Virus record (IMG/VR): IMGVR_UViG_2974557979_000001 | Strand: one strand, 5' to 3' | Length of the DNA stretch: 64,000 nt | From: a virus | Taxonomy: Duplodnaviria > Heunggongvirae > Uroviricota > Caudoviricetes > Straboviridae | Shown here: one piece after another, positions 1 to 64,000 of the stretch | Layout: every line of letters starts with the position of its first letter | Position numbering within the stretch: position 1 is the first letter of the stretch | Notes under the pieces: model-generated | Database searches by the model: none | What the model was told of the DNA's origin: nothing | Seen by the model: only the letters and a program-made list of their open reading frames with translations | Translations under genes and position numbers: made by a program

Positions 1-2
1 AG

Positions 3-224
3 GTGAATCCGGTGAATGTGAAATGGAAAGTGGTTGCAGAAGTCCGAGAGATTGACGGTAAAAAATACCTTGTAATGCCCTATGACGGAAATCCTTATGT
101 TGCATTATCATATCCAGATTCATTGATTTTTCGTAGCTGGATGAATGACGTTAAAAGACAAAAGGATCAAACCGATAATGTTCTGTGTACGTTGGGATAC
201 CCTGAGAAATGCAAATCAAAATAA
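3..224 (+). CDS. hypothetical protein (possibly 5' partial at window edge)
   Basis: ORF reaches the window edge; no motif recognised; sits upstream of pseT as pseT.x genes do in T4. Confidence 0.4.
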   Translation: MNPVNVKWKVVAEVREIDGKKYLVMPYDGNPYVALSYPDSLIFRSWMNDVKRQKDQTDNVLCTLGYPEKCKSK

Positions 225-382
225 CCAAAACATTTTTTCGTGACATAACAGAAGGAAAAGTTTATACTGCGAAAAAGGATAAAGAAGGTCTATGGATAGA
301 AAACGATTGGAATCGTGATATATGGCTCAATCTGACGAATGAGTATAACAAAGAACTAATTGAATATGAGATAGTGAAATGA
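209..382 (+). CDS. small hypothetical protein (57 aa)
   Basis: ATG at 209; its stop overlaps the pseT start as ATGA; not in the ORF track because it is under 60 aa. Confidence 0.25.
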   Translation: MQIKITKTFFRDITEGKVYTAKKDKEGLWIENDWNRDIWLNLTNEYNKELIEYEIVK

Positions 383-1263
383 ATCTGTTTATGACTATTG
401 GCGTTCCGGGTAGTGGAAAAACTACCTGGGCGCATGAGAAAGCCCGTGAATTGGGTAATACTGTTACGATATCTCGCGATGATCTGCGTAGCTCTTTGTA
501 TAATGCTGGTAAGGGTGCTGGCGGATACAAATACACCAAAGCTAAAGAAGAAATGATTGCGGAAATGCAGGATCACGTTGTTATCTCCACTCTGAAAGAT
601 GGTAAAAACGTGATCATACACAACACGCATCTGAAAGAAAGTGATAAAAATCACTGGCGTGAAATTGCGTTGGAACACAAAGCTGATTTTCATATTGAAT
701 ATTTTGATGTGTCTATTGTTGAACTGCTTCGCCGTAACCACAAACGCGGTCGTGATGCATTACCCGTTTCGCGTCTTTGGGAAATGTTTAACCAGTATCG
801 TAAGATCCGTGGGTTCGTACCAGCAATGGAAATTGTTAATCCCCACAATCAGAAGTGTGTGATCTTTGATGTCGATGGTACTCTAACCAAAGTGGGACAA
901 CGTAGCCCGTATGACTTTACCAAAGTGATCAATGATCCGCCAAATATCCCGATCCAGCAACTGTTTCACCTGTACAAAAATGCAGGGTATAAGTGTGTTG
1001 TTGTGTCTGGGCGTGAAGGTAATCCGCAATGCGCACATGATACATGGGTTAGCCTGTTGAGTTATGGCGTTGAACCGGATGAAATTTTTATGCGTCAAGA
1101 AGGTGATACCAGGACAGATTTTGAAGTAAAAGAAGAAATTTTGTTTGACAAGATTTTAGATAAGTATTATCCTGTTATTGCAGTGGACGATAGAGACACT
1201 CCGGTCGGAATGTGGCGAGCAAACGGGATTCCGTGCTTACAAGTCGATTATGGTGATTTCTGA
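379..1263 (+). CDS. pseT: polynucleotide 5'-kinase/3'-phosphatase (PseT/Pnk)
   Basis: N-terminal P-loop GVPGSGKTT; C-terminal HAD phosphatase motif DVDGTL...VVSGRE...DDR; collinear with T4 Pnk as I recall it. Confidence 0.92.
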   Translation: MNLFMTIGVPGSGKTTWAHEKARELGNTVTISRDDLRSSLYNAGKGAGGYKYTKAKEEMIAEMQDHVVISTLKDGKNVIIHNTHLKESDKNHWREIALEHKADFHIEYFDVSIVELLRRNHKRGRDALPVSRLWEMFNQYRKIRGFVPAMEIVNPHNQKCVIFDVDGTLTKVGQRSPYDFTKVINDPPNIPIQQLFHLYKNAGYKCVVVSGREGNPQCAHDTWVSLLSYGVEPDEIFMRQEGDTRTDFEVKEEILFDKILDKYYPVIAVDDRDTPVGMWRANGIPCLQVDYGDF

Positions 1264-1315
1264 TTGACATATAATGTGGGTATGTTAAAGTACCCACACA
1301 AAAGAGGATTATATT

Positions 1316-1603
1316 ATGAACGTTATTCGTGAAGATAAACACATCATGGTTGAACTTGGCGATCGCATTCGCGTAGAAAATCTGGGCGATTTTAACCAAA
1401 AAGTTCGTTTGTTGTGCCAAAAAATTGCTAACAAAATTCAGGAACAGGGTAAAGCTCCGGGCGGGTTTGAAGTTAGCGCCACTCCGGTTTCTCAGTACTC
1501 CTATATTGTGTATATTCATGACGTGGATACTAACAGCACCCAATCTTTCGGGCTGGTGTTAAATCCTATTACTGGCTACGTTACATGGGCGGCTGTATTA
1601 TGA
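1316..1603 (+). CDS. hypothetical protein
   Basis: ORF with RBS (AGAGGA) after a TTGACA/TATAAT-like promoter. Confidence 0.5.
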   Translation: MNVIREDKHIMVELGDRIRVENLGDFNQKVRLLCQKIANKIQEQGKAPGGFEVSATPVSQYSYIVYIHDVDTNSTQSFGLVLNPITGYVTWAAVL

Positions 1604-1851
1604 ACGTAAAAATTATTGATAGAGCGGTAATTACGGACGAATCTGTATACCCGGATCCTCGTTATTATGGCGGTGTTTTCGGATACATCAAAGGAACTGA
1701 TATTGATGTAGTAACAAGTCCGATTGCAGAATATGATATCAACAAAAATCAGACAGAAGTTCGCGTTACTACAATCAACGGTTCAGAATATATCGTTGAA
1801 GCGACTCCTGATTTTATCAAACAGCTACTAAAGGTGATGAAAGATGCTTGA
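1585..1851 (+). CDS. hypothetical protein
   Basis: ORF overlapping the stop of the upstream gene. Confidence 0.45.
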   Translation: MGGCIMNVKIIDRAVITDESVYPDPRYYGGVFGYIKGTDIDVVTSPIAEYDINKNQTEVRVTTINGSEYIVEATPDFIKQLLKVMKDA

Positions 1852-2128
1852 TCATCCTGGCTCTATGAGTATGGTGCTCCTGGAAGCATTAAAAGCATAT
1901 GATATCCCTTGTCATTTCGGTGAAGTAACTGTTAATACTATCATTGACGAAATCGACAACCCAAATACTTTCATTGCTTGTCTTGTTCGAAAATTTACAA
2001 GTTGTTTTCGACCGAGTCCAGAAAAAGTAGTAATCAGTTCTGTTTCTGCTCATCATCGAGTGTTAGATGATGGAAAGATTCAACTTTACTGGAAAGTTCT
2101 TTATCACGTGGTGTATCATGAAGATTGA
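1844..2128 (+). CDS. hypothetical protein
   Basis: ORF; overlaps the cd start. Confidence 0.45.
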   Translation: MLDHPGSMSMVLLEALKAYDIPCHFGEVTVNTIIDEIDNPNTFIACLVRKFTSCFRPSPEKVVISSVSAHHRVLDDGKIQLYWKVLYHVVYHED

Positions 2129-2624
2129 TGATATTATGTTTATGCTTAGAGCAATAAGCGCTTCTAAGTTCTCTCAATGTGTCTCTGTTAATGTCGGTGC
2201 TGCATTGAGAAATGGTAACGGGCGTGTGTTTGTAGGCGCAAATAATACGGTTGATCCTAGTCATCGTTGTACAGATCAGTGCAATCACTTATTAGATGAT
2301 AACGGGAAACTGAGTGAAGAAAAGCGCCCTGAACATTCACAATGGTCAGATCGCAACGAAGTACACGCAGAAATGCGCGTTATTATGCTGGCGGCGTCTC
2401 ATGAACAAATCAAAGACGCAACTTTGTATACAACTCATTCCCCTTGCTCACAATGTGCGAAAAATATCGAATTTTGTGTTGCAACAGGTATGATTAAGCG
2501 TGTAGTATATCTACATAAATACGATCGTGGTGGCATCGAGTGGATATGGCGTCTACAGCAATACGGTGCCGAAGTAGTACAACTTGACCCAGAAGAAATG
2601 AATAAACATTTCCGGATCAAATAA
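2118..2624 (+). CDS. cd: dCMP deaminase
   Basis: Zinc-binding motifs HAEMRVI and SPCSQCAK of the cytidine/dCMP deaminase family; start moved to the internal Met (MKIDDIM) by comparison with T4 Cd. Confidence 0.88.
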   Translation: MKIDDIMFMLRAISASKFSQCVSVNVGAALRNGNGRVFVGANNTVDPSHRCTDQCNHLLDDNGKLSEEKRPEHSQWSDRNEVHAEMRVIMLAASHEQIKDATLYTTHSPCSQCAKNIEFCVATGMIKRVVYLHKYDRGGIEWIWRLQQYGAEVVQLDPEEMNKHFRIK

Positions 2625-2627
2625 CAA

Positions 2628-2981
2628 ATGAGTAAATGTATGTCTGAACTGAGTGTAAAAGCATCCTTTGAATATGTTTTGATTGAAACCAACGCTAAAG
2701 CGGCTGGAACTGAAATTGTATCACCTTCTGGTATTGTGACTGGTGTTCGTCAACACGGCGAGGAACCGATCTACGGCACAGTGTTATCATGTGGGCCGGA
2801 TGTACCGGAAGAATATAAAACCCTGCTTATGGGTAAGCGCGTACCGCTTCCTCATGCACAAATGGCAAACGTGCCGGATCCTGAACTGATTGCAGGAAAG
2901 GCAACAAAAGAAGAAGCTCGCAAGTATCCGGTTAAATATGTAACCGCACACTATAAAGCGATTCAAGCAATTTACGAATAA
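2628..2981 (+). CDS. 31: GroES-like co-chaperonin gp31
   Basis: C-terminus KYVTAHYKAIQAIYE resembles T4 gp31 (KFVTCHYKAIPCLYK); about 115 aa with a mobile-loop region. Confidence 0.78.
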   Translation: MSKCMSELSVKASFEYVLIETNAKAAGTEIVSPSGIVTGVRQHGEEPIYGTVLSCGPDVPEEYKTLLMGKRVPLPHAQMANVPDPELIAGKATKEEARKYPVKYVTAHYKAIQAIYE

Positions 2982-2991
2982 GAGATCCAAC

Positions 2992-3243
2992 ATGGCTAAA
3001 CAAATTCAAGCAATCATCGCCGATACCGTCGCAAAATCTAAAAAACTTTTCGACAAAGGCGACATCCTCGAAGCACCGACCCGCATCGATGTAATGACTT
3101 CAATGATCATTGATGCTCACCAGGGAAAACTAAATTCCCGTGCTTCGGAAGTAATGGAATACATCGTACAGTTCGAGGATGTATGCAAATACGCCAAAGC
3201 TGTTGATCCGGCTGTTCGCGAAATCTACCGCAAACAGTTCTAA
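2992..3243 (+). CDS. hypothetical protein (in the rIII position next to gene 31)
   Basis: 83 aa ORF with RBS; in T4 the 82 aa rIII sits here; sequence identity not verifiable. Confidence 0.45.
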   Translation: MAKQIQAIIADTVAKSKKLFDKGDILEAPTRIDVMTSMIIDAHQGKLNSRASEVMEYIVQFEDVCKYAKAVDPAVREIYRKQF

Positions 3244-3250
3244 AAATATC

Positions 3251-3327
3251 GGCCCCTTAGCTCAATAGGTAGAGCTAATCACTCATAATGGTTAGGTTCC
3301 CGGTTCAAGTCACGGGAGGGGCCACCA
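3251..3327 (+). tRNA. tRNA with anticodon CAU (Met or lysidine-Ile)
   Basis: Cloverleaf: acceptor GGCCCCT/AGGGGCC, D arm GCTC/GAGC, anticodon stem AATCA/TGGTT, loop CTCATAA, T loop TTCAAGT, ends CCA; the T stem needs one bulged A. Confidence 0.7.
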
Positions 3328-3332
3328 AACAA

Positions 3333-3409
3333 GGCAAGGCACTTAGAGAAGCGGGAGGAACAGAATCTGATTCTGTTGGTTGTAGGTGCAAATCCTACCC
3401 TTGCCACCA
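3333..3409 (+). tRNA. tRNA-Gln-like (anticodon CUG)
   Basis: Acceptor GGCAAGG/CCTTGCC, anticodon stem ACAGA/TCTGT, loop ATCTGAT, T arm GTAGG-TGCAAAT-CCTAC, ends CCA; the D stem is weak (3 bp). Confidence 0.6.
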
Positions 3410-3558
3410 AATTAGGGTGCGTAGCGCAATGCCGTTAAATGGTTCGGAATATGCAACCTTTCTCACGGAGAAGGCTCTGTTGGTATCCGGTAATAGGTTC
3501 CCCGGAATGCGGGGTGAAGTAAAGAAACTCCCAGCCCACTAATTTTAATGAGGTTTAT

Positions 3559-3840
3559 ATGAAATTTCGTGAAACTGTGAAATACCATAACGCGGTCGAA
3601 TATACACAGATTTTTGTTGATATGTCTCCCGCAAAATTCAAAGAACGTTATGGCATGACATTTAATGAATGGAAAGATGGATTGCCCGATGGGGACTACC
3701 GAAAAAACTTCAAATTCAATGAATGTTATGTGGATGATGATCCTTACGATCTGGATATTTTTGGTAAAACAACGCCTCTCATTGAGAATTCGCCAGAACA
3801 GCTTTACGAATCTTGTATTGACTCTGCATACGAAATTTAA
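3559..3840 (+). CDS. hypothetical protein
   Basis: ORF with RBS GAGG. Confidence 0.5.
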   Translation: MKFRETVKYHNAVEYTQIFVDMSPAKFKERYGMTFNEWKDGLPDGDYRKNFKFNECYVDDDPYDLDIFGKTTPLIENSPEQLYESCIDSAYEI

Positions 3841-3849
3841 AGAGATAAC

Positions 3850-4272
3850 ATGAAAAATTTACAAAAACTGTTTGAAATGTCTCCGGCAATTAGAAAAATC
3901 ATCGGAGAAAATAGCAATCCAACGAATCGCAATAAAAAATTGATGGAACTTTTTGTAAAAGAGTTCGATGATTTTGATTCTGAACTTCATAAAGCGCTTG
4001 AGGCATATTCTAAACAAGGGTTCTTTGCATCGCCGCAAGTAAATAGCAAGAAAGAGTATAGCGAACGATTCTTTGATTGGGAGATTGTCAATCTCGTTCG
4101 TAGAACAAATATATCTCCTAGCAATCACCAATTGATTTCTCTTGATACTTCGGTATTCTTTATCCAGTATCTTATCAGCGGTGGTTTCAAAAATCCTGAA
4201 ATTCCGTTTACAAATGAAGCGGTTAGCAGTGAATTTGATGAATCATTTGTATACATCAACACAAACAAATAA
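3850..4272 (+). CDS. hypothetical protein
   Basis: ORF; followed by the terminator hairpin GGCTATCTTCGGATAGCC. Confidence 0.5.
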   Translation: MKNLQKLFEMSPAIRKIIGENSNPTNRNKKLMELFVKEFDDFDSELHKALEAYSKQGFFASPQVNSKKEYSERFFDWEIVNLVRRTNISPSNHQLISLDTSVFFIQYLISGGFKNPEIPFTNEAVSSEFDESFVYINTNK

Positions 4273-4307
4273 TCAAATGGCTATCTTCGGATAGCCTTAT
4301 TTTTGGG

Positions 4308-4880
4308 GTGTCTATGCGCTTTTTAAAGTATGCAAGTTGGATCGTACTCGTCCCTCTTGACATTATTACTGGAGTATTAGCAATTCTGTTTGCCCCGTTT
4401 GTTGTACCGTTCTACAACGAGAAAACAGGGCATCTTCCTAAAGGCTTCCGGTGGATGGAAACCTTCGATAACCCTATTGATGGTGATGGTGGACATATCC
4501 GCCGTTGGGCGTCTATACGCTATCATCTGGGGGGTTTTGGGGTATACATGCAGCGTGTTGGCTGGTTGTGGAGAAACAAGGCTTATAACTTCGCATATCA
4601 CGTTTTAGGACGTGAAGCGACAAGCAAATTCAACTGGAAAGGCAACCCAAAAACAGAAGGTGGGCCAAACCCCGTAAATCATGGATATCTGCTCATGTGG
4701 AATGAATCAGCATGGGGGTTGTATGTCTATAAACCGTGGCTACGGATCCACAAGGTGCAATTCTGTTTGCGCGTTTATGCTGGATGGAAGCTGAAACAAG
4801 AAGTTAGCGACCCTGTTAACCTGGATCGCGCAATGCTGGCGTTTCATTTCAATCCATTCAGGTATTATGTAATCAAGTAA
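4308..4880 (+). CDS. hypothetical membrane protein
   Basis: N-terminal hydrophobic segment [25 protein letters not shown]. Confidence 0.5.
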
Positions 4881-4890
4881 AGGTAATACA

Positions 4891-5253
4891 ATGAAAGCAT
4901 TTCAAATTTTAGAAGGTTTGCATACGGGTACAATCTATCTGGAAGAAGGTAACGACGTTCGGATCGTAGTATCAAAAACATTAACTATGGATTCTGTGAT
5001 CGGTAAAGCTCGCGTTACTCCGTTTGCAAAGCGAGAGATCGAGATCGAATATCAGCCAACTGTTAAAGTGGAAGGTGGACAACATCTAAACGTTAACGTG
5101 TTGCGCCGCGAAACTCTCCTGGATGCTGTTGAACATCCTGAAAAATATCCGCAGTTAACGATCCGTGTTTCTGGTTATGCAGTGCGTTTTAACTCACTGA
5201 CCCCTGAACAGCAACGCGACGTTATCGCCCGAACCTTTACAGAGAGTCTATAA
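4891..5253 (+). CDS. grcA: autonomous glycyl radical cofactor (GrcA/YfiD-like)
   Basis: C-terminus [61 protein letters not shown] matches the E. coli GrcA glycine-radical domain almost exactly; T4 is known to carry a YfiD homolog. Confidence 0.85.
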
Positions 5254-5522
5254 TGGCAATTGATGATATCAAGGGTTATAAACCCCATACTGATAAAAAA
5301 GTAGAAACGGTAAACCGTATCAAAGATGCTGAAAATGCATTAGGTGCAATCCTGGAAGATATCGAACAGCGACTATCAAATTCAGATATTGATTCACTGA
5401 TAGAGGAAGAATTAGATGAGGTGCTTGAACGTATCCATCAAATTCAACTAGCGAAAGACCGACTGAAAGAAGCCTCTATGTGGGCGTGTCGTGCGGTGTT
5501 TCAGCCTGACGAAAAGTATTAA
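5253..5522 (+). CDS. hypothetical protein
   Basis: ORF overlapping the upstream stop (ATGA). Confidence 0.45.
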   Translation: MAIDDIKGYKPHTDKKVETVNRIKDAENALGAILEDIEQRLSNSDIDSLIEEELDEVLERIHQIQLAKDRLKEASMWACRAVFQPDEKY

Positions 5523-5527
5523 AAATC

Positions 5528-5556
5528 AAGCCGTTGCCGAAAGGTAGCGGCTTTTT
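5528..5556 (+). terminator. rho-independent terminator
   Basis: AAGCCG...CGGCTT stem followed by a T-run. Confidence 0.6.
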
Positions 5557-5577
5557 TCGTTTTTACATAAAAAGTTG

Positions 5578-5606
5578 TTGACTCCCTTCGCACATTCCCT
5601 TATAGT
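5578..5606 (+). promoter_or_regulatory. sigma70-type early promoter
   Basis: TTGACT, 17 bp spacer, TATAGT. Confidence 0.6.
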
Positions 5607-5647
5607 TAATCCCGTAGACAAGAAAACACTTTTATGAGGATGACATT

Positions 5648-5941
5648 ATGAAACGCTCTTACAACATGAATGAACTGGTTTTCTTCAAAACTCGTCGTGA
5701 AGCACGTGCTTACGTTCTGGCGGCTGGTAAAAATACTTCTGCTGCTATCGATATGGGTACTGATAAAGCTGTTGGTGCTCGTTGGGCCGCTGTTATCGTT
5801 ATCGCTGCTCCGGTTACTCCGGTTAAAACTCTGGTACTTGGTGCGCGTCACGCCGAAACTCTTAACACCGCTGCAAGCGGTAGGGGCCACGAAGTTAAAG
5901 TGTTCAAGAAGCGTTCTTATCTTTCATGTGCAAGGGGTTAA
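5648..5941 (+). CDS. hypothetical small basic Ala-rich protein, probably highly expressed
   Basis: RBS GAGGA; codon usage dominated by GCT/GGT/CGT/ACT/CTG/GTT, as in highly expressed enterobacterial genes; a strong promoter lies immediately upstream. Confidence 0.55.
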   Translation: MKRSYNMNELVFFKTRREARAYVLAAGKNTSAAIDMGTDKAVGARWAAVIVIAAPVTPVKTLVLGARHAETLNTAASGRGHEVKVFKKRSYLSCARG

Positions 5942-6183
5942 CTATGGCACGATTCATATATAAAGTGGAATACGAAAATACTGAGTTATCTGATACCTTT
6001 TTGAAGATGATTCGTGATCACGGGCAACGTCTGGAAAGAGTAACGATTGATACTGCTTTTGATTGTCCTGTTGGGTTGGTTCTGACATTATCTTGCAGCC
6101 CCGCAAAAGAATCAGCCCGTGTAGAAATGTTACATAAACTAAATGCATTTTATGAAGGTGGTAGTGTATGGCGAGTATTGTAA
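5926..6183 (+). CDS. hypothetical protein
   Basis: ORF overlapping the upstream stop. Confidence 0.4.
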   Translation: MCKGLTMARFIYKVEYENTELSDTFLKMIRDHGQRLERVTIDTAFDCPVGLVLTLSCSPAKESARVEMLHKLNAFYEGGSVWRVL

Positions 6184-6405
6184 AATTTTTCACCGACTCA
6201 GTGAAAGAAATTAAAAGCGCTCTGGAACAATGGAACACTCGCTGTGATGTATCCATTAAATCAGAGTACGAAACAACTTATGATCGTTATGATCCGGCCC
6301 GTGGTTTGCACAATAACCCCCATGAGGTGGAAGTGTGATTGATATCGAAACAAATAACGTGATTCTTGTCATAGTATCTTTTATGTTGGGATACTGGGCC
6401 GCATC

Positions 6406-6558
6406 ATGAAATACTACGGATTCAAAACGAGTCATTTTGGTAAAGCGTATCGCACAGAAAACATCGATCGCAAACGTCCGTACTATGATTCGTTAGTACG
6501 AGCGGGACGTAAACGCGCTCGCCAGGAAGGGAAGAAAGAGGGTGAAGATCGTGGATAA
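6406..6558 (+). CDS. small basic hypothetical protein (50 aa)
   Basis: ATG ORF under the track cutoff; Arg/Lys-rich. Confidence 0.3.
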   Translation: MKYYGFKTSHFGKAYRTENIDRKRPYYDSLVRAGRKRARQEGKKEGEDRG

Positions 6559-6641
6559 CTGGAAAACATGGATATCAATTATCGTTGGTGTTATCATCGG
6601 ACGCGGTTTGTATGATTTAATCTTTTCAATAGGGGTTAACT

Positions 6642-7082
6642 ATGGACATTGGTTCGGGTAGTCAGTACCCATCATGCGCGTTAAGCAACTTCGCTCCGCA
6701 TCCGTTTACGTTTGACGGGGTAGAATGTGCATCAATGGAGGGCTTTTTGCAAAGCCTGAAATTTAGCAACCCAGATATGCAAGCCCATGTATGTACTCTG
6801 GTAGGCAAGGCCGCAAAGTTCAAAGGCAAAAAGAAAAAATGGTGGACTAACCAGACCTTATACTGGAAAGGTATCCCTATTCATCGTTCCTCTGAGGCGT
6901 ATCAAATCCTGATTGAAAACGCATATAATGCGTTATTCCTTAATGAAGGGTTTCGCCGTGCGCTGGCAGCAACCGGAAAAAGTACCTTGACACATTCAAT
7001 GGGAAAGAATAAAATAAATGAAACTGTACTGACTGAAAGAGAGTTTGTACGCAACTTAACCCGATTGAGAGATCTGTTATGA
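6642..7082 (+). CDS. NADAR (YbiA-like) domain protein, candidate ADP-ribose N-glycosidase
   Basis: LSNFAPHPFTFDGVECASMEGFLQSLKF matches the NADAR/DUF1768 N-terminal signature (SNF...F..DG....ScEhYFQAQKF). Confidence 0.72.
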   Translation: MDIGSGSQYPSCALSNFAPHPFTFDGVECASMEGFLQSLKFSNPDMQAHVCTLVGKAAKFKGKKKKWWTNQTLYWKGIPIHRSSEAYQILIENAYNALFLNEGFRRALAATGKSTLTHSMGKNKINETVLTEREFVRNLTRLRDLL

Positions 7083-7342
7083 GTGAAAAAGAAAGAGTAG
7101 AATGCGTGTTTCTGTTCAAAGGCGCGATTAATCCATTAGCGTTACTGTATGCGCAACATGCATTACGTTCAACGTTGATTCAGAGTGTTATCTATAAAGC
7201 AGGTGTGTATTATGTTACCATCGGCGCAAATAACATGGTTGTTATTGAATCCTACGTTAAGGAATGTGCATTAAACGGCGTTGTCTTTGATAAAGTCGAT
7301 TTTGATGCTGGGGTAGATGCTGTTTATATGTATAAGGGTTGA
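7079..7342 (+). CDS. hypothetical protein
   Basis: ORF overlapping the upstream stop. Confidence 0.4.
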   Translation: MSEKERVECVFLFKGAINPLALLYAQHALRSTLIQSVIYKAGVYYVTIGANNMVVIESYVKECALNGVVFDKVDFDAGVDAVYMYKG

Positions 7343-7343
7343 T

Positions 7344-7565
7344 ATGAGTTACGTAGTTTATTTTGATTGTTCGGATCTCGATCCGTTCGTTCTTCAACAG
7401 GCAAAGAAATATCATCAGGATGTCGTTGGCATTGGTGTAACAAATGATGATATGTTGTGCATCGAATTTGAATATTATCGGACATTTGAGCGTGATTATT
7501 TCCTGGGTGAATTGAACGCATTCAAAAGTACCCTTTTCTTTGATCGTTATGAGGTTATATCTTGA
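7344..7565 (+). CDS. hypothetical protein
   Basis: Internal Met chosen (MSYVVYFD). Confidence 0.4.
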   Translation: MSYVVYFDCSDLDPFVLQQAKKYHQDVVGIGVTNDDMLCIEFEYYRTFERDYFLGELNAFKSTLFFDRYEVIS

Positions 7566-8176
7566 AACCTGTTATTCTTACCGATATTGACGGGATCGCC
7601 GTAAAATGGCAAAGCGGCCTCCCGTTCTTTTTGTCTAAGCACAACATGCCTACTGATATTGCATTAGAAATGGTTACAGATGAAAAATTTCGTGATATGA
7701 CCGAAATCTTCGGATGTGATCAGCAGTTGGCTAAAATCCTTATGGAAGAATACAATAACAGTTCTTTCATTCGTTATCTGAATGCGTATGATGATGCATT
7801 GATTGTGATCAACCGTCTGAAAACGCAGTATGATTTCGTTGCCGTTACCGCTCTGGGAACAACACCAACGGCAAGCCTTAACCGAATTGCTAACCTGAAT
7901 ACTCTTTTCCCGTCTGCGTTTAAAGAGGTGATGGTCGTGGGCCACGGTGAAACAAAAACTCATCGTTACCTGGAAGCAAAAGCAAAGTATGGTAATCGTC
8001 TGGTTTGCTTTGTTGATGATCTCGCGATAAACTTAAACGAATGTCATAACGTCATTAGTCAATTGCCGTTATTCCATATGTTACGTGGTGAACGTGAAGA
8101 AACAAATGCACCTCACCAGTTAGTAAAATCGTGGTTTGAAATTGAAGAGAAACTAAATGATCTTGTCAATCCTTAA
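7562..8176 (+). CDS. HAD-like hydrolase (putative)
   Basis: N-terminal ILTDIDGIAV resembles HAD motif I (DxDx[TV]); TTG start overlapping the upstream stop. Confidence 0.45.
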   Translation: MKPVILTDIDGIAVKWQSGLPFFLSKHNMPTDIALEMVTDEKFRDMTEIFGCDQQLAKILMEEYNNSSFIRYLNAYDDALIVINRLKTQYDFVAVTALGTTPTASLNRIANLNTLFPSAFKEVMVVGHGETKTHRYLEAKAKYGNRLVCFVDDLAINLNECHNVISQLPLFHMLRGEREETNAPHQLVKSWFEIEEKLNDLVNP

Positions 8177-9686
8177 TGAACTTGCGTCTACTCTGAAAAC
8201 CAAAGAGAAAGAAGCAATTTTAAAACGTAATGCCGATAATGAATTATTGAAAGAAGTTTTCCGCATTACGTATACAAAACAGATTATGTTTTATGTGCGT
8301 CAATTTCCTCTGGTAGAAGGGAAACCAGGCACAACACCGCTTTCCGATGCAATCAAAGCATTACTGGAAGATTTAGCAAGCCGGAAATATACAGGCAATG
8401 CAGCGCGTGATCGTTTACTGGATATTGTATCATCAGTGAACATTAACGATCGTGAAGTGCTACGCCGTATCATTAACCGCGATCTGGAATGTGGTGCTGG
8501 CACAACCTTACCAAACAGGGTATGGAAGAAACTCATTCCTGAACAGCCTCAATGCCTCGCTACGCCGTTTAGTGAAAAGGCTTTACGTCGCATCATTTTC
8601 CCTGCTTACTCGCAGCTTAAAGCCGATGGTGCGCGTTGCATGGCTGATTTGCTGGAAGCATTAAACCGTAAGGTATCGAGAGCGGGTAACGAGTACGAAG
8701 GGTTAACTCAGCTTGATATCGATCTGAAAAAGATTCGCGATTATCTGGGATATGATGTAGTTCTGGATGGAGAATTGATTTATGTTCCTTCCGGAACCGT
8801 ACCAACATTACCTGAACCTGAAACAGACATGCCTTTTTCTTTATCTGCTTTCATGGACGATGATGATAACGACATTGCGTTATTTGCGGAAGAAGTTCGC
8901 AAAGTATCGACCCCAGAAGAAGAACAGGCCGAAGCAAAACGCGAAGAAGGGAACGGGATCGTAAACAAATCTCTGAAAGGGACGATCACCGAAGAAGAAC
9001 AGCGAAACATTGTTTATGTTGTTTGGGATATTATTCCATATGAGGTGTATTACGGCGAAGCTGAAAGTGTTCAGACTTATGATGAGCGGTTTAGCCTGTT
9101 GCGTGATATCCTCCTGGATCTTTCTCTGCCTTCTGTTCGTTTGATTCAGTCTAAGCTGGTTAATAACATTGCAGAAGCGAAGCAGGACTATAACAATTAC
9201 CGCAATGACGGTAAAGAAGGTTCTATTCTCAAAAACAGAAACTTCAAATGGAAAGATTCGCGAGTAGCCGATCAGGTTAAGCTGAAAAACAAAACCCCGA
9301 TTGAACTACGGATCATTGATATCTACGCGCACACTAAAGAAGACCATAAGGTCGGCGGGTTTGTGGTGGAAGATTTATCCGGAATGGCTCGAACGAATAC
9401 CGGATCTGGGTTAACTGATACCGATTATCGTTACGATGATGATGGTATTACCCGTGTATACATTCCATTAGATGAACGTGGTGAACTGGATCGCGAATAC
9501 ATCATGGCGCATAAAGATGAATACATTGGGGCCATTGTAGAAATGGAAGTTGACGGCCTCCAGAAGTCGAAAACGCGTAAGAAAGGGGAACCGGAATACA
9601 GTTTCTTCCTTCCTATTATCAAGAAGATAAGACGCGATAAGACCGAACCCGACGATATTCATATTGTCTTTGCAGATCTATTTTAA
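8157..9686 (+). CDS. 30: ATP-dependent DNA ligase gp30
   Basis: Collinear with T4 DNA ligase as I recall it: MILSILNEL..., KADGARC adenylation motif, NGIVNKSLKG, LDGELIY. Confidence 0.93.
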   Translation: MILSILNELASTLKTKEKEAILKRNADNELLKEVFRITYTKQIMFYVRQFPLVEGKPGTTPLSDAIKALLEDLASRKYTGNAARDRLLDIVSSVNINDREVLRRIINRDLECGAGTTLPNRVWKKLIPEQPQCLATPFSEKALRRIIFPAYSQLKADGARCMADLLEALNRKVSRAGNEYEGLTQLDIDLKKIRDYLGYDVVLDGELIYVPSGTVPTLPEPETDMPFSLSAFMDDDDNDIALFAEEVRKVSTPEEEQAEAKREEGNGIVNKSLKGTITEEEQRNIVYVVWDIIPYEVYYGEAESVQTYDERFSLLRDILLDLSLPSVRLIQSKLVNNIAEAKQDYNNYRNDGKEGSILKNRNFKWKDSRVADQVKLKNKTPIELRIIDIYAHTKEDHKVGGFVVEDLSGMARTNTGSGLTDTDYRYDDDGITRVYIPLDERGELDREYIMAHKDEYIGAIVEMEVDGLQKSKTRKKGEPEYSFFLPIIKKIRRDKTEPDDIHIVFADLF

Positions 9687-9687
9687 T

Positions 9688-9759
9688 AAAAAGCCCTTGA
9701 CTCCGGTCGGGGCTTTGTTATATTGCATATCGAAACGTAAATCACTAAGAGAATATATT
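9688..9759 (+). promoter_or_regulatory. terminator-hairpin/early-promoter/leader cassette (PeSL-like)
   Basis: Hairpin AAAGCCC-TTGACTCCGGTC-GGGGCTTT with TTGACT inside, 17 bp spacer, TATATT, then leader gcATATCGAAACg. Confidence 0.55.
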
Positions 9760-10329
9760 ATGACTAGTAGTTATCAGAAACACAAAACCCTTATGGCAAA
9801 CCTGTCCGGTAAACATATCGACGAAGTAAAATCTCTGCTGACAGTGACCGAAGGTTCCCGATTCGAAACAAATCACATTATCAAACCTTCTGTGAAGAAA
9901 GTACTGAAAGTGATTTACCGACATCCGGTGTATCAGTGCGTTCATATCATGAACAGCAACGCATTTATTTTCGTATATAACGAATCCGATGATAAGTGTG
10001 TTGGTATTTTCCGAAAACCTAACTTTGAATGCATGAGCGAAGCGGCTGTTGCAACCCCGATCGTTGAAGAATATCCGGATTATGTTCAACGCAACATGCG
10101 TTATGTGCAATCCCGACTTGATTATGCATACGATTTCAATTCTGACGCGGTAGAAGCGCTGGCGGATATCCTTTGCAAAAACCAGAAAGATCGTCAAATG
10201 ACAAAATATCTGACTGATCCAACACCGCCAACAATTCGAATTTCTGTTGAAGTTCCGTTTGAAAATCATTTCATGGCAGTTGAAGCGCTTGCTAAACTTG
10301 GTTTAGAAGTGAAAACAGAAGCCGTTTAA
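9760..10329 (+). CDS. hypothetical protein
   Basis: Start set to MTSSYQ downstream of the cassette. Confidence 0.5.
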   Translation: MTSSYQKHKTLMANLSGKHIDEVKSLLTVTEGSRFETNHIIKPSVKKVLKVIYRHPVYQCVHIMNSNAFIFVYNESDDKCVGIFRKPNFECMSEAAVATPIVEEYPDYVQRNMRYVQSRLDYAYDFNSDAVEALADILCKNQKDRQMTKYLTDPTPPTIRISVEVPFENHFMAVEALAKLGLEVKTEAV

Positions 10330-10344
10330 TAGCACTTTTTGTTA

Positions 10345-10417
10345 AAGAAGCCTCTTGCAATGCAGGGGGCTTTTTTGTATAGTGTGTTCATTGAAACGAA
10401 ACACGGAGATAAACAAA
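10345..10417 (+). promoter_or_regulatory. PeSL-like cassette
   Basis: Hairpin plus T-run, TTGCAA-17-TATAGT with extended TG, leader GTGTTCATTGAAACGAAACA. Confidence 0.55.
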
Positions 10418-10621
10418 ATGGCTCACATGATGAAGAAAGCAGAATTCCTTAACCTGGTTAAAGATTGCGGATTCGCTCACTTGAAAACTTTTCGTGGTAG
10501 TGTTTACCTCTATGACCGCGAAATCCAGGTTGCCGAAGTCTATTGCGCTTCTAACATGCAAGAATCTGGCATTATCTCTGCAATGAACCAATCAATCAAA
10601 TACCGTAAATGGATGGGCTGA
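10418..10621 (+). CDS. hypothetical protein
   Basis: Start MAHMMKK after RBS GGAG. Confidence 0.5.
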   Translation: MAHMMKKAEFLNLVKDCGFAHLKTFRGSVYLYDREIQVAEVYCASNMQESGIISAMNQSIKYRKWMG

Positions 10622-10800
10622 TTATGAAAGTTAACGTTTCTTATGAATCTCGCGTTAATGGCGCACAGTGGCGGAAGCTGGATAACGGACAAGTGGAAAG
10701 GCGCTTACCTGGTTCCGATGAGTGGACACTTGCGGCAGTGTTGGAAACCGAAATCGATCTGGCAACAAAAGACGGTATTTTGTTTGAGGTGAAGAAATGA
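10609..10800 (+). CDS. hypothetical protein
   Basis: ORF overlapping the upstream stop. Confidence 0.4.
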   Translation: MDGLIMKVNVSYESRVNGAQWRKLDNGQVERRLPGSDEWTLAAVLETEIDLATKDGILFEVKK

Positions 10801-10961
10801 TCACACTCAGTGATTATCTTCTGTTTACTGCTCTTTGGGCGGCTTCGATATTCATAACTGCTTTGATTTACAATAAACGTGATGATTTTGGGTTGTGGGT
10901 ATTCATTCACGGGTTTCCTCTTTCTATGTGGATCGTGATGACTGCTGAAATTCTCCATTAA
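10797..10961 (+). CDS. small membrane protein (54 aa)
   Basis: ATGA overlap with the upstream gene; one hydrophobic helix LLFTALWAASIFITALIY. Confidence 0.35.
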   Translation: MITLSDYLLFTALWAASIFITALIYNKRDDFGLWVFIHGFPLSMWIVMTAEILH

Positions 10962-11041
10962 TAGCACTTTTTGCTAAAACTATCTTGTTCTTGTTTGGTA
11001 TAGTGTGTTCATCGAAACGAAACAGACAAAAGGAACATCAC
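10962..11041 (+). promoter_or_regulatory. PeSL-like promoter/leader cassette
   Basis: TAATAGCACTTTTTGCTAAA repeated from 10328; TGgTATAGT extended -10; leader GTGTTCATCGAAACGAAACAGAC. Confidence 0.5.
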
Positions 11042-11332
11042 ATGAACTTCATCGATATCAACAAAGATTTGGAAGGTAAAAACATCAAACTCGTTAACCG
11101 TGAAATGTTAGAGAGTCTTGGTAACGGTGGCGAAAAATTCAGTGAAGAATTCTATAACAATTTATCGTTGATGACGGTCAAGCGCGTTGATGTTCAGGGT
11201 GGTTCTGGTTGGGTTTCTGCAATTCCGGTTTCCCTTGTAGATCAAGCAACATATGACCCAGTTGCTGATTCATGGGATCTGGAAATGCCGTTGGTATTCG
11301 AAGAAGTCATGAAGTGTTACGAAATCGCATAA
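11042..11332 (+). CDS. hypothetical protein
   Basis: Start MNFIDINKD. Confidence 0.5.
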   Translation: MNFIDINKDLEGKNIKLVNREMLESLGNGGEKFSEEFYNNLSLMTVKRVDVQGGSGWVSAIPVSLVDQATYDPVADSWDLEMPLVFEEVMKCYEIA

Positions 11333-11342
11333 GGGTATTATT

Positions 11343-11654
11343 ATGAATAGCGGAAAATTACAAATGGAAGTTAGCGAAGAAGAAGTTAAAGAGCGGTTAT
11401 CGGTAGCAAGAAGATTCCTTGAATCTATCGACCCTGATAAACTTGGAAAATGCCCTGATACGATTTGCCTTAATTGTGGGCGTTCTGTTCTTGTTGGTAA
11501 ATGCTGCGATAATCCAAATATAGTTGTGATGGAAAAGGAACAAGTATCCCCCGAAACATGGGATCAGATCCAGGAAATCATTAAAAACCCTCCAGCGCCA
11601 ACTAAGAAATTACGTGAATTGATGACAAGGAAAATGAAATATGAGCAAATTTAA
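11343..11654 (+). CDS. hypothetical Cys-rich protein
   Basis: CPDTICLNCG...KCCDNP cysteine cluster. Confidence 0.45.
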   Translation: MNSGKLQMEVSEEEVKERLSVARRFLESIDPDKLGKCPDTICLNCGRSVLVGKCCDNPNIVVMEKEQVSPETWDQIQEIIKNPPAPTKKLRELMTRKMKYEQI

Positions 11655-12018
11655 ATTGAGTGCAACCGTTCGCCTTATTCGTTGGAATGGTGAAGAGATC
11701 CGTTATGATGACCCTGAATTCGCCCATGAAATTCTTTCGCATCGTTTGGGATTGAAAAACGCGTCATTGGTTCAAACTGTTAAAACATCAGCAGAGCCGG
11801 AAATTTGGCGTTGTGTTATTCTGGATCTCGATAACAACATTGATTATGATGATCCTAAGAACTATCCGCTTCTGGAAGCACAAGTTGAGAATGCTCCAGA
11901 AGACAGACAGTGTTTTTTGGTTGAGTTGCCACGCGAACATTACGAAAACATCATAAAGGCCCGTAAAAAGGTCAATAACAATGTTTTCGATCTCCACCTC
12001 GGATTGTTTGAGGATTAA
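11641..12018 (+). CDS. hypothetical protein
   Basis: ORF overlapping the upstream stop. Confidence 0.45.
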   Translation: MSKFKLSATVRLIRWNGEEIRYDDPEFAHEILSHRLGLKNASLVQTVKTSAEPEIWRCVILDLDNNIDYDDPKNYPLLEAQVENAPEDRQCFLVELPREHYENIIKARKKVNNNVFDLHLGLFED

Positions 12019-13124
12019 GTACTGCTAGTTGTGTTCGTAGTAGCGGCGCTGGTAGGTTCCCCCACCTGTATACATTCAAGTGTTTGCAGGTGGAAATCTT
12101 TTGATACGTCTCGAACACATTCAACGATCAGATATTTTCCTGCATACTCTTCCCCAAATACCTCAATGATTGCCCCTACCTTAACATCTAAACGACCCTG
12201 CTTTATATCGAATCGGATCCGGCGTTCATAGCTGGATAACAATTGCATTTTAGACGCCTGGAAAGGTTTACCTTCTGAATCTGGGTTCTGAAAGTTGGTA
12301 TCATAGATTGCATTACGGTTTGTGAAGATCCATGTATTCTCTGTGTCTGTATCAGCCAGTATATCACCGTACATCTTTTTATCAGTCAATGACAAACTAA
12401 AGAAACTGGCGTCTTTAAACAGCGTTGTGTTATCCTTATGGGTAATGTACTGGGCTTCTGTGAATATGACAGTATCGCCAACAAACACGTTATCAACGTT
12501 AAATTTGTATGCTGGGATCGGTGTCTGGGCCAGAATGTCAGTTGAACTTTTAAGGAAAATACCGGAACCATCTTCCCACAGATAACAGAAATCAGAAGAA
12601 ACTACACTTTGCCCGTTGTCCCTGATATAATCGAATATATCCTGATATGTACCATTTAGACATCCAGGAGGGATACGTATGTTACCGCCGTCAACTTCGG
12701 GGGTAAGTAGTTTCATTTTGCTATACAGTGCCGTCATACACTCTGTAATCGTCTGTACGGCGTTGTTACTAAATGAACGGGCAAACTTACGTCTGAACGT
12801 TTTATGCAGCGGAGAGAGGTTCATACGCAGCACAGAGCGGTTTTTATCGTCAGTATCTACGTTAGAGTAAAGCAATCCGTAATAATGTTGTTCCTGTGTA
12901 CCGTTATACTGGAAAGATACCTGTATGATCGGCTGGATAAGTTGCTGATAGATTAACTGTGCGTCGTATATCTGCATCAGCGTTTCCGATGAGCCGTTAA
13001 TCATCGTCTTTTCACTAAACGAGACAAGAGCGGGTAGCAATTCAGTATATGCGTTATCAATATATTTTTCGTATGATGTATATAATTTAATCGATGTTAT
13101 TCGATTGACGATTTTTTCAGCCAT
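12015..13124 (-). CDS. 27: baseplate hub protein gp27-like
   Basis: N-terminus SIKLYTSYEKYIDNAYTEL resembles T4 gp27 (SVKLFDSYDAWSNNRFVEL); Ser/Thr-rich C-tail; transcribed divergently from gp28. Confidence 0.55.
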   Translation of the reverse strand: MAEKIVNRITSIKLYTSYEKYIDNAYTELLPALVSFSEKTMINGSSETLMQIYDAQLIYQQLIQPIIQVSFQYNGTQEQHYYGLLYSNVDTDDKNRSVLRMNLSPLHKTFRRKFARSFSNNAVQTITECMTALYSKMKLLTPEVDGGNIRIPPGCLNGTYQDIFDYIRDNGQSVVSSDFCYLWEDGSGIFLKSSTDILAQTPIPAYKFNVDNVFVGDTVIFTEAQYITHKDNTTLFKDASFFSLSLTDKKMYGDILADTDTENTWIFTNRNAIYDTNFQNPDSEGKPFQASKMQLLSSYERRIRFDIKQGRLDVKVGAIIEVFGEEYAGKYLIVECVRDVSKDFHLQTLECIQVGEPTSAATTNTTSST

Positions 13125-13144
13125 AAAAATCCCTCCTAATATAT

Positions 13145-13166
13145 CCTATTTACTAAATAGTAAATA
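13145..13166. promoter_or_regulatory. bidirectional late-promoter-like element
   Basis: Palindromic CTATTTACTAAATAGTAAATA between divergent genes 27 and 28; the CTAAATAG core recurs upstream of the late genes 3, 53 and 6. Confidence 0.35.
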
Positions 13167-13193
13167 ATGACCCAGGTTCAATTTGAGGCAATA

Positions 13194-13769
13194 ATGAAAA
13201 ATAAAACTCTTGATAAATTTATGACTACACGGCTTGAAATCAAGAAGACTAACGTTAAAACCGTTCATCTTCCGGATGGAACAGCCATTGAGATCCCTAA
13301 GATGTCGTATCGTCATTTTGTAAAGATTAAGACTCTGAAAGATGACCCAGTTGCGATCATGCGATTCATCATTGATGACATCAAACCGCGTGAACTAACA
13401 GCAGCGGAAATTGAATTTGTGTTGATCCATATGTATGCACACAATAACGCTGATTATGCCAATACGCTTAAAGAAATTGGGCTAAATCTTGATGACCTCA
13501 AAATCTCCGAACCTTGCTATGATTTTACGTTTGACAATGTGCGGTTAGTCTTTGACAAACCCAGCCTGTTAAATGCTCACCTTCCGTTCCTCATCAAAGA
13601 GGCATATGTTGACGGTAAGCCAGTAGAATTAACTGAGGATAAACGAGACGAATTAATTAATTGCCTGTACCGATTCGAATATGATCAGGTATCGCGTGGT
13701 GTCCTCCAGGAAGTATACATTATTCATGAGGGGAAAACCATCAAAGGGCTTAACATCATTGGTGAATGA
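13194..13769 (+). CDS. 28: baseplate hub distal subunit gp28-like
   Basis: Positional (immediately upstream of gp29 with ATGA overlap) and size-based; start set at the Met with RBS GAGG. Confidence 0.45.
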   Translation: MKNKTLDKFMTTRLEIKKTNVKTVHLPDGTAIEIPKMSYRHFVKIKTLKDDPVAIMRFIIDDIKPRELTAAEIEFVLIHMYAHNNADYANTLKEIGLNLDDLKISEPCYDFTFDNVRLVFDKPSLLNAHLPFLIKEAYVDGKPVELTEDKRDELINCLYRFEYDQVSRGVLQEVYIIHEGKTIKGLNIIGE

Positions 13770-15547
13770 TAATGGCTAACTCTTATTTCAACGAAGAACA
13801 AAAGAAAAAGTTTCTGAACAGAAACAACAACAAACAACCAGCGGTCACCAAAGTAACAGCCTCCCTTGATGCTGAAAGCGCCCGTGACCTAAAGGAAATC
13901 AACGATAACACCCTTGAAAGTGCAATCAATACTCTTGATATCAAAGAAGGGTTGAAATCGTTCGAAGAAAAATTCCGTGACAAATTCGCGGGGTTCAAAG
14001 AACAATACGAAGAGGATAAAAAGGAATCATTAGCCGAACAACTACCTGATTTCGTCGGCCCGATCCGTCCTATATCCTTAACCGATGATAACTCAAAAAC
14101 TGTTGACAATACAGTAAACGTTAACCAAAATGGTCAGTTCGGTAAGCTGGAAGAAAACACCGAATCTATTTTTCATGCTATTAACAAACTTGTTGATTTA
14201 TATGAAAATACTGATAAGCATAAGCCGCTTCCTGAACCAGTGGAAGAACCCGATCCGTATGTAGACACTAAGAAAAAACGCATCAATGATGATGATGACA
14301 AAAGAAGCAAAACTCTGGATCGTATTGCTAAAAGTCTGGTATCTATTAAAGGCTTTACATCGCAGATCCTTAGCCGTTTCATTGGTTACTCTCTGGAAGC
14401 AATGGCAAAGTTTGCTAAATGGACGCTCCTTATTGGTTCGTTAATCTTTACATTCGATGTGTTGCGCGTCACAATACGCAAATGGTTCGAAGATATCCTG
14501 AAAGAAGGGGAATCCTCAAAAAAACTATTTGGTACATATCTGGGTAACGTAAAGGCTATCGTAACAAAGATCGAAGAAGGTTTGAACAACTTTAATATGA
14601 ACAACTTAGGCGAATCACTTCGTGACTTGTTCGTTGAGCCTATGAAGTTATTGGGGCAAACTGTACAAACGGCAATCACTGAGGGTATCGGTCGTCTTAT
14701 TCAATCATTGGGTGAATCAACTGGTATAGACAGCATTACCAATGCCGGACGCGGAATGCAGATCACCGCTTTACGTGATAAACAGAAATTTGGTCTTGAA
14801 TTGACTAAAGAAGATATTCTTATGATCAAGAAACAGGAACTAGAAGACCAAAAAGCGGCATTAGAAAAAGAAGATAAAGCTATTGCAGCACGTCATGCAT
14901 TAACAATAACTCCTTCTCAAATTCCTAATGGTTCTATCTATAAAGTTGCTCCTACTGATTATCAAGAAAGAAATCAGAAAACCGTAGATGCTGATAAAGA
15001 ACGGCTTGATAATATGAAGAAAGCAACGGAAGAAATGCAGAAACAATACGATTTAGCTAAAAGCAGCGAAGAGGAAGCACAAAAATTAGCCGATGAGGAA
15101 AACAAACGCAACCGCGCACGTATAGAAGAAGCAAAAAGGTTAGAACAAGCGAGGAAGGAAGGAAAACAGCCGCCAGAAGGTGAAGAGAAAAAGGGTGATG
15201 ATCTGTTGGGTAAAGCAACCAACTATGCTAACTCTGAAAATCTGGATGCAGCCGATATCAAATACATTAACGATGAACTGTTGGATCAGCTTGAAAAACG
15301 TCGTAATGAAGGTAATCTGGACGATGTACAGAAGGATAGAATCTCTGACCTTATCGAGCAATTGCAAAACAAGATTGCAGCCCGTACAGAATCCAGCACC
15401 CCGATCGACGCACAGCCACCGTTAGCAGCAAATAAACCGGATGCTGATAAAGCAAGCAACATTCAGGTTAACAACAAAACTGTTAACAACAACGTAACTC
15501 ATTCAGTACAACGCACAGAGCATAAACCGCTCGTAGCGCTGGCATAA
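13766..15547 (+). CDS. 29: baseplate hub/tail-length determinator gp29-like
   Basis: 593 aa (T4 gp29 is about 590), long coiled-coil Lys/Glu-rich regions, position between gp28 and gp48. Confidence 0.55.
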   Translation: MIMANSYFNEEQKKKFLNRNNNKQPAVTKVTASLDAESARDLKEINDNTLESAINTLDIKEGLKSFEEKFRDKFAGFKEQYEEDKKESLAEQLPDFVGPIRPISLTDDNSKTVDNTVNVNQNGQFGKLEENTESIFHAINKLVDLYENTDKHKPLPEPVEEPDPYVDTKKKRINDDDDKRSKTLDRIAKSLVSIKGFTSQILSRFIGYSLEAMAKFAKWTLLIGSLIFTFDVLRVTIRKWFEDILKEGESSKKLFGTYLGNVKAIVTKIEEGLNNFNMNNLGESLRDLFVEPMKLLGQTVQTAITEGIGRLIQSLGESTGIDSITNAGRGMQITALRDKQKFGLELTKEDILMIKKQELEDQKAALEKEDKAIAARHALTITPSQIPNGSIYKVAPTDYQERNQKTVDADKERLDNMKKATEEMQKQYDLAKSSEEEAQKLADEENKRNRARIEEAKRLEQARKEGKQPPEGEEKKGDDLLGKATNYANSENLDAADIKYINDELLDQLEKRRNEGNLDDVQKDRISDLIEQLQNKIAARTESSTPIDAQPPLAANKPDADKASNIQVNNKTVNNNVTHSVQRTEHKPLVALA

Positions 15548-15557
15548 GGAACATATA

Positions 15558-16631
15558 ATGAAGTTTTCTATTATTGATGACAGTATAAACACTCTCAAAA
15601 ATATTAAAAATCGCGGTATCCCCTCTGGGGGTGCCGCAATCACAGAATCAGTATTAAAGCAAACTATCGTTACCGCCGAATTTCCGGCCCAACGTGCAGC
15701 AGGTATCGATAACGCTTATAATGCTTCGAGTCTGTATAATAACGGCCTTCTGTTCACTGCATATGATTTTAATGGTGTTGGTAGTAAAGACAACTATCGT
15801 TCATTACGTCAGGCAGCACAGAACCCAAAACAAATACTATCATCTGCGACGGGTAATGTTAAGTACAAACAAGTGTTGAATAGTTCTATTGGTACTATGG
15901 AACCTGTTTGCCAGATCCTGCTACCGCGAAGCCTGAACGATAACGAAGTAAACAGCCACCGCTATCAAGATGCAAACGATAGTTTCTTAACCAAAGGGTT
16001 GAGCCGTGTTGTTTCAAACATGGTATGGGGCGCTGTAGAATCCGTTTCAGGCGGTATTATGGCAGACCGAAGAGAAGCCCTTGATGTTGGTACTAAAGCC
16101 GCTTTCCAGGGTTCTGACAAGCGAACAAAGATGTATTACAATACATTCGTGATTGAAAGCCGTAATGATTTGCTGGAACTGATTAAAATCTACTATCTGT
16201 TTACTGTTCTGGGATATGGCACAACTTCTGGCGGTACTGCTAAAGAGGTTGCTGCATTGGTTAAACAGTATTACGGTGTTCTGGGTGCTAAAACCGCTAA
16301 CGCAATTAGCCCTTCCAGTAACCCAGTAACAGCGTCAGATTTTGATAATAGTCTGGGTAATGACGTGGTTGATTTCATTTCAAACGTAGAGGTTATTAAA
16401 TCGCCTCCTGTCTGGTTTATTCGTGATTTCCAGTCTGGGGATTCCTTGCGTTTACCTCATTCAACCTTTGGGCCAGCAGGTATTACCAGTGTTCGCTTTG
16501 GTCGTTCTATTGATAATATTGTAAATACATTAAGAGAATCACCAAATACCCCGATCTCACTTGAGGTCGAAATTCAATTTATGGAACTGATCGATATGCG
16601 TCAGGATTCTATTTTTGATACAAATTACTAA
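15558..16631 (+). CDS. 48: baseplate tail tube cap gp48-like
   Basis: 357 aa immediately upstream of gp54; positional and size match to T4 gp48 (about 364 aa). Confidence 0.55.
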   Translation: MKFSIIDDSINTLKNIKNRGIPSGGAAITESVLKQTIVTAEFPAQRAAGIDNAYNASSLYNNGLLFTAYDFNGVGSKDNYRSLRQAAQNPKQILSSATGNVKYKQVLNSSIGTMEPVCQILLPRSLNDNEVNSHRYQDANDSFLTKGLSRVVSNMVWGAVESVSGGIMADRREALDVGTKAAFQGSDKRTKMYYNTFVIESRNDLLELIKIYYLFTVLGYGTTSGGTAKEVAALVKQYYGVLGAKTANAISPSSNPVTASDFDNSLGNDVVDFISNVEVIKSPPVWFIRDFQSGDSLRLPHSTFGPAGITSVRFGRSIDNIVNTLRESPNTPISLEVEIQFMELIDMRQDSIFDTNY

Positions 16632-16637
16632 GGAGAT

Positions 16638-17504
16638 ATGATGTTTTACAACGTAGATGAATTTTTATCAGGTATGGCTAATCGCGATTTTCAGCGTAGC
16701 AACCTGTTTAGCGTTGTATTTGCAACCAGCCCTGCATCACGTATCCTTGACAACACGATCGGTAGTATTCGAGATACTTTGATTGATGGATCTATTAGTT
16801 CTATCAACGCAAACAACCCGAACGAATTCATTAATGCTATCACTGGCGGTGTGAGTAAATTGTTTAGTTACACCGTCGATAAGGCGATTATGTCGCTGAA
16901 CAAAACAGGATTTAGCAAAATCATCGGGGCAATTAGCCCCCGTTTGATTACTTCCCTGTTTGGTGATAGCATGTATGGACAACTGCTATCTGAATTCCGT
17001 GATGAAATGATGTATAATATGGGTTTAAGCATTATGGGAGTTAACCTCCCTGGTAAATCCATTGGGTACGAATACGTTTATAATGGTGGCGTACCTCAAA
17101 TCAGATTCACTCGCCCTGAGAATGGGGAATTGTCATTGACGTTCCGCACCGATTCAGAAGCCCGTAACCTGAAAATCTTTAACGAATGGATTTCCGCTAT
17201 TCGCGATGATGTAACAGGACAATACGCCTTCATTGATGAAGTGACAAGTACTATTCAGGTTAACTTACACGATCGTGATGGTTCACCGCATACAACATAC
17301 GTATTTCAGAAGTGCTTGCCCGTCAAAATCAGTAACAGTGAATTGAGCTATGAGAACAACAACGAAATCTGGACATTTACTGTTGATTTTGCCTATAAAA
17401 CATCATGGGTTGTTGAGGCTGATAAAGAAGGCTGGGAAGGGTTCAAACAATCTGTAGAGGAAGGTTTAGCCATTGCAGCACGTACCGCAATTACAGGACA
17501 ATAA
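16638..17504 (+). CDS. 54: baseplate tail tube initiator gp54
   Basis: NRDFQRSNLFSVVFATSPAS matches T4 gp54 NADFQRNNMFSCVFATTPS; also MYNMGLSIMGV, PHTTYVFQKCLP. Confidence 0.85.
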   Translation: MMFYNVDEFLSGMANRDFQRSNLFSVVFATSPASRILDNTIGSIRDTLIDGSISSINANNPNEFINAITGGVSKLFSYTVDKAIMSLNKTGFSKIIGAISPRLITSLFGDSMYGQLLSEFRDEMMYNMGLSIMGVNLPGKSIGYEYVYNGGVPQIRFTRPENGELSLTFRTDSEARNLKIFNEWISAIRDDVTGQYAFIDEVTSTIQVNLHDRDGSPHTTYVFQKCLPVKISNSELSYENNNEIWTFTVDFAYKTSWVVEADKEGWEGFKQSVEEGLAIAARTAITGQ

Positions 17505-17525
17505 AGGGGCCACGGCCCCTTTTGA
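17505..17525 (+). terminator. hairpin (attenuator/terminator)
   Basis: AAAGGGGCCACGGCCCCTTTT. Confidence 0.4.
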
Positions 17526-17532
17526 GGATCTT

Positions 17533-18276
17533 ATGTTTGATATTATTCGAGTAACATTACCATCAGGGATCAAACGATTCCCTATGTTTACAGTTAAAGA
17601 CCAGTTTAAACTAATGCTGACCCGTATTGATATGGAAGGTCGGCCCCTTAAAGAGCAACAGGAAATACTGGATGAAGTGTTGGATCTGCTTTACCCTGGG
17701 TATTCCAAAACAGAACAGGAATATATTTTCAGCCGGGTGTATTGTGGTTCGTTCGGTAAAAACGTTATCAAGGTTGTGATAGGCGGTAAAGGCGGGGGCC
17801 ACTCCGAAGCCTTCATGGTGATTAATGATATTCAACTGGAAAACGAATACAAGCTGAATGATGAAATCACATTAGGGTTTAACTTCCCCCGTACACGCAA
17901 TACAAGCGAAGAGTTGTTTCTTGAATGTATCAGTTATGTAATATACAACGAACAGCGCTATGAATGGACATCACTAACCGAAGAAACGAAAGAGAATATT
18001 CTTGATATAGTCGAACTTGATGATGTCGAAAAAATAGTTACTATGCTAACGAAATCGGTTGATGTGTCTATGCGCGGTAAATCATTTAGTGGTATGTTAA
18101 CCCTGTTCAAGATCCTTTTTAGTCGTGGGGATCTGGATGAATTTGTGAAAACCAACTATCTGCTAAATAAAAACGGCCTGAACCTGGAACCTATCATGAA
18201 TAGTAGCCCAATGGAAAGGCAAATTTATACTGCATTGCTTGCAGAAGACTTGAAAAAACAAGGTGCTGTTAAATGA
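17533..18276 (+). CDS. 51: baseplate hub assembly protein gp51-like
   Basis: 247 aa, positioned before gp26-gp25 as in T4 51-26-25; start set at the Met after RBS GAGGA. Confidence 0.4.
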   Translation: MFDIIRVTLPSGIKRFPMFTVKDQFKLMLTRIDMEGRPLKEQQEILDEVLDLLYPGYSKTEQEYIFSRVYCGSFGKNVIKVVIGGKGGGHSEAFMVINDIQLENEYKLNDEITLGFNFPRTRNTSEELFLECISYVIYNEQRYEWTSLTEETKENILDIVELDDVEKIVTMLTKSVDVSMRGKSFSGMLTLFKILFSRGDLDEFVKTNYLLNKNGLNLEPIMNSSPMERQIYTALLAEDLKKQGAVK

Positions 18277-18827
18277 GAAAGCATGAATATAAACACGTTG
18301 AGAAATATAATGTTGATTATCGTCCTCTGACACATACAGAGTTTACCCCCAATGCAGATTTTATCAAAGGGGATGTTTACCTGTATCAAAGAGAATATCT
18401 TTTCATTCTGGCACTTCTGGAAAGTAAAAATATCGATACCCGTCAACTGTTCATCAACTGTGAAGAATGTCAGGAAAGAATAGAATTCCAGCTTAAACGC
18501 AATCAAATCATGGTTGAAGATTTCGACGATAAGCTATACGGCAATGACGGGATCGCGCTATCTGTTCACCCTCGTAAGACTGGTGATGAAGAGATCCCCG
18601 ATCTTATCGATTACGTAATGATAGACGGCGAACAGATCATGTGGAGTGATTGTAGCGACAAAGATAAAGAAATGGTGTTGGATGCAATCGACTATGCAAC
18701 CTATAAATCGATTTCTACCGCCCTGGATAAGCCAGCAGTGGTCGCAAACATTCCGGTAAGGTGTTCGTGTGGACATAGCCATATCGTCTCTCTGAGAGGC
18801 TTACAGCAATTTTTAAAGGTGGTCTAA
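18273..18827 (+). CDS. 26: baseplate hub subunit gp26-like
   Basis: Positional (directly upstream of gp25, overlapping starts). Confidence 0.4.
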   Translation: MRKHEYKHVEKYNVDYRPLTHTEFTPNADFIKGDVYLYQREYLFILALLESKNIDTRQLFINCEECQERIEFQLKRNQIMVEDFDDKLYGNDGIALSVHPRKTGDEEIPDLIDYVMIDGEQIMWSDCSDKDKEMVLDAIDYATYKSISTALDKPAVVANIPVRCSCGHSHIVSLRGLQQFLKVV

Positions 18828-19220
18828 ATGGGTGTAAATCTGAGGTTGCTATATAGCGATATAGAACCTAACATGCAACGAGATTGGAATAATGACGTAG
18901 CGGCTTCAAAAGGGGCCGCAGCAGTAAGAAATAGTTTGATTGGTATCGTAACCACGATCAAGGGTACACGTCCATTTGATAGTAACTTTGGTTGTGCTAT
19001 TAGTGATATGCTGTTTGAGAACATGAACCCTCTGACAGCGGAATCAATTAGAACTTCTATCGTATCTGCGATCCGGACATATGAGCCTAGAGTATATAAT
19101 CTTTCTGTTGAAGTTATTCCACAGTATGATGATAACTCAGTAACAGTAACCATCTATTACAGCATCATTGATGACCCGGATGACGTAGAGCAAATCAAAC
19201 TACAGCTTTCCGCATCATAA
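18828..19220 (+). CDS. 25: baseplate wedge protein gp25 (GPW/lysozyme-like fold)
   Basis: LYSDIEPNMQRDWNNDVA...GTRPFDSNFGC...LFENMNPLTAE...RTYEPRV...DDPDDVEQIKLQLSAS is collinear with T4 gp25. Confidence 0.9.
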   Translation: MGVNLRLLYSDIEPNMQRDWNNDVAASKGAAAVRNSLIGIVTTIKGTRPFDSNFGCAISDMLFENMNPLTAESIRTSIVSAIRTYEPRVYNLSVEVIPQYDDNSVTVTIYYSIIDDPDDVEQIKLQLSAS

Positions 19221-19225
19221 CAAAA

Positions 19226-19250
19226 AGCCCCTTCCTTTCGGTTGGGGCTT
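19226..19250 (+). terminator. rho-independent terminator
   Basis: GCCCCTTCCTTTCGGTTGGGGC plus T-run; the same hairpin occurs again at 57899. Confidence 0.6.
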
Positions 19251-19254
19251 TCTC

Positions 19255-19710
19255 TTAGAATTCAATGAATCCCATTAGTGTTTGATATCGCAATTCAAAC
19301 GGGGAGATATAACTTTGCATCTGGTTTTGATCGGATACGATGTAATAATACACCTCATCATTATCATCGTATAGTGCTTCTTTGATGATGCAATATCGAT
19401 CGGTTTCCACGTTCACATAAAGAGTATCCATGTACTTTGTAACTTTGGAACCCTGTGAACTGATCTCGTGAATAGCGTTATCTATGAACAGTGACAATGC
19501 TTGCATGAAGTTATCAAACTCACCATATTCACAGCCCATAATAGAAATTGCAGTGTATTGGTGCCAGCCTTTGATTGTATCTCCACGGCGGATCCATCCG
19601 ATTTGTCTACCCCCGATAGATACACACCACACTTTACCAATAGGGCTATAGAACCGCACAACTTCTTTTAATAACAGGGACATGACCCCGCATTTTGTAT
19701 AAGGATTCAT
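19255..19710 (-). CDS. hypothetical protein
   Basis: ORF. Confidence 0.45.
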   Translation of the reverse strand: MNPYTKCGVMSLLLKEVVRFYSPIGKVWCVSIGGRQIGWIRRGDTIKGWHQYTAISIMGCEYGEFDNFMQALSLFIDNAIHEISSQGSKVTKYMDTLYVNVETDRYCIIKEALYDDNDEVYYYIVSDQNQMQSYISPFELRYQTLMGFIEF

Positions 19711-19717
19711 TTCAACC

Positions 19718-19969
19718 TCATTTCATATCAAGTAGCCAGGAAGGGCTAGTTTCAAGCGAAATCGCAGTATATTCGTATTTTACAGTATAACCTTTGAAAC
19801 CGAAAGGAATGACTGCATTTTCATTGAGATATTTTACTTTATGCTTTGCTTCTTCTTCATTCAGAGCAGCACAGACTGTTGTTTGTTCAACGTTACCAGC
19901 AGGAGAAGTAAATTTTTCAATGATAATGTATACGCAGTTCATCCTATTGCCCTCTTTCCATTTTTTCAA
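19718..19969 (-). CDS. hypothetical protein
   Basis: ORF. Confidence 0.4.
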   Translation of the reverse strand: MKKWKEGNRMNCVYIIIEKFTSPAGNVEQTTVCAALNEEEAKHKVKYLNENAVIPFGFKGYTVKYEYTAISLETSPSWLLDMK

Positions 19970-20228
19970 GTTTCAGTGTATCCACTTGTAGTTGAAGTTT
20001 AAGAATACAACCTTTCGATATGTTATACAAGTAGTCACTAACGATTTTTGACTTTACCTGATCGTAATCAGAAGATAACGTAATCCAATCATACATAGTT
20101 TGGTATGATGGAAGATACGTACATTGTTCTTCTTTTGATAACGCTTTAAATGATTGGTAATCGGTTGGAGGTTCCGAAGCAATTGCGGTTGTGGTCATAA
20201 GACTAAGTGCAAGTAGTAGATATTTCAT
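19944..20228 (-). CDS. secreted/periplasmic small protein
   Basis: Start set to MKYLLLALSLMTTTAIA (signal peptide) with RBS GAGGAA; the longer track ORF includes translated leader. Confidence 0.5.
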   Translation of the reverse strand: MKYLLLALSLMTTTAIASEPPTDYQSFKALSKEEQCTYLPSYQTMYDWITLSSDYDQVKSKIVSDYLYNISKGCILKLQLQVDTLKLEKMERGQ

Positions 20229-20299
20229 AATGTATTCCTCATTGTTTTCGATAGAACCAATATAGCAAAAAGCCCCGACCGAAGTCAAGGGCTTTTTCA
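20229..20299 (-). promoter_or_regulatory. PeSL-like cassette (minus strand)
   Basis: Minus strand reads AAAAAGCCCTTGACTTCGGTCGGGGCTTTTTGCTATATTGGTTCTATCGAAAACAATGAGG; the same hairpin recurs at 37270. Confidence 0.5.
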
Positions 20300-20584
20300 T
20301 CAATGCAAGAAAGATTTCACGTACTGTTCGATCTTTTCACGACATGTATCAACTGAGGTACTTTCCGCAATTACGGCATGACATAACGCCTCGCCGCCGA
20401 CCCAGAAACTCATCATGTACTGAATATCACGACCTTCCATTTCTTTTTGATGCGCTTTGATTCGATCGAAAGCGTTTTCGATTGTTTCAGTAGCAGTAAG
20501 CATTTCGGATTCCCCGTCAACCTCCGCCAGTTCCCCATCGATCATTTCGCTTTCGACTTCTTCCCAGTATACTATCGTTATCAT
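20300..20584 (-). CDS. hypothetical acidic protein
   Basis: ORF. Confidence 0.45.
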   Translation of the reverse strand: MITIVYWEEVESEMIDGELAEVDGESEMLTATETIENAFDRIKAHQKEMEGRDIQYMMSFWVGGEALCHAVIAESTSVDTCREKIEQYVKSFLH

Positions 20585-20599
20585 GCATTACCCCAGTGG

Positions 20600-21070
20600 T
20601 TAACCGTCGTAATCCCCGCCACAATTCACATCACCTTCAATGAACAGTTCGCGGTTATCACGTAATAAATTATACTTTCTTTCGAGTTCAGGCCCGAACG
20701 CGTCGGCGTCTTCATACCAGCTATAATTGTATCTTCCGCATTCATCATCATATTCTGGTTCATCGCCGCGTTCATTGAAGTGAACAATTTTGATATCGTC
20801 CATCCCCAGTTCTTTCAACTTATCCCAGATATACGAAATCTCAACGCTATGGGAACCGAACGCTTCCAGTGAGATCGTACCGTTGCTATCGACTTGAGGA
20901 ATACCCCACTTCGAACGAGTATCATCGGTGATCATATCTATTAATGACTCGATATTATTCTCACCGTAGATATCAGCAACTTCCTTTTCTTTACCAGGAC
21001 GAACAAGCCCGATCCCGATAATAAAGCTACTGCTTGAGCTATTGCTCACAAACCCAGAACGAATTTTCAT
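20600..21070 (-). CDS. hypothetical protein sharing the N-terminal leader MKIRSGFVSNSSSSSFI (paralog A)
   Basis: The first 17 aa are identical to the ORF at 24455..24970 and the rest is unrelated; acidic C-terminus. Confidence 0.55.
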   Translation of the reverse strand: MKIRSGFVSNSSSSSFIIGIGLVRPGKEKEVADIYGENNIESLIDMITDDTRSKWGIPQVDSNGTISLEAFGSHSVEISYIWDKLKELGMDDIKIVHFNERGDEPEYDDECGRYNYSWYEDADAFGPELERKYNLLRDNRELFIEGDVNCGGDYDG

Positions 21071-21221
21071 CGCATCACCATATTACCAATCATGAATAGA
21101 GGGATTAGCGCAAAGACGATACCCCATAGAATGACCTTATCTTCACGACGGTCACACCCATGATAGATAACACCTCCAGCGAAAATCAATACAACAACTG
21201 AAACGAACGCGAATAAAGAAA

Positions 21222-21872
21222 TCATTTGCGGGTATCCATTCTCATAGAAACTTCTTTCAGGATCTTATTCAGATCGTGAAGCGCATCTTTTACGTTACCT
21301 TCGTTATAGGTAAGCATATCCTGGTACAGCCCTTTCAAACAACGATTGATAACATATGCTTTTTCAGAAGGTAACATTGTTCCAGAACGATTATAATCTC
21401 TGAAAATGTCCATCATCGTGCCGTTGTTGCCAGGTAATGACGGGTTGAAGTTAACCATACCAGACATCAAACTATCAACATACACAACGGTTGTGTTATC
21501 AGAACGATACGCGCCACCAACTTTAAACCAGTTGCTGAACACATACGGAGATTCCCGCACTTCGCTCAAATCGGTTCCGATTTCATCGATGTTTACACGA
21601 ATGTTGTTAAAATACACCGATTCATCAATAGAACCAGGACGCCATAAGATAGCACCGTTGTTATTTTTGAATCCGACTACATCAACCTGCCAGCCGTTAT
21701 CTGTTAACCGGACATCATCAACGACGATGAAATCAGGTAGCTGTGAATGAAAGCCGATGTTTTCAGGACGGGAATTACGAAACCCATCACGATTGGAGAA
21801 ATAAAGGATGTCGCCTTGATTCAGTTTGCATATATTCATAAGATTTTTAAAGTCCAATTCAAGTAATTCCAC
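21222..21872 (-). CDS. hypothetical protein (216 aa)
   Basis: ORF immediately downstream of the vWA gene on the same strand. Confidence 0.5.
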   Translation of the reverse strand: MELLELDFKNLMNICKLNQGDILYFSNRDGFRNSRPENIGFHSQLPDFIVVDDVRLTDNGWQVDVVGFKNNNGAILWRPGSIDESVYFNNIRVNIDEIGTDLSEVRESPYVFSNWFKVGGAYRSDNTTVVYVDSLMSGMVNFNPSLPGNNGTMMDIFRDYNRSGTMLPSEKAYVINRCLKGLYQDMLTYNEGNVKDALHDLNKILKEVSMRMDTRK

Positions 21873-21910
21873 AAGTCACCTCAAAGCCCCCTTTCGGGGG
21901 CGAGATCTCA

Positions 21911-24127
21911 TTAGAGTTTAACTTCTTTTTCTTCCAGAACGATTGTGCAATCAAATTTCACATCTTTCCAGAATTCCGCTGCAACGATATCTGTTGCGGT
22001 AACGCTTACGCTGGTTTCTTCAAAATCCAGATCCGCAAACCATGCGTGTCCGACGACAATACCGTACATTACACGACTCAGGCGATTATTAAGGGCGCGA
22101 ACCTCTTTAATAGTTTCCTTTGTCTGCTTATCAAGATACTCGATCAGGTCATTCTTGTCAAGCGCTTCGATCTCTTTAGATACAGTATCATAAGCCCACA
22201 GAATGATCAGGTCGCCATTGTTGAGTTTCTTCTTACCTTCGGCGCGTTTTGCAACGGTAGCAGCAACAGCCGGAAGTGATGAAACGCCTTTGATTTTCAC
22301 GTTCAGTTCTTTCGACATGTAAACATCAGTCGATTCTGTGCGCTCAACCTTCGGAGAAAAGCCGTAATCACGGATCCCTTGCTCAGACAACCATTCACCA
22401 GCCGCCTCACCAAAGCGCTGTTTAAGCCCTTCTGCGTTGCGTAAACCAATCGCGTTATCACGGAAGAACTTCATTACCTTCTGACGGCCTTTCAGGATTT
22501 CCAGACGGACGTTATCAGCAACAAATTCCTTACCAGAAATACCGCGAGTCATCGAACGGTTAACCAGAGGCAGAGAGGTAAAGTCAACCAGTACAGACAT
22601 ACGGTCTTCACCAATTTTAGCCAGCGGTTTGATAGTCAGACCAGAAGCACGTAAGTTTTTCAGAGTCGGGATATCGGTTTCCAGCGGAAGTACCTTAACG
22701 TTAACGATACCATCTTTAACAATGGTAAAGTTACGCACTTGTTTGGTTTCTACTTTTTCCGGCAATCCAAACTCTTTTTGTTTGCTTTCCGGAATGGTTA
22801 CGTAACCTTGTAGATCCGTATTGATAGAAATGTTCGGACGGGAACTGTTACCCACCAGGTGTTTCACTGCAACTTTCGTCGTGGTTTGGGTAAATTCCGG
22901 TTTCCATACTTCATGCGCTACCAGTTGCGCCGCCAGTGCTTTACGTTCTTCCGGAGTAGAAGCGTTTGCAATCTGTTCTGACAGTTTATCCAGTGTATCA
23001 TCATCTTTCTGGACAGTCTGACGGCCTGTACGATTGTACGCCCAGTGTTCAGAAGACAGGTCGATCACTGTGTCGGTTTCTGCCAGCAGTTCGAGAGCAT
23101 CAACCAGAGTAAACGCGTTTTCATCAGGAACCATGTTGTAATCAACACCATCCATCAGACGTTTAGCCGGATCAACAACCGCTTCGGAGATCATATCTTT
23201 AGCGTTGGAATAATCCTGTTTGGTAAAGCAGTTATCGTATGCTTTAATCAGACGCACATCACCCAGCTTTTTCAGAACTTTCCATGCCAGATCTGGATTC
23301 ATGGTATGAAGCGCATGATACAGAACCACATACAGAACCTGTTCACCTTCTGCTGTTGCCGGATCGAAGCCGTCAACGTCATTGATCGCGTTTTCACCCA
23401 GCGCCCAAATGTTTTTGATATGTTCCGGAACCAGAACAACACCATTTGCAGCATTCAGGACATACACACGGCCTTCATCCAGGTAGATCGCATGAGTTGC
23501 ATCGCCAACTTTGACTTCAACACGTGCGGAGGTTTGCGCGGTAATGATTTCATCAAATGCAGGTACATACGCATCAAACCCTTCAACGAATTTGTGTAAT
23601 GCGTTGGTTGCTTCCGCCATTTTTTCCAGCAGAGGACGGTTTACATAATAACCATATTCCAGGAAAGCAATGTTGTTAAACGTCAACGGCAGAGTAGAAC
23701 ACGCTTTCAGGATGTCATCAGTACGCCAGCAGTTATCATAACCATCAGTCAGGAAGATCAGACTGTTCAGATTGCCATTATCCGCTTGCAGATCGGTAGC
23801 GACTTCAACCGCCAGTTGCAGAGGTTCAACGAAGCCAGTACATCCGGTCGGACGCAGATAACGATCGATAGCATCATTGATTTTGCTCAGGTCGGATACA
23901 GAGCTAACCTTTTCGCCCACGAATACAGAACCGAACTGACCACGGCTGGAGAAATACAGAATAGATACGGTATCATCCTGCTTAACCAGCGTTGCCAGGT
24001 TGTTTTTCAGGTGCTGACGAATGCGCGGGAGTTCGTTATACATCGATCCGGATACGTCACAAACAAAAACGTGGTTAGTCGGGGTTGGTTTGGCTACGGC
24101 GTTTTTGAATTCAATGTTAGTGATCAT
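21911..24127 (-). CDS. von Willebrand factor A (vWA) domain protein, 738 aa
   Basis: N-terminal MIDAS-like DVSGSM ... FLTDGYDN pattern typical of vWA domains; long C-terminal region with no recognisable motifs. Confidence 0.65.
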   Translation of the reverse strand: MITNIEFKNAVAKPTPTNHVFVCDVSGSMYNELPRIRQHLKNNLATLVKQDDTVSILYFSSRGQFGSVFVGEKVSSVSDLSKINDAIDRYLRPTGCTGFVEPLQLAVEVATDLQADNGNLNSLIFLTDGYDNCWRTDDILKACSTLPLTFNNIAFLEYGYYVNRPLLEKMAEATNALHKFVEGFDAYVPAFDEIITAQTSARVEVKVGDATHAIYLDEGRVYVLNAANGVVLVPEHIKNIWALGENAINDVDGFDPATAEGEQVLYVVLYHALHTMNPDLAWKVLKKLGDVRLIKAYDNCFTKQDYSNAKDMISEAVVDPAKRLMDGVDYNMVPDENAFTLVDALELLAETDTVIDLSSEHWAYNRTGRQTVQKDDDTLDKLSEQIANASTPEERKALAAQLVAHEVWKPEFTQTTTKVAVKHLVGNSSRPNISINTDLQGYVTIPESKQKEFGLPEKVETKQVRNFTIVKDGIVNVKVLPLETDIPTLKNLRASGLTIKPLAKIGEDRMSVLVDFTSLPLVNRSMTRGISGKEFVADNVRLEILKGRQKVMKFFRDNAIGLRNAEGLKQRFGEAAGEWLSEQGIRDYGFSPKVERTESTDVYMSKELNVKIKGVSSLPAVAATVAKRAEGKKKLNNGDLIILWAYDTVSKEIEALDKNDLIEYLDKQTKETIKEVRALNNRLSRVMYGIVVGHAWFADLDFEETSVSVTATDIVAAEFWKDVKFDCTIVLEEKEVKL

Positions 24128-24134
24128 AATTTTC

Positions 24135-24455
24135 TCATTTATAGGTAAATTTTATTAAAATTTCGTTTACTTTTTTGCTAATAGTATCTAATGCATCATC
24201 GCATCCAAACTTACTACTCAACAATGAAACAAAATCATCCATCGTTGTTGTTTGAGACTCGCCAACGTCAAAAGACAGAGCGTAGGCAACAGGATTTTTA
24301 ATCCTTACGATTTGAATAGTATACTCATTCAGATCGAACCGTTCAAGATATTTTCGCAAAGAAAATAAATCAATCGGTACTGGTAGAGTTTGACTAAACG
24401 TTATTTCTTCCCCCAGTTGATAGGGGGGCATTTTTACACAGATTTCGTATTCCAT
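24135..24455 (-). CDS. hypothetical protein
   Basis: ORF. Confidence 0.45.
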   Translation of the reverse strand: MEYEICVKMPPYQLGEEITFSQTLPVPIDLFSLRKYLERFDLNEYTIQIVRIKNPVAYALSFDVGESQTTTMDDFVSLLSSKFGCDDALDTISKKVNEILIKFTYK

Positions 24456-24970
24456 CAGTGATGACTCTTCATAGTGTGTTCCAGATTACGGAAAATTTGC
24501 CCGTGTTCAAGCTGTGATTGGAATTCTCCGCATTCATCAGAGTAAGTAAATTCATAAATGAATACACCGTTCTGATTGCCAAATTTAGCGTTGTACTCTT
24601 CATACAACCACATCTTGATCAGAGCGTCTTTCTCTTCTGTTTCCAGATCATACCAGTCACGCCCATCATAAGCAAGCGCAATTTGAGGATTAGACCGATA
24701 TCGAGTTTCTGCGCTATCTTCGGTTTCCCATTCATAACGCTTATCATCATAGTATGATTCGAAACCATCACCCATATGACCACCCAGGTCGCGGTGTACT
24801 TGCTGTACAACTTCTTCCGCTGTCGGGCAAGTCATCCAGCTATAACCACAGTTAGGAACACAATCACCCATCATTTCGCGGAGATTGTTGATATCAGTCG
24901 GATCCTTCGGGAACCGTACAATAAAGCTACTTGATGAACTATTGCTCACAAAACCAGAACGGATTTTCAT
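24455..24970 (-). CDS. hypothetical protein sharing the N-terminal leader MKIRSGFVSNSSSSSFI (paralog B)
   Basis: N-terminal 17 aa identical to 20600..21070; about 50 nt conserved at DNA level with synonymous differences. Confidence 0.55.
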   Translation of the reverse strand: MKIRSGFVSNSSSSSFIVRFPKDPTDINNLREMMGDCVPNCGYSWMTCPTAEEVVQQVHRDLGGHMGDGFESYYDDKRYEWETEDSAETRYRSNPQIALAYDGRDWYDLETEEKDALIKMWLYEEYNAKFGNQNGVFIYEFTYSDECGEFQSQLEHGQIFRNLEHTMKSHH

Positions 24971-25209
24971 TTGATTTCCTCAAATTCAAAAGCGGTGAAA
25001 TGTTTTCTTTCGTCATACCCAACAGTACAACGATGCGTTTGCTTTCCGGTAAACCCGTCAAACACAGTTACACAATAGTAATGCAACGACGGAAGCGGTG
25101 TATGTTTAATGTATTTGATCGCGACGTTCAGGTCAACAGTAGAACATACACAATCAGACGTTTGCTCAAAACGGTCATCAAAAATCAACTCAATGCTATA
25201 GATGTTCAT
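24967..25209 (-). CDS. hypothetical protein
   Basis: ORF. Confidence 0.4.
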   Translation of the reverse strand: MNIYSIELIFDDRFEQTSDCVCSTVDLNVAIKYIKHTPLPSLHYYCVTVFDGFTGKQTHRCTVGYDERKHFTAFEFEEIK

Positions 25210-25489
25210 CTTTCACTTCCTTCATGTTTTTCATAACCTCTTCAAAAGTTACGGGGATTTCGTTGTACTGTAGTGATTCATCATCCCATACATCGCGATG
25301 CCCGAATGTTGAACTTTTTGCAATAATTTTTTCATTTTCCCATACATCAATAGTAACATGATCACCAAGATAAGGGAAATTAGGAACTTTGTTCAGCGCA
25401 TCAACGCAGTTTTGCAATGATTCAGAAACATGGGCAATTTCAGTGAATTCATAATCAGCACTATAAGAAGCTACGTAAATCATCACCAC
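25196..25489 (-). CDS. hypothetical protein
   Basis: ORF. Confidence 0.4.
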   Translation of the reverse strand: MVMIYVASYSADYEFTEIAHVSESLQNCVDALNKVPNFPYLGDHVTIDVWENEKIIAKSSTFGHRDVWDDESLQYNEIPVTFEEVMKNMKEVKDEHL

Positions 25490-25689
25490 CCCCTAACGAT
25501 GCTAACCAGCAGTAAACCCAGGATCCAGAACACAGCAACCGCACAAATACGGGCCATTACTACATTTCCGCGACTAGTCCACTCCGCACTAAGGAACAAG
25601 AGAACAAACGTTAACGCGTATAAAACCATTTCAATAACTTCGGTAATCATATAAACCTCACGAAAAAGCCCCTTTCGGGGCTTTATTAA

Positions 25690-25968
25690 TCAATGTCCGA
25701 ACACACCACGAATAGACTCTGCGAATGCATACAGTTCAGGGTTTTTAGCTTTCACTGTTTCGATTTGCTCCAGAATATAATCTGGTTTATATTTCGCACC
25801 GAACCAGCAGTAAGAGAAAGAACGATCCCACATGAACACGTTATAGTATTCACCGTTGCGAACTTCAACCATCACATAACCAGGATTAGAACCCAGCGGA
25901 TAATCTTTCAGAAGATTGAATTTCGCGCCAGCACCAGTACATCCGTTAAACAGGTCATTAAAAGTCAT
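25690..25968 (-). CDS. hypothetical protein
   Basis: ORF; terminator hairpin AAAAAGCCCCTTTCGGGGCTTT downstream at about 25661. Confidence 0.45.
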   Translation of the reverse strand: MTFNDLFNGCTGAGAKFNLLKDYPLGSNPGYVMVEVRNGEYYNVFMWDRSFSYCWFGAKYKPDYILEQIETVKAKNPELYAFAESIRGVFGH

Positions 25969-26014
25969 GGTATGTTCCTTTTGTCAGTTTCGTTTCAACA
26001 AGGACACTATACTA

Positions 26015-26938
26015 TTATTCTTTAGCCTGTGCAAGCGCTTTTTTGATTTGTTTTGCGATTGCTTCGATCACCGGAACAGATACAGAGTTACCCGCTTGTT
26101 TGTACGCCTGTGTTTTGCTCTTATGCATCTTGAATGAATCCGGAAATCCTTGCAACCGGAAACACTCGCGAGGTGATAACATTCGAGGGTTCTTACCTTC
26201 CTGTAATACCAGACATTGAACACCATCCTTATAGTATTGGGCTGTTATCGTCCCAGTACACACAGAATCAACTGTAACGGCCTGATAGCCAAACCCCTTG
26301 CCGTTTGCCTTGTTTCGCTCTTTACGCTCTCTAAAGCCCTTCCAGGCACGATCTGATATGGTGTATTGATCATTATCCGGTTCGAGAATGTCACCTACCC
26401 TTGTTGGGGTACGTGGAGGAACAGGAAAACTAAAGAATACCGGATCGCGAAAGCAGACAATAAACACACGCTCTCTTCGTTGAGGCAATCCAAAATCTTT
26501 TGTATTCATTACCTGATAATGGATATCGTACCCTTCGTCCTGTAACAGCCTGTAGATGGTTTTAAACGTGTTTCCCTTGTCATGTGTTAATAGCTGGGGA
26601 ACATTCTCAAAGAACAGCACAGAGGGCTTTTTAGCCCGTATAATGCGGAGTATTTCAAAGATGATAGTACCGCGAGGATCTAACATGCCCTGTTTTAACC
26701 CTGCTTTACTGAACGCCTGACAAGGAAACCCCGCCAACAGGATATCGTGATCAGGTACGTCGTTTTCATCAATGGCGAATATATCACCCTGAATATTTTC
26801 ATCACCCCAGTTATCAGCATATGTTTGTTGTGCATGTTTATCGATTTCAGACGTTAAAAGGCATTCGACCCCGCCGAATGCCTTATCGAAACCGAGCCTC
26901 ACGCCACCAACACCAGCGCAAAGGTCAATTATTTTCAT
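26015..26938 (-). CDS. DNA (cytosine-5)-methyltransferase
   Basis: C5-MTase motifs I DLCAGVGG, IV FPCQAFS, VI ENV, VIII QRRERVF, X AGNSVSVPV. Confidence 0.9.
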   Translation of the reverse strand: MKIIDLCAGVGGVRLGFDKAFGGVECLLTSEIDKHAQQTYADNWGDENIQGDIFAIDENDVPDHDILLAGFPCQAFSKAGLKQGMLDPRGTIIFEILRIIRAKKPSVLFFENVPQLLTHDKGNTFKTIYRLLQDEGYDIHYQVMNTKDFGLPQRRERVFIVCFRDPVFFSFPVPPRTPTRVGDILEPDNDQYTISDRAWKGFRERKERNKANGKGFGYQAVTVDSVCTGTITAQYYKDGVQCLVLQEGKNPRMLSPRECFRLQGFPDSFKMHKSKTQAYKQAGNSVSVPVIEAIAKQIKKALAQAKE

Positions 26939-27201
26939 ACGTCGAAATCAACCTCATCGATTTTGTATGATTCTTCGCCAATATCAGCCCATAGCTGAAT
27001 ATTCACACTTTTTGCATCACGATAAAGAGATTGACCACAAAGCCCACCTGTATAACAAGTTTCTGTAATCTCGTTAACTTCCAGGCGGAGGCTATTGCGC
27101 ATAATTTTAACAACAGCCTTTTCCATTGCAGAATCCAGGGTTTTAGTATCACCCAATACTACATCTTTAACGTTCAAAATAACATCGCTCATTATCGCCA
27201 C
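26935..27201 (-). CDS. hypothetical protein
   Basis: ORF overlapping the MTase start. Confidence 0.45.
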   Translation of the reverse strand: MAIMSDVILNVKDVVLGDTKTLDSAMEKAVVKIMRNSLRLEVNEITETCYTGGLCGQSLYRDAKSVNIQLWADIGEESYKIDEVDFDV

Positions 27202-27437
27202 TCCGTTTCAATTCCGTGTTTGTATGCGTCAACGCCCAGAGGGGTGATCACTAAACACATATCAGTATTTTTCGTTGGTGAACTAAACGCCATAGATGCG
27301 TAGCCTTTTTGAATCAGGGCATCACGCCCTGATTTACTGGGTACATCGTTGAAATCTAAATCCAACATTTTCGACGAGTATCCGTAAAGTTTACACAGAA
27401 CATCAATTTCAGCGCCGGACAATTTCGGATATGTCAT
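27192..27437 (-). CDS. hypothetical protein
   Basis: ORF. Confidence 0.45.
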   Translation of the reverse strand: MTYPKLSGAEIDVLCKLYGYSSKMLDLDFNDVPSKSGRDALIQKGYASMAFSSPTKNTDMCLVITPLGVDAYKHGIETEWR

Positions 27438-28441
27438 TTGTAGTACCTCACAACATGTTCAGAATACACACGTTCAATGAAATCATTCCAGAAATCGCGA
27501 TCAACTTCTTTCGGATAACCAGATACAGCCGCCAGCTTTTCAACTTCACACATCGTTGATTCTAGCGCCTCTTGTACGGTTGCGAAAGGAACACCGCCAG
27601 CTTTAACCATTTTCAAAAATGCACTATCCGGAAGAGGATATACAATATCACCTTCTTTGAAAATCTGGATCAATTGCATACCACCGCGCAACGCATGAGA
27701 AAGAGCTTTCCAGTCGATCCCGTTGTTGGCTTCTGCTTGCCGTGCTCGTTCCCCGTATTCATCCCAGAGTTTATACACGGATTTTTTCATTTCCGCTACG
27801 GTGATCGTAGACTGGAATTTACGCCCCAGAACTTCATAAAATTCCTGACAACCTGATTTCAGTGTTTTGTCTGTAACGAATCGACAAAACTCGTTGGTCG
27901 GGAATCGGTTAGAAACCTCACCAACTTTGATGCGCTTGCCGTAGTTAGATTCATCTACGTTACCCAGCAATGATGTACCATACCAGTAATCGGGAATCAT
28001 TTGTAACACATCAACAACTTCACGCAGTGCCGCCAGGCGAGAACCTTTAACGCCATACTTCGCCGCTTGCTTACGAACATAACCAAACAGGCCAGTTAGT
28101 TCCGTAGTGTAGAAGCGTGAACGGTTAGCGCGGAGATATTGCCAGATATCAGAGTTAGCGATCAGTTTGCTATCATCTGCATGAAGCATATCAATCGCCA
28201 CGGTGTCACCATCACATGCGAGGCTAATAAACTTTTGCAGACTGTAAATCTGACGATCTACGTCATTAACACCGTTCTTTGAGTTTTTATCGCCAGTTGA
28301 TGTATCAATAGACTTCTTCGCAGTACCTAACAGGATTTCGCGAGGATGAGGGAGATAGATCCCTTTGTAGTCTTTATCGCTTGTTGGTGTTTCCAGTCCG
28401 TACAGGTGAGAACCAAATACGGTTTCCATAATCATTTTCAT
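27434..28441 (-). CDS. Pol-beta superfamily nucleotidyltransferase (unknown specificity)
   Basis: N-terminal FGSHLYGLETPTSDKDYKGIY = GS-x9-DxD NTase signature; later VAIDMLH provides a third acidic residue; C-terminal helical domain. Confidence 0.6.
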   Translation of the reverse strand: MKMIMETVFGSHLYGLETPTSDKDYKGIYLPHPREILLGTAKKSIDTSTGDKNSKNGVNDVDRQIYSLQKFISLACDGDTVAIDMLHADDSKLIANSDIWQYLRANRSRFYTTELTGLFGYVRKQAAKYGVKGSRLAALREVVDVLQMIPDYWYGTSLLGNVDESNYGKRIKVGEVSNRFPTNEFCRFVTDKTLKSGCQEFYEVLGRKFQSTITVAEMKKSVYKLWDEYGERARQAEANNGIDWKALSHALRGGMQLIQIFKEGDIVYPLPDSAFLKMVKAGGVPFATVQEALESTMCEVEKLAAVSGYPKEVDRDFWNDFIERVYSEHVVRYYK

Positions 28442-28818
28442 CAGAATTCAACCTTTAATGTTTTTGCAATCCCGCGCAATTCAGCGGTAGTAATATCAGG
28501 GATGTTTGTTCCGTAGCTGTTCCCAAATACCTTTTTAATCTTATCACACAAATCGCGGCGGTACACCATTTCTTTATATTCTTCTTCGCTGCGATATAGT
28601 TGATAACCCATCCAACCATCAGCCCACCCGTTATTGCGCTTGATTTTAATATTGGAACAGCAATCAGGCCCATCTTCCGGTCGAAAAGATGCATACAGGT
28701 ACTGACGCGCAACTTTTTGTACGTAAAGGGTTTTGGGGTTGCGATTTTGTCGCTGGTCACTACGGATCCCAGCATCATACAACGTATCACCAACTTTCAC
28801 ATCACTTAAATCAATCAT
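28441..28818 (-). CDS. hypothetical protein with VKVGD motif
   Basis: VKVGDTLYDAG at the N-terminus; the motif repeats twice in the gene at 29039..29650. Confidence 0.45.
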   Translation of the reverse strand: MIDLSDVKVGDTLYDAGIRSDQRQNRNPKTLYVQKVARQYLYASFRPEDGPDCCSNIKIKRNNGWADGWMGYQLYRSEEEYKEMVYRRDLCDKIKKVFGNSYGTNIPDITTAELRGIAKTLKVEF

Positions 28819-29042
28819 TTACGTCTCCAGCAATTAGTTTTTTCACAGTAATGAACGGGAACAGGCACACCCAACGTTTCTTTACTGCTTCTGTTGTATG
28901 TTATCACAACGAATCGGTTTTCGCCACCCCTAACACACTCCAGATCCAAAATCTCGCGGGTTCCCTTCGTGTTAATGTCTGCAACATAATATTCTTCGTT
29001 GTTGACAATCACTATATCCGACATAATCAAGCGAGGTTTCAT
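28815..29042 (-). CDS. hypothetical protein
   Basis: ORF. Confidence 0.35.
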   Translation of the reverse strand: MKPRLIMSDIVIVNNEEYYVADINTKGTREILDLECVRGGENRFVVITYNRSSKETLGVPVPVHYCEKTNCWRRK

Positions 29043-29650
29043 GCAGCGTATACCTCTGATTCATCGATCCATTCCAGATCCTGATTGAGTGATTCAATCA
29101 GCTTTTTATCGCGTCGGGAAATTACAACGGTAGAACCTTTGTCAGCTTTCACGATGATGTCACCAGAAGAGGTGATGTATTCAACCACATAATCACGGCG
29201 AGGGCTTCCGAGTCTATCACCAACTTTAACAGCACGTCTAACCGATTCATGAGATTTTTCGGTGAACACTAATACATCACCTACGTGGGTAACAATACCA
29301 TCAACAGCAGAACGAGAATTAACATAAATTTTGCTAATCTCCGCCATGAAAACACTATCTCTCAGATATCGAGCAGCCACTTTATCTAAACACTGAGAAG
29401 ATACTTTATCTCCGCCAGGATATACTGAGATAATCATTACATGACCCTGAACACGGGCGGTTCCTACTTTATGCAGAATGTAAACCATTGAACCATCAGA
29501 ATCTTTAGATACAAGGATCACGCTGAAAGATTCTTTGTGTTGCTTCTGAGTTTCTCCACAGGTAAAACTCACGTCCAGAAAATCACCAACTTTAACAGCA
29601 CGGGGTTTTGCTACTTGTTCACGAACACTAATAACAGGGATCATAATCAT
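29039..29650 (-). CDS. hypothetical protein with two VKVGD repeats
   Basis: AVKVGDFLDVSF and AVKVGDRLGSP internal repeats suggest a tandem small beta-domain. Confidence 0.5.
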   Translation of the reverse strand: MIMIPVISVREQVAKPRAVKVGDFLDVSFTCGETQKQHKESFSVILVSKDSDGSMVYILHKVGTARVQGHVMIISVYPGGDKVSSQCLDKVAARYLRDSVFMAEISKIYVNSRSAVDGIVTHVGDVLVFTEKSHESVRRAVKVGDRLGSPRRDYVVEYITSSGDIIVKADKGSTVVISRRDKKLIESLNQDLEWIDESEVYAA

Positions 29651-29919
29651 TTCCTCACAGTTTCAAATTCTTCATCAGATTTCCAGTACACGTTAAAATT
29701 ACGACAATCATGATCGGATGTCAACGTGTATTTTTCATTTGTTTTCTCATCGGTGATAACCATAGTTTCATTATCGATTGAGTTAACACCATAAACGAAA
29801 ACATTCTCACCGCGTTTGTTTAAAAACGCATCACCCTTTTCAATCAACTGCCAACAGGTAACAGGCAAACCACCCGGACTAACCGGGCGGGTAACAAGAC
29901 AATAGGGATGTTTAATCAT
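29647..29919 (-). CDS. hypothetical protein
   Basis: ORF. Confidence 0.4.
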   Translation of the reverse strand: MIKHPYCLVTRPVSPGGLPVTCWQLIEKGDAFLNKRGENVFVYGVNSIDNETMVITDEKTNEKYTLTSDHDCRNFNVYWKSDEEFETVRK

Positions 29920-30176
29920 TTAAATTCTTCCATTGCATAGGAAGTAAGATCTTTGAAATACCTTGCGGTGTTGCCTTCTGGGTTGTTTGTAATCTCCATC
30001 AGGATAACAGCACTATCAACTCCTGCTTTCTTAGCCATGAATGAAAGGGCTTCGGTAGCAATAATCGTTGCTTTCATAACATCAGCTTTAGAAACGTTGA
30101 TTGTATTCATTTTTTCTTCCTTTTCATTAATCACTTGGTATGTGTGTATAATACAAAAGCCCTCACGAGAACGCAA
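29916..30176 (-). CDS. hypothetical protein
   Basis: ORF. Confidence 0.4.
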   Translation of the reverse strand: MRSREGFCIIHTYQVINEKEEKMNTINVSKADVMKATIIATEALSFMAKKAGVDSAVILMEITNNPEGNTARYFKDLTSYAMEEFK

Positions 30177-30284
30177 GGGCTTTTTATTAAATTTCGTATA
30201 AATCTGGATTCACAATAACCGCACATAAAAGATCATCTATATGTGCGGCTTCTTGTTCTAAGGTTTGCTTAGATGAATGTGCTT

Positions 30285-31358
30285 TCAAGCAACCCCCGTA
30301 AAGGCGTTTACTATCTGGAAATGATCATCAAAGAATTCCCCTTGTCGTTGCACGACCTCATGCATAGGTAGCCAGAACGCGTCTGCTGCATCATCAGCAC
30401 CGCCCATGATACGAGGCAATGAACCATCGTTATTAGGTTCGAGCTTGATATATTGTGCTACAGTCGGTTTTGAGAAGTACACCGAACGTTTCGGATGATC
30501 GAACAGCATCGAATTACGGATAGAACCACGAATAACCTTTTCTGGTACTTTAATTCGTACTTCTTCCAGCAATTCACGGATCGCACAATCAAGGAACGTT
30601 TCGTTACCGTTTTTGTGTCCACCCGGAAGCGCTAACGCATCTTTACCAGGCGCAAACTTACGACGGATTACTAACACGTGGTTATTACATACGACCACTG
30701 AGTCAGCCGTGCAACAGTTCAGAGAATCCGGATACGGATATTTTTTGAACTTGTCAATCTCTCGTTGCCAGTGTGCATCTTCATGGGACAAACGCTGGAA
30801 TTCTTTTGTTTGTGTCCATTCATCGATAAAGGAAACCGTAGTGCTAGGCGCATATTTTAACAAATCTTCGTCCCAGCCTTCATGATGTTCCCAGATAATT
30901 TTGCGTAAATTGGTCGAGGACAGATCCTGATCTCCAACCTTCACAGGTTCAACCGGAATATGATTCCATCCGAATGCTTTAAGCCAGTAAGAATCTTTGT
31001 CTTTTTCATACCCGACGATCGCAATTCGATCATTTCGAGTTTCATCGATTGCCATACGAACACGGGATTTCCATTTTTCCTCGTTATAGAGGTAATCCGG
31101 AATGTACGCGAATTTGATTCTGGCTGCATCTTCAACATCAAGTTTGCAGATAGACCAGCGAGTGATCATTGCTTGACGCTGTTTAGCGGTCAATGGGTTT
31201 AATGTGTTCGGATATGCATAAGCAGAACCGATCAGAATGTAAACCGTATTAGCAACAGCAAGGGCTTCCCTTACCATTTTCTCATGACCATAGTGAAAAG
31301 GTTGAAAACGTCCAATTACTACAGCTTTATCATATTTGTGTTTCATAACGTGCTCCAC
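30285..31358 (-). CDS. natV: bifunctional NMN adenylyltransferase / Nudix ADP-ribose pyrophosphatase (NatV/NadM-Nudix-like)
   Basis: N-terminal GRFQPFHYGH (NadM-type NMNAT motif); C-terminal Nudix box GGHKNGNETFLDCAIRELLEEV. Confidence 0.85.
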   Translation of the reverse strand: MEHVMKHKYDKAVVIGRFQPFHYGHEKMVREALAVANTVYILIGSAYAYPNTLNPLTAKQRQAMITRWSICKLDVEDAARIKFAYIPDYLYNEEKWKSRVRMAIDETRNDRIAIVGYEKDKDSYWLKAFGWNHIPVEPVKVGDQDLSSTNLRKIIWEHHEGWDEDLLKYAPSTTVSFIDEWTQTKEFQRLSHEDAHWQREIDKFKKYPYPDSLNCCTADSVVVCNNHVLVIRRKFAPGKDALALPGGHKNGNETFLDCAIRELLEEVRIKVPEKVIRGSIRNSMLFDHPKRSVYFSKPTVAQYIKLEPNNDGSLPRIMGGADDAADAFWLPMHEVVQRQGEFFDDHFQIVNAFTGVA

Positions 31359-31522
31359 GTTTAAAGGTTAATCATAAAACAGACGCAATTATCAACACAC
31401 CAAACAATCCACCAATGAAACCAAAGAATAGTGAAATGAGTATAGTCAGTACGATCTGTTTTATGTTCATTATAGTATTCTCGTTTTAGATGTCAAGCCC
31501 CCAAAGAGGGGGCTTTAAAACA

Positions 31523-32449
31523 TTATTTACGAGAATCGAAAATCACTTTACCAGCATAATCCGAACCTATTACAGTTTGAGGTACGCCACCTTTATAGCG
31601 GGTAGAGTAGTTCATCTGTACATCCAGTTCTTTCCAGCGGATCATTTCCGGTGTAATGGTGCGTTGCAGGGCGGCGTTGGCTTCTGCTTCTTTCTTCGCT
31701 GCATACAGACGGGCATCAGCATCACGTTCGTTAGCGATTGCAGCGTTTTCACGCGCCTGACGGTCGGCTTCCGCTTGTTTTACTGCTTGTAATGAAGTCT
31801 GTTCTACTTTTTGCAGTTCAGCTTTAGCAGCGTTAACCTGTTCTTCGCGGATCTTCGTGTTAGTTACCTGTTCCATGATAACTTCCGGCAGGGTGATATC
31901 CTGCAAGAATACCTGTTTCACAGTGTAACCGTAAGGCCGTGCATAATCTTCTACTTCCTGCTGAATTGCAATTTGCAGTTGGTTTTGGATCTTCGCATCA
32001 AACAGGTCTTGCGCTTTCGGTACGGATTTACCAAATTCGCGAACAGTGGAAAGCAGTTTTTCAGTTACATACTTATCCAGTGCCTGATCCTGATTACCCG
32101 CGTTGATACGGTTGATCGGTGCTTTGCTACCGTCGAATTGCAGCATTACGGTCATATCCACAGTGGATTTAAATTTATCCTGGGACGGAACCTGTAATTT
32201 GTCGAACTTCATCGCGATGTCTTTGGTACTGAACGTATCAAACGTTGCCAGCGGGTTTACAATGTGGAAACCGGGCAGTACGGGTTTCGGTGATACTTTA
32301 CCCATGAAGGTTTCAGTTTTAACCGTACCGTCTTGCACAATGGTATACATGTTAGGCACTAACCACAGTGCTGCGACTACGCCCAGAGCGATCAGAGAGG
32401 TTTTCTTCGGGTTGTTCACGATAGTGTTTAAGTTCATCATAATTTCCAT
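31523..32449 (-). CDS. SPFH/band-7 (HflC/stomatin/prohibitin-like) membrane protein
   Basis: N-terminal TM helix LIALGVVAALWLV, an SPFH-like core, and a long Ala/Glu-rich coiled coil (EQVNAAKAELQKVEQTSLQAVKQAEADRQARENAAIANERDADARLYAAKKEAEANAAL) typical of HflK/C. Confidence 0.7.
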   Translation of the reverse strand: MEIMMNLNTIVNNPKKTSLIALGVVAALWLVPNMYTIVQDGTVKTETFMGKVSPKPVLPGFHIVNPLATFDTFSTKDIAMKFDKLQVPSQDKFKSTVDMTVMLQFDGSKAPINRINAGNQDQALDKYVTEKLLSTVREFGKSVPKAQDLFDAKIQNQLQIAIQQEVEDYARPYGYTVKQVFLQDITLPEVIMEQVTNTKIREEQVNAAKAELQKVEQTSLQAVKQAEADRQARENAAIANERDADARLYAAKKEAEANAALQRTITPEMIRWKELDVQMNYSTRYKGGVPQTVIGSDYAGKVIFDSRK

Positions 32450-32508
32450 AAGTTGTTGTTCAATTCGATAGTTATTCTATCATCACATTTCACGCTGTCA
32501 AACTATTT

Positions 32509-32931
32509 TTAAGAAAGTTTTGTCAGCTTGTAGATTGTTTGATAGCACAAGCCCTTAATCTCGTCCAGGATGTTCTTCAAAGAACTATCTACTGATTCGT
32601 AGATCTCGTTTGCTTCGTTGGCTATTTTACGGAGATACGCCACCGTGTCAAGCACATTTTCGGTTTTTAGCACAGGTTTGTATCTTCCCGTGATTCCTAT
32701 GTGGATTTCGGTGAATTTATCAACCAAATCCTGCATATCTTCGTAAAAACCCTCATATGCTTTATGTTGTGAGTATGAACCTGTTGCAAAATGTGCGCTA
32801 TGCATATAGGTAACGGACATAAGGCACATGCCAATAAAGGCATCTATCTTGCTTGAGTTCTCAGATTCTGTAATTTGTTTAAATGATTGCATGATGATCC
32901 CTTTATGAACGATGGATACTTGCAAACTCAT
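32509..32931 (-). CDS. hypothetical protein
   Basis: ORF. Confidence 0.4.
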   Translation of the reverse strand: MSLQVSIVHKGIIMQSFKQITESENSSKIDAFIGMCLMSVTYMHSAHFATGSYSQHKAYEGFYEDMQDLVDKFTEIHIGITGRYKPVLKTENVLDTVAYLRKIANEANEIYESVDSSLKNILDEIKGLCYQTIYKLTKLS

Positions 32932-33184
32932 ACGCGACCCTAATCCCTAGCTTTGCGCATTCGGATTCAGATCGGCATTGTTTTTGGTGCCATTTTCGTT
33001 CCATGTAGTTGTAGAATAGTTCGCTTGTATTTACGCTGGGAGGGATCGTTGTGATGTATACTTGAAGGGCCGCATTGATATAATCGTCAAATTCTTTCTG
33101 AACCGGACGGTCGGCGGCGTGTGTTGTGGGTGTCATCATCAACAATCCGAACAGCACAGCCATTGATATGCGTTTAATGTTCAT
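32903..33184 (-). CDS. rI: rI-like lysis-inhibition antiholin (periplasmic)
   Basis: Signal peptide MNIKRISMAVLFGLLMMTPTTHA; FYNYMERKWHQKQCRSESECAKLG resembles T4 RI FYSFMRTTYKNDPCSSDFECIERG; the tk neighbourhood matches T4. Confidence 0.55.
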   Translation of the reverse strand: MNIKRISMAVLFGLLMMTPTTHAADRPVQKEFDDYINAALQVYITTIPPSVNTSELFYNYMERKWHQKQCRSESECAKLGIRVAYEFASIHRS

Positions 33185-33290
33185 AACAATTACTCTTTTA
33201 CTCATAGACCCACTATAGGTCTACTCCTGTATATATTTATAGCAAAAACGAGGCCGAAGCCTCGTTATAATATTTTTGCTGTAAAGTCAA

Positions 33291-33683
33291 TCAAGTAATG
33301 TCATACCAACACAAACTTCTTTCGAAAGCGCGTATTTTGTTCACGTTTTCTACGTTTTCGTCCCAACCAATCACCCCAGCTTTCATACGTTTCAGTTCCT
33401 GACGTAAACGGGTACGTACTTTTGAATCAATTTTCTTTACTGCAATAGAAAGCATTGCATTCAGATCGCCATGAGCTTTGTTACCGTCGCGACACAGATT
33501 ATTATCAAATCGAATGTATGCACATCCTGATTTGTGTTTCCAGTTGGTTGAGTACCAACGCAACCCATCCGGATCAATGCCATGTTGAGCATAATAACGA
33601 GAATACTCTTTTACTTCTTCGATCTTTTCGTTAGATGAACGGTCACGAAGAGGATTGTATTTCTTACGGTAAGTGCGACTCAT
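33291..33683 (-). CDS. hypothetical protein
   Basis: ORF. Confidence 0.45.
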   Translation of the reverse strand: MSRTYRKKYNPLRDRSSNEKIEEVKEYSRYYAQHGIDPDGLRWYSTNWKHKSGCAYIRFDNNLCRDGNKAHGDLNAMLSIAVKKIDSKVRTRLRQELKRMKAGVIGWDENVENVNKIRAFERSLCWYDIT

Positions 33684-33700
33684 AATGATCTCCTTTTGTT

Positions 33701-34309
33701 TTATGCTTCCACTGTATCAGGGTTGTTCTTTAGTTGCAAGTAATGTTTTCGACAAAGTGAAACATATTTGTCTTCGGCCCCGATCTCAATCTGGTCGCCG
33801 TTAGCAACAAATTTGCCATTTGCATCAATACGGGCAACGGTAGTTGCTTTCTTTCCACAATGACAAACCCCTCGCAACTCCCTGATCTCATCAGCCAGCG
33901 CCAGCAACATATAAGAACCTTCGAACAAGTTCAACTGAAAATCGGTTCTTAGTCCATAAGTCATTACGGGTATATCTAATTCGTCAACAACCCGACACAG
34001 ATCCATGACATTTTTCCTGGAAAGGAATTGCGCTTCATCCACAAACACGCAAGAAACCAGATTCGGGCTGTCTCTATAAAAATGATTGTTGTGAACATCA
34101 TAATACAAGTCCATATCAGGCGTGATCATAGTGCATGTTGCTTCCAACCCAATGCGCGAAGAGATACTCTGTTTACCTTCTCGCGTATCAATTGCTGGTT
34201 TGTACATCAGGATCCGCATACCGCGTTCCTGGTAGTTGTATGCATCAGTGAGTAAACGAGCACTCTTGCCAGCATTCATTGATGCATAATGAAAATACAG
34301 TTTAGCCAT
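33701..34309 (-). CDS. tk: thymidine kinase
   Basis: YASMNAGKSARLL P-loop, VFVDEAQFL, YGLRTDF, CHCGKKAT zinc motif; collinear with T4 Tk. Confidence 0.92.
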   Translation of the reverse strand: MAKLYFHYASMNAGKSARLLTDAYNYQERGMRILMYKPAIDTREGKQSISSRIGLEATCTMITPDMDLYYDVHNNHFYRDSPNLVSCVFVDEAQFLSRKNVMDLCRVVDELDIPVMTYGLRTDFQLNLFEGSYMLLALADEIRELRGVCHCGKKATTVARIDANGKFVANGDQIEIGAEDKYVSLCRKHYLQLKNNPDTVEA

Positions 34310-34583
34310 TTATCCTCTCAACAAAATCTGGGGTATTCTGGAATTTTCCTTCCCCTTCATGGTTTTTGCATGTTTTGTTTGAACAGTAGATCCACCAATC
34401 CCACTCATCATAAGGGGGTTTGGTAATGTTCATTACGCAAATTAAAGGGAAATGACAATCCCGACAACGAACTTTTTCTATAATGTGTGCGTTAGCCAAT
34501 TGAAAACCATCCTTTACCCATGAGTTTTTCATTATGTCGCGCAAGATACTCTTTGATTTCTGGCATCCGGATCGCAGTGTCAT
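34302..34583 (-). CDS. hypothetical Cys-rich protein
   Basis: ORF; overlaps 34492..34719 in another frame, so one of the two may be spurious. Confidence 0.3.
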   Translation of the reverse strand: MTLRSGCQKSKSILRDIMKNSWVKDGFQLANAHIIEKVRCRDCHFPLICVMNITKPPYDEWDWWIYCSNKTCKNHEGEGKFQNTPDFVERING

Positions 34584-34719
34584 ATTCTTCTTTCGTCATG
34601 GTATGATTTGCGCAACCCATACACCCGCACACCTGCGCGTTACACCAACGGAGTGTTCCATATGTCGCAATCACCTTCATTGCTTTAGCTTTGATTTTGT
34701 CAGTCATGATTATAACCAC
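34492..34719 (-). CDS. hypothetical Cys-rich protein
   Basis: CNAQVCGCMGCANH cluster. Confidence 0.4.
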   Translation of the reverse strand: MVIIMTDKIKAKAMKVIATYGTLRWCNAQVCGCMGCANHTMTKEEYDTAIRMPEIKEYLARHNEKLMGKGWFSIG

Positions 34720-34987
34720 TCATTTCGTTATCTTGTGCTTGATGTATATCAAGATACCACATATTGATTTTACTTTTCAGTTCGTCCATTTCCTTACTCA
34801 GACAATTGTCAACGATACATAGAACATTAACAGTTTCTTTACGCTGCATAATGTTGATGTTATTCGCTTTCATCGCTTGCGCCAATGCATTACAGGTTTT
34901 AACCAGTGCGGCGCGTTGTCCTTTGATTACGGCGATCCGCTTGTTTGCTTTCTTAATCTCCCGACCTGCTTTGATAGGATCCATCAT
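34700..34987 (-). CDS. hypothetical protein
   Basis: ORF. Confidence 0.4.
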   Translation of the reverse strand: MMDPIKAGREIKKANKRIAVIKGQRAALVKTCNALAQAMKANNINIMQRKETVNVLCIVDNCLSKEMDELKSKINMWYLDIHQAQDNEMSGYNHD

Positions 34988-34989
34988 GA

Positions 34990-35463
34990 TTAATTCGCCT
35001 TACGAGGATCGAAATGAACGACAATGATCGGGTAATCACCAGTCACCTCATTAATAATGCGCTTAATGAGTTCCCAGTCGCCCCCAGCGAGGCCAGCACC
35101 GATTAAAGGTGTGATGATAGGCTTTCCAGTCTTAACGGCGTCAGCAAGCCCTACAGCCTGTTTAAAAGCATTGCCGATTGCGTCATAATCGACACGCGGC
35201 CCAGGTGTCCAGAAATCATATTGAGTATATGCATTGAAAACAATGTTGCCTTTTTCGCCAATGTAAACAGAACAAGTTCCGAGCTTATCACGGGAACCTT
35301 TTAACGTATTGGCATCAACTTGAAATGCACCAGGAATACGATCGCGGATTTCGCGAGCAATACCAGCGCCCATATTGCAATAGCAGTTGCATCCGTGGAT
35401 CAAATGGCCTTCACCGTTCAGATACATATTGACAGCATTACCTTTCACTTCTTTAATGATCAT
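34990..35463 (-). CDS. TARG1/DarG-like macrodomain protein (ADP-ribose hydrolase candidate)
   Basis: HGCNCYCNMGAGIA and PLIGAGLAGGDWELIKRIINEV match human TARG1 (HCISEDCRMGAGIA ... [22 protein letters not shown]); start set at MIIKEV. Confidence 0.72.
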   Translation of the reverse strand: MIIKEVKGNAVNMYLNGEGHLIHGCNCYCNMGAGIAREIRDRIPGAFQVDANTLKGSRDKLGTCSVYIGEKGNIVFNAYTQYDFWTPGPRVDYDAIGNAFKQAVGLADAVKTGKPIITPLIGAGLAGGDWELIKRIINEVTGDYPIIVVHFDPRKAN

Positions 35464-35547
35464 TTTTATTTTTCCGATATAGTAGGGCCACAACAAGGCC
35501 CATCAAAATCACAAGGATCCACAATACAGTGAATTGAACCCCTACGC

Positions 35548-35736
35548 TCATTTTCTCGCTTTCCGTTCACGGCGGCGATCTTCTTGATGACACATATATA
35601 AAACACCACCAAAAATTATAAAACCGATAACAACGCCTATAAAGTATCCAGCACTAAACATAGTCATCATCCCCGCAATAGTAACAAGGCCCAGTGCTCT
35701 CATGCTTACCAGCATTGTACGCCAAGAACACCACAA
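35548..35736 (-). CDS. small membrane protein
   Basis: Two hydrophobic segments and a basic C-terminus. Confidence 0.35.
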   Translation of the reverse strand: MWCSWRTMLVSMRALGLVTIAGMMTMFSAGYFIGVVIGFIIFGGVLYMCHQEDRRRERKARK

Positions 35737-35769
35737 CCGCCGCCATAATAATAAAAATCCAGATAGCCA

Positions 35770-36093
35770 TTAGTAAAGTCCTATGCCAGCATTGAATTCG
35801 TCAACCAAATAAGTACGGAACTTTTCGCACCGTTCCTTATTTGGCGCTTGTTTGCATAGATTCATCATTGGTTCAGACTGCAAAAACTCTTTTTGTTTCA
35901 GCAACTTACCGCGTTTATACAGGTGAGCATTTTCCTCTCCCCACATATAAGCAACATCTAACTGTTCTGCGATCACTTGCTTACATACTGCGACATCTTT
36001 GATATCACGATTGTTGCATAACTCATCCAGGCGAGCATCACCCGCGTGAGCAAATCCAGCAACCAGAGTTAAAAGCAGTGCTAACTTTTTCAT
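35770..36093 (-). CDS. secreted small protein
   Basis: Signal peptide MKKLALLLTLVAGFAHA. Confidence 0.45.
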   Translation of the reverse strand: MKKLALLLTLVAGFAHAGDARLDELCNNRDIKDVAVCKQVIAEQLDVAYMWGEENAHLYKRGKLLKQKEFLQSEPMMNLCKQAPNKERCEKFRTYLVDEFNAGIGLY

Positions 36094-36102
36094 GATGATT
36101 CC

Positions 36103-36702
36103 TTATTCATCCTCTTCGATAGGGGTATAATAATGCGCATTGCAGATATACGCAAGAACTTTTTTCAGAGACATATCCGAGAACGTCGGATCCTGATTTA
36201 GTCTCATCCCACTACCAGTTTCAACAGCCCAACGTTTGTTAGCTGGATTGTATGTCAGCCAGTAACAATCCCATTCAGACAGAGTATGTTCGAACAGATC
36301 GAAACGCTTACGCCCGTTTGCTTGCGGCCTGACAAAAGGTTCAACCATTTCTAAAGCGGTTAAAACTCGATTGATGTTTGAACCGTCTTCATCCATCGCG
36401 ATCCGCAAACAGTATTGGTTAATGTCCGGATCCATACCATCGATACCCAGACCGATAGATTCGAAAAATTTTGTTGCCGCGTGATAAGACACACTGGAAG
36501 AACGATATTCCAACATCACGGGGATCTTTTCCCCGTCCTTGACGTTGTTAATGATATCCTGATCGATGAGTTCAATCAGGTCTCTTTTCTCTTTAATCAA
36601 CGTGGAAATTTCTTCTTGCAGTGGGGCTATCTGTGCATGAAGTTCTTTTATCCGTTGATCAATTACGGTCACTTCGAACGCTAAGTTTCTCATTGTACCC
36701 AT
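36103..36702 (-). CDS. hypothetical protein
   Basis: ORF with an N-terminal coiled coil. Confidence 0.5.
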   Translation of the reverse strand: MGTMRNLAFEVTVIDQRIKELHAQIAPLQEEISTLIKEKRDLIELIDQDIINNVKDGEKIPVMLEYRSSSVSYHAATKFFESIGLGIDGMDPDINQYCLRIAMDEDGSNINRVLTALEMVEPFVRPQANGRKRFDLFEHTLSEWDCYWLTYNPANKRWAVETGSGMRLNQDPTFSDMSLKKVLAYICNAHYYTPIEEDE

Positions 36703-36896
36703 TCCCCGTTTTTGTCAATGTACATGATCCAATCAGCAACCGCCCAATGGGAAGTATTGCCTTTCGGAGTCGCCACGATGTAGGAACCAGCTTTAAACAG
36801 TACGCGTTTAGTTTCGTTCAGGATCAGGTCGCTCATAATGTATTCCTCATTTAACCAAAGTGAATCGTGATTCATAAGCATCGTTCGGGCGCTCAT
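36690..36896 (-). CDS. hypothetical protein
   Basis: ORF. Confidence 0.35.
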   Translation of the reverse strand: MSARTMLMNHDSLWLNEEYIMSDLILNETKRVLFKAGSYIVATPKGNTSHWAVADWIMYIDKNGEWVQ

Positions 36897-37242
36897 ACAC
36901 AGTATCCGAACTTGTAATGACAGTGTACACGGTTTCTTTCACAAGATCCATGATTTTCTGTGATTCTCCCCAGACATTGATACTAAAATAAATCCCATTT
37001 TTAGGAATAGGATTGTATTCCATATCATAATACATATCCATGAGTTCACAAATGAACAGGCGGCGCTGTTCGTTATCATATGTGAAATAAATGTTAAAAC
37101 AATCGAGAGATTTACTCAAAGTAATCTCTTTGATAACGATGTTGTCTTGTTTGCTAAAATGATCGCGGATTGCTTGCACACAACGCAACAGGTTAGGGTA
37201 ATCATATTTTTGTGAAACAATGACTTGATGTGAAACGCTCAT
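36847..37242 (-). CDS. hypothetical protein
   Basis: ORF downstream of a PeSL-like cassette. Confidence 0.45.
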   Translation of the reverse strand: MSVSHQVIVSQKYDYPNLLRCVQAIRDHFSKQDNIVIKEITLSKSLDCFNIYFTYDNEQRRLFICELMDMYYDMEYNPIPKNGIYFSINVWGESQKIMDLVKETVYTVITSSDTVYERPNDAYESRFTLVK

Positions 37243-37310
37243 AATGTATTCCTCTCAATTAGATGCACTCATAATAAAAAAGCCCCCGACCGAAGTCAAG
37301 GGCTTTTTGT
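37243..37310 (-). promoter_or_regulatory. PeSL-like cassette (minus strand)
   Basis: Minus strand AAAAAGCCCTTGACTTCGGTCGGGGGCTTTTTT...GAGAGGAATACATTATG; hairpin identical to the one at 20262. Confidence 0.45.
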
Positions 37311-37951
37311 CAAATGATTTGTTTTTCTTCTAACAGCTTCGCGGTTGTATTAACCATACGAGCATAATCACGGGCTTCTTTCTTTGTATACTTGAAACCA
37401 GCGTTATAGCTCGCAAGCGCCTTTTTCAAGTCGCCTTTGTGGTAATCAAGCCAGTACTCCAGTTCATAGATCGCATACTTCGATCCACCTTGAAGAGTTT
37501 CGAGCTTTTTGATTACTACGCGTTTAGGATATGACTTATCCATTCGTGCGCTGGCGCTCCTTGCGGTAACTTGCCAGCATCCATAAGCGTGATGGCCTTT
37601 TTTACCTTTACCGACATTCTCACATGCGCGAGACTCGATCCAGACAATAGCCGCTAAATGATAGCCTAAACGTTTAGCCTTATCTTTTTCTACAGGTTTT
37701 GCAGTCTTCAAATCATAGTTGTGTCCAACTCGATAAGCATACTCCAAAACCTCTTTCTGCTTCGGTGTGATATTATCCAAATCCTTGATGTAGGATGGAG
37801 AATTTTTGTTTGCCGGAGGCTTCACAGTAGCCTTTTGTAAAGGCAATTGATGAGTAGGCAAATCCGCAATGAAATCCCCTAGCGGATCCGTCGCAGCGTT
37901 GCCAGAAAAAGAGCACAAGAAAATGCTGGCAGCAATAATAATTTTCTTCAT
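37310..37951 (-). CDS. secreted lytic transglycosylase (SLT domain)
   Basis: Signal peptide MKKIIIAASIFLCSFSGNA; SLT motifs IVWIESRA (catalytic ES), AYGCWQV, YNAG. Confidence 0.65.
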   Translation of the reverse strand: MKKIIIAASIFLCSFSGNAATDPLGDFIADLPTHQLPLQKATVKPPANKNSPSYIKDLDNITPKQKEVLEYAYRVGHNYDLKTAKPVEKDKAKRLGYHLAAIVWIESRACENVGKGKKGHHAYGCWQVTARSASARMDKSYPKRVVIKKLETLQGGSKYAIYELEYWLDYHKGDLKKALASYNAGFKYTKKEARDYARMVNTTAKLLEEKQII

Positions 37952-38015
37952 TTTAATACCTATGTTGCAAAAAGAGTGGCAATAATACACCCCACTTTAT
38001 ATTTATGCAACTATT

Positions 38016-38570
38016 TTAGATAGTTTTCGCGTCACGTAGTTTATCGTTGATAAACTCAGCAATGTTATAATTTGAAATAGCCTCGTTAGGATCGTATAGT
38101 GCAATGATTTCATCTAACGATACCATAACGGCATGTTTAAAGTAGACGCTCCAGCTAGTAGTAAGGATCTCACTTTTGTCAAATCCACAATCAGGGCTGA
38201 ACAATGCGCGGTATTTGTACCCACTGTATTTCGTCAGACGATTTGTGCTGTGCGCATCACTGGTGATCAGAAAAGTCCCCTGGTGAGTTTCCACGACGAA
38301 AAAGTATCCGAGGCGTTCTTTGTTGTCCAGCATCTTTTCAAACTTGCGATCGGTTTCTTCGCGAACAATACGAGAAGTCAGCATTTCCAACACTTTATCG
38401 TATTCGGGCCAATCATTCTCGATCACGATCGCATCAAATGGTTTCTTACCATTGATCCCGCGCCCGATTTCGATTTTCGTGCAAATTTCGTTGAACGTTT
38501 TCAAATCTTCTGGCGTCAGTTCTTTAAGATCGCTCAATTTTGCTACATAATAACGTTTTTCTAGTTTCAT
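38016..38570 (-). CDS. hypothetical protein
   Basis: ORF. Confidence 0.45.
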   Translation of the reverse strand: MKLEKRYYVAKLSDLKELTPEDLKTFNEICTKIEIGRGINGKKPFDAIVIENDWPEYDKVLEMLTSRIVREETDRKFEKMLDNKERLGYFFVVETHQGTFLITSDAHSTNRLTKYSGYKYRALFSPDCGFDKSEILTTSWSVYFKHAVMVSLDEIIALYDPNEAISNYNIAEFINDKLRDAKTI

Positions 38571-38581
38571 TTATGGAAACC

Positions 38582-38785
38582 TCAATTCAAAAATAATTTC
38601 ACAGAGTTACCACATTTGGGACATGTGATAAATTTTTTCACGACATAATCAGCAGCAGAGAAAAATCCATTGTAAATCGATTCTCTCTTTTGCTGTATAT
38701 CAGATAGTTCATATTCTAACCCACTTTTACAGCAACTGCAAACAGTAATCAGTTTTGGGCTATGGATAACAGTAATCATATACAC
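38582..38785 (-). CDS. zinc-ribbon protein
   Basis: CSCC...CPKC. Confidence 0.4.
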   Translation of the reverse strand: MYMITVIHSPKLITVCSCCKSGLEYELSDIQQKRESIYNGFFSAADYVVKKFITCPKCGNSVKLFLN

Positions 38786-38815
38786 CTCACAAAAAGGGGG
38801 CTTTCGCCCCCATCA

Positions 38816-40162
38816 TTAGAAATTGTCTTCGACAAACGCCGCGAGACGGGAACGATACACTGTATCAAGAATGATATGGCTTGAGTGTTCGTATTCTTTC
38901 AGCTTTTCAACAGCCCATACAAACCCGTTGTTAACGGCAGTGTTTCGAGGGTTGTCGATCTGCTTAATGTTCCCGCATAGTATCAGAAGTGTGTTCTCTC
39001 CGCAACGAGAAATGATAGATTTAATTTCGTGGTTGCTAAGGTTTTGACATTCATCAACAATCAGCACAGAACCTTTGCCCGGATCCGGATGTCCGATACT
39101 GCGACCACGGAAGTAATACAGGCTAGGGAATTGCACCACCCCTTTTTCAATCAAACCTTCAATGTATTTTTCAGATTCCGGATTATCCTTAAACAGAATG
39201 TTCAGGCTAGTAATACAAGGTTCGATAGAAGGCCGGAGTTTTTCGCCCAATGTACCAGGAAGGAAGCCGATTTCACTTGATAACGGGCTATCTGACTTCA
39301 CATACATCAAGTTAGCGTAATGTCCACTATTAACCAGGTGCATAGCACCGGAAACAGCAAGCATTGTTTTACCAGAACCAGCGCCGCCCATAATGGTAGC
39401 AACATCGATTTCATTGCTCATAATGGATTCAACGAAAGCCGCTTGCAGAGAATCACGGGGCTGGATAGCTTTCATGAGTTTGCGTTTCATAGCCTGTTCG
39501 TGCTTAACAGGTAAGACATTCAAGCAAATCTCATCAGCAGTCACCACACGCCCGACTAACTCACCATTTGAGGTAATGTACTGGTTAGGATAAAAATCTT
39601 CGTCAGGAAGCGAACTGTAAGTGATTTGGGCTACATTATCTGTATATCCCAACACTTCCACAGTATCCCAGAAATCAGGGATCTCTACATAACCGGAATA
39701 CAATACATCGCTATCTTTTAACGTATCGTCGCCAGTATACTGTTCTACCTTACACCCACGGGACATTGCGATCAGCAACATCATAATATCGCGAGTAACT
39801 AAGGTTGCATCCTGTTGCATACAAGTTTCAATGATTCGTTCGTCTTGCTTGTCAAGAGCAAACGTTTTGTTTCCGACATAATCAACCACTTTAAGGGTGA
39901 TAGTGTCAGACAGTGCTGGGTTTGTCAGGTTTAAAGGAATACCTGATTTCGTAATCGCATCATATGACTGACCGAAAATAACTTTTGACAGAAGCCGGAT
40001 CGCCAATCGTGCTTCGTGCGCTGTTCGTTCTTTCGTTTTCAGGTGATCTAATTCACCCATAGTAGCAGAGGTAATAATGATTTCTGTACCAGGTTGAGTG
40101 AATGAATAGATTGAATAGGGGTTACTAATCAAAACATTGGTGTCTAATACGTATTTTGACAT
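38816..40162 (-). CDS. phoH: PIN-domain PhoH-like ATPase (PhoH2/YlaK family)
   Basis: N-terminal PIN YVLDTNVLI; Walker A GGAGSGKT; VLIVDECQN. Confidence 0.85.
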   Translation of the reverse strand: MSKYVLDTNVLISNPYSIYSFTQPGTEIIITSATMGELDHLKTKERTAHEARLAIRLLSKVIFGQSYDAITKSGIPLNLTNPALSDTITLKVVDYVGNKTFALDKQDERIIETCMQQDATLVTRDIMMLLIAMSRGCKVEQYTGDDTLKDSDVLYSGYVEIPDFWDTVEVLGYTDNVAQITYSSLPDEDFYPNQYITSNGELVGRVVTADEICLNVLPVKHEQAMKRKLMKAIQPRDSLQAAFVESIMSNEIDVATIMGGAGSGKTMLAVSGAMHLVNSGHYANLMYVKSDSPLSSEIGFLPGTLGEKLRPSIEPCITSLNILFKDNPESEKYIEGLIEKGVVQFPSLYYFRGRSIGHPDPGKGSVLIVDECQNLSNHEIKSIISRCGENTLLILCGNIKQIDNPRNTAVNNGFVWAVEKLKEYEHSSHIILDTVYRSRLAAFVEDNF

Positions 40163-40171
40163 ACATTAACC

Positions 40172-40696
40172 TTATGTGGTTTCGTTAAAAAATGCACCGA
40201 AAACCTCTTTTGCTTTCCGGTTATAAACGGATTTTGCTTCTTCTGGAGTGTTATAGTACCCCAAAAATTTTCTTTTTTCATCTATGTTTATCTGCGCTTT
40301 GTACTTCCCATTGGCTTTATGATAAGAAACACCTTTCAACCCTGTACTACTGTTTGAGTTACATTTCTTTTTCATCGCATTTTGCTGGTTCGTCGCTTTC
40401 TGTAAATTTCTTGCTGTATCTCCATTCTCAACACCATATACATGATCTACGATAGGAGGAAGATAACCATTCTCAACGTAAAACACTATTCGATGTCGCA
40501 AATACATAGAACCTTTAAAATGAATTTGGGAATACTCGTTTTTGCTTCCGGCTTCACTTCCAGGAGACATAGGGCCGCGCTGAACTTTCCAATACACTTT
40601 ACCTGTAGATGTATCAACATCTACAAAATTCAGAAGAGATTCGATCCCTTGAATCTCTTCATGTATGGTTCTTGATGAATAGCCATGACTTTTCAT
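40172..40696 (-). CDS. HNH-AP2 homing endonuclease
   Basis: HNH_3-like IVDHVYGVENGDTARNL plus AP2 DNA-binding domain GVSYHKANGKYKAQI...LGYYNTPEEAKSVYNRKAKEVFG; inserted between phoH and an upstream ORF. Confidence 0.75.
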   Translation of the reverse strand: MKSHGYSSRTIHEEIQGIESLLNFVDVDTSTGKVYWKVQRGPMSPGSEAGSKNEYSQIHFKGSMYLRHRIVFYVENGYLPPIVDHVYGVENGDTARNLQKATNQQNAMKKKCNSNSSTGLKGVSYHKANGKYKAQINIDEKRKFLGYYNTPEEAKSVYNRKAKEVFGAFFNETT

Positions 40697-41154
40697 TACA
40701 TACCCAGCGAAATTACGTGAATATATGCTAATGGATGTTTCTTTTGTACACAATGCATGAGTGTATTATACACAATGTCCATGCGTTCATTGCGCGTAAG
40801 ATCACACTCATCAAAAATAAGGTTTATTGCCTGGTGCTCTATTCGACGTCCACGGAAATGATTAAGAATTGCCCCTTTACTGGTCAATACATCACATCCG
40901 GTAGCACCATTTAGCTGTTTGGCGTCTTGTGCTGCATTTAACGTATGCGCTACGTAAATGTTAAGGGAACTATGGGAACGTTTCATAAAATCAAACGCGC
41001 CTTTAGTCTTTTGCGTTTCTCTGCCCAGATCCAGCCTGGTTTCGAATACCATAAAATCGTTAGGGCCGTAATTATGCGTTGGTTCTTCCAACTCTCGCAT
41101 AAGATGCATCTTACGACATTCTTCAATTGTCTTTACATAAAATTCACTATTCAT
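40696..41154 (-). CDS. hypothetical protein
   Basis: ORF. Confidence 0.45.
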   Translation of the reverse strand: MNSEFYVKTIEECRKMHLMRELEEPTHNYGPNDFMVFETRLDLGRETQKTKGAFDFMKRSHSSLNIYVAHTLNAAQDAKQLNGATGCDVLTSKGAILNHFRGRRIEHQAINLIFDECDLTRNERMDIVYNTLMHCVQKKHPLAYIHVISLGM

Positions 41155-41185
41155 GTTTTACCTTTAAGGGGCCAAAGCCCCTTTG

Positions 41186-41581
41186 TTACGCTAATTCCAC
41201 ATGCGGGGCATCAATGAATTTTGTTTCGATCGGAAGGTTCGGATCATTTTTCCAGTTGATACCAAAACGCAGTTTAACACCCAGTTCATCACCTGCTTGT
41301 TTAACAGCATTCAGGACAGGCAACCACACTTTAGGGTTTGTTTGCCAGCCTTGAGGCAACACGCTAGGATACAGATCCACAGCATCACCCGTGATGTGTT
41401 TTGAGTTCATTGTTTGAGATACACCCTTACGGACGTTCTCGCGCTGTTGTTCTACAGTACGCAGACCTTCACGTACACCAAAATCAACAGGAGACAGTTG
41501 CAGAGCGCGTTCTACAACTTTCACCAGTTGAGGTTTAACACCTTTAAGGTTGTTAAGGCTTTTTTGACTGAATTTAAACAT
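41186..41581 (-). CDS. peptidase M15 family (L-alanyl-D-glutamate peptidase-like), candidate endolysin
   Basis: Zn-ligand pattern SQT...SKHITGDAVDL...DAPHVEL typical of M15/VanY-like phage endolysins. Confidence 0.7.
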   Translation of the reverse strand: MFKFSQKSLNNLKGVKPQLVKVVERALQLSPVDFGVREGLRTVEQQRENVRKGVSQTMNSKHITGDAVDLYPSVLPQGWQTNPKVWLPVLNAVKQAGDELGVKLRFGINWKNDPNLPIETKFIDAPHVELA

Positions 41582-41648
41582 AAATCACCTCTTGTAAAAA
41601 TACCCTGTTTGGGTACACAGGGTATTTATGGTTTAAGAGGTTCGATAA

Positions 41649-42050
41649 TTAATAATCGTAAAGATCACCGAAGCATTCTTCAAATTCACGTTTACGTTTC
41701 ATCTGTTCTTCTTTTCGCTCTTTCATATCAGGAGGAAGACGGTCTTCATTGACTTCATCAATGTAAGCCTGTGCATCCTCTTTGGTCAGGAAGAAAGCAT
41801 GGAAGTTATATCCGTTGCGCCCATTCATACTACGGTCTTCAAGAGAGAACTCTGTGTGACAGTCCCAGTCTTTGTACATGGTGATGCATTTAGCAAACAG
41901 CCCGATACCGCGATGCATATACGGGAATCCAGTAACAATCATCTTGCTACCCATTTCAGCCTTTTCGCCATTCACACAAAATACTTCATACATGATCGCG
42001 CCTGGTTTAACATCTTTCTTAACAGCACGTTTTTCAAAAGCACTTTTCAT
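41649..42050 (-). CDS. hypothetical protein
   Basis: ORF. Confidence 0.45.
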   Translation of the reverse strand: MKSAFEKRAVKKDVKPGAIMYEVFCVNGEKAEMGSKMIVTGFPYMHRGIGLFAKCITMYKDWDCHTEFSLEDRSMNGRNGYNFHAFFLTKEDAQAYIDEVNEDRLPPDMKERKEEQMKRKREFEECFGDLYDY

Positions 42051-42104
42051 AATATATTCCTCTCAATTGGTGTAACTACAGACTACTGGTTTATTTTCTG
42101 GATG

Positions 42105-42428
42105 TCAACAAGGTTTATCGTTTTTTGACGGAAAAGTTAGAGTGAACAAACGATCGTGAAGGTTGTCTATCCGTTCACAAGCCTGTTTCAGTATGGTTTT
42201 ATCACCATCATTTGTTGTTTCAATGCATCCAAGTTCATCGGCGTCAATGTTCACTACATCGCTCATCAATGAAGCAAACACGTTAGCATCAGGATGTAAC
42301 AGTTCTTCTATTTCGGCCTTCATGCCGTCGTGTTCAGAAAGGATATCAATAATATCGCGGGTTAAATCTCCCTGGTACGGGAACCCTGTTTCTAAATGAT
42401 TAATGATCCTTTGTGCTTTCGTAATCAT
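42105..42428 (-). CDS. hypothetical protein
   Basis: ORF. Confidence 0.4.
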   Translation of the reverse strand: MITKAQRIINHLETGFPYQGDLTRDIIDILSEHDGMKAEIEELLHPDANVFASLMSDVVNIDADELGCIETTNDGDKTILKQACERIDNLHDRLFTLTFPSKNDKPC

Positions 42429-42467
42429 AATTTTACCTACAAAAAAGCCCCTTTCGGGGCTAGTTAA

Positions 42468-42731
42468 TTAAAGTTCACAGCAACGGCACACACCGTATTT
42501 TGTAAATGGAGCATCACCGCTAACGTAGGCCCAGAAATCACATGCTTCTTCGGCAGTATCGAAGATTGCAGCATCATAGAACCCGTGGGCTTCGTTACCG
42601 TTCTCATCGATGAAAACCGGAGTCCAGATATTAGGATTGAAGCAATCGTCAACAACAACCCAACCTTCTTTAGCTTTCATTGCTTCTTTGTTGGCTTCGA
42701 TGTGAGCTAAGATTTCGTTCATGATGTCCAT
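42468..42731 (-). CDS. hypothetical protein
   Basis: ORF. Confidence 0.4.
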   Translation of the reverse strand: MDIMNEILAHIEANKEAMKAKEGWVVVDDCFNPNIWTPVFIDENGNEAHGFYDAAIFDTAEEACDFWAYVSGDAPFTKYGVCRCCEL

Positions 42732-42800
42732 TTTTCTCTCCTAAAGTGCGTTTCGTTTCTACAGGGCTATAGTCTCATAACCCCGTATCTACGTCAACAC

Positions 42801-43061
42801 TTATTTGAAGCGAATTGTGCTATTTTTGAAAAATAGTCCAGAGCACACAGCACCTTCAATTTTCACCCCTGTAGGGCTTTTAGCAACGAACCCTGTTGCG
42901 TAGGTGTCTTTCTCATCACATGCGAACCAGGCGTGGCCTGTGTACGTGATATCGCTAAACCCGTTAGCAGTCAGAATACGTTCGGCTTCTTTCTCATCGG
43001 TGCATCCGGATTGTGCTAAAACGACAATAACGACTAACACCAAAGCAATAATATATTTCAT
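42801..43061 (-). CDS. lipoprotein
   Basis: Signal peptide with lipobox LAQSGC. Confidence 0.5.
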   Translation of the reverse strand: MKYIIALVLVVIVVLAQSGCTDEKEAERILTANGFSDITYTGHAWFACDEKDTYATGFVAKSPTGVKIEGAVCSGLFFKNSTIRFK

Positions 43062-43062
43062 G

Positions 43063-43494
43063 TTAAACTCTTTTTAAGTTGGTTTTACTGGCTTCAATCC
43101 AGTACACGGGATCAGAATAGTTACCGCACATACCCAGTAACACAGTTGTACATCCTAAATGATCGGAAGGTCTCAATCCATCAGGATGAAAAGGCAATTC
43201 GTTAACACCAATACTGGTAGCAAAAAGAGCACCTCCAGTACTGTAAAATGTTTTGATATGATCGTATGCATCATCAGGCCACTGAAAACGATAAGTTTTA
43301 TTGTCAATGGTTACTGTATACATATCATATTCCGTAAACAACGGATCTTTTCCTTGTGTTGCCCCATACAGAGCGCCGCGCCATTCAACCAGATTTGCTT
43401 CAATGTCGCTTACACAAATTTCGTTACCCATACGCAAATCATGAAGGATCCCTTCAATGGTACGAATAGCCCCACTAAGTTCATTAGTTAACAT
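43063..43494 (-). CDS. hypothetical protein
   Basis: ORF. Confidence 0.45.
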   Translation of the reverse strand: MLTNELSGAIRTIEGILHDLRMGNEICVSDIEANLVEWRGALYGATQGKDPLFTEYDMYTVTIDNKTYRFQWPDDAYDHIKTFYSTGGALFATSIGVNELPFHPDGLRPSDHLGCTTVLLGMCGNYSDPVYWIEASKTNLKRV

Positions 43495-43674
43495 AGAGTT
43501 TCCTTTAAATCGGTTTAATGGTTTTCAGGTGTAGTTTAGCATAAAAAGAACCAAATGAGTTACCATTATGATCAAATTTATAGTTTTCACTCTTCCAGTA
43601 TTTCCCCGATTTCATCAGGGGAACACGCTTCTTACCTGCTGTTATCGTTTCAACCATTCCGGTATGAGTAAATG

Positions 43675-44022
43675 TCATGATATACCCTCTTCTTTCAGCA
43701 CTTCCCAGATCAGTTTATCAAGGTGCATCAGGTTCCACATAACCGAATCATAAGAACCCAGTGAGCGGGAGTAAATCACTCCCCATGAACGATAACTTTT
43801 CTGGAATGCTTCTGCACTATCTACATCATACGGCATATCATCACCGGATGCAATCAAAAGTTTAAGGATCATCAGACTGTTCAGAAGTTTTGAACTAGCG
43901 TCTTGTGCTTGTACTTTTGCACAATAATTTTCAATAATCGCTTTTGCCTTTGGTTCGGTGATGCGTCCATTTTTGCATCGCTCTTTGTACACATACATAA
44001 GTTCATCGATTATTTCTTGCAT
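43675..44022 (-). CDS. hypothetical protein
   Basis: ORF. Confidence 0.4.
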   Translation of the reverse strand: MQEIIDELMYVYKERCKNGRITEPKAKAIIENYCAKVQAQDASSKLLNSLMILKLLIASGDDMPYDVDSAEAFQKSYRSWGVIYSRSLGSYDSVMWNLMHLDKLIWEVLKEEGIS

Positions 44023-44386
44023 ATAACGCCTCCCGTTCTACTGCTGATAACCCGCGAATGTAGTTCTGTGATTCTCTATGCGCATCTGCTACAGCGCGTC
44101 CTGCTCGTTCCGACGCCAGTATATAAGTAACAACTTCATTACGAATGTGCCATAGGTAATCCATCATTACAAGATCTTCTTCTGTATGAAAACCTTTAAT
44201 GTCACACTCGCAGCAAATAGCGTCTCTTTCCGATAGTGCCAGTTGCGCGGATTGCGCGTTGATTGGCATCATACTGTACTTGTCGATCAAACTATCCAAC
44301 GTTCGCGGTTTCACAATACCAACTGTTACAGGAACAGGACGAAGAGTAGGTTTATCCGAATAAATCATAGTATTCCTCTTCATCAA
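44003..44386 (-). CDS. hypothetical protein
   Basis: ORF. Confidence 0.4.
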   Translation of the reverse strand: MMKRNTMIYSDKPTLRPVPVTVGIVKPRTLDSLIDKYSMMPINAQSAQLALSERDAICCECDIKGFHTEEDLVMMDYLWHIRNEVVTYILASERAGRAVADAHRESQNYIRGLSAVEREALYARNNR

Positions 44387-44654
44387 GTCTAGATGTCAGT
44401 TTAGCGATAAAGTCGAAAATGTGTTGTGAACCATCTTCAACATAATGACGGTATGCAAGCAAAGTTGATACGTGACACATATCGACCGATTCAACTTTGA
44501 TGCTTGATGCGATCATTGTATCATCATTTCCATATCCGTCAATATCACGGAGTACCATTTCTTCAGTCGGGAAACGCTGAAGGAGTGACGCTTCCCGATC
44601 TGATACCAGAGCAACTAAGCGATTATGTCGCGTGTTGTACGATAATATTTTCAT
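44352..44654 (-). CDS. hypothetical protein
   Basis: ORF. Confidence 0.4.
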   Translation of the reverse strand: MKILSYNTRHNRLVALVSDREASLLQRFPTEEMVLRDIDGYGNDDTMIASSIKVESVDMCHVSTLLAYRHYVEDGSQHIFDFIAKLTSRLDEEEYYDLFG

Positions 44655-45913
44655 TTCAATTCCACCGCGTAAACATCAGGTTCAGGGGCTTTGTGTACGC
44701 GCATATCTTTACCGCATACCGCATAAGCCGGACAGTTACGACAACCGTTATGATCCTTATTACCGATCAGTTCATTACGGAACTGTTTGGTTTTCGGATG
44801 TTCCCAGATATCTTTGATAAAGTCGCTGGCTTCCAGGACGTTAAGCCCTTCTGACCATCCACCCTCGACCCAACGTTCGGTAAAGGAACAGGGGAAGAAT
44901 TCACCCTTTTCATTGATGTACGAACTAAACATAGTAGCTTCGCAATCTTCCGCATACTGTTTGTACTGTTCAAAATTTTCATGTCCTTCCATAGCCTCTA
45001 CAAAGGCCGGAGCGGAACAGGAATCAAAACCGAACCCTACACCAGATTCAAGGCAATACTCTACCAGAGCTTTATACTGCTCGCGTGTAACGGTATCCCA
45101 GTTCTTCCCACGACCTTTTTGTTTCAGACCCAGGAATACGATCGCGTTAACTTGTTTCAAGCGCGGATCATTCTTTACAGCATCAACCACGTTAAACGCG
45201 TCATCATAGGTTTTAGAGCTAACCATGAAATGAAGGTTGATTTGCTGTTGTCCGGCTTCTGCAAGATTAGCCACTGAATTAAACGCTACATCGAATCCAG
45301 CATGTTTGTATACTGATACCGCAACAGCCCCAGCAACAGCCGCTAAACGCGCTGCAACGTCTTTTGATACATCAGCAATGGTAAGGTTTGGTACAATGCC
45401 TTTAGAACGCGCATAGGCCATCATATCAAACATATCAGGGTTTGTTTGTCCCTGTGCATCAGCACCGAGGGCGCATTGTGTTAACCAGGGCATTTTATCA
45501 ATGATAGATTTGAATGTATCAAGATCCATATTGAAGCCGTTAGGGTTATTAGACTTGTAGCAGAAACCGCAAAGTTTACCAGCAGGGCCATTGCATTTAG
45601 TTGTGATCTCGATATCGAGAATTTCGGGGAATGGGGCATAGGTAGGATCAGTTTCGAACGATATTCCCCAGCGAGCAAACTCACCAGTTTTAACGTTGAA
45701 ATTGTAGTTATACCACTTAGAGCGAGCGTAACGGATATCACCATCTTGATATATGAACAGGGTAGGAGCTTTCAGAACAGTTTGTGCGTTATTCATAATA
45801 TAATTCTCAAAATCTAACATGGGATTGGAAGACAGCGCGAGCGAGACTTTCATTATCAAACGGTATTGATTGGTGTTGTCCTTTGCTATCAATGTTAACG
45901 CGCCAAAATTCAC
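44651..45913 (-). CDS. putative radical-SAM-like Fe-S enzyme (atypical cysteine spacing) with Cys-rich C-terminal domain
   Basis: ILDIEITTKCNGPAGKLCGFCY resembles the radical SAM strand-loop motif but with CX8CX2C spacing; C-terminal DSCSAP...PCSF...NGCRNCPAYAVCG is SPASM/twitch-like; start uncertain. Confidence 0.45.
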   Translation of the reverse strand: MNFGALTLIAKDNTNQYRLIMKVSLALSSNPMLDFENYIMNNAQTVLKAPTLFIYQDGDIRYARSKWYNYNFNVKTGEFARWGISFETDPTYAPFPEILDIEITTKCNGPAGKLCGFCYKSNNPNGFNMDLDTFKSIIDKMPWLTQCALGADAQGQTNPDMFDMMAYARSKGIVPNLTIADVSKDVAARLAAVAGAVAVSVYKHAGFDVAFNSVANLAEAGQQQINLHFMVSSKTYDDAFNVVDAVKNDPRLKQVNAIVFLGLKQKGRGKNWDTVTREQYKALVEYCLESGVGFGFDSCSAPAFVEAMEGHENFEQYKQYAEDCEATMFSSYINEKGEFFPCSFTERWVEGGWSEGLNVLEASDFIKDIWEHPKTKQFRNELIGNKDHNGCRNCPAYAVCGKDMRVHKAPEPDVYAVELK

Positions 45914-46009
45914 TAGAACAATTTTCAGTGGAGTAGTTCAACAGCGTTACCGTTTTATTCTTTTCCAAAAATACGCGTTTGTCAATCTCTGTTTTGATTA
46001 CGTGTTCCA

Positions 46010-46267
46010 TCATTTTACCCACCGTTGTTTGCGTTCGTCAGCCAGTTCTTTTTTGTACACCTTGATGTATTCGCCGTTCAAGGCACGGAGATTTGAAAAT
46101 ACACGATTGAAAAGATTTTTCTTTTCTTTGTATGCCGGAGACATACGGATCGATTCAATAGTCATACCCATTTCATTTTTAGGATACGCTCGTAACTCTG
46201 CGCCGATCTCATCAATCCATTTTTGGTACAAATCACGCTTTTCTTTGTACTGCTCAAAAGTCAACAT
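46010..46267 (-). CDS. hypothetical protein
   Basis: ORF. Confidence 0.4.
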   Translation of the reverse strand: MLTFEQYKEKRDLYQKWIDEIGAELRAYPKNEMGMTIESIRMSPAYKEKKNLFNRVFSNLRALNGEYIKVYKKELADERKQRWVK

Positions 46268-46493
46268 ATAATTTCCTCACATTTCGTTGGGTTCAATATA
46301 ACCCTATAAAGAACCAAACGCAAGAGTTATTTGTACTTCATAAAGAATTTAACTGCTTCTTCCGGTGTCATATCGTCAGAGAACAACCCGAAGAAAGTAC
46401 GATGATGATCTTTGTACGAAATGTTAAGTGGGTTCAATAAACATCTAACCTCTTCAACCCATTGATAGTATTTTTTGCTGAATGGTTGATCTC

Positions 46494-46691
46494 TCATTCT
46501 TCGTCCCCTTGCGCGTAGTATTCACACACTGCATCTTCTGGGGTGCAACCGTCCGAGTAAAGAGCATACATCAGATCTTCGTCATAATCAGAGGAACCTA
46601 GCATATGTTGAACAGAGCGTTTCCATTTGTTGTAATCTTTTTCGCTCTGGGTTTCGCTGTTTTCTGATTTAAGCATTTCGTACATGTTCAT
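46494..46691 (-). CDS. hypothetical acidic protein
   Basis: ORF. Confidence 0.35.
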   Translation of the reverse strand: MNMYEMLKSENSETQSEKDYNKWKRSVQHMLGSSDYDEDLMYALYSDGCTPEDAVCEYYAQGDEE

Positions 46692-46833
46692 AGGAATCTC
46701 CCGTAGTCGGTTGCAACATCTTCCGGATCCGCATCAAGTTCGTACAGTTCGCGAGCTAGTGCGCTGGGTTTAATATCGCGCCCTAAGTGGGCGCTAACAT
46801 TACGTAGCCATTTCATATAGGGTTCGAATTTGT

Positions 46834-47084
46834 TCATTTTATACGTACCGCGTTAAAAGCCTGGTTCCGGAGATCATACGCTTTTTCAAGCTGTTCTGTA
46901 GTGAACAGAGGACTATCAGAGTTTACTGTGAAACTGCAAATGGTTTTGTTGTCGGCGTTTACTTCTTCAACAACGATTTCATAACCCCAGATCCCGCTGT
47001 ACTCACATTTCACGTTCCGGTACTTGATGTAAACTGCTACAACATCTTCTTTTTTGTAGTTCCGGCTTTTGTAGATAATTTCCA
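46834..47084 (-). CDS. hypothetical protein
   Basis: Start set to MEIIYK after RBS GGAGGA; the track ORF extends into translated leader. Confidence 0.45.
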
Positions 47085-47135
47085 TGATATCCTCCTTCGT
47101 TTCGATGTGTGTATAATAACAGATCGGGGTTATCG
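47085..47135 (-). promoter_or_regulatory. PeSL-like promoter/leader (minus strand)
   Basis: Minus strand TATTATACACACATCGAAACGAAGGAGG. Confidence 0.4.
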
Positions 47136-47155
47136 ATTTTAGCAATTCGTGCTAA

Positions 47156-47434
47156 TTATGCCATTTTCTTAGCGATTTTCCAGGCGGCTTTGAATGCCGG
47201 AACATCTTCAATATCAACCCAGAAACCAGCACCAAAACCATCATCGTAGCAAGGGCAACCGTCGCAGTAATTTTCCCAGGTCATCACTTCACCACCAACA
47301 GAAGCACCAGTTTCCATAGCGCGTAACGCATCTTCAACTTTTTCCAGTTTTTCTGCGTTGTTGTCATAAATGATGAAGTACCATTTTCCGTTGTATTCGT
47401 TACCCAGTTTGATTGCTTCGCGAACAAGTTTCAT
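47156..47434 (-). CDS. hypothetical protein
   Basis: Start set to MKLVREAIKL. Confidence 0.45.
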   Translation of the reverse strand: MKLVREAIKLGNEYNGKWYFIIYDNNAEKLEKVEDALRAMETGASVGGEVMTWENYCDGCPCYDDGFGAGFWVDIEDVPAFKAAWKIAKKMA

Positions 47435-47503
47435 GATGATTTCCTTTTTGTCTGTTTCGTTTCGATGTATGTAAGATACCACAACCAGATTTTAATGCAA
47501 CAT
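47435..47503 (-). promoter_or_regulatory. PeSL-like promoter/leader (minus strand)
   Basis: Minus strand TTGCAT-16-TATCTT then ACATACATCGAAACGAAACAGAC. Confidence 0.45.
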
Positions 47504-47836
47504 TTATTTTGCTTCGAGTTCGATATTTTTCCATGTTTTCATCGGAACCCCTATCGCATCCCAAAACTTAACATCTTCTGCTGCAATCAGAGTAAAGAAG
47601 ACTCCAGTTTTCCAGTATTTCCCGTTTCTGATTTCGTTTGCGATCTCGTTCAACTGGTCGCAAAAATGTTCAGTCCAACTAACATCACCATCCCAGCGAG
47701 AACGTGGATTGTATAGAGAAAATATGAAACTATCAATATAAGAAGATTTTCCGGTAGAGACTCCCATCAAAACAGCCAGGATTGTGCGAACTGCATATAA
47801 ATTCTGAACCTCAACACTTCTCGTTTTAATAGTCAT
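47504..47836 (-). CDS. hypothetical protein
   Basis: Start set to MTIKTRSV after RBS GAGGAA. Confidence 0.45.
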   Translation of the reverse strand: MTIKTRSVEVQNLYAVRTILAVLMGVSTGKSSYIDSFIFSLYNPRSRWDGDVSWTEHFCDQLNEIANEIRNGKYWKTGVFFTLIAAEDVKFWDAIGVPMKTWKNIELEAK

Positions 47837-47914
47837 TTCATGATTCCTCTGTTTTGTTTCGATGAATGCAATATAACAAAACCCCTCACCATTGGCAAGG
47901 GGTTTTTGCAAAAA
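47837..47914 (-). promoter_or_regulatory. PeSL cassette (minus strand)
   Basis: Minus strand GCAAAAACCCCTTGCCAATGGTGAGGGGTTTTGTTATATTGCATTCATCGAAACAAAACAGAGG: hairpin with TTGCCA-17-TATATT. Confidence 0.55.
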
Positions 47915-48172
47915 TTATCGTTTGATTGGGGTATTATCTATAACCCGTTGAATTTCCGAACGCATCGTAGAATACTGGCACAATTCAGTAAGCGCCCGAT
48001 CCAGGTGCATCATAGCGTAAGAAAACTCTTTTCCGCATTTGTCGCATCTAGCGTATAAATGTAAATGAATTCGCCCGATCCCATCTACCTGACTATATTT
48101 CTGGAATATGTAAGGATCTGCACCTCGATAGCCAGTAGCTTCGTGCTTACACTCTCGTTTGAACCATGACAT
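47915..48172 (-). CDS. hypothetical Cys-containing protein
   Basis: CKHE...CDKCGKEF. Confidence 0.4.
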   Translation of the reverse strand: MSWFKRECKHEATGYRGADPYIFQKYSQVDGIGRIHLHLYARCDKCGKEFSYAMMHLDRALTELCQYSTMRSEIQRVIDNTPIKR

Positions 48173-48746
48173 TAATAATATCCTTGTACGTTGAATCGGT
48201 CACACAACAATTTTTTGTTTGGTTAGTATCGTTTTGGATAGAATGCAACATAGCGGTAATCATGTTTAGGTTATTTTGCATCATTTCCGCGCTCATGAGA
48301 ACTTCCATACGCGCACGTAAGCGTTTATTTTCTTCTTCCAACTCAACCATACGGTCATATGCTTTGATGCGCTCTAAGGGCATATCAGGACGCTCTTTGA
48401 GTACGCGAGCACGTTCAACCTCACAAGCATGATTTGCTTTCCAGTGGTTCGATTCCGCTTCAAATTTATTAAGACGGCGGATCTCTTCAACCAGCTTTTT
48501 GATCATGTGTGGATCCATCATGTCGATGAATTTCATCAAACAATTGGATTTTGTTTTGTTGTCAGCACCAGACCAAGACGAATTATACGTAACTGTAAAC
48601 GCGCGGCCCATTTCATCAACAACCCCGATCTTGTTATCATCGGTGATTGTAGCCGCCCATTTCTCCCGCATGGCTGTACAGGTTCCGCTGGCGACATTAT
48701 GCAACTTGTTTAATGTCGCATCATCAAATACAATTTCATCACTCAT
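48147..48746 (-). CDS. hypothetical protein
   Basis: ORF. Confidence 0.45.
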   Translation of the reverse strand: MSDEIVFDDATLNKLHNVASGTCTAMREKWAATITDDNKIGVVDEMGRAFTVTYNSSWSGADNKTKSNCLMKFIDMMDPHMIKKLVEEIRRLNKFEAESNHWKANHACEVERARVLKERPDMPLERIKAYDRMVELEEENKRLRARMEVLMSAEMMQNNLNMITAMLHSIQNDTNQTKNCCVTDSTYKDIINVMVQTRV

Positions 48747-48753
48747 ATATGCC

Positions 48754-49149
48754 TCACATAGATTTCAAAATACGCAGCAGCGCGTTAGTAAAGATATCAG
48801 GAACACAACAACCAAACAACTTATGATTCATCAGCGCTAATTTCATGCTGTGATTTTCGGTATATCGCCCGTTCTGGATCCCCCAGGCAACTACATGACC
48901 AGGTTCATGAATAACTAAGTTAGTGAGAGTAACGGTCATGCGCTCTTTATCATTGATCATGAATGAATAGCAGTAACCGGATCCAATATCGCCGTAAAGG
49001 TTAAGGTCTTTCAATTTCCCTTGCTCATGCAAGCGTTTCATATGAACTGCACATGCATGATTAATAGTCATTTCGTCATCCCTAGCCCAGTCATCAATAC
49101 CAGAGGTATAACGAATATTGAAATAGTTAGTCAGTTCATTTGATACGCT
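48754..49149 (-). CDS. putative zinc metallopeptidase-like protein (HExxH)
   Basis: VIHEPGHVVAW HExxH motif; start set to the internal Met MSVSNEL, which largely removes the overlap with the upstream zinc-finger gene. Confidence 0.45.
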   Translation of the reverse strand, partial: SVSNELTNYFNIRYTSGIDDWARDDEMTINHACAVHMKRLHEQGKLKDLNLYGDIGSGYCYSFMINDKERMTVTLTNLVIHEPGHVVAWGIQNGRYTENHSMKLALMNHKLFGCCVPDIFTNALLRILKSM

Positions 49150-49330
49150 CATTAGAAACCTCACTTTTATAAAATTCTTTACCAGACCCATTACAGCTAC
49201 TGCATTTGGGGGAACGGTTGTTATCATACCGCCCCGAACCGTTACATGCAACACATTTCCGTAATTTCCAGCCATACACGAACCTCATGTAATAATCGGT
49301 TCGTGCGGCCTTGCGTTCATGGAAATTCAT
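49136..49330 (-). CDS. DnaJ-type zinc-finger protein (CxxCxGxG x2)
   Basis: CVACNGSG ... CSSCNGSG; a second protein of this type is at 53231..53566. Confidence 0.4.
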   Translation of the reverse strand: MNFHERKAARTDYYMRFVYGWKLRKCVACNGSGRYDNNRSPKCSSCNGSGKEFYKSEVSNERIK

Positions 49331-49527
49331 GCTTTGTAAACCTGAACCAACCACATTTCGATGTTAGGCGCGTAAGTAACGTTTACCTTATGCATAGTGC
49401 GGTATTTGTAAGCGGCTTTGTACGCATCGAGTTCAGTCGGAACACAGAAAGAAAAACCGTTATCATAGCGTTCTGCGTTAGAAACTTCACAACCAACTAC
49501 AGCGGCAATGTTTTTATTCATGTTCAT
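49327..49527 (-). CDS. hypothetical protein
   Basis: Start set to MNMNKN after the leader. Confidence 0.4.
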   Translation of the reverse strand: MNMNKNIAAVVGCEVSNAERYDNGFSFCVPTELDAYKAAYKYRTMHKVNVTYAPNIEMWLVQVYKA

Positions 49528-49603
49528 GATATTTTCCTTTCTCTGTTTCGTTTCGATGTGTGTAATATAACAAAGCCCCTGCACTAATGCAAGGGCTTTT
49601 TGA
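49528..49603 (-). promoter_or_regulatory. PeSL cassette (minus strand)
   Basis: Minus strand CAAAAAGCCCTTGCATTAGTGCAGGGGCTTTGTTATATTACACACATCGAAACGAAACAGAGAAAGG: hairpin with TTGCAT-17-TATATT. Confidence 0.6.
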
Positions 49604-50518
49604 TTATTTTGGTAATTTTTCGATGGTTGCTTTCAACTCATTGATTTTATTAAAGAGTTCATCGCTATATTTCATCAACTCACTACGGCGTTTTTCGGCC
49701 CACTTGATCAGGAATTCATGAGAATCTACACCATACGTGTAACCTTCTGCACTCAGTTGAATACGAGCACGGGAACCATAATCAACAGAACTTTGTTCAA
49801 TGAGAAACTTAACCGCATCAAGCAGGGCTAAATCTTCATGACTTACCAATATTCCTTCTGCCTTTGGAAGATCCACAACTTCATCCTGGATGAGTTCACG
49901 GCGGGTTGTTTCTTCCAGTGTTTCATGATTCTGGATCATCGTTTCGACCGGATCCTTTGCCACGACTGGTTTATTTTCACCTACTTCTTCCAAAAACATC
50001 AACATCCATCCAGGAATTTTAGTCCGGAAAGAACTTTGTACTTCACTGGTGCATGAATTTCCCAGAATGTGGATCGCGTTACCATGCATATCAACTTTAT
50101 TGATATAGATAACGTTCTGCTGTTCCTGTCGGTTGCTACCATAAGAAAGGAAGCGGCGTAACGATGTGTTATGACCATACTTCCCTAAATCGATTTCAGC
50201 CAGGCAATCAATGATCCCACGGTTAGAAACCTTGTAACGCTTACCCTGTTTGAAAAATAACGATTCTTCCAGGTGAGTAGGGGTAAACTCTTCATAAAGA
50301 ACATAGAATTCTTTAGGAATTTTGCGCTGAACCAGACTCAGTTTACAATTATTAGAAGGAACAATAACAGCGTGAATGTTTCCTTCTGCGTCACACATAG
50401 CTTGCATTACTTGCGGATAGTAAAGATGGTCTTTCTTGCAAGTATAGCTATGGATACGACTCTGCCGTTTTTTGAAGTACCATTTACCAGTTTCAAAAGG
50501 CGCTGTTGTAAAATTCAT
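49604..50518 (-). CDS. hypothetical protein (304 aa)
   Basis: ORF. Confidence 0.5.
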   Translation of the reverse strand: MNFTTAPFETGKWYFKKRQSRIHSYTCKKDHLYYPQVMQAMCDAEGNIHAVIVPSNNCKLSLVQRKIPKEFYVLYEEFTPTHLEESLFFKQGKRYKVSNRGIIDCLAEIDLGKYGHNTSLRRFLSYGSNRQEQQNVIYINKVDMHGNAIHILGNSCTSEVQSSFRTKIPGWMLMFLEEVGENKPVVAKDPVETMIQNHETLEETTRRELIQDEVVDLPKAEGILVSHEDLALLDAVKFLIEQSSVDYGSRARIQLSAEGYTYGVDSHEFLIKWAEKRRSELMKYSDELFNKINELKATIEKLPK

Positions 50519-51042
50519 TTTGCATTCTCATACATAGTTAAAATTGCTTGCATATGTTCCGGTGATTGTGGAACCCCTGCAAAGTTCACTTTCAAAAAGA
50601 AATTCAACCGATCTTTTATGTTGCACTCATCGAGTCCAAGCGCTGGTAATGAAATGTTTTCAAAAGCACGTTGTTCATGTCTTTCCATTTCACCCCAAAA
50701 CAAACGGGAACCGTTAGGCATCGGTATTCCAATTTCATTGTTCCAGAATTTCATGATAGTTGTCAAGCGTTGTTTTCCGTCGATGACTTCTACCCATCGA
50801 GATTCGTTGAATTCACTATCAACCGCGATCGCAATGATACCACAAGGAAACCCAGTAATCAAAGTTTTCATGAAAGCATCTTGCTCTTTCTGCTTCCACA
50901 CGTAGGGCCGCTGATAGGACGGATTCAGATCCAGATCGTTGTTCTTGAACCAGTGAATGTAACTACCAACCATGATCGCATGATCGCGACTTTGGAAAGT
51001 TTTTAACTCACGAATACGGTTTCTTACAATTTCGTCTGTCAT
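50515..51042 (-). CDS. DUF262 / ParB-like nuclease-NTPase domain protein (standalone)
   Basis: SYQRPYVWKQKEQDAFMKTL...GFPCG...VIDGKQRLTTI carries the DGQQR-type signature of DUF262 (GmrSD N-domain family); no HNH/DUF1524 partner domain. Confidence 0.62.
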   Translation of the reverse strand: MTDEIVRNRIRELKTFQSRDHAIMVGSYIHWFKNNDLDLNPSYQRPYVWKQKEQDAFMKTLITGFPCGIIAIAVDSEFNESRWVEVIDGKQRLTTIMKFWNNEIGIPMPNGSRLFWGEMERHEQRAFENISLPALGLDECNIKDRLNFFLKVNFAGVPQSPEHMQAILTMYENAK

Positions 51043-51365
51043 TATAAAATCACCATCCAGTATATAATCGTAATCATAACCGCTACAGTGAAACATATTG
51101 CAGCGTACACCCGCGCATTATGAACCTGTGTTTTCAATTCTGCGATCTCTTGATCCTTTTCGCTTTCAAACTCTTCGCGAGTACCATAATACCCAGGATC
51201 GTTAGCAGTTGCCAATCTAACCGCATCTTTTTCAACCAGCGTTGCATAACCGCTTTTTATTTGTGTCGCCCCGTACCATCCACCCCGATCGTTGTTAATG
51301 ATCAGGTGATCGCCTTTTTCGTTATGTTTTGACTCACCAATTACAATAACCCGTTTACCATTCAT
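51042..51365 (-). CDS. hypothetical C-tail-anchored membrane protein
   Basis: C-terminal TM helix VYAAICFTVAVMITIIYWMVIL; ATGA overlap with the DUF262 gene. Confidence 0.45.
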   Translation of the reverse strand: MNGKRVIVIGESKHNEKGDHLIINNDRGGWYGATQIKSGYATLVEKDAVRLATANDPGYYGTREEFESEKDQEIAELKTQVHNARVYAAICFTVAVMITIIYWMVIL

Positions 51366-51393
51366 AATATGATCCTAAAAGGGGCCGAAGCCC

Positions 51394-51651
51394 CTATTTT
51401 GCGTTCTTCTGTAGATAATCTAACAGATTTCCGCTTTGGTGTAAATCTAAAACTTTAGAAAACTTCTCTGCGTTTCTTTCGTTTGTGAGTTCGTCGAAAT
51501 GCCATACACCATCATCAGCTATTAACGCGCCAGGTGATGAACCTGTTTCTACATCACGGGAAAGCGCAAGCCCCAGAGGGTGTAAGATTTCGCGGTTAAT
51601 GCGCCAAACAAGGCCCATTTCAGATAGAGTATTAAAATCGACGTATTTCAT
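51394..51651 (-). CDS. hypothetical protein
   Basis: ORF. Confidence 0.4.
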   Translation of the reverse strand: MKYVDFNTLSEMGLVWRINREILHPLGLALSRDVETGSSPGALIADDGVWHFDELTNERNAEKFSKVLDLHQSGNLLDYLQKNAK

Positions 51652-51652
51652 A

Positions 51653-52036
51653 TTATGCCTTTGGTTTCACACCGTAGGCCAACATACCGAAACGGTGATC
51701 GTTGTCTGCATCTTTAAACAGAACTTCGTTACCATCAATGCAGATAACCTTTGCTTCCGGATCGATGTATGGAAGCAACCACAAAGGGATCAGGCGTAGG
51801 CCGCTATGTTCATCCCAGCGACTGAAATTAAGTTCTTCCAGTTCATCAAGGGAAAGCTCATTAGGATCGATATAACGGAACCATTTGGTATTTTTGAGGC
51901 GTTCGGGGAATGTTACGATTTCTTCATAGCCGAATTCAGCACTCCATGAAGAGTAAACAGTGACTTCGGATGCTTTGGTTAAAACAGCATCGCGAATTGA
52001 TTTGCAGATATCGATTAAATTCAGTTGATTTTCCAT
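51653..52036 (-). CDS. hypothetical protein
   Basis: ORF. Confidence 0.45.
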   Translation of the reverse strand: MENQLNLIDICKSIRDAVLTKASEVTVYSSWSAEFGYEEIVTFPERLKNTKWFRYIDPNELSLDELEELNFSRWDEHSGLRLIPLWLLPYIDPEAKVICIDGNEVLFKDADNDHRFGMLAYGVKPKA

Positions 52037-52046
52037 GATATATTTC

Positions 52047-52454
52047 TCATCTTGCTAAAATTTTAGGCAACAGTTGCCCCATTGTTTTACGTGCATGTGA
52101 CGGAATCTGTGAGATCGGGACATATTTAAAATCATCCATTTCACGTATAGTCCGTCCGTTCTTAACGAAAGTTGATGCACAATAGCATTCTTCCGCTACT
52201 GGGTAATCTTGCCCTACATAGAGGAATAAAGCAAGGTTTTTTGTTTTCGTGTAATCGAGAACACCCAGACTAACCAATTCCTCCGCGAACACTTCAAATC
52301 CTGTTTCTTCGAAGCATTCGCGGATCGCCGCGTCAATATGAGTTTCGCCCTTTTCAACATGCCCCTTCGGAATATCCCAATGGGGCGTTTCAGTGGCATG
52401 GCCCATCAACACGGCACCATCTTTAACAAAGATAATACCCGCTGATAGTTCCAT
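52047..52454 (-). CDS. Nudix hydrolase
   Basis: Nudix box GHVEKGETHIDAAIRECFEETG. Confidence 0.8.
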   Translation of the reverse strand: MELSAGIIFVKDGAVLMGHATETPHWDIPKGHVEKGETHIDAAIRECFEETGFEVFAEELVSLGVLDYTKTKNLALFLYVGQDYPVAEECYCASTFVKNGRTIREMDDFKYVPISQIPSHARKTMGQLLPKILAR

Positions 52455-52700
52455 TTATTCACCTGCAAAAGCGTTATCAAATGCTTTAAGTGCGTTGTTA
52501 GCGCGAGCACTGGCTTTTGTCTCACCAGCATGAATGTTTTCGAAGAAAGTACGTTTCCACACTTCGCGGCGAATAGATTCATGTTCCAGACTGTTTTTGT
52601 GATCACTGCGAATCTGTTCTTCCATGTTGTAGCGGTACAGATCGAGTTCTGCGTTTAATTTCTGTTCTAATGCCTGTGCAAATACATGTTCAATATTCAT
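52455..52700 (-). CDS. hypothetical protein
   Basis: ORF. Confidence 0.4.
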   Translation of the reverse strand: MNIEHVFAQALEQKLNAELDLYRYNMEEQIRSDHKNSLEHESIRREVWKRTFFENIHAGETKASARANNALKAFDNAFAGE

Positions 52701-52948
52701 TTTGTATAGCCTATTTCAGATTTAAGGTTTTCGAGGGTGGAGTGATAAACAACACTCCCTTCGTGTCGAGTATACCATACTTTTCCGTTCTGGTTACACT
52801 CATTCATTACATTTTCATCTAAACCAGGGATCGGCTTCATGCTGGGAGAAAACGCGATAGACATCATTTGTTCTGCGCTATCAGCAAACCCACAAGGGAA
52901 AACAGATCCAGTTGGTTTATCAAGATACATCAACTCTACTTTAGCCAT
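52697..52948 (-). CDS. hypothetical protein
   Basis: Start set to MAKVELMYL. Confidence 0.4.
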   Translation of the reverse strand: MAKVELMYLDKPTGSVFPCGFADSAEQMMSIAFSPSMKPIPGLDENVMNECNQNGKVWYTRHEGSVVYHSTLENLKSEIGYTK

Positions 52949-53234
52949 AGATTTCTTCGAAATCCTCACAATCAGGCAAATACGTTTCACAGAAGGTGCA
53001 AAGCGTAAAGAATGCAGGTTGACGAATACCAGGATTATCCGGTAGATACATCCAGAAGGTGTTAGCAAACACGATGAATGTTTTCAGGTTTTCGGTGGTA
53101 ATTTCGCTAACACCATCATACCCGGATTGATTGATCGCGCGTTGCAGTGGCACCTCGTACTGTTCGCAATAGTCGGCATAATGATCGCTTGTTACAAGGC
53201 CATTAGCCATTTTAATCAAATCGACGATTTTCAT
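52941..53234 (-). CDS. hypothetical protein
   Basis: ORF. Confidence 0.45.
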   Translation of the reverse strand: MKIVDLIKMANGLVTSDHYADYCEQYEVPLQRAINQSGYDGVSEITTENLKTFIVFANTFWMYLPDNPGIRQPAFFTLCTFCETYLPDCEDFEEIYG

Positions 53235-53566
53235 GATTTTACATATTCCACTTTAACAGGTTTTGCAACAAATTTATCTTTGGTGCGCCCATGACCATTA
53301 CACAGGTCACATTCTTTGTTGAAATCTTTCATATCTTCGACCCATCCAGAATCTGGCAACCCAGACGGATATGCGTTATAACGAATGGTTTCATAACCTT
53401 TTCCGTTGCATTTCGGGCAAACATGAGGACGTTCTTTTTTAGCAGACTCTGCCAGTTCGCGAAGGGTGGTAGAACTACCATAAGCCCGACACATGTTTTC
53501 AAAGTCTTTTAAAGTCATTCTATAAACATCAATGACGTTATATTTTTTGCCGGATGGTTTAGCCAT
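53231..53566 (-). CDS. DnaJ-type zinc-finger protein (CxxCxGxG x2)
   Basis: CPKCNGKG ... CDLCNGHG; start set to MAKPSGKK. Confidence 0.45.
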   Translation of the reverse strand: MAKPSGKKYNVIDVYRMTLKDFENMCRAYGSSTTLRELAESAKKERPHVCPKCNGKGYETIRYNAYPSGLPDSGWVEDMKDFNKECDLCNGHGRTKDKFVAKPVKVEYVKS

Positions 53567-53806
53567 AATATATTTCTCACTTAAAGAATTTTTTGATGAA
53601 AGAGATAGCAAGGCCGATACCAAAGAAAATTAAGTAACCTTTTCCGTCACCGTGCGCCAAAACATAGAGTGAGCTGCCGTATGCGATGAGTTCTGCGATG
53701 TTCATTAAGTTTCTCATGATATCCTCCTTTTTCTATATTAAGTATCTTACCATAATATAAACCAAAGTCAACAACAAAGTTTTATCAACCCACTTATCAC
53801 CAGTCA

Positions 53807-53947
53807 TTAGTAATCCCCTACAGGTTGAGACGCCGCAACACTCAGGATCTTGAAAGTGCAATTGTTCCATTCACAATAAGTTTTTGCGCAATGAACACTT
53901 CCTTTCATAACAAACCCGTTTGAGAAAATTAACCAGTAAAGTTTCAT
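53807..53947 (-). CDS. small hydrophobic protein (46 aa)
   Basis: Start MKLYWLIF after RBS GGAGG; the track ORF includes translated leader. Confidence 0.3.
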   Translation of the reverse strand: MKLYWLIFSNGFVMKGSVHCAKTYCEWNNCTFKILSVAASQPVGDY

Positions 53948-54012
53948 GATAGCCTCCTTTGTTTCGACAAGGCCAATATAACAAAGCCCCTGCACGAATG
54001 CAAGGGCTTTTT
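53948..54012 (-). promoter_or_regulatory. PeSL cassette (minus strand)
   Basis: Minus strand GAAAAAAGCCCTTGCATTCGTGCAGGGGCTTTGTTATATTGGCCTTGTCGAAACAAAGGAGG. Confidence 0.55.
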
Positions 54013-54552
54013 TCAGTTTTTCAACATCCAAAGTTGCGGAGGACAATCTTTAGAAGCGATTAGACGATCCAGGCGGGACATAACCCGACGATAACCGTCG
54101 TATTCAAAATTAATTTTTGGTGGAACGTAGTTGACCTGGATTGTTTTTCTGTTAGCTAAAGAAACATACTCAGGGATCACCGTTCGTAACCGTATAGCGA
54201 TCACTGGCTTCTCTTCGCCTTCGTTAAAGAACATTTGAACAGTTATAGGACAAGCAAAGATTTTACCATTTACCCGACGATAAACAATAACTTCCTGTGT
54301 CCCTTCTGTTTTGGCCTTCACAGCGTAGGTTAGAACATAACACGAATAATGATTTGCTAGACTCATCATGATATCGCGATAAGTTTCAATATCTTTTTTA
54401 ATCGATACTGAACGGTCTTTAAAGCGATCTGAAATGTGGTCAGCAGTAGCCGCTACCTTGATTGTATACCAGTCACCTAACGCGCTAGTAAACGCCTCGC
54501 TAACTTCTTTTCGTACACTGTTAACAAGATACATTAAACGTGTTCTGTTCAT
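54013..54552 (-). CDS. hypothetical protein
   Basis: Start set to MNRTRLMYLV. Confidence 0.45.
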   Translation of the reverse strand: MNRTRLMYLVNSVRKEVSEAFTSALGDWYTIKVAATADHISDRFKDRSVSIKKDIETYRDIMMSLANHYSCYVLTYAVKAKTEGTQEVIVYRRVNGKIFACPITVQMFFNEGEEKPVIAIRLRTVIPEYVSLANRKTIQVNYVPPKINFEYDGYRRVMSRLDRLIASKDCPPQLWMLKN

Positions 54553-54559
54553 ATAATCC

Positions 54560-55183
54560 TCACTGATTTTTGAAGTATTCGATCTGACGCAAACGCTTTT
54601 CAGCGGCGGCTTTCGAATCGTATTCACCAAGTTCTTTTGTGCGATCGTGATTCAAAACAACCCACTTATCGCCACGCTGTTCAATGTGTTCTGTAATATC
54701 TTTTAACGACTTATCCAGATCCAGTGATTCAGCCTCTTCACAGATAATAGTCAAATCCACGGGCAGTGTCAACAACCTTTTCACTCCGCTGATATCATCA
54801 AGCATCGAATCGTATGCAAGGGTTACGTGCGGCTTGTAATCCGGATAATCGTATGTTGCGCCAGCATCAATAGAATCTTTGAAACGGCTATGCAGGTATT
54901 CAGATTCCAGGATCCCTACAATAGTGCTACCGTATTTTGTGTCCCACTTTTCAACATCAACCAGTTTAGCAGGTTCTGTGATGTCCTGTTGCGGGAACAA
55001 ATCAACCGTTTTCCGGCTGTATACGATCGTTGTATGCATCTTTTCGGCTGAAACAGCATTCTTTGTGATACCTAATGTCTTTTGAACATTTTTCAAAGCC
55101 TCACATGAAGCCTGATCGAATTTAGCACACATGTAGATACCAGGATCTACAACAGGTTTTGTGATTTCAAGAAATGATTTCAT
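54560..55183 (-). CDS. 57B: 2H phosphoesterase (Acb1/57B-like; LigT superfamily)
   Basis: Two H-x-T-x motifs (HTTIVYS and HVTLAYD) about 70 aa apart; gene sits next to 57A and gene 1 exactly as T4 57B/acb1 does. Confidence 0.6.
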   Translation of the reverse strand: MKSFLEITKPVVDPGIYMCAKFDQASCEALKNVQKTLGITKNAVSAEKMHTTIVYSRKTVDLFPQQDITEPAKLVDVEKWDTKYGSTIVGILESEYLHSRFKDSIDAGATYDYPDYKPHVTLAYDSMLDDISGVKRLLTLPVDLTIICEEAESLDLDKSLKDITEHIEQRGDKWVVLNHDRTKELGEYDSKAAAEKRLRQIEYFKNQ

Positions 55184-55234
55184 AAAACACCCCAATAAAA
55201 AAGGGGCCGTAGCCCCTTTGTAATAAATTTGTTT

Positions 55235-55507
55235 TTACGCTTCTTCGCCAAAGGCGGCTTCATCTTCCGCGACTTTTTCGACTTCAACGGAAGGGATCAG
55301 AGCGGATACCGCGCCAATTACCGCTTCTGGGGTTACTGGCTGGCTTGCGTCAATACCCAGTACCGAACACAGGTCGGACAGAAGTTGACGATGAACAGAG
55401 AGTTCACTTTCTTTTTGCGCGATAACTTCGTTCAGATCGAATGCGCGGCCTTTCAGTACCAGTACTTCATTTTGCAGTTTTTGAATATCAGACATTTTAT
55501 TACCCAT
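55235..55507 (-). CDS. 57A: gp57A-like chaperone (coiled coil)
   Basis: Small acidic coiled-coil protein in the 57A position between 57B and gene 1; the start could be 55507 or 55495. Confidence 0.5.
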   Translation of the reverse strand: MGNKMSDIQKLQNEVLVLKGRAFDLNEVIAQKESELSVHRQLLSDLCSVLGIDASQPVTPEAVIGAVSALIPSVEVEKVAEDEAAFGEEA

Positions 55508-55509
55508 TG

Positions 55510-56205
55510 TTAAAATTTAAAAGTATCGAGCACTTTGCTCTTTAGTTGTTTCAAAGTACCTTCGTTAGTGATGATACTATCTCCAGGTTGAGGTGTCAAA
55601 CCTTTTTCCGTGGAATGTTCATCAACAATTCCGGTATCCTTTACAATAAACACAAACTTAGCACCTAAGCGTTTTAGGTATTTGTATTCGTGTTCTTGAC
55701 GACAGTCAGTGACCAGAAGATGGTTGTATTCGTCACCAGTATATTTATTGACGAATCTTTCCAGTGTGTAACGAACCCAAACCGTGTTATCATACTTGCA
55801 TACGATATCAGTTCCAAACACTTGCATCAAGCGTCTGATACTCCAGGGAGTATCGTTACTCATAATCAGGTTATCAATATCATCAGGACTATAGACAATA
55901 TTGTATCCACGTTCTTTGAGGATTTCAAGCCCGATTTTGAAAATATTTAGAACATCTTCATTAGACATCACAAGAGGTTTCTCTCGATCGCCTTTGTAAA
56001 AAATAGCATCCGGATCAGAATATTGTCCTTCAATCATATTGCGAATGTATGGTTTATCGTAACCATATCGCTGCATTGCTATTCTTAGCGTTCTTTTGAT
56101 ACCAAATGCCAGTGCTTCACACTGAACATCATTGTACGCCTCTTGAATAAATTTAGCAACCGTATCTTTACCAGTTCGCTTTTTTCCACTAATCACATAA
56201 ATCAT
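55510..56205 (-). CDS. 1: deoxynucleoside monophosphate kinase gp1
   Basis: P-loop ISGKKRTGKDT, SIRRLMQVFGTDI, VTDCRQEHE, ITNEGTL are collinear with T4 gp1. Confidence 0.9.
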   Translation of the reverse strand: MIYVISGKKRTGKDTVAKFIQEAYNDVQCEALAFGIKRTLRIAMQRYGYDKPYIRNMIEGQYSDPDAIFYKGDREKPLVMSNEDVLNIFKIGLEILKERGYNIVYSPDDIDNLIMSNDTPWSIRRLMQVFGTDIVCKYDNTVWVRYTLERFVNKYTGDEYNHLLVTDCRQEHEYKYLKRLGAKFVFIVKDTGIVDEHSTEKGLTPQPGDSIITNEGTLKQLKSKVLDTFKF

Positions 56206-56735
56206 TAGCTCATTCTCTTTTGAGAAGTGACTACTTTTCCGTCAATTTCAACTTCCATATGAAGGAAGCCAAAAGTTGCCATACACGTAACCGCTTCATC
56301 ACTATCGTTAGTATAACCCAATTCAACCTCACCCAAGTTTGTTGGGAAGGCACCATAAAATCTAAATGTGGCGATCGTTTTCATCTGGGAGTTATCCAGG
56401 ATATGCACAGCGAATGATTGCTTAGGATCATCCCACGCAACAGAGTTAAACTCATTGTAATCGTTTGTGCTCAACATCCATATGTAAATCCCAAGATACG
56501 ATCTCATTTCCTCATCGACTACAAAGCGGATCATCAAAGGATCAAACTCAAAAGCCGAACCAGGTACTTTACCTCGAACCATCATATTTGCAGGAATATC
56601 AACTGCTGGGAGGTTCATTGATGGTAGTGTAACCCCTTGAACTTGTAAAGTCAAACCTTTCATGTAACTGTTATCAGGAATATCAACCCGAAAGTTTGTA
56701 GGTGAGATTTGGTTTAAAATCATTTCTGTAGACAT
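56205..56735 (-). CDS. 3: tail completion/sheath stabiliser gp3-like
   Basis: 176 aa (same length as T4 gp3), located after gene 1 as in T4; CTAAATAG late-promoter-like motif upstream. Confidence 0.55.
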   Translation of the reverse strand: MSTEMILNQISPTNFRVDIPDNSYMKGLTLQVQGVTLPSMNLPAVDIPANMMVRGKVPGSAFEFDPLMIRFVVDEEMRSYLGIYIWMLSTNDYNEFNSVAWDDPKQSFAVHILDNSQMKTIATFRFYGAFPTNLGEVELGYTNDSDEAVTCMATFGFLHMEVEIDGKVVTSQKRMS

Positions 56736-56760
56736 AGGATCTCCTTTCCTCTATTTAGCG

Positions 56761-57080
56761 GGGAACGGGATCAAAGCGGCCTGACGGGGTAATATAAAAA
56801 TTTGAAGAAAATGCTTGACCTTTTAAAATCTTTGATCTATAATAATTATTAATTAAAATTTTATCAAAAAGATCTAACAAGATCAAGTAAAATTTAATAA
56901 ATAATTTATCAAAAAATTTTAGATCTGATCTTGAATTCATAAATTTTATGATCTATAATATATTAATATTTTATTTTATCATAAATTTTTATGAAGATCA
57001 ATACTTAGATCTAATAAATTTTATGCTTTTTCTGAAAACTTTTCCTTTACCCCGTCACTAAATACTGGTACTATGTTCCC
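56761..57080 (+). promoter_or_regulatory. AT-rich GATC-dense region with tandem consensus sigma70 promoters, flanked by inverted repeats
   Basis: IR GGGAAC...GACGGGGTAA (56761-56792) against TTACCCCGTC...GTTCCC (57047-57080); TTGACC-17-TATAAT at 56815-56843 and TTGAAT-17-TATAAT at 56931-56959; eight GATC in about 230 bp; repeated AAATTTTA and GATCTATAATA words. Confidence 0.55.
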
Positions 57081-57104
57081 ATATTGGAAATCAGGAAAAA
57101 CAAA

Positions 57105-57893
57105 ATGACTCACTTGAAAAAATTCAAAGAATTTCTGACCGAAGGTAAAACCCTCGCTCGTACCGTAGCACGTGGTCAACGCGCTAAAACTTCCGATAAA
57201 CATTCAATCGGTTTTCTTCACTTCAAACATGGTTCTGATTTCGAAGTTTTAGCACCGGATTCTCACGATCTGGCATACTTCGGTAAAAACATTGTACGTT
57301 TGAAAGGTATGACTACTGGTAAAGTTCAAGCGGCTTATGTCGATTGGGCTAAAGGTACTGTTTCTTTCTACAGTGGCAATCCGGATGATGATCTGGATTT
57401 CGACAAACCAGAAAAATTCAAAGCTGCTACTCTGTATGAAGAGGCGGAAGAAAATCTGGATCTGTATAACCAGTTAGCAGAAGATTTCGAAATCGAGATC
57501 CCTATGGATGAAGCTCTGGTGAAAGGTAAAGTTTACAAACTCCCAAGCAACGATATGCGTCTTCTGTACACTGGGCGTTCTAAAACTAAAGCAAGCGGTG
57601 AATATGCAGTGTTTACCGTAGTCGATGCTTCCGGCAAACCTCGCCTGGTATCTGGTAAAAAATTCACCCAGGAATATAAAGGCGATATGGTTTCTAAACT
57701 AGTTCTGGTTGAATCCGAAGATCTGAATGAAGCGGCTAAAGGCATTCGCGAAAAAGTTATTGCTGTGATGGTGAAACGCGGGTTTAACGAAAAAGATGCA
57801 GAAAAGATGGTTGACAAAAACCTGAAAGATGCTATGAAAGTTAGACCTGGTGCGACCCCTGGCAAACTTGCAGAAATAGTTAGCATCCTGTAA
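57105..57893 (+). CDS. hypothetical Lys/Asp/Glu-rich protein (262 aa), probably highly expressed
   Basis: Codon usage strongly biased to CGT/GGT/CTG/ACT/GCT/TTC/AAC; two consensus promoters plus a late-type CTAAATAC motif upstream; strong terminator downstream; inserted between gene 3 and gene 2, which are adjacent in T4. Confidence 0.6.
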   Translation: MTHLKKFKEFLTEGKTLARTVARGQRAKTSDKHSIGFLHFKHGSDFEVLAPDSHDLAYFGKNIVRLKGMTTGKVQAAYVDWAKGTVSFYSGNPDDDLDFDKPEKFKAATLYEEAEENLDLYNQLAEDFEIEIPMDEALVKGKVYKLPSNDMRLLYTGRSKTKASGEYAVFTVVDASGKPRLVSGKKFTQEYKGDMVSKLVLVESEDLNEAAKGIREKVIAVMVKRGFNEKDAEKMVDKNLKDAMKVRPGATPGKLAEIVSIL

Positions 57894-57898
57894 AAATA

Positions 57899-57926
57899 AA
57901 GCCCCTTCCTTTCGGTTGGGGCTTTT
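57899..57926 (+). terminator. rho-independent terminator
   Basis: GCCCCTTCCTTTCGGTTGGGGC plus TTTTT (same as 19226). Confidence 0.65.
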
Positions 57927-57929
57927 TGA

Positions 57930-58784
57930 TTAGTATTTGCTCCAGACTTTTTTCGCGCCGTAAGGTTTCCCTTTGGACATAAATTGCTGAGTCGGTAGCC
58001 AAACAGCTTTCGCCCAATCTTTAGGGGCAATCTCTGCTAATGGTGATTTGAGGTGTGATGGTAGATATGCTTTGATCATTTCTGTTGCGCCTCGCATACC
58101 TTTCACGTTACCCCAGTTAATTTTGAGTACAGTCTTGTTAGAGAGGCGTTTAGTGGATCCGTACCCTCGCTTCAATAACTCTTCTAAAAACTCCTGTCGT
58201 GCTCTGGGTGGCGCATAGTGCAAGTTCAAACCATAGAACACTAAGTTACCCGCTTTCGATCTTCCGGATCCTAAGAAAATGATCAGTGGAAATCTATCCC
58301 AATACGGCAGGGTGTCTTTATATTTTGCATCATATGCAAACGTGTACAGGCGACCCGTTGCTGGTTTTGCCACACGGTGTGTTTTGATACTGGTTTTGAT
58401 GAAATTACCAAACCATTCTGTTGAATCTTTCTGTCGCTTTGCCGCTGATACACCAACAGTGATCTTTTTCAGACTATTACGGAAATCGTTGATGATCTCG
58501 ATCCCGTGTTTTTTACGGTAGTCATTACGTTTTTTACGGGCTTCTGTCTCTGCGGAACGTCGTTCAATCTCATCATCAATCTGTTTTTTGTAACGATGCA
58601 TTGACTTTGTGAACGTTGCGTAGTTTAATCCCTCAGAATCGGCAAAACGTTTAGCAGAAACACCTTTCGTTCTTGCCTTACGGAATTTGATCCCCAGTTC
58701 AACCCAATCACTCAATTTGCGTTTGGGTGGTGCTTTGGGTTTATCCTCTTCCGCGATGATCTCAAACTCAAAAATAAAACTCAT
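57930..58784 (-). CDS. 2: DNA end-protector protein gp2
   Basis: MSFIFEFEIIAEEDK, WFGNFIKTS, GRLYTFAY, LPYWDRFPLI, FYGLNLHYAPP are collinear with T4 gp2. Confidence 0.82.
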   Translation of the reverse strand: MSFIFEFEIIAEEDKPKAPPKRKLSDWVELGIKFRKARTKGVSAKRFADSEGLNYATFTKSMHRYKKQIDDEIERRSAETEARKKRNDYRKKHGIEIINDFRNSLKKITVGVSAAKRQKDSTEWFGNFIKTSIKTHRVAKPATGRLYTFAYDAKYKDTLPYWDRFPLIIFLGSGRSKAGNLVFYGLNLHYAPPRARQEFLEELLKRGYGSTKRLSNKTVLKINWGNVKGMRGATEMIKAYLPSHLKSPLAEIAPKDWAKAVWLPTQQFMSKGKPYGAKKVWSKY

Positions 58785-58799
58785 GTTTCCCTCCAGGGA

Positions 58800-59267
58800 T
58801 TACTGACCTCGCCACCCAAAAACTTTTTTGAGTGATTCTTCTGTTACGATTTTGAACTGCCAGCCTTTTTGACGGCATAGCTCATTTGCGGCTTTCCACT
58901 TATCAATATTAACTGTATAGGTGTAAAGAGCATCAATAAATTTCTTTTTATTGTGTACGTTGTTGTTTACTGGCTTCGGTGGAGGCATGGTTTCTTTAAG
59001 GGGCTTAACCTCCCAAAGATATGTAGTACCATTTTCCATTTCCACATAGAAATCCATGTAATAGCGTCTTCTCTTACCGTCTGCATTGCAGAAATACGGG
59101 ATCACTATACATTCAGAATTCCAACGTTTTACGTGTGGGTTTTTATCCAGCCACTTCATAACGTAGCGCTCCCACGATGACCTATACGTAATCTTTCGCG
59201 GATCGCCTTTATACTTCTGTATGTTTTCGGGTACAAACGACCCTTTATACGTCTGTCTTCCAGCCAT
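58800..59267 (-). CDS. 4: head completion protein gp4-like
   Basis: 155 aa between gene 2 and gene 53 on the opposite strand to 53, as in T4. Confidence 0.55.
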   Translation of the reverse strand: MAGRQTYKGSFVPENIQKYKGDPRKITYRSSWERYVMKWLDKNPHVKRWNSECIVIPYFCNADGKRRRYYMDFYVEMENGTTYLWEVKPLKETMPPPKPVNNNVHNKKKFIDALYTYTVNIDKWKAANELCRQKGWQFKIVTEESLKKVFGWRGQ

Positions 59268-59317
59268 TGCGTAAATCCTAAATAGAATAATATAACGTTT
59301 AGATAGGGGAACTTATC

Positions 59318-59872
59318 GTGCTATTTTCATACTTCCCGCCTGTTGATTACAAAGGCACCCAGACAACTGATATTTTCCGAGACTATCGATTTTATTTTAA
59401 TCGTGTGATTGGAAAATATAAAACCCGTAGTTACCAGATAACAGGCACACTACGACCTGAACAACTTGCAGAATCATTATATGGAAACCAGCAATACTAC
59501 TGGATCCTGTTGATGCTTAACTCTGTTTATGACCCTTTCTATGGTTGGATCTCCGATCAGGAAGCCGCGTATCAGTGCGCTATACAGCGTTATTCTGAGG
59601 TTGGCGGTGAACAGGTTCTGTATCACGTAGATGAAAACAACAACAAGTATTATAACCTTGTCGAAGACCCCAATAACCCTGGTCATTGGTATGACAAAGG
59701 TGACAAACCAATGCTGTATTTACAGTATCAAGGTGTATTAGCTCCTGTAGATATTTATGAAGATGCAGTGTTGCAAAATGAAGCAAAACGAACAATAAAA
59801 ATCATTAGTCCGTCTGACATCCAGGCGTTTCTGAATGATTTTATTAAAGAAATGGAAAAGGCTAACTCATGA
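59318..59872 (+). CDS. 53: baseplate wedge protein gp53
   Basis: GTG start after GGGGA; TDIFRDYRFYF, LAESLYGNQQYYWILLMLNSVYDPFYGWISDQEAAYQ, VLYHVDENNNKYYNL match T4 gp53. Confidence 0.9.
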   Translation: MLFSYFPPVDYKGTQTTDIFRDYRFYFNRVIGKYKTRSYQITGTLRPEQLAESLYGNQQYYWILLMLNSVYDPFYGWISDQEAAYQCAIQRYSEVGGEQVLYHVDENNNKYYNLVEDPNNPGHWYDKGDKPMLYLQYQGVLAPVDIYEDAVLQNEAKRTIKIISPSDIQAFLNDFIKEMEKANS

Positions 59873-61638
59873 AATTAGGCGGAAATTTACACTCACCTTT
59901 CTTTGACGGGGTGGTTGAAAACGTTGATGATCCGCGCGGGTTGGGCCGTGTTCAAGTCCGTGTATTTGGACAACACCCAGCCCAAAAACAAAAATCCGAT
60001 GCAATCGGTGTTCCTGTTGAAGATTTACCCTGGATGATGCCTATTCAGGATATTAGAAGCGCTGCGATCTCTGGTGTGGGCTTCTCTCCAACTGGTATCA
60101 CTCGCGGATCCTTTGTTGTTGGTTATTGGCGTGACAAATGGCACCAAGATGGTATGATAATCGGTACTGTCGCTGGTGAATATGTCGAACAACCAGACAC
60201 ACAGAAAGGTTTTTGCGATCCTATGGGTGAATACCCTCGCTATGTTGGTAACGATGTTAACTCCCTTGCATTAGGTGGTTTGAAAGGCAAAGGATCATCA
60301 AGTGTCATCATTCGTGATTCAAACACAAGCATAGCAGTAAACCCAGACGATCGCCCACTGGATGAGATACCAGAAGATAACCGCCCTGATACGGGTGGAT
60401 TTACGATCGAAAAGATGCTCAAGCAGGATGAGGGGATCCGTACACGCTGGTATACAGACAGTGAAGGATATCCGACAATCGGGATCGGGCATTTGCTTAT
60501 CCGCGAAAAGACTCGCGACACTGCAAAAATTAACGCTGCGATCAGTAAAGCGGTAGGTCGAGAAGTAACAAACGGGACAATCACGGCAGAAGAGGTATCA
60601 ACCTTATTTGCTCAAGATTTAGCCAAAGTAAGATCTGATATTCAGAGAACCGCTAACGTCCGTGAAGTGTATGTGAACCTAAACCGTCCTCGTCAAATGG
60701 CGATCGAAAACATGTCGTTTCAAATGGGCGTCGGTGGTGTTGCTAAATTCACCAATACCCTAAAAGCGATGAAAAATGAAGATTGGCAAGCGGCTTATAA
60801 TGGTCTTCGAAATTCACTGTGGGCTAGTCAAACTCCAGGCCGTTCTTCTCGCGTGTCTAAAATCGTCCTCACGGGCAACCTTGAATCATATGGGGTGCAA
60901 GTACCAGATCCGGAAGGGCGCTCTCTGAGTGCTGCTTACGCTGCGTATAACGGTGCTACATTGTCGGCTACTAGTCCGGAAGATCCGTTTACTCCTGGTG
61001 ATACCCGTGTGATGTTTGAAGAACCAGCATCATCTTATAATGCGGAATATCCGTATAACATGGTGTTTGAATCGAGATCCGGACACATTCAGGAATTCGA
61101 TGATACCCCAGGATACGAACGATATAACCGTGTTCACCCAGCAGGGAGTTACGAAGAAATTCGCCCGGATGGAACCCGCGTTGTTAAAATCGTAGGGGAT
61201 GATTATCAGATCGTGATGCAGGGCCGGAAACTCAACGTTAAAGGCAACTTACAGGTAGTTATTGAAGGCGATGCGTTCATTTACAACATGGGTAACGTTC
61301 AACAAACGGTTGATGGTAACGTAACTGAATTTGTTCGTGGAAACGTTCAACAAACGGTTGAAGGTGAGTACGTTGGCCTGATTAAAGGCAATGCTGAACT
61401 AACTGTAAACAAAGATGCAACAGTTAACGTTGATCAGAATCTTACCGCAAATGTGAAACAGAATGCAACCGTTGCTGTAACAGAAGACGCAACGGTCACT
61501 GCAAAAAATGCGAAAATTGAGATTGAAGAAACGATGGATATCGGTGCTAAAGATATCAATATCAAAGCAACGAATAACACGTTTATTGATTCTGGCGCAT
61601 TAACAAAAATCACTGGCGGCACAGTACAGGTAGGCTAA
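59869..61638 (+). CDS. 5: baseplate hub / tail lysozyme gp5
   Basis: N-terminal OB domain, T4-lysozyme-like domain (GIRTRWYTDSEGYPTIGIGHLL), C-terminal beta-helix repeats (VxGNxxxTV); ATGA overlap with gp53. Confidence 0.92.
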   Translation: MKLGGNLHSPFFDGVVENVDDPRGLGRVQVRVFGQHPAQKQKSDAIGVPVEDLPWMMPIQDIRSAAISGVGFSPTGITRGSFVVGYWRDKWHQDGMIIGTVAGEYVEQPDTQKGFCDPMGEYPRYVGNDVNSLALGGLKGKGSSSVIIRDSNTSIAVNPDDRPLDEIPEDNRPDTGGFTIEKMLKQDEGIRTRWYTDSEGYPTIGIGHLLIREKTRDTAKINAAISKAVGREVTNGTITAEEVSTLFAQDLAKVRSDIQRTANVREVYVNLNRPRQMAIENMSFQMGVGGVAKFTNTLKAMKNEDWQAAYNGLRNSLWASQTPGRSSRVSKIVLTGNLESYGVQVPDPEGRSLSAAYAAYNGATLSATSPEDPFTPGDTRVMFEEPASSYNAEYPYNMVFESRSGHIQEFDDTPGYERYNRVHPAGSYEEIRPDGTRVVKIVGDDYQIVMQGRKLNVKGNLQVVIEGDAFIYNMGNVQQTVDGNVTEFVRGNVQQTVEGEYVGLIKGNAELTVNKDATVNVDQNLTANVKQNATVAVTEDATVTAKNAKIEIEETMDIGAKDINIKATNNTFIDSGALTKITGGTVQVG

Positions 61639-61639
61639 C

Positions 61640-63706
61640 ATGATTATGGATTATGAATCAATAATTGATGGAATTATGCAAAATTATCAGCATCCTTGTG
61701 ATGCTGAGATCCCCGCTGGCTATTATCGGCGGGTTATCTGGCAAGGGCATACAGAAAATTATCCGGCTGTTGGGGTTGAGTGGGATACCGAGATAATCAA
61801 AATCGGTACTCATCTTTATACTCAAGAACCATTCGGACATAGAAGCACGGATCTACCTGTTGTCAATTCACCAGGAACAGATCCAAATACCGGACAATCA
61901 ACAGGGATCCTTGTTCCGAAGATTGGCTATTATTTCAACACTCAAGCAGAAATTGATGCTTACATTACATCTATTGGTGCAACTAAAATCAATGGTGGTA
62001 ATGATTGGTATGGCGCGGATCTGTCAAAATCAAACCTATACAAAAACCCTGGCGAACTGGCTATGTATAAGGTCGAAAACAGTGGTGGGTATCTTTCCGG
62101 AACAAACCCTGTATGTGATGCTCGCATACGTCAGACGTATAATCAGGACACTGGCGCATTCACCAATATTGATTATTATTGGAATGGTAATCGTATAGCC
62201 TATATGAAGCATGATGAAACAGGGGCGCATCAATGCAAATATACGGGTATGCAGGTTAACACCAACGCAGATACAAGCATTCCTCCTGTTCCTCCTGCAA
62301 TGCCTTCCACTTATGGGGCATTACCGAGTGAATTAAGCCGTGCTGATATTTCGTGCATTCCGGCAACTGTTGGTTTCGCATATACAAATATCAGTGATGC
62401 TATGTTACAGGCATGGAACGAAACCCGTAATACGTTCAAGCTACAGTTTAACATGTTAACGGGTGCTGTACAGAATGGATTCGGGATCGCGACAATGTTT
62501 GATGGTTTATCCGTATCGATGGAAGAAGTAATGGCGGGGGCGCTCGCATTGTCACAGCAAGCATGGCAAACTGCTATGAAAGTTTTCAGACAAGTGATTA
62601 GCGCTGCATTTAACATTATCGGTGGTGCATGGGGATTGATTAATCAGTTCTTGCCTCAAGTAACCATCTTAGGTGTTGCGATCAACATTTACGATCTGGT
62701 GTTTGGTGATAATTCTGTTCAGACTTTGAAAGATGCGTTTAATGCAATCATCAAATCCGGACAACAAACATATGAAACCGTCATAAACGCAATATACGGG
62801 GCCATAGGAAGCGCATACAATTACTCTGTGGAATATGTCAAAGCTGGCGCTCGCGACCTTGTGGATGCTTGTAGCGCGTTATTTGATTGGTGTTTAACGA
62901 TGTTCCAAAACGGTTGCGTTGCATTAATCGACTTATACGGTCGGATCATGCAAACATGGGCTATCCCTCCGGAAGTCCCAAACCCGTTATGGTCTGCGGT
63001 GCTGGCTATCCGTAACATCATGATGCAAATCAAACCACTTGATATAATTCTGGGCGGTAACTTCCCTGGATTCACTGCAATGGATTTGTATCAACAAGCA
63101 CAGGAAAAAGTCAAGGCTTTTGTTGATGAGTCATACGAACAGATCCGAGGGCTTTATGAACAGGGGCAGGAACTTTACAAAACGTTAAAAAATCAGATTT
63201 TCGAACGTGATACAATTCAGAGAAAATTCAACCAGTACTTAAACTGGATGTGGGGCGCTGTAACAGACGAAGCAACAGCGGCTTATCAATCTGCATTGGA
63301 TACTGCAAACGCTGCTGTAGCTGCAACACAGGCCGCGTATGACTCTATACAGGAACAGATTGGATCTCTACAAGATGCAATGAAAGATACATACAGCATG
63401 GCGATGGAAGAATTAAAGAAATTGCCTTTGATGAGTACAATAAACGAGTTTTTAGGCTTCTGTGGTGTCGCATTTGACGATCTTCTCAAGTCATATGAAA
63501 ATGCGATTACTGGTGCTCAGTCTCTGTACAAAAATTTCATTGATAGTTCGCGCTCTTTTAAAGATCACTGCAAAGTAATCTATAACCAAATTTGTACGTT
63601 GGCGTTGAGTAAAGTCACACAATATGTGAATAAATTGCTGTCTCTCATAGGATTAGCAATCAACTTTGGTTCTATTAGTGTATGTGTTCCAGTACTGAAA
63701 TACTAA
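61640..63706 (+). CDS. large hypothetical protein (688 aa) in the gp5.1-5.4 slot
   Basis: Starts 1 nt after the gp5 stop and ends at the gp6 late-promoter motif; hydrophobic central segments (GAWGLINQFLPQVTILGVAINIYDLVF) and a helical Ala/Gln-rich C-terminal half; no PAAR motif. Confidence 0.6.
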   Translation: MIMDYESIIDGIMQNYQHPCDAEIPAGYYRRVIWQGHTENYPAVGVEWDTEIIKIGTHLYTQEPFGHRSTDLPVVNSPGTDPNTGQSTGILVPKIGYYFNTQAEIDAYITSIGATKINGGNDWYGADLSKSNLYKNPGELAMYKVENSGGYLSGTNPVCDARIRQTYNQDTGAFTNIDYYWNGNRIAYMKHDETGAHQCKYTGMQVNTNADTSIPPVPPAMPSTYGALPSELSRADISCIPATVGFAYTNISDAMLQAWNETRNTFKLQFNMLTGAVQNGFGIATMFDGLSVSMEEVMAGALALSQQAWQTAMKVFRQVISAAFNIIGGAWGLINQFLPQVTILGVAINIYDLVFGDNSVQTLKDAFNAIIKSGQQTYETVINAIYGAIGSAYNYSVEYVKAGARDLVDACSALFDWCLTMFQNGCVALIDLYGRIMQTWAIPPEVPNPLWSAVLAIRNIMMQIKPLDIILGGNFPGFTAMDLYQQAQEKVKAFVDESYEQIRGLYEQGQELYKTLKNQIFERDTIQRKFNQYLNWMWGAVTDEATAAYQSALDTANAAVAATQAAYDSIQEQIGSLQDAMKDTYSMAMEELKKLPLMSTINEFLGFCGVAFDDLLKSYENAITGAQSLYKNFIDSSRSFKDHCKVIYNQICTLALSKVTQYVNKLLSLIGLAINFGSISVCVPVLKY

Positions 63707-63737
63707 ATAGTCGAATGATCAAGAGGAATTTATAATA

Positions 63738-64000
63738 ATGGCTACTGCTAAGACTAAGACTGTCAAAAAACAGATTAACCAAATCCCCGATATCTTTATC
63801 GGGGGTACTTTCGAAGAAATTAAAACAGATCTGATTGATTGGCTGGGTGGACAAGAAGAGTTTAAGGATTACGATTTTTCCGGCTCGCGAATGAACGTAC
63901 TGATCGACCTTCTGTCGTATGCTACTCTTTATATTCAGCAGATGGGTAACACAGCTCTATTTGAATCGTTTATTCGCACGGCTGCATTGCGTAGTTCTGT
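63738..64000 (+). CDS. 6: baseplate wedge protein gp6 (3' partial)
   Basis: IPDIFIGGTFEEIKTDLIDWLGGQEEFKDYDFSGSRMNVL matches T4 gp6 IPEIFVGGTFAEIKQNLIEWLNGQNEFLDYDFEGSRLNVL; runs off the window. Confidence 0.88.
   Translation, partial: MATAKTKTVKKQINQIPDIFIGGTFEEIKTDLIDWLGGQEEFKDYDFSGSRMNVLIDLLSYATLYIQQMGNTALFESFIRTAALRSS

Follow-up and report, generated by a model that had tools for sequence, protein, structure and literature searches.

The gene at the centre of this analysis is an ATG-to-TGA open reading frame of 146 codons, which lies in a 64-kb stretch of DNA that was analysed as a whole and is called the window below (Table 1). Its coordinates, read from the sequence and from the ORF listing, are exactly those claimed in an earlier note on this DNA, and the peptide quoted there corresponds to residues 14-41. 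Positions 5000-10000 of the window are 100% identical to positions 51702-56702 of Klebsiella phage Matisse (KT001918.1/NC_028750.1), which belongs to the Straboviridae (Slopekvirus) and falls outside the Tevenvirinae. In the deposited record the gene, CPT_Matisse89, is labelled "hypothetical protein". A Shine-Dalgarno-like element is found 5-10 nt 5' of the ATG, and the Matisse record places its RBS at the matching site (7634-7637 of the locus, 6633-6636 of the window). At the other end, the stop codon overlaps the start codon of the next frame, an arrangement that suggests translational coupling inside one transcription unit. Inside the gene, the ORF listing holds no same-strand internal ORF of at least 40 aa comparable to 30.3' of T4.

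Downstream of the gene are homologues of T4 gp30.2 and of the T4 gp30 ligase, and both T4 and the window show the gene order 30.3, 30.2, 30. The gp30.2 homologue uses a TTG start and is without the C-terminal ~80 residues of T4 gp30.2. It carries a HAD-like DxDG motif at its start (LTDIDGIAV), and the label in phage KLB10 is 'HAD protein'; searched against Pfam, it gave no match at E<=0.01. A sigma70-like promoter with a terminator hairpin before it lies upstream of the gene under study, and a second terminator follows the ligase gene. This arrangement weakly suggests that the gene is part of one early transcription unit (promoter 5578-5606 to terminator 9695-9712). The promoter evidence is weak because promoter-like matches were no commoner than in shuffled sequence. 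The best regional sigma70-like match (TTGACA-17-TAAAAT, 11 of 12 positions) is found in the 3' end of the gene itself, ~65 nt short of the stop codon; from there, the small ORFs downstream, 30.2 and the ligase gene could be transcribed.

Table 1. Features of the window around the gp30.3/AdfN-type gene
Feature	Position	Strand	Basis or remark
tRNA-Met (CAT)	3251..3327	+	ARAGORN
GrcA-like ORF, 120 aa	4891..5253	+	Pfam PF01228, E=4e-18
CPT_Matisse84, candidate Acb2-type gene, 89 aa	5253..5522	+	Pfam PF24729, E=3.4e-17
Terminator-like hairpin	5528-5553		before the promoter-like site
Sigma70-like promoter	5578-5606
Shine-Dalgarno-like AGGGGT	6631..6636	+	read directly
gp30.3/AdfN-type phage NADAR CDS	6642..7082	+	146 aa + stop; = CPT_Matisse89 / AKU44393.1
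N-terminal NADAR core motif, residues 14-41 (LSNF...EGFLQSLKF)	6681..6764	+	hhalign to YbiA 29-56
E33, codon GAG	6738..6740	+	= T4 AdfN E36, PnNADAR E43, YbiA E48; pairwise alignment
K40, codon AAA	6759..6761	+	= T4 AdfN K43, PnNADAR K50, YbiA K55
Lys-rich loop KFKGKKKKWW, residues 59-68	6816..6845
Best regional sigma70-like match	6987..7015	+	in the 3' end of the gene
H118, codon CAT, last strand (TLTHSMG)	6993..6995	+	= YbiA E125; hhalign alignment ends at T117 = YbiA V124
C-terminal alpha-helix, residues 132-145, intact	7035..7076	+	AF2 secondary structure; aligns to T4 C-terminus
ATGA stop/start overlap with next ORF (7079..7342)	7079..7082	+	sequence and ORF list
gp30.2 homologue, 204 aa	7562..8176	+	blastp 47% identity over residues 1-198, E=9e-66
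ATP-dependent DNA ligase, T4 gp30 homologue	8157..9686	+	blastp 39% identity, E=9e-106; Pfam PF01068
Terminator	9695-9712		after the ligase gene

Family membership and fold

The Matisse protein scores 187.4 bits (E=1.3e-55) with Pfam PF08010 (Phage_30_3, "Bacteriophage protein GP30.3"), where the curated cutoff is 36 bits and the match spans positions 2-138 of the 138-position profile, and it matches PHROG 652 (phrog_652) at E=2.5e-53. BLASTP aligns it over its full length with T4 gp30.3 (NC_000866, 152 aa), residues 1-146 pairing with T4 residues 4-152 at 42% identity (E=2e-35). This homology, combined with the T4-like gene order, makes the Matisse gene the positional orthologue of T4 gene 30.3. 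On this sequence evidence, its product is the Slopekvirus orthologue of T4 gp30.3, now called AdfN, and a minimal single-domain member of the 'phage NADAR' family defined by Schuller et al. 2023 and a 2024 Toxins study (PMC11125620). The two proteins are of similar size, both consist of a minimal NADAR core without extensions, and both genes lie upstream of 30.2 and the ligase gene. The settings differ, however: T4 is a Tevenvirinae phage whereas Matisse is a Slopekvirus with Klebsiella as host, and the Matisse locus has two small ORFs between 30.3 and 30.2 and is without 30.1.

The connection to other NADAR proteins is more remote. The generic NADAR model PF08719 scores 15.1 bits (E=0.027), below its gathering cutoff of 35.1 bits; the protein is therefore tied to DarG1-type NADARs by its fold and by comparison of profiles. 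In fact, PF08010 and PF08719 are separate Pfam models whose homology becomes visible only when profiles are compared with profiles: hhalign, run with a profile built from 58 diverse representatives of the family against E. coli YbiA, gave a probability of 95.2% (E=2.9e-8). No NADAR chain came up when the PDB was searched directly by sequence, with the single protein or with a shallow profile, and a more diverse profile (A2) gave a marginal match to YbiA only (E=0.0047). The NADAR link was made instead by a fold search and hhalign. The AlphaFold2 model, built from a 29-sequence alignment, has a mean pLDDT of 89.5 and a pTM of 0.86, and it shows the YbiA-like fold, a helical core with small sheets on its flanks. 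Thus, the domain assignment of the earlier note is borne out; what that note missed is the precise family (Phage_30_3, T4 gene 30.3, AdfN), which has already been characterised by experiment.

Functional residues and the C-terminal helix

The N-terminal core motif includes the Glu and the Lys that contact ADP-ribose. Across the 58 diverse representatives, L14, S15, N16, E33, G34, L36, Q37 and K40 are each at least 90% conserved, with E33 found in 56 of 58, K40 in 57 and the last-strand H118 in 56. Together E33, K40 and H118 reproduce the catalytic constellation of T4 AdfN (E36, K43 and H123). In the T4 protein, the residues in contact with ADP-ribose are E36 and K43, and alanine in place of either impairs counter-defence: E36A served as the catalytically inactive control of the in vitro assay, and K43A lowers counter-defence (PMC11825919). 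The last-strand residue is diagnostic of NADAR groups, being His in phage (gp30.3) NADARs, Glu in YbiA-type and Asp in DarG1-type proteins (PMC11125620, PMC11543638). The Matisse protein has the His of the phage subfamily.

The C-terminal helix is intact, as in T4. This matters because in RB69 the equivalent helix is lost by a frameshift and the phage is DarTG1-sensitive, and because T4 AdfN without the helix has reduced activity (PMC11825919). In place of the YbiA D-x-x-W-G segment, the gp30.3 family conserves G121, T128, L130, T131, E134 and F135. One other segment sets the Matisse protein apart from T4 AdfN: the Lys-rich loop KFKGKKKKWW, modelled at lower confidence (pLDDT ~67-77), is near-invariant across the Slopekvirus/Karamvirus-type subclade, and T4 has AQQAGRSYARAQ instead. 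It is possible that this loop is a DNA-backbone contact that differs between subclades.

Proposed role and competing readings

What the Matisse protein may do is best approached from its T4 orthologue. In T-even phages, resistance to DarTG1 is determined by gene 30.3, which was renamed adfN (Johannesman et al. 2025, PMC11825919). AdfN (anti-DarT factor NADAR) is necessary and sufficient for this resistance in T-even infection; the purified protein strips the ADP-ribose installed by DarT1 from DNA, does not bind DarT1 and has no effect on DarTG2, which acts on thymidine (PMC11825919). In vitro, the phage NADAR hydrolyses guanosine-ADPr and not thymidine-ADPr (PMC11125620; the "T4 gp30.3" construct of that study is given as residues 1-208, vs the 152-aa gp30.3 in NC_000866). 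Like DarG1 NADARs, the T4 protein does not remove cytidine-ADPr (2026 study, PMC12945103). Its action in cells depends on context. AdfN does not rescue uninfected cells from DarT1 toxicity, non-T-even phages are barely rescued, and it works fully only in Tevenvirinae infection (PMC11825919); consistently, no in vivo antitoxin activity of the phage NADAR was seen in the Toxins study (PMC11125620). We found no study on any Klebsiella or Slopekvirus AdfN, and nothing usable on the prevalence of DarTG1 in Klebsiella.

By orthology with T4, we consider it quite probable that the Matisse protein is an AdfN-type G-ADPr DNA hydrolase that counters DarT1-type defence. We infer its enzymatic activity, its guanine specificity and its counter-defence role from the biochemistry and genetics of the T4 homologue. 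We envision that the gene would be expressed with the early/replication-gene block and that its product would bind ADP-ribose on guanine in phage DNA, a mark set by DarT1-type ADP-ribosyltransferases. The protein would then hydrolyse the N-glycosidic ribose-base bond, E33 and K40 contacting the ADP-ribose and H118 occupying the last-strand catalytic position. Unmodified DNA would be restored and replication could continue in hosts with a DarTG1-like defence. Several points temper this proposal. Identity to the single characterised member is just 42%, and Matisse lies outside the Tevenvirinae, to whose infections full activity of T4 AdfN is confined, so it is uncertain whether the in vivo role carries over. 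The sub-threshold score with the Pfam NADAR model and the lack of a DarG-type match among the PADLOC models also count against it.

The earlier note had already proposed a candidate guanine de-ADP-ribosylase acting against DarT toxins. The guanine part agrees with the specificity of T4 AdfN (PMC11825919, PMC11125620), but the toxin named there, DarT2, has to be replaced by DarT1. DarT1 modifies guanosine and DarT2 thymidine, and neither thymidine-ADPr nor DarTG2 defence is reversed by any NADAR tested, that of T4 included (PMC11825919, PMC11125620); the claim that NADARs reverse DarT2-type marks on guanosine therefore falls. Because DarT2 targets thymidine, the co-expression rescue of DarT2 toxicity suggested as a check would be negative whatever the function of the protein. 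Nor can the absence of rescue refute the function, as the note had it: although T4 AdfN shows activity both in vitro and in infection, two independent studies saw no rescue by it of uninfected E. coli co-expressing DarT1 (PMC11825919, PMC11125620).

Could the protein be an active NADAR hydrolase with another physiological substrate in Klebsiella infection than DarT1-modified phage DNA? Possible substrates of this kind are RNA ADP-ribosylated on guanine and DNA that bears the marks of other host enzymes, namely pierisin/ScARP-like, YarT-like or undiscovered defence ARTs. The authors of PMC11825919 themselves raise the possibility that phages use NADARs against further ADP-ribosylating defences yet to be discovered, and both the modest identity to T4 AdfN and the variable genomic contexts of the family, where no neighbour is shared by over 13 of the 80 loci analysed, would fit. 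However, the His-bearing catalytic constellation is identical to that of T4, and DarTG1 counter-defence is the sole in vivo phenotype known for the family (PMC11825919). We regard this reading as unlikely, though it is the likeliest of the rivals to the AdfN-type role.

A related idea is that the Slopekvirus gp30.3 branch has diverged in target or in context dependence. We considered it because of the 42% identity to T4 and the subclade-conserved KFKGKKKKWW loop, and we hold it to be rather doubtful. The Slopekvirus-branch protein could then be autonomous, unlike T4 AdfN, or could counter a Klebsiella ADP-ribosyltransferase defence different from the E. coli DarT1 tested so far. If true, a comparison of the two branches could show why T4 AdfN depends on T-even infection.

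It is very improbable that the gene is a degenerate relic without activity, as the frameshifted allele of RB69 is, or that its product modulates the phage's own ADP-ribosyltransferases (Alt/ModA/ModB-type). Natural inactive alleles do exist, in RB69 (PMC11825919) and, truncated, in one of the 80 viral loci analysed (see below), but the Matisse ORF is not shortened and keeps every key residue as well as the terminal helix, and its conservation at 95% identity or more in over 100 Klebsiella phage records is consistent with a maintained function. As for self-regulation, T4 gene 30.3 lies ~3 kb from alt, but searches of the 64-kb window found no Alt homologue, and none of T4 AdfA (gp61.2).

Least credible of all is the alternative raised in the earlier note, a YbiA-type N-glycosidase that destroys reactive intermediates of riboflavin biosynthesis: TIGR02464, the model of E. 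coli YbiA (PDB 2b3w), scores 17.8 bits vs a cutoff of 73.7 with a match limited to residues 11-49, the YbiA-defining Glu125 is replaced by His118 (a pairing one residue past the end of the hhalign alignment), the C-terminal D130-x-x-W133-G segment of YbiA stays unaligned in hhalign, and there is no D-x-x-W-G in the window sequence HSMGKNKINETVLTEREF. The Matisse protein thus falls below the cutoffs of both TIGR02464 and PF08719, and it carries an extra beta-hairpin insertion (residues ~72-81). YbiA is a housekeeping gene whereas the present family is phage-borne, with a T4 member that acts on DNA during infection, and only one distant phage NADAR lies near the YbiA group (PMC11825919).

The protein also differs from DarG1 antitoxins. 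The gene is an orphan that sits among small phage ORFs, the gp30.2 homologue and the ligase gene, with no adjacent DarT; the protein consists of the 146-aa core only, and its last-strand catalytic position holds His118 instead of Asp. The PADLOC DarG-like models gave no DarG-type match, the sole weak match being to the candidate model PDC-M42C (E=0.005). In contrast to the Matisse protein, the DarG1 NADARs (BC4488 family; E. coli C7, Geobacter lovleyi NADAR, PDB 8bat) have an N-terminal basic DNA-binding extension, and the T4 phage NADAR cannot replace DarG1 as antitoxin in uninfected cells. Closer in kind are AdfN-Bas32 and AdfN-Bas60, which like the Matisse protein are phage-encoded orphan NADARs and which are active against DarTG1. 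These two were acquired independently, belong to other NADAR branches (archaeal-like and bacterial stand-alone) and do not depend on a phage context, whereas the Matisse protein is in the gp30.3 branch.

The Matisse gene is thus a member of a known family, whose fold, catalytic residues, substrate and role were published between 2023 and 2026. It adds nothing scientifically unexpected, and the finding is real but ordinary. Its main value is re-annotation, from "hypothetical protein" to AdfN-type anti-DarTG1 NADAR in over 100 records of phages of Klebsiella, Enterobacter and Citrobacter, which could help in choosing therapeutic Klebsiella phages against DarTG1-carrying strains and in cataloguing anti-defence genes.

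Distribution of the family and further observations

By tblastn, the gene was found in 1508 phage records, 112 of them at 95% identity or more and mostly from Klebsiella, Enterobacter and Citrobacter phages. No complete E. coli genome was matched by blastn. At the protein level, it occurs in 4809 clusters at 90% identity and in 1169 representatives at 50%. Truncation is rare in the family. Some relatives gave tblastn matches that end at residue 136, and an RB69-like truncation was considered for them. Five of the six loci checked, however, hold full-length 146-aa ORFs, so the short matches are alignment artefacts; the one truncated gene among the 80 viral loci (L022) encodes 136 aa.

The gp30.2 homologue, or another neighbour, was considered as an obligate partner that might correspond to the 'additional phage factor' that T4 AdfN seems to need. 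An obligate linkage was rejected: just 9 of the 80 viral loci have a homologue of 30.2 at a distance of up to 4 kb, and no neighbour family or cluster recurs in more than 13 of them. Because no neighbour is conserved, the nearby genes examined do not point to the factor on which T4 AdfN depends.

In the library of 50% representatives, five proteins (P0129, P0163, P0171, P0196 and P0172) carry NADAR modules in tandem or fused at the C-terminus. P0129, of 480 aa, has gp30.3-type modules in tandem with three matched stretches. The fusion partners include a prolipoprotein diacylglyceryl transferase (LGT), a BspA-type LRR, an FtsW/RodA-like membrane domain and a weak match to the C-terminal part of D-Ala-D-Ala ligase. 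As a link to ADP-ribose metabolism, these partners proved uninformative. The sequences suggest that some members of the 'phage' NADAR family are cellular or have an unusual multidomain build, although the candidate fusions may come from gene calls.

Three observations concern genes upstream in the window. CPT_Matisse84, another 'hypothetical protein', matches the Acb2/Tad1 hairpin domain of PF24729 with 62.8 bits (cutoff 27), a match that makes it a probable anti-CBASS protein, a cyclic-nucleotide sponge of the Acb2 type. The AdfN-type gene follows 1.1 kb downstream, which places two putative anti-defence genes within ~1.8 kb on the same strand, with the terminator-like hairpin and the promoter-like site between them. 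Just upstream of the Acb2-like gene is an ORF for a GrcA-like autonomous glycyl-radical cofactor with the C-terminus RTFTESL, which the record labels 'contains glycine radical domain'. Finally, ARAGORN places the tRNA-Met on the plus strand whereas the Matisse GenBank record has it on the minus strand; the deposited annotation seems to give the wrong strand here.

What the first reader, a model, noticed from the sequence alone, without database searches (positions are those of the whole stretch)
20600..24970. Cassette of a 738 aa vWA protein plus partners, bracketed by two unrelated proteins that share an identical 17 aa N-terminus
The minus-strand ORFs at 20600..21070 and 24455..24970 both begin MKIRSGFVSNSSSSSFI and then diverge completely. 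About 50 nt at their 5' ends are near-identical at DNA level, yet there are synonymous differences (AGCTCAAGC versus AGTTCATCA), so selection is acting on the peptide and not only on a recombination site. Between them lie a 738 aa von Willebrand A domain protein (MIDAS-like DVSGSM), a 216 aa ORF and a 106 aa ORF, none of which I can place in the T4 core. The shared leader looks like a targeting peptide of the kind T4 uses for polymorphic internal proteins (capsid targeting sequence removed by the prohead protease). Paralog B has an L-x-E (NLRE) about 30 aa in, which would fit gp21-type cleavage. Alternatively the two 5' ends are direct repeats left by cassette insertion or shuffling of the vWA module. 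A vWA protein with unknown partners in a T4-like accessory region is a candidate injected effector or anti-defence module.
Basis: partly seen in the sequence, partly recalled or inferred. Interest (0 to 1): 0.8.

Follow-up and report, generated by a model that had tools for sequence, protein, structure and literature searches.

The report
Phage protein tag paired with radical-SAM enzyme
The identical 17-residue start of the two phage proteins is the hallmark of a very large, undescribed family of small viral proteins that almost always sit beside one radical-SAM/SPASM enzyme, so it is most likely the site where that enzyme recognises and chemically modifies them, and not a capsid-targeting peptide or a scar of the vWA cassette.

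Summary
The window is Klebsiella phage Matisse (Slopekvirus). ORFs 20600-21070(-) and 24455-24970(-) both start MKIRSGFVSNSSSSSFI (17/17 aa, 45/51 nt, all six differences synonymous) and are otherwise unrelated.

The leader is not local. Type A alone has more than 1,000 clusters at 50% identity. Viral contigs carry 1-13 co-oriented ORFs that each begin MK.R.GFVSNSSSSSF and then diverge; no paper in the held library mentions the motif.

These ORFs are tightly linked to one radical-SAM/SPASM enzyme family:
- 71 of 80 enzyme-centred viral loci have leader ORFs within 10 kb.
- All 294 such ORFs lie on the enzyme's strand.
- 21 of 27 leader-centred loci contain the enzyme.

Matisse encodes the enzyme in this window (44651-45796, -), 20 kb away. 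Among cultured phages the enzyme (173 records) and the leader proteins (174 and 175) occur in the same genera. The vWA protein (504 records) occurs widely without either.

Best reading (inferred, untested): the leader is the recognition and modification motif for the maturase. The capsid-targeting and cassette-repeat ideas are not supported. The vWA block is a lineage-specific neighbour. Cellular homologues lie in AVAST-like and SIR2-HerA defence neighbourhoods.

The parts
20600..21070 (-). Leader protein type A (CPT_Matisse113, 156 aa): N-terminal MKIRSGFVSNSSSSSFI plus an acidic alpha/beta domain ending ..CGGDYDG (family consensus YGAGRNG-COOH)
   Evidence: (phrog_132)
21020..21070 (-). 51-nt segment that encodes the 17-aa leader of A
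24455..24970 (-). Leader protein type B (CPT_Matisse118, 171 aa): same leader, then FP.xP..EEL.EM and the C-terminal motif YSDxDG..LEHGxIFxNLxHxxxSHH-COOH
   Evidence: (phrog_7397)
24920..24970 (-). 51-nt segment that encodes the 17-aa leader of B
44651..45796 (-). Radical-SAM/SPASM enzyme (CPT_Matisse164, 381 aa; C68-x7-C76-x2-C79-YK; auxiliary-cluster Cys 260, 285, 303, 352, 355, 361). It is the gene that co-occurs with leader ORFs everywhere else. It lies outside the coordinates of the finding.
21911..24127 (-). 738-aa vWA protein (CPT_Matisse116): intact MIDAS, vWA plus beta-sandwich like ArnB/Sec24/ITIH, then about 450 aa with no assigned fold. A neighbour; not part of the general leader/rSAM system.
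21222..21872 (-). 216-aa ORF (phrog_7309), found only in Slopekvirus/RB43-type relatives; no family or fold assignment
21067..21225 (-). 52-aa hydrophobic ORF (phrog_7160), found in only part of the lineage
24135..24455 (-). 106-aa ORF (phrog_7677), found only in Slopekvirus/RB43-type relatives

Best explanation
Matisse gp113 (A) and gp118 (B) are the two Slopekvirus members of a very large family of small acidic proteins, from phages and some cellular genomes, defined only by an invariant extreme N-terminus, M-K-x-R-x-G-F-V-S-N-S-S-S-S-S-F.

Shown:
- The 16-mer is conserved at the peptide level across hundreds of otherwise unrelated protein bodies.
- Genes carrying it form co-oriented arrays of 1-13.
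- They are genomically and phyletically coupled to a single radical-SAM/SPASM (twitch-like) enzyme family, whose Matisse member is gp164 at window 44651-45796(-).
- No third universal partner, such as a protease or transporter, exists.

Inferred: the 16-mer is the recognition element, and most probably also the modification site, of that maturase. The enzyme would bind the flexible N-terminal peptide and use a 5'-deoxyadenosyl radical to install a modification in or next to G6-F7-V8-S9-N10-S11-S12. Candidate chemistries are Ser oxidation as by anSME/BtrN, an aromatic-to-C-beta cyclophane on the F-V-S triplet as in triceptides, an ether or C-C cross-link, or epimerisation. The product would stay attached to a full-size folded protein and would not be released as a peptide.

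The variable bodies (types A, B, a Zn-ribbon type and others) would be a diversifying set of effectors that need this common N-terminal modification. The vWA/216/106/52 block that separates A and B in Slopekvirus/RB43-type phages is a lineage-specific neighbour. It looks like an insertion into, or relocation of, a two-gene leader array, and it is not a component of the system.
For: Family size and signature:
- hmmsearch with a type-A profile finds 1024 clusters at E<=1e-3. All those listed are 130-175 aa, start MK.R.GFVSNSSSSSF and end GAGRNG.
- 489 IMG/VR stretches encode VSNSSSSSF.
- 354 unique leader ORFs were read in the viral and related loci; 95% have Met directly before the K, and conservation collapses after residue 18.

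Peptide-level selection: paralogues within one locus are 87% identical in protein and 71% in DNA over the leader, with 8172 synonymous vs 2546 non-synonymous codon differences and both Ser codon families in use.

Coupling to the enzyme:
- The only non-leader family shared by leader loci is the rSAM/SPASM protein, present in 21 of 27.
- Reciprocally, 71 of 80 rSAM-centred loci have at least one leader ORF within 10 kb, and 4 of the 9 exceptions are Slopekvirus/RB43-type, where the ORFs lie 20 kb away.
- 294 of 294 leader ORFs are on the rSAM strand, and 18 loci have one within 100 nt of the rSAM stop.
- 49 of 93 genome stretches of at most 8 kb also hold the enzyme; in four of the five bacterial operons read (L124, L154, L172, L186) the leader ORF's end overlaps the rSAM start by 4-20 nt, and in L180 the two genes abut.
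- Among cultured phages: rSAM 173 records, A 174, B 175, with the same genus list.
- Leader variant T9 is found only beside the divergent rSAM clade (21/48 vs 0/454).

Enzyme identity: Pfam SPASM and Radical_SAM; NCBIfam SPASM/twitch and peptide-maturase models; invariant CxnCxxCYK and auxiliary Cys.

Leader accessibility: in the AF2 model of A (pLDDT 88) residues 1-3 and 6-11 score below 50, while the strand at 13-23 is confident.

No other universal partner.
Against: - No modification has been observed. Everything rests on gene neighbourhood, phyletic pattern and family membership of the enzyme.
- In Matisse itself the enzyme is 20 kb from the leader genes.
- The enzyme has no recognisable RRE/PqqD-like domain. 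Its sequence matches to solved structures are weak (BtrN E=4e-6, SkfB E=2e-3).
- SPASM/twitch enzymes also act on non-peptide substrates (BtrN, MoaA, AhbD).
- Typical RiPP leaders are recognition-only and are cleaved; here no protease is linked.
- Residue-level co-variation of leader and enzyme clade could reflect shared descent.
- Six leader-centred loci show no enzyme within 10 kb. At least L016 has it elsewhere on the same contig (L058).
Confidence: 0.62

Rival explanations
1. The leader proteins are partners of the radical-SAM enzyme and not its substrates. The N-terminal peptide would dock them onto the enzyme, for example as specificity, carrier or activator subunits that each present a different third-party substrate, or as regulators. 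The chemistry would happen elsewhere.
For: The same co-occurrence data fit this reading. The leader is flexible in the monomer model. The bodies are diverse folded domains, as expected of adaptor sets. SPASM/twitch enzymes with non-peptide substrates exist (BtrN was the best PDB sequence hit).
Against: A pure docking peptide rarely needs 11 or more near-invariant residues, including five Ser and an Asn, over such phylogenetic breadth. Arrays of up to 13 partners for one enzyme are easier to explain as substrates. In the well-studied SPASM systems recalled from established knowledge (anSME, PqqE, MftC, AlbA, QhpD), a small co-encoded protein bearing a conserved motif is the substrate.
Confidence: 0.15
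2. The Ser-rich N-terminus is an intrinsic functional loop of the proteins themselves, for example a phosphate- or nucleotide-binding loop or an oligomerisation strand. It would work without modification, and the linkage to the enzyme would reflect a shared pathway only.
For: The position right at the N-terminus followed by a beta-strand recalls the hydroxyl-rich phosphate loops of flavodoxin-like folds (established knowledge, not tested here). The motif is invariant.
Against: The same loop heads bodies with no detectable homology or common fold. AF2 does not pack residues 1-11 against the domain. There is no Pfam, NCBIfam or fold match to any nucleotide-binding family.
Confidence: 0.1
3. One reading: the leader is a capsid-targeting sequence that sends polymorphic internal proteins into the prohead and is removed by the gp21-type prohead protease.
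For: There is a formal analogy with T4 IP genes: a conserved short N-terminus on hypervariable bodies arranged in arrays. B has L-R-E at residues 30-32, and about half of B-type sequences keep [LI]xE there.
Against: The leader occurs in bacterial chromosomal operons next to AVAST-like or SIR2-HerA genes, with no capsid gene in the stretches read. It tracks the rSAM enzyme and not T4-type head genes. A has no [LI]xE before residue 85, and cleavage about 30 aa in would remove a core strand. The sequence is unlike the T4 CTS (MKTYQEFIAE, from memory). The cassette lies on the minus strand among small ORFs and enzyme genes (methylase, nucleotidyltransferase), next to but transcribed opposite to the baseplate genes.
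Confidence: 0.04
4. The two 5' ends are direct repeats created by, or used for, insertion or shuffling of the vWA cassette. A functional variant of this idea is that the vWA protein works together with the two leader proteins in this lineage.
For: The order B-106-vWA-216-(52)-A is conserved in about 175 Slopekvirus/RB43-type genomes and in a relative whose paralogue A is 51% identical. In closer non-Slopekvirus relatives the B-type gene sits directly after the rSAM gene (L047), so the Matisse arrangement is derived. The vWA MIDAS is intact and needs a protein ligand.
Against: The repeat is only 45/51 identical, with a longest exact run of 14 nt and only synonymous differences. The motif pre-exists everywhere. 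vWA, 216-aa and 106-aa homologues are absent from the 27 other leader loci. vWA-bearing Ackermannviridae, Thanatos, Rhizobium and Bacillus phages lack leader genes and the enzyme.
Confidence: 0.07

Closest known systems
Radical-SAM/SPASM (and twitch) maturases with co-encoded peptide or protein substrates: anSME with sulfatases, QhpD with QhpC, PqqE with PqqA, MftC with MftA, sactipeptide/ranthipeptide/streptide/triceptide synthases
   Same: The enzyme has a radical-SAM Cys triad plus a Cys-rich SPASM/twitch C-terminal domain. Small genes with a conserved motif are co-oriented and adjacent, and in the cellular form they overlap or abut the enzyme gene. Enzyme clade and motif variant go together.
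   Different: The substrates are full-size folded proteins of 50-275 aa. The conserved element is at the extreme N-terminus and is itself the candidate modified site. There are up to 13 unrelated bodies per enzyme. There is no RRE domain, no leader peptidase and no exporter. The system is mainly viral. The enzyme falls below the curated cut-off of every NCBIfam maturase model. Many members have Cx7-13Cx2C in place of Cx3Cx2C.
T4 internal proteins (IPI, IPII, IPIII, Alt) with the capsid-targeting sequence
   Same: A short invariant N-terminus on hypervariable proteins, arranged in plastic arrays in large phages.
   Different: The sequence is different and there is no conserved gp21 site. The link is to an rSAM enzyme and not to head genes. 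The motif is also present in cellular operons. There is no evidence of packaging.
Three-residue cyclophane (triceptide) and FxS-type systems (3-CyFE/FxsB radical-SAM/SPASM enzymes acting on aromatic-X-X motifs)
   Same: The leader contains an invariant F7-V8-S9 triplet, which has the form of an aromatic-X-X site, and the enzyme is of SPASM type. This resemblance is recalled from the literature and was not tested.
   Different: There are no repeated motifs and no C-terminal FxSxx. The substrates are proteins. No model of these families scored above threshold.
ArnB / Sec23-Sec24 trunk / ITIH-type vWA proteins (comparison for the 738-aa protein only)
   Different: About 450 further residues have no assigned homologue. 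There is no FHA, kinase or MoxR partner nearby. It is a phage core-like gene in Ackermannviridae.
AVAST type 1 (Avs1a MBL hydrolase plus protease-STAND Avs1b); comparison for the cellular cousins only
   Same: In the bacterial loci the leader-protein/rSAM pair lies directly downstream of an MBL-fold Avs1a/LmuA-like gene and an 800-1000-aa protease-STAND gene.
   Different: Scores are below the curated cut-offs. Four extra genes are present (about 140 aa, leader protein, rSAM, about 320 aa). No functional data exist.

Membership tests
Radical-SAM/SPASM maturase plus cognate substrate system | Enzyme with a radical-SAM [4Fe-4S] Cys triad (canonically Cx3Cx2C) | tested here: met
   C68, C76 and C79 followed by YK are invariant in 19 homologues. 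The spacing is Cx3Cx2C in several members and Cx7 or longer in others; Matisse has Cx7Cx2C. Pfam Radical_SAM reaches E=3e-5 on L039, below the gathering score.
Radical-SAM/SPASM maturase plus cognate substrate system | C-terminal SPASM or twitch domain with auxiliary-cluster cysteines | tested here: met
   Pfam SPASM 27.9 bits against a cut-off of 21.5. NCBIfam TIGR04085 and N_Twi_rSAM hits. Conserved C260, C285, C303 and C355. The full 7-Cys SPASM pattern is not complete, so the domain may be twitch-like.
Radical-SAM/SPASM maturase plus cognate substrate system | Substrate gene(s) with a conserved motif, adjacent to and co-oriented with the enzyme | tested here: met
   71/80 and 21/27 loci; 294/294 ORFs co-oriented; the genes overlap by 4-20 nt or abut in the five bacterial operons read. 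In Matisse itself the genes are 20 kb apart.
Radical-SAM/SPASM maturase plus cognate substrate system | Enzyme-dependent covalent modification of the motif | not testable with these tools
   Needs co-expression or infection followed by MS.
Radical-SAM/SPASM maturase plus cognate substrate system | RiPP-type features: RRE domain, leader peptidase, release of a small peptide | tested here: not met
   No PqqD/RRE hit. No protease or transporter family recurs in 76 loci. The substrates are 50-275-aa proteins with confident folds. It therefore works like a protein-modifying maturase (anSME/QhpD style) and not like a classical RiPP pathway.
T4 capsid-targeting-sequence internal proteins | CTS-like N-terminus followed closely by a gp21 site ([LI]-x-E) | tested here: not met
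   A has its first [LI]xE at residue 85. B has LRE at 30-32, conserved in only about half of B-type sequences. The leader sequence is unlike the T4 CTS (from memory).
T4 capsid-targeting-sequence internal proteins | Restricted to phages with a T4-type prohead and protease; encoded with late or head genes | tested here: not met
   The motif is present in bacterial chromosomal operons and in very diverse contigs. In Matisse it lies on the minus strand among small ORFs and enzyme genes, next to but transcribed opposite to the baseplate genes.
T4 capsid-targeting-sequence internal proteins | Presence of the processed protein in virions | not testable with these tools
   No Slopekvirus virion proteome was found in the library.
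vWA (MIDAS) domain proteins (the 738-aa ORF) | Rossmann-like vWA fold with DxSxS...T...D MIDAS | tested here: met
vWA-MoxR / CoxE / cobaltochelatase-type vWA systems | Adjacent AAA+ MoxR-type ATPase partner | tested here: not met
   No such gene is seen next to the vWA gene in Matisse, CBA120 or Thanatos-2.
Head-tail adaptor (label of phrog_132 and of Pharokka annotations for paralog A) | Fold or sequence relation to known adaptor proteins and a position in the head-tail gene module | tested here: not met

The most novel reading that the evidence does not exclude
Large phages, and some AVAST-like or SIR2-HerA-associated cellular operons, encode a previously undescribed protein-tagging system. 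A dedicated radical-SAM/SPASM enzyme would install a radical-derived modification on an invariant 16-residue N-terminal tag. That tag is shared by a rapidly diversifying repertoire of up to 13 unrelated small acidic effector proteins per genome. This would be a viral post-translational 'licence' for host-takeover or anti-defence proteins, mirrored by a cellular defence version.
Probability: 0.45. Interest if true: 0.9.

Novelty: new variant of a known kind. Interest (0 to 1): 0.85.

Why it matters
If the inference holds, this is a new class of radical-SAM protein modification. It is found in viruses of very diverse hosts (contigs binned with Proteobacteria, Firmicutes, Patescibacteria, Asgard and DPANN archaea). 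It acts on whole proteins through a portable 16-residue tag and not on small peptides.

- It would give a function to a phage 'radical SAM protein' or 'Fe-S oxidoreductase' gene that is so far labelled only by its domains.
- It would explain more than 1,000 clusters of hypothetical proteins, some of them mislabelled 'head-tail adaptor'.
- It would supply a ready-made enzyme/tag pair for protein engineering.
- Its cellular homologues in AVAST-like and SIR2-HerA neighbourhoods would tie it to phage-host conflict.

It also corrects the reading of this locus: the vWA protein is an independent, widely conserved phage gene and is not the cargo of a leader-bracketed cassette.

Tried and rejected
- Pfam, NCBIfam and PADLOC on all cassette proteins gave only the vWA hit. 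Pfam on ten representatives of other leader sub-types gave nothing.
- The PHROG label 'head-tail adaptor' for A was rejected.
- PDB sequence searches: the vWA profile matched only vWA domains. The rSAM profile gave only weak hits to BtrN and SkfB.
- The sigma-70 promoter and terminator scan of 19-27.5 kb showed no enrichment over shuffles. The T4 late-promoter motif TATAAATA occurs once in the whole window, fewer than the 3.95 expected by chance, so it says nothing about timing.
- A glycyl-radical reading of 'R-x-G-F' was considered and dropped. The spacing differs from RVxG[FWY], and glycyl-radical activases lack SPASM domains (established knowledge).
- The 140-aa and 320-aa partner genes of the bacterial operon have no homologue in phage loci or in the window.
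- A weak match of window ORF 50515-51096 to a leader-protein body (E=4e-5) was set aside as probably spurious; from its sequence the ORF looks like a DUF262/ParB-type protein, which was not tested.
- Literature: no paper contains the motif. No description of a phage rSAM/SPASM system with tagged proteins was found. No Slopekvirus virion proteome was found.
- The attempt to find the one Vibrio phage that carries the enzyme did not list it.

Full report
IDENTITY OF THE WINDOW. Region 19900-25600 is 100% identical to Klebsiella phage Matisse (KT001918, Straboviridae, Slopekvirus); window coordinate + 46702 = record coordinate. The finding covers CPT_Matisse113-118, all annotated 'hypothetical protein'. 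They lie on the minus strand among small ORFs and enzyme genes, next to but transcribed opposite to the gp25/gp51/gp26-like baseplate genes.

OBSERVATION. The ORFs are as described.
- Paralog A (20600-21070, 156 aa) and paralog B (24455-24970, 171 aa) share MKIRSGFVSNSSSSSFI. BLASTP finds nothing else in common.
- Profiles of the two families align only over the first 33 columns (hhalign).
- The 51 coding nucleotides are 45/51 identical, all six differences are synonymous, and the longest exact run is 14 nt.
- The motif occurs twice in the window, not at all in Matisse 1-47000, and at two places per genome in nearly all of the Slopekvirus/RB43-type records listed.
- The 738-aa ORF is a true vWA protein: Pfam hits above cut-off and MIDAS residues D24, S26, S28, T97 and D128 conserved.

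THE LEADER IS A FAMILY SIGNATURE.
- Close homologues of A keep residues 1-17 invariant down to 33% overall identity.
- An HMMER search of 1.84 billion representatives with the A profile found 1024 clusters at E<=1e-3. Nearly all of the 150 listed are proteins of about 130-175 aa that start MK[IVT]R.GFVSNSSSSSF and end YGAGRNG.
- A 219.8-kb phage contig (L005) carries seven consecutive ORFs (91-143 aa) that all begin with the leader and then diverge.
- IMG/VR holds 489 stretches encoding VSNSSSSSF. In 27 non-Slopekvirus loci there are 1-10 leader ORFs per 20 kb.
- In all I read 354 unique leader ORFs, median 134 aa. 95% have Met directly before the K, and conservation collapses after residue 18.
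- After the leader is removed, the bodies fall into 103 clusters, 72 of them singletons. The recurrent types are:
  - type A: ..GIG..GAGRNG-COOH;
  - type B: FP.xP..EEL.EM ... YSDxDG..LEHGxIFxNLxHxRISHH-COOH, present in 30 loci;
  - a CxxCG zinc-ribbon type;
  - an 80-110-aa 'L[ST]xEQ' type;
  - an 'FCIYG' type ending W.E.G.Y.G.
- None of these types matches Pfam.
- The bodies are acidic: median pI 4.6, and 78% are below 5.

SELECTION ACTS ON THE PEPTIDE. Paralogues within one locus are 87% identical in protein but 71% in DNA over the leader. Codon differences are 8172 synonymous against 2546 non-synonymous. Every Ser position uses both TCN and AGY codons in comparable numbers.

COUPLING TO A RADICAL-SAM/SPASM ENZYME.
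- All-against-all clustering of the ORFs in the 27 leader loci gave one non-leader family present in most of them: a protein of about 350 aa. After removing two loci that joined only through inteins, it is in 21 of 27 loci.
- It carries a Pfam SPASM domain, and Radical_SAM in some members. NCBIfam hits are to SPASM, twitch and peptide-maturase models. The CxnCxxCYK triad and auxiliary cysteines are invariant.
- The window encodes a member: 44651-45796(-), CPT_Matisse164 'radical SAM protein' (E=1.5e-129).
- Reciprocal test: of 80 IMG/VR loci retrieved with the enzyme alignment, 71 have at least one leader ORF within 10 kb (up to 13 in L053). Four of the nine exceptions are Slopekvirus/RB43-type.
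- All 294 leader ORFs in the 76 other loci lie on the enzyme's strand. 61 loci have one downstream, 18 of them within 100 nt of the stop codon.
- No third family recurs. The next most frequent non-leader family, a family of about 343 aa that looks like an RNA ligase (not tested), is in 12 loci.
- Among 50,697 cultured phage records the enzyme is in 173, A in 174 and B in 175, with the same genus list.
- Leader variant Thr9 occurs only beside a divergent enzyme clade: 21/48 against 0/454.

THE vWA BLOCK.
- Full-length homologues of the 738-aa protein occur in 504 phage records: Slopekvirus/RB43-type, Ackermannviridae (e.g. CBA120 orf143), Shewanella Thanatos, Rhizobium P10VF-like and Bacillus phages.
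- CBA120 and Thanatos-2 have no leader ORF within 5 kb. Those lineages also lack the enzyme.
- Conversely, none of the 27 other leader loci has a vWA, 216-aa or 106-aa homologue.
- The order B-106-vWA-216-(52)-A is conserved only in Slopekvirus/RB43-type genomes and in one relative whose paralogue A is 51% identical (L007). In closer non-Slopekvirus relatives (L047) the B-type gene follows the enzyme directly. The Matisse arrangement is therefore derived.
- In Vi01-like phage Sajous1 the vWA homologue gave one spectrum in virion MS (PMC10892097). That argues against an abundant injected protein. Its function remains open.

CELLULAR COUSINS.
- A pattern scan of 185,579 species genomes found 93 stretches. 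Most are MAG contigs, some with arrays of up to 7. 49 also contain the enzyme within 8 kb or less.
- Isolates of Acetatifactor muris, Lachnobacterium bovis and Veillonella parvula, together with Sulfuricurvum and Terriglobales MAGs, share a compact operon:
  - an ORF of about 140 aa;
  - a 137-aa leader protein (MKIR.GFVTNSSSTSF ... IYFNGNIGGW);
  - the rSAM gene, which overlaps the leader ORF by 4-20 nt (it abuts it in L180);
  - an ORF of about 320 aa.
- Upstream, in at least 12 of 16 such loci, lies an 800-1000-aa gene with an Avs2-like STAND region (PADLOC 9e-16) and an N-terminal stretch that reads like a trypsin-type protease (from its sequence, not tested). In four of them it is preceded by an Avs1a/LmuA-like MBL hydrolase. 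In Sulfuricurvum the neighbours are SIR2 and HerA.
- The pair therefore also lives in defence-type neighbourhoods. This is guilt by association only.

MECHANISM.
- Shown: an invariant N-terminal peptide under purifying selection; arrays of unrelated bodies; strict neighbourhood, strand and phyletic coupling to one SPASM-type radical-SAM enzyme; no other partner.
- Inferred: the enzyme binds the exposed leader and modifies it, and the product stays on the protein. This parallels anSME on sulfatases or QhpD on QhpC (established knowledge) and differs from leader-cleaved RiPPs.
- The chemistry cannot be read from sequence. Candidates are Ser oxidation, an F7-to-S9 cyclophane, ether or C-C cross-links, and epimerisation.
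- I put about 0.9 on the coupling being functional and about 0.6 on the substrate model.

- CTS/gp21 idea: A lacks [LI]xE before residue 85. Cleavage about 30 residues in would remove a core strand. The motif exists outside T4-like phages and in cellular operons. No Slopekvirus virion proteome was found to settle the point directly.
- Cassette-repeat idea: contradicted by the synonymous differences, the 14-nt longest exact run and the ubiquity of the motif.

NOVELTY. The motif appears in no paper of the held library. No phage rSAM/SPASM-plus-tagged-protein system was found in searches. No Pfam, NCBIfam or PADLOC model covers the leader proteins. The enzyme class and the enzyme-plus-motif logic are known. 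Three things are new: the protein-sized polymorphic substrates, the N-terminal tag, and the viral arrays with defence-island cousins.

Noticed in passing
window 44651-45796 (-): Radical-SAM/SPASM gene (CPT_Matisse164) with a non-canonical Cx7Cx2C cluster motif. Several of its homologues keep Cx3Cx2C and others have still longer insertions.
   Followed up: yes
L124 (Acetatifactor muris NZ_JANJZD010000002) 1061-7997; also L180, L154, L172, L186: Conserved bacterial operon: MBL hydrolase (Avs1a/LmuA-like), protease-STAND (Avs2-like), an ORF of about 140 aa, a 137-aa leader protein, rSAM/SPASM, and an ORF of about 320 aa. In Sulfuricurvum it lies next to SIR2-HerA. It looks like an undescribed defence-island system.
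   Followed up: partly
L005 2971-4623 (+): A 550-aa protein with S-AdoMet lyase and DUF3293 domains lies two genes upstream of the SAM-dependent radical-SAM gene in a 219.8-kb phage contig. A phage that both destroys and uses SAM is an odd pairing.
   Followed up: no
P0246 and P0287: Two database proteins carry the leader twice, at residues 1-17 and again about 30 or 68 residues in. They may be gene fusions or assembly artefacts within arrays.
   Followed up: no
L031 1953-4034, L036 5848-8386, L177 3198-5013; KX431559: The rSAM gene is split into two pieces in several loci. In L037/L040, RecA and RNR genes carry inteins that linked them spuriously to the enzyme cluster. Mobile insertions seem common in this gene.
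   Followed up: partly
window 20600-21070 (-) in Roth22 and other Pharokka-annotated genomes: Paralog A is annotated 'head-tail adaptor' (through phrog_132) and the vWA protein 'minor tail protein'. Neither label has support from fold, family or gene position.
   Followed up: yes
window 21911-24127 (-): The first 285 or so residues of the vWA protein resemble the vWA plus beta-sandwich of archaeal ArnB, the Sec23/24 trunk and ITIH1. The protein is listed among the conserved genes of Enterobacteriaceae Ackermannviridae (PMC10892097).
   Followed up: partly
window 26015-26938 (-) and 27434-28441 (-): A C5-cytosine DNA methyltransferase, and a 335-aa ORF whose homologue in relative L007 has an RlaP-type (PF10127) domain, lie just upstream of the cassette. 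The same neighbours recur in L007.
   Followed up: no
window 50515-51096 (-): A 193-aa ORF that contains a DGKQR motif; from its sequence it looks like a DUF262/ParB-type nuclease domain (GmrSD N-terminal type), which was not tested. It surfaced through a weak, probably spurious, match to a leader-protein body.
   Followed up: partly
leader ORFs in L005, L016-L122: Leader-protein bodies are strongly acidic (median pI 4.6), while the tag itself is basic (K2, R4). Several unrelated sub-types also have conserved extreme C-termini (GAGRNG..GYNG..SHH..GGW). This raises the untested idea that the two termini interact or are cross-linked.
   Followed up: no
Genome-contig loci L128, L141, L155, L162, L164, L174, L195, L202, L203: Leader ORFs and the rSAM gene occur on contigs binned with Nanoarchaeota, Woesearchaeota, Promethearchaeota, Heimdallarchaeota, Bathyarchaeia and Thermoplasmata. 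This suggests either archaeal viruses that carry the system or mis-binned phage contigs.
   Followed up: no

Follow-up and report, generated by a model that had tools for sequence, protein, structure and literature searches.

The analysed window, a 64,000-nucleotide stretch of viral DNA (Straboviridae; IMG/VR record IMGVR_UViG_2974557979_000001), is 100% identical to Klebsiella phage Matisse, a T4-like member of Slopekvirus. The locus considered here comprises a nucleotidyltransferase (NTase) gene, two small ORFs and a C5 cytosine DNA methyltransferase (MTase) gene (Table 1), all four of which lie on the minus strand, exactly where the preliminary description had placed them; both the NTase and the MTase are already present in the RefSeq annotation of Matisse. 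Neighbouring ORFs among the four share 1–10 bases, according to the start taken for the middle ORF, gp124, which is 85 aa long from the RefSeq start at 27192 and 88 aa long from 27201, while gp125 shares 4 bases with the stop end of the NTase gene. In profile searches gp124 gave phrog_7342 and no other match, and gp125 gave phrog_4365 alone, without any Pfam, NCBIfam or PADLOC match. Directly upstream of the NTase gene, with one base in common, lies the gene for a ProQ-C-like protein, and 1.8 kb upstream, in the gene run shared with the NTase, a NadR/NadM-like gene, the product of which has NF003786 as its top NCBIfam model (E 1e-77, under that model's cut-off). The sole 12/12 match to the sigma-70 consensus in the interval 25400–31600 may possibly mark the start of a transcription run that spans both the NTase and the MTase.

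Table 1. Features of the NTase–MTase locus and of the polynucleotide kinase gene in the Matisse window
Feature	Coordinates	Strand	Match or evidence
RlaP-family Pol-beta NTase, T4 NrdC.11 orthologue, gp126, RefSeq 'nucleotidyltransferase', 335 aa	27434..28441	-	PF10127, phrog_388
gp125, 81-aa ORF	27192..27437	-	phrog_4365 E 8.7e-26
gp124, 85/88-aa ORF	26935..27201	-	phrog_7342 E 2.3e-47
Orphan C5 cytosine DNA MTase, gp123, SsoII/NlaX-like subgroup, 307 aa	26015..26938	-	PF00145 E 1.9e-95
125-aa protein, phage ProQ C-terminal-like domain	28441..28818	-	PF24203 E 1.7e-13
NadR/NadM-like bifunctional NMN adenylyltransferase / Nudix hydrolase	30285..31358	-	PF01467 + PF00293
Sigma-70 consensus promoter match TTGACA-16-TATAAT	31469..31496	-	12/12 consensus match
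Polynucleotide kinase/3'-phosphatase, gp73, T4 PseT-like	379..1263	+	PF25109 HAD_PNKP E 5e-45 + AAA_33 kinase

The NTase, gp126, matches the Pfam RlaP model at E 3.2e-12 (47.1 bits, gathering cut-off 23), the match being limited to residues 3–131, or model positions 20–141 of 249, and phrog_388 at E 3e-119. It is 48–52% identical, over 99–100% of its length, to the NrdC.11 proteins of the T2/T4-like phages T2, Bp7 and VR7, and 76–79% identical to those of RB43 and RB16. In Matisse the gene follows a regB-like gene, vs, tk and rI; the corresponding order in VR7 is regB, vs, tk, rI, mobD.x, nrdC.11 and then nrdC.9 through to nrdC. Given this full-length identity and the conserved regB-vs-tk-rI-mobD-nrdC.11 position, gp126 is, on sequence grounds, orthologous to T4 NrdC.11 and belongs to RlaP (RNA-ligase-associated Pol-beta), the family in which a 2025 preprint has also placed T4 NrdC.11 (PF10127; PMC12776372). 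The T-even NrdC.11 proteins and gp126 have in common an identity of about 50%, the same genomic position and a genome that encodes RNA ligases and a polynucleotide kinase (Pnk). The 'thioredoxin' label carried by many database entries for NrdC.11-type NTases is wrong.

The earlier reading of gp126 as an NTase of the Pol-beta superfamily with a helical C-terminal domain is upheld by residue conservation and by the predicted structure. The signature consists of G10-S11, D22-x-D24 and a third carboxylate, D84; among 134 diverse homologues G10 is invariant, and S11, D22, D24 and D84 are each kept in at least 90%. Of the GS-x9-DxD pattern originally given, the GS and DxD elements are present and the spacer has 10 residues instead of 9, a trivial miscount. 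The AF2 model (pLDDT 93.8) comprises an N-terminal NTase fold and a C-terminal helical domain (helices 215–334); in RlaP the final helix is reported to pack against the N-terminal domain. The catalytic residues align with those of canonical RlaPs, and the C-terminal motif D243-x-K245...R252 aligns with the canonical RlaP of Bacillus PK16, a protein that covers PF10127 model positions 22–248 of 249; both the GS...DxD...D Pol-beta domain and a C-terminal helical domain with D-x-K...R are thus shared with the T4 NrdC.11/RlaP family. The NrdC.11 clade also carries an extra insertion of about 70 residues (about 150–215), absent from canonical RlaPs, and its C-terminal half is divergent. A search of the PDB with the gp126 sequence, in a copy evidently lacking an RlaP crystal structure, returned no match (best E 0.91), and the solved folds nearest to the model were Hailong HalB and the kanamycin nucleotidyltransferase ANT(4'), at 8–16% identity and TM-scores of about 0.24. 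HalB, solved with oligodeoxyadenylate and dATP, and ANT, which acts on aminoglycosides, have other substrates, and their resemblance to gp126 is one of fold, not of family membership. Among the structural neighbours are MNT/HEPN pairs, and a resemblance to HEPN-like helical bundles is seen in the C-terminal domain. Membership of the fold is therefore suggested by sequence together with weak matches to other NTases.

The second enzyme, gp123, had been described as a complete C5-MTase, and this description stands. The match to PF00145 runs end to end (residues 1–300 on model positions 1–324 of 324), TIGR00675 is matched at E 2.4e-97 (326.5 bits, cut-off 100.65), and residues 2–301 align with M.HhaI (E 2.4e-69) with the catalytic motifs in register. 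Motifs I (DLCAGVGG, 5–12), IV (GFPCQ with Cys73), VI (ENV, 111–113), VIII (QRRER, 153–157) and X (GNSV, 283–286) can all be read in the protein, which is a complete and probably active C5-MTase. As judged from the profiles, the matches of both gp126 and gp123 are strong and not due to chance. The accompanying claim that the cytosine of this phage is unmodified (non-hmC) is likewise supported, since the annotation of the whole Matisse genome contains neither a dCMP hydroxymethylase nor a glucosyltransferase; in addition, the Matisse DNA polymerase gene abuts uvsX, and ordinary cytosine has been stated for the sister phages KP15 and KP27 (PMC3620542, PMC5219037).

The relatives of gp123 point to an SsoII/NlaX/Ecl18kI-type enzyme. 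Against the equivalog model of E. coli Dcm (NF007772) the protein scores 197.8 bits, under the cut-off of 710, and it is without an N-terminal extension, having 307 residues versus 410–482 in the aligned Dcm-like chains. Its closest cellular relatives are bacterial MTases, 58–60% identical, that are encoded beside EcoRII-C/Ecl18kI-like endonucleases, the partner endonuclease matching R.Ecl18kI at E 5.7e-29 versus 8e-7 for EcoRII and 5e-5 for PspGI. The full motif set is common to gp123 and these enzymes, and in the target-recognition region (residues 166–250) gp123 is 52–56% identical to its NlaX-like relatives, although the phage clade has substitutions of its own there. These systems differ in possessing a partner endonuclease, whereas no Ecl18kI/EcoRII-C-like endonuclease was found in the 176-kb Matisse genome (best tblastn E 1.8), and gp123 is therefore an orphan methylase. 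Two other assignments were rejected. The GCGC specificity of M.HhaI, the best solved-structure match, is unlikely for gp123, because the two glycine-rich recognition loops of HhaI are not conserved in the alignment of the two proteins and much closer relatives belong to Ecl18kI-type (CCNGG-type) systems; and the Haemophilus aegyptius homologue of gp123 is not M.HaeII, its neighbour being a truncated EcoRII-C protein.

M.NlaX and M.SsoII recognise CCNGG, and homology would thus assign this target to gp123. The site statistics favour CCWGG: in the Matisse genome CCWGG is tolerated (O/E 0.84), many other palindromes being purged, whereas CCSGG is depleted 2.6-fold (O/E 0.38), which argues against full protection of CCNGG and fits CCWGG better. 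The DNA of KP15 and KP27 resists EcoRII (PMC3620542), as does DNA methylated by E. coli Dcm (CCWGG); by analogy with phage KP36, which is without a C5-MTase, this resistance could come from host Dcm. A literature search for Slopekvirus methylome data found none. It is proposed that gp123 methylates ordinary cytosines of CCWGG or CCNGG sites in the phage DNA and that this methylation would shield the non-hmC genome from restriction, and gp123 thus probably protects the phage from restriction enzymes.

With regard to gp126, it had been held that the substrate of the NTase could not be inferred, a position overtaken by the profile search, which led to RlaP and the T4 NrdC.11 orthologue, and by the finding that the two assayed RlaPs act on the 3'-OH of RNA (PMC12776372). 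RlaP activity has been measured on two Pseudomonas enzymes only, PfRlaP and PaRlaP, which add 1–2 NMP to the RNA 3'-OH, work better with Mn2+ or Co2+ than with Mg2+, and do not use DNA or protein as substrates; no E. coli protein became labelled, and the preferred substrate was the 3' end of a tRNA 5' half resembling the product of an anticodon-loop cut (PMC12776372). The role proposed for them, partly tested by aminoacylation assays, is to replace, before ligation, the nucleotides lost to tRNA-cutting toxins (PMC12776372). Both enzymes are bacterial, are encoded in RtcB/RtcA operons and belong to cluster 1a, whereas NrdC.11 belongs to cluster 5 (PMC12776372), and the phage clade differs further in its insertion and in having no adjacent ligase gene. 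By analogy with the Pseudomonas enzymes, we infer that the NrdC.11 clade may share RlaP activity and that its target in vivo may be tRNA.

Most likely, the GS...DxD...D centre of gp126 would, with a divalent metal, transfer 1–2 NMPs from NTPs onto damaged RNA at its 3'-OH. As candidate targets we propose the tRNA halves that arise when a host anticodon nuclease such as RloC cuts and also removes a nucleotide; according to published work, RloC's excision of the wobble nucleotide is expected to overcome the tRNA repair of phages (PMC3458546, PMC2610378). Pnk would heal the ends, gp126 would add the nucleotide or nucleotides and Rnl1 or Rnl2 would seal, so that some of the tRNA would be returned to full length. 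The repair partners are present, as in the T4 Pnk–Rnl1 pathway directed against PrrC/RloC: Matisse encodes Pnk (gp73), Rnl1 (gp69, directly beyond the edge of the window) and Rnl2 (gp243, at a different genomic site). The first of these, annotated as 'polynucleotide kinase' in RefSeq, is 38.7% identical to T4 Pnk (E 1.6e-50); gp178 (304 aa), also considered as Pnk, has no Pfam match and was rejected. Within such a pathway RlaP would supply the nucleotide-restoring step said to be needed against wobble-excising RloC, whereas the classical T4 pathway against PrrC works without NrdC.11. T4 mutants without nrdC.11-mobD.3 are viable (PMC9825161), which fits an accessory role of nrdC.11.

The genomic surroundings of the gene bear on the choice of target. 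In Matisse, Pnk and Rnl1 are about 26–28 kb and Rnl2 about 74 kb away from the NTase, and neither in Matisse nor in VR7 is an RNA ligase adjacent to it. Outside the MTase-bearing lineage, RNA ligases, tRNA genes and tRNA-end enzymes recur in the neighbourhood of the NTase: the RlaP gene lies about 4–5 kb or less from an RNA ligase in Gordonia Sephiroth and Sinorhizobium phiM7, which represent independent lineages, inside or beside tRNA clusters in Ruegeria RpAliso and Sephiroth, near a CCA-adding enzyme in CR3 and near a Thg1-like enzyme in Serratia BF. The last two neighbours are tRNA-end enzymes, not ligases, and together with the distance from any RNA ligase in T4-like genomes, the insertion and divergent C-terminal half of the NrdC.11 clade, and the MNT/HEPN pairs and HEPN-like bundles recovered in the structural comparison, they lend some weight to a target other than excision-damaged tRNA. 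The NTase might then tail or mark RNA (tRNA 3'-CCA repair, a decay tag) or nucleotidylate a host HEPN-type toxin in the manner of an MNT antitoxin. Such a function is rather unlikely in view of the substrate preferences of the Pseudomonas RlaPs, the ligase adjacency in two independent phage lineages, and the complete T4-type set of healing and sealing enzymes in Matisse.

The proximity of the NTase to the MTase had been taken to imply a connection between them, an implication that is not borne out by wider sampling. The NTase was found in 1,614 phage records and the MTase, at no less than 60% identity, in about 175, leaving roughly 1,400 records in which the NTase occurs without a gp123-type MTase. 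Among 80 sampled IMG/VR loci, in which methylases were detected with seven seed proteins so that other families could be missed, the MTase lay beside the NTase in eight, all from one lineage (Slopekvirus/Pseudotevenvirus). The small ORFs follow the same distribution, gp124 being confined to these eight loci and gp125 present in six of them and in none of the other 72; the ProQ-C-like gene is also lineage-restricted (8/80), and in 14 of the 80 a NadR/NadM-like homologue is encoded no more than 10 kb from the NTase. The NTase itself occupies its conserved T4 position. When 11 independent lineages were compared, three or four had a methylase about 2 kb or less from RlaP, namely Slopekvirus/Pseudotevenvirus, Bacillus PK16 (C5), Serratia BF (N6/N4) and possibly Ruegeria RpAliso (no Pfam match); no methylase was near the RlaP gene in the seven others, and the co-location was not significant in a binomial test with base rates of 0.15–0.27, which were assumed, not measured. 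A functional NTase–MTase module as a general rule was therefore rejected, the distant co-occurrences involving different methylase classes, and the two genes are probably neighbours because gene order has been inherited within one lineage. We consider it likely that this interval is occupied by two accessory genes with independent functions, an NrdC.11/RlaP RNA-end NTase and an orphan anti-restriction C5-MTase, brought side by side by that inheritance.

Closer connections between the two genes have been weighed against this reading. It is quite improbable that the co-location in three or four of 11 lineages is non-chance and that the Matisse pair belongs to a mobile counter-defence island, made up of the NadR-like NAD+ salvage and ProQ-C-like genes, RlaP, the two small proteins and the orphan methylase, or else that the NrdC.11-clade NTase with its insertion acts on a target other than tRNA damage that is tied to restriction evasion. 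A single functional module of NTase, small ORFs and MTase, in which, for example, the NTase would act on DNA ends or modified DNA, or the methylase on RNA together with the NTase, is less probable still. In its favour, the four overlapping ORFs are probably transcribed together, their order is kept in both Slopekvirus and Pseudotevenvirus, and the other phages with a methylase close to an RlaP homologue, PK16, Serratia BF and RpAliso, are unrelated; nevertheless, the 72 sampled NrdC.11 loci and the many phage records with the NTase without a gp123-type MTase, the unrelated classes of the nearby methylases, the seven lineages without any, the lack of significance at the assumed base rates, the failure of characterised RlaPs to use DNA, and the similarity of gp123 to the methylases of genuine restriction–modification systems all argue against it. 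A role for the NTase as a cGAS/DncV-like or OAS-like enzyme, producing, capping or imitating an immune nucleotide signal, is scarcely credible, for although the Pol-beta GS...DxD signature is common to gp126 and CD-NTases and Matisse carries an Acb1 homologue, and hence engages cyclic-nucleotide immunity, gp126 matched no family of the PADLOC defence-system profile library at E<=0.01 and no cGAS, DncV or OAS structure is among the fold matches listed, and identification as a CD-NTase, OAS or signalling enzyme was accordingly rejected.

As a discovery the observation is ordinary, both genes being already known from the RefSeq annotation. The MTase has been discussed in the KP15/KP27 papers and appears in published compilations of genes for restriction evasion, while the RlaP family was named in 2016 and its biochemistry was described in the 2025 preprint, which cites T4 NrdC.11 by name. 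What changes is the reading of the NTase, which becomes a candidate RNA-repair enzyme, neither a signalling NTase nor a partner of the methylase. The target of gp123, whether CCWGG or CCNGG, bears on the host range of Slopekvirus phages in therapy development. If NrdC.11-type enzymes protect T4-like phages from nucleotide-excising anticodon nucleases such as RloC, the classic T4 tRNA repair pathway would gain a third step, placed after healing and before sealing.

Over the 3.5 kb around the locus, the sequence agrees at 100 % identity with that of Klebsiella phage Matisse (KT001918/NC_028750; Straboviridae, Slopekvirus); this segment has matches in 170 phage records. The Pol-beta nucleotidyltransferase (NTase) gene, two small ORFs and the C5 cytosine methyltransferase gene lie in series on one strand, as the preliminary description had it; neighbours share 1–10 bases, varying with the start of the middle ORF, and RefSeq names were already present. 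A ProQ-C-like gene overlaps the start of the NTase gene by one base, and its product may be an RNA-binding partner. Further upstream, a perfect consensus promoter lies just ahead of a NadR-like gene. On the other side of the locus, gp116 carries a von Willebrand factor A domain at its N terminus (PF13519/PF00092) and belongs to a family without an assigned function.

Features of the locus, of the wider Matisse genome and of two compared phages (window coordinates unless stated; record coordinate = window coordinate + 46702)
Feature	Coordinates	Strand	Remarks
NTase, gp126	27434–28441	minus	335 aa; RefSeq 'nucleotidyltransferase'
81-aa ORF, gp125	27192–27437	minus	
88-aa ORF, gp124	26935–27201	minus	RefSeq start 27192, giving 85 aa
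Methyltransferase, gp123	26015–26938	minus	307 aa; RefSeq 'DNA methyltransferase'
Phage ProQ C-terminal-like domain protein	28441–28818	minus	125 aa; PF24203, E 1.7e-13
NadR/NadM-like NMN adenylyltransferase + Nudix gene	30285–31358	minus	1.8 kb upstream of NTase
gp116	21911–24127	minus	738 aa; ~2 kb downstream of methylase; full-length match to phrog_2426
Pnk, gp73	379–1263		
tRNA-Met (CAT)	3251–3327	+ (ARAGORN); minus (RefSeq)	
gp151	38816–40162	minus	
gp164	44651–45796	minus	
gp179	50515–51042	minus	175 aa; PF03235, E 7e-19
gp191	54560–55183	minus	RefSeq 'RNA ligase'; PF23474, E 2.1e-47
Nampt, gp248	150964–152397 (NC_028750)		outside the window
Serratia phage BF Thg1-like + RlaP pair	1188–1958 and 4977–6221 (examined stretch)		RlaP homologue 414 aa; Thg1-like PF04446, E 2.6e-30
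Ruegeria phage RpAliso RlaP homologue	5001–6002 (examined stretch)		annotated 'tRNA nucleotidyltransferase'

The identity of the NTase and its orthology to T4 NrdC.11 are secure. The protein matches the Pfam RlaP model ('RNA repair pathway DNA polymerase beta family'; E 3.2e-12, above threshold) and phrog_388 (E 3e-119), with no match among PADLOC profiles. It is ~50 % identical over its full length to NrdC.11 of T2, Bp7 and VR7 and 76–79 % identical to that of RB43 and RB16, and its position in the early-gene run regB-vs-tk-rI-mobD-nrdC.11 is conserved. There are 1,614 phage records with a homologue, and the homologues among public proteins fall into 3,833 clusters at 50 % identity. The GS...DxD signature described earlier is present and conserved across homologues, although its spacer is ten residues (GS-x10-DxD) rather than nine; among 134 diverse aligned members, G10 is invariant, while conservation is 90 % or more at S11, D22, D24 and D84 and, in the C-terminal half, at D243, W244, K245 and R252. 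Distant phage RlaPs align at the N- and C-terminal motifs alike, that of Bacillus phage PK16 matching positions 22–248 of the 249 in the Pfam model, and the NrdC.11 clade is set apart from them by an insertion of roughly 70 residues. In GenBank and UniRef, NrdC.11 orthologues are often mislabelled 'thioredoxin' (T2, X20, POP12, Dev_CS701, VAC13), a label that probably spread from the name of the adjacent gene, nrdC.

The substrate had been considered beyond inference; however, the family is identifiable, and two of its bacterial members act on RNA 3'-OH ends. Two Pseudomonas RlaPs, characterized in a December 2025 preprint, add one or two NMPs to the RNA 3'-OH, using all four NTPs and also dATP as donors and being more active with Mn2+ or Co2+ than with Mg2+, while DNA and E. 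coli proteins are not substrates (PMC12776372). The preferred end is the 3' end of the 5' tRNA half in a mimic of tRNA cut in the anticodon loop, and RlaP treatment before ligation partially rescued aminoacylation of a tRNA short of one nucleotide (PMC12776372). The same authors assigned T4 NrdC.11 to the RlaP family (cluster 5 of their network) and proposed RlaP as an antidote to nucleotide-excising nucleases such as the anticodon nuclease RloC (PMC12776372); according to work on RloC, phage tRNA repair should fail at a lesion of this kind (PMC3458546, PMC2610378). From these bacterial relatives and from gene context, we infer that the Matisse NTase would add nucleotides at RNA 3' ends. Matisse encodes the remaining enzymes of the pathway, namely Pnk, Rnl1 (gp69) and Rnl2 (gp243), and T4 lacking nrdC.11-mobD.3 is viable (PMC9825161), as expected for an accessory counter-defence gene. 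The sole tRNA gene of the window lies ~2 kb from Pnk and ~4 kb from Rnl1, the three forming a loose cluster far from the NTase.

The clustering of methyltransferase and NTase was not borne out as a meaningful pairing. It was examined in 80 viral contigs encoding the NTase at 40–100 % identity, with flanks of up to 10 kb on both sides, methylase detection being limited to the seed profiles used. A C5 methyltransferase adjoins the NTase in only 8 of the 80, all with at least 76 % NTase identity and representing one lineage. These eight loci alone have the 88-aa ORF and the upstream ProQ-C-like gene, and the 81-aa ORF occurs in six of them and nowhere else in the sample; any seed-detectable methylase was found in 2 of the remaining 72. 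A Pseudotevenvirus shows the identical gene order, and the arrangement is therefore inherited. A methylase lies within ~2 kb of three distant RlaP homologues, although the classes differ (C5 in PK16, N6/N4 in BF, no Pfam match in RpAliso), and none was found near the RlaP gene in seven further lineages (VR7, three mycobacteriophage groups, Gordonia Sephiroth, Sinorhizobium phiM7 and Cronobacter CR3). On the other hand, RlaP genes are accompanied by an RNA ligase in Sephiroth and phiM7, tRNA clusters in RpAliso and Sephiroth, a CCA-adding enzyme in CR3 and a Thg1-like enzyme in BF. On a rough estimate with assumed base rates, three to four methylase neighbours in 11 independent lineages are unremarkable, while five RNA or tRNA neighbours are unlikely by chance. 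The RpAliso homologue lies within a large tRNA gene cluster; that of BF is 3 kb from the Thg1-like tRNA-His guanylyltransferase and one small ORF away from the N6/N4 DNA methylase.

The methyltransferase is complete, as initially described: the whole PF00145 model is covered (E 1.9e-95), TIGR00675 is also matched, the M.HhaI alignment spans residues 2–301 (E 2.4e-69), and motifs I, IV (PCQ, Cys73), VI (ENV), VIII (QRRER) and X (GNSV) are readable. The score on the E. coli Dcm model is 197.8 bits, below the cut-off of 710, and the enzyme is thus no Dcm equivalog. Some 175 phage records contain a copy with 60 % identity or more, and the next phage relative is only 43 % identical among the matches listed, a spread sample of the ranking, while cellular relatives at 58–60 % are plentiful. 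Two of these, from Haemophilus influenzae biotype aegyptius and Hafnia paralvei, lie directly downstream of an EcoRII-C-domain endonuclease that matches R.Ecl18kI (CCNGG) at E 5.7e-29, EcoRII at 8e-7 and PspGI at 5e-5, the latter two both cutting CCWGG. Because of this Ecl18kI-like partner, and because identity to the cellular relatives in the target-recognition region (residues 166–250; 52–56 %) approaches that in the catalytic core (59–61 %), the enzyme is placed by sequence in the SsoII/NlaX-like group. No related endonuclease was found in the Matisse genome, and the methylase is therefore an orphan.

The earlier proposal that cytosine is unmodified in this phage is supported. The annotation of the whole Matisse genome lists neither a dCMP hydroxymethylase nor a glucosyltransferase, and the DNA polymerase gene abuts uvsX; in T4, gene 42 and beta-gt sit between these two. 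Ordinary cytosine has been stated for the sister phages KP15 and KP27, where this gene was already listed as 'Dcm' (PMC3620542, PMC5219037), and a later paper tabulated the equivalent gene of Slopekvirus VAC13 as a restriction-evasion gene. Given unmodified cytosine, it is odd that gp179 consists of a GmrSD_N (DUF262) domain alone, a domain that forms the N-terminal part of a type of restriction enzyme directed at modified DNA.

Recognition-site counts in the whole Matisse genome
Site	Observed	Expected	O/E
CCWGG	278	332	0.84
CCSGG	48	126	0.38
AAGCTT	0	35.7	0
GGTACC	0	23.6	0
GCATGC	0	20.8	0
GGWCC	2	70.7	0.03
RCCGGY	2	38.6	0.05
CCATGG	1	25	

Homology suggests CCNGG as the methylation target. Across the genome, CCSGG is 2.6-fold depleted while CCWGG is tolerated, the pattern expected from protection of CCWGG but not of CCSGG. 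GATC, GCGC, GAATTC and GGCC are, like CCWGG, close to expectation and several other palindromes are purged, which suggests site avoidance mixed with methylation. In published digests, EcoRII fails on KP15 and KP27 DNA despite ~280 sites, and host Dcm yields equal resistance in a phage without a C5 methyltransferase (PMC3620542). The target is thus narrowed to CCWGG or CCNGG.

The NadR-like gene, which 14 of the 80 sampled loci have at no more than 10 kb from the NTase, and the Nampt gene together look like a phage NAD+ reconstitution pathway; in Sephiroth, Nampt and PRPP synthetase genes lie directly beside RlaP and RNA ligase. Elsewhere in Matisse, gp191 is named an RNA ligase but is clearly homologous to the anti-CBASS phosphodiesterase Acb1; its gene adjoins a 57A-like tail-fibre chaperone gene, at the position that the Acb1 gene (57B) has in T4. 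The early-gene region also encodes a PhoH-like ATPase with a fused N-terminal PIN domain (gp151) and a radical-SAM/SPASM protein (gp164).

Both genes and the RlaP family were already known, and the novelty is confined to the corrected interpretation of the locus: the NTase and the methyltransferase genes are both accessory and independent of each other, and they lie in an early-gene region that is variable in this T4-like phage.
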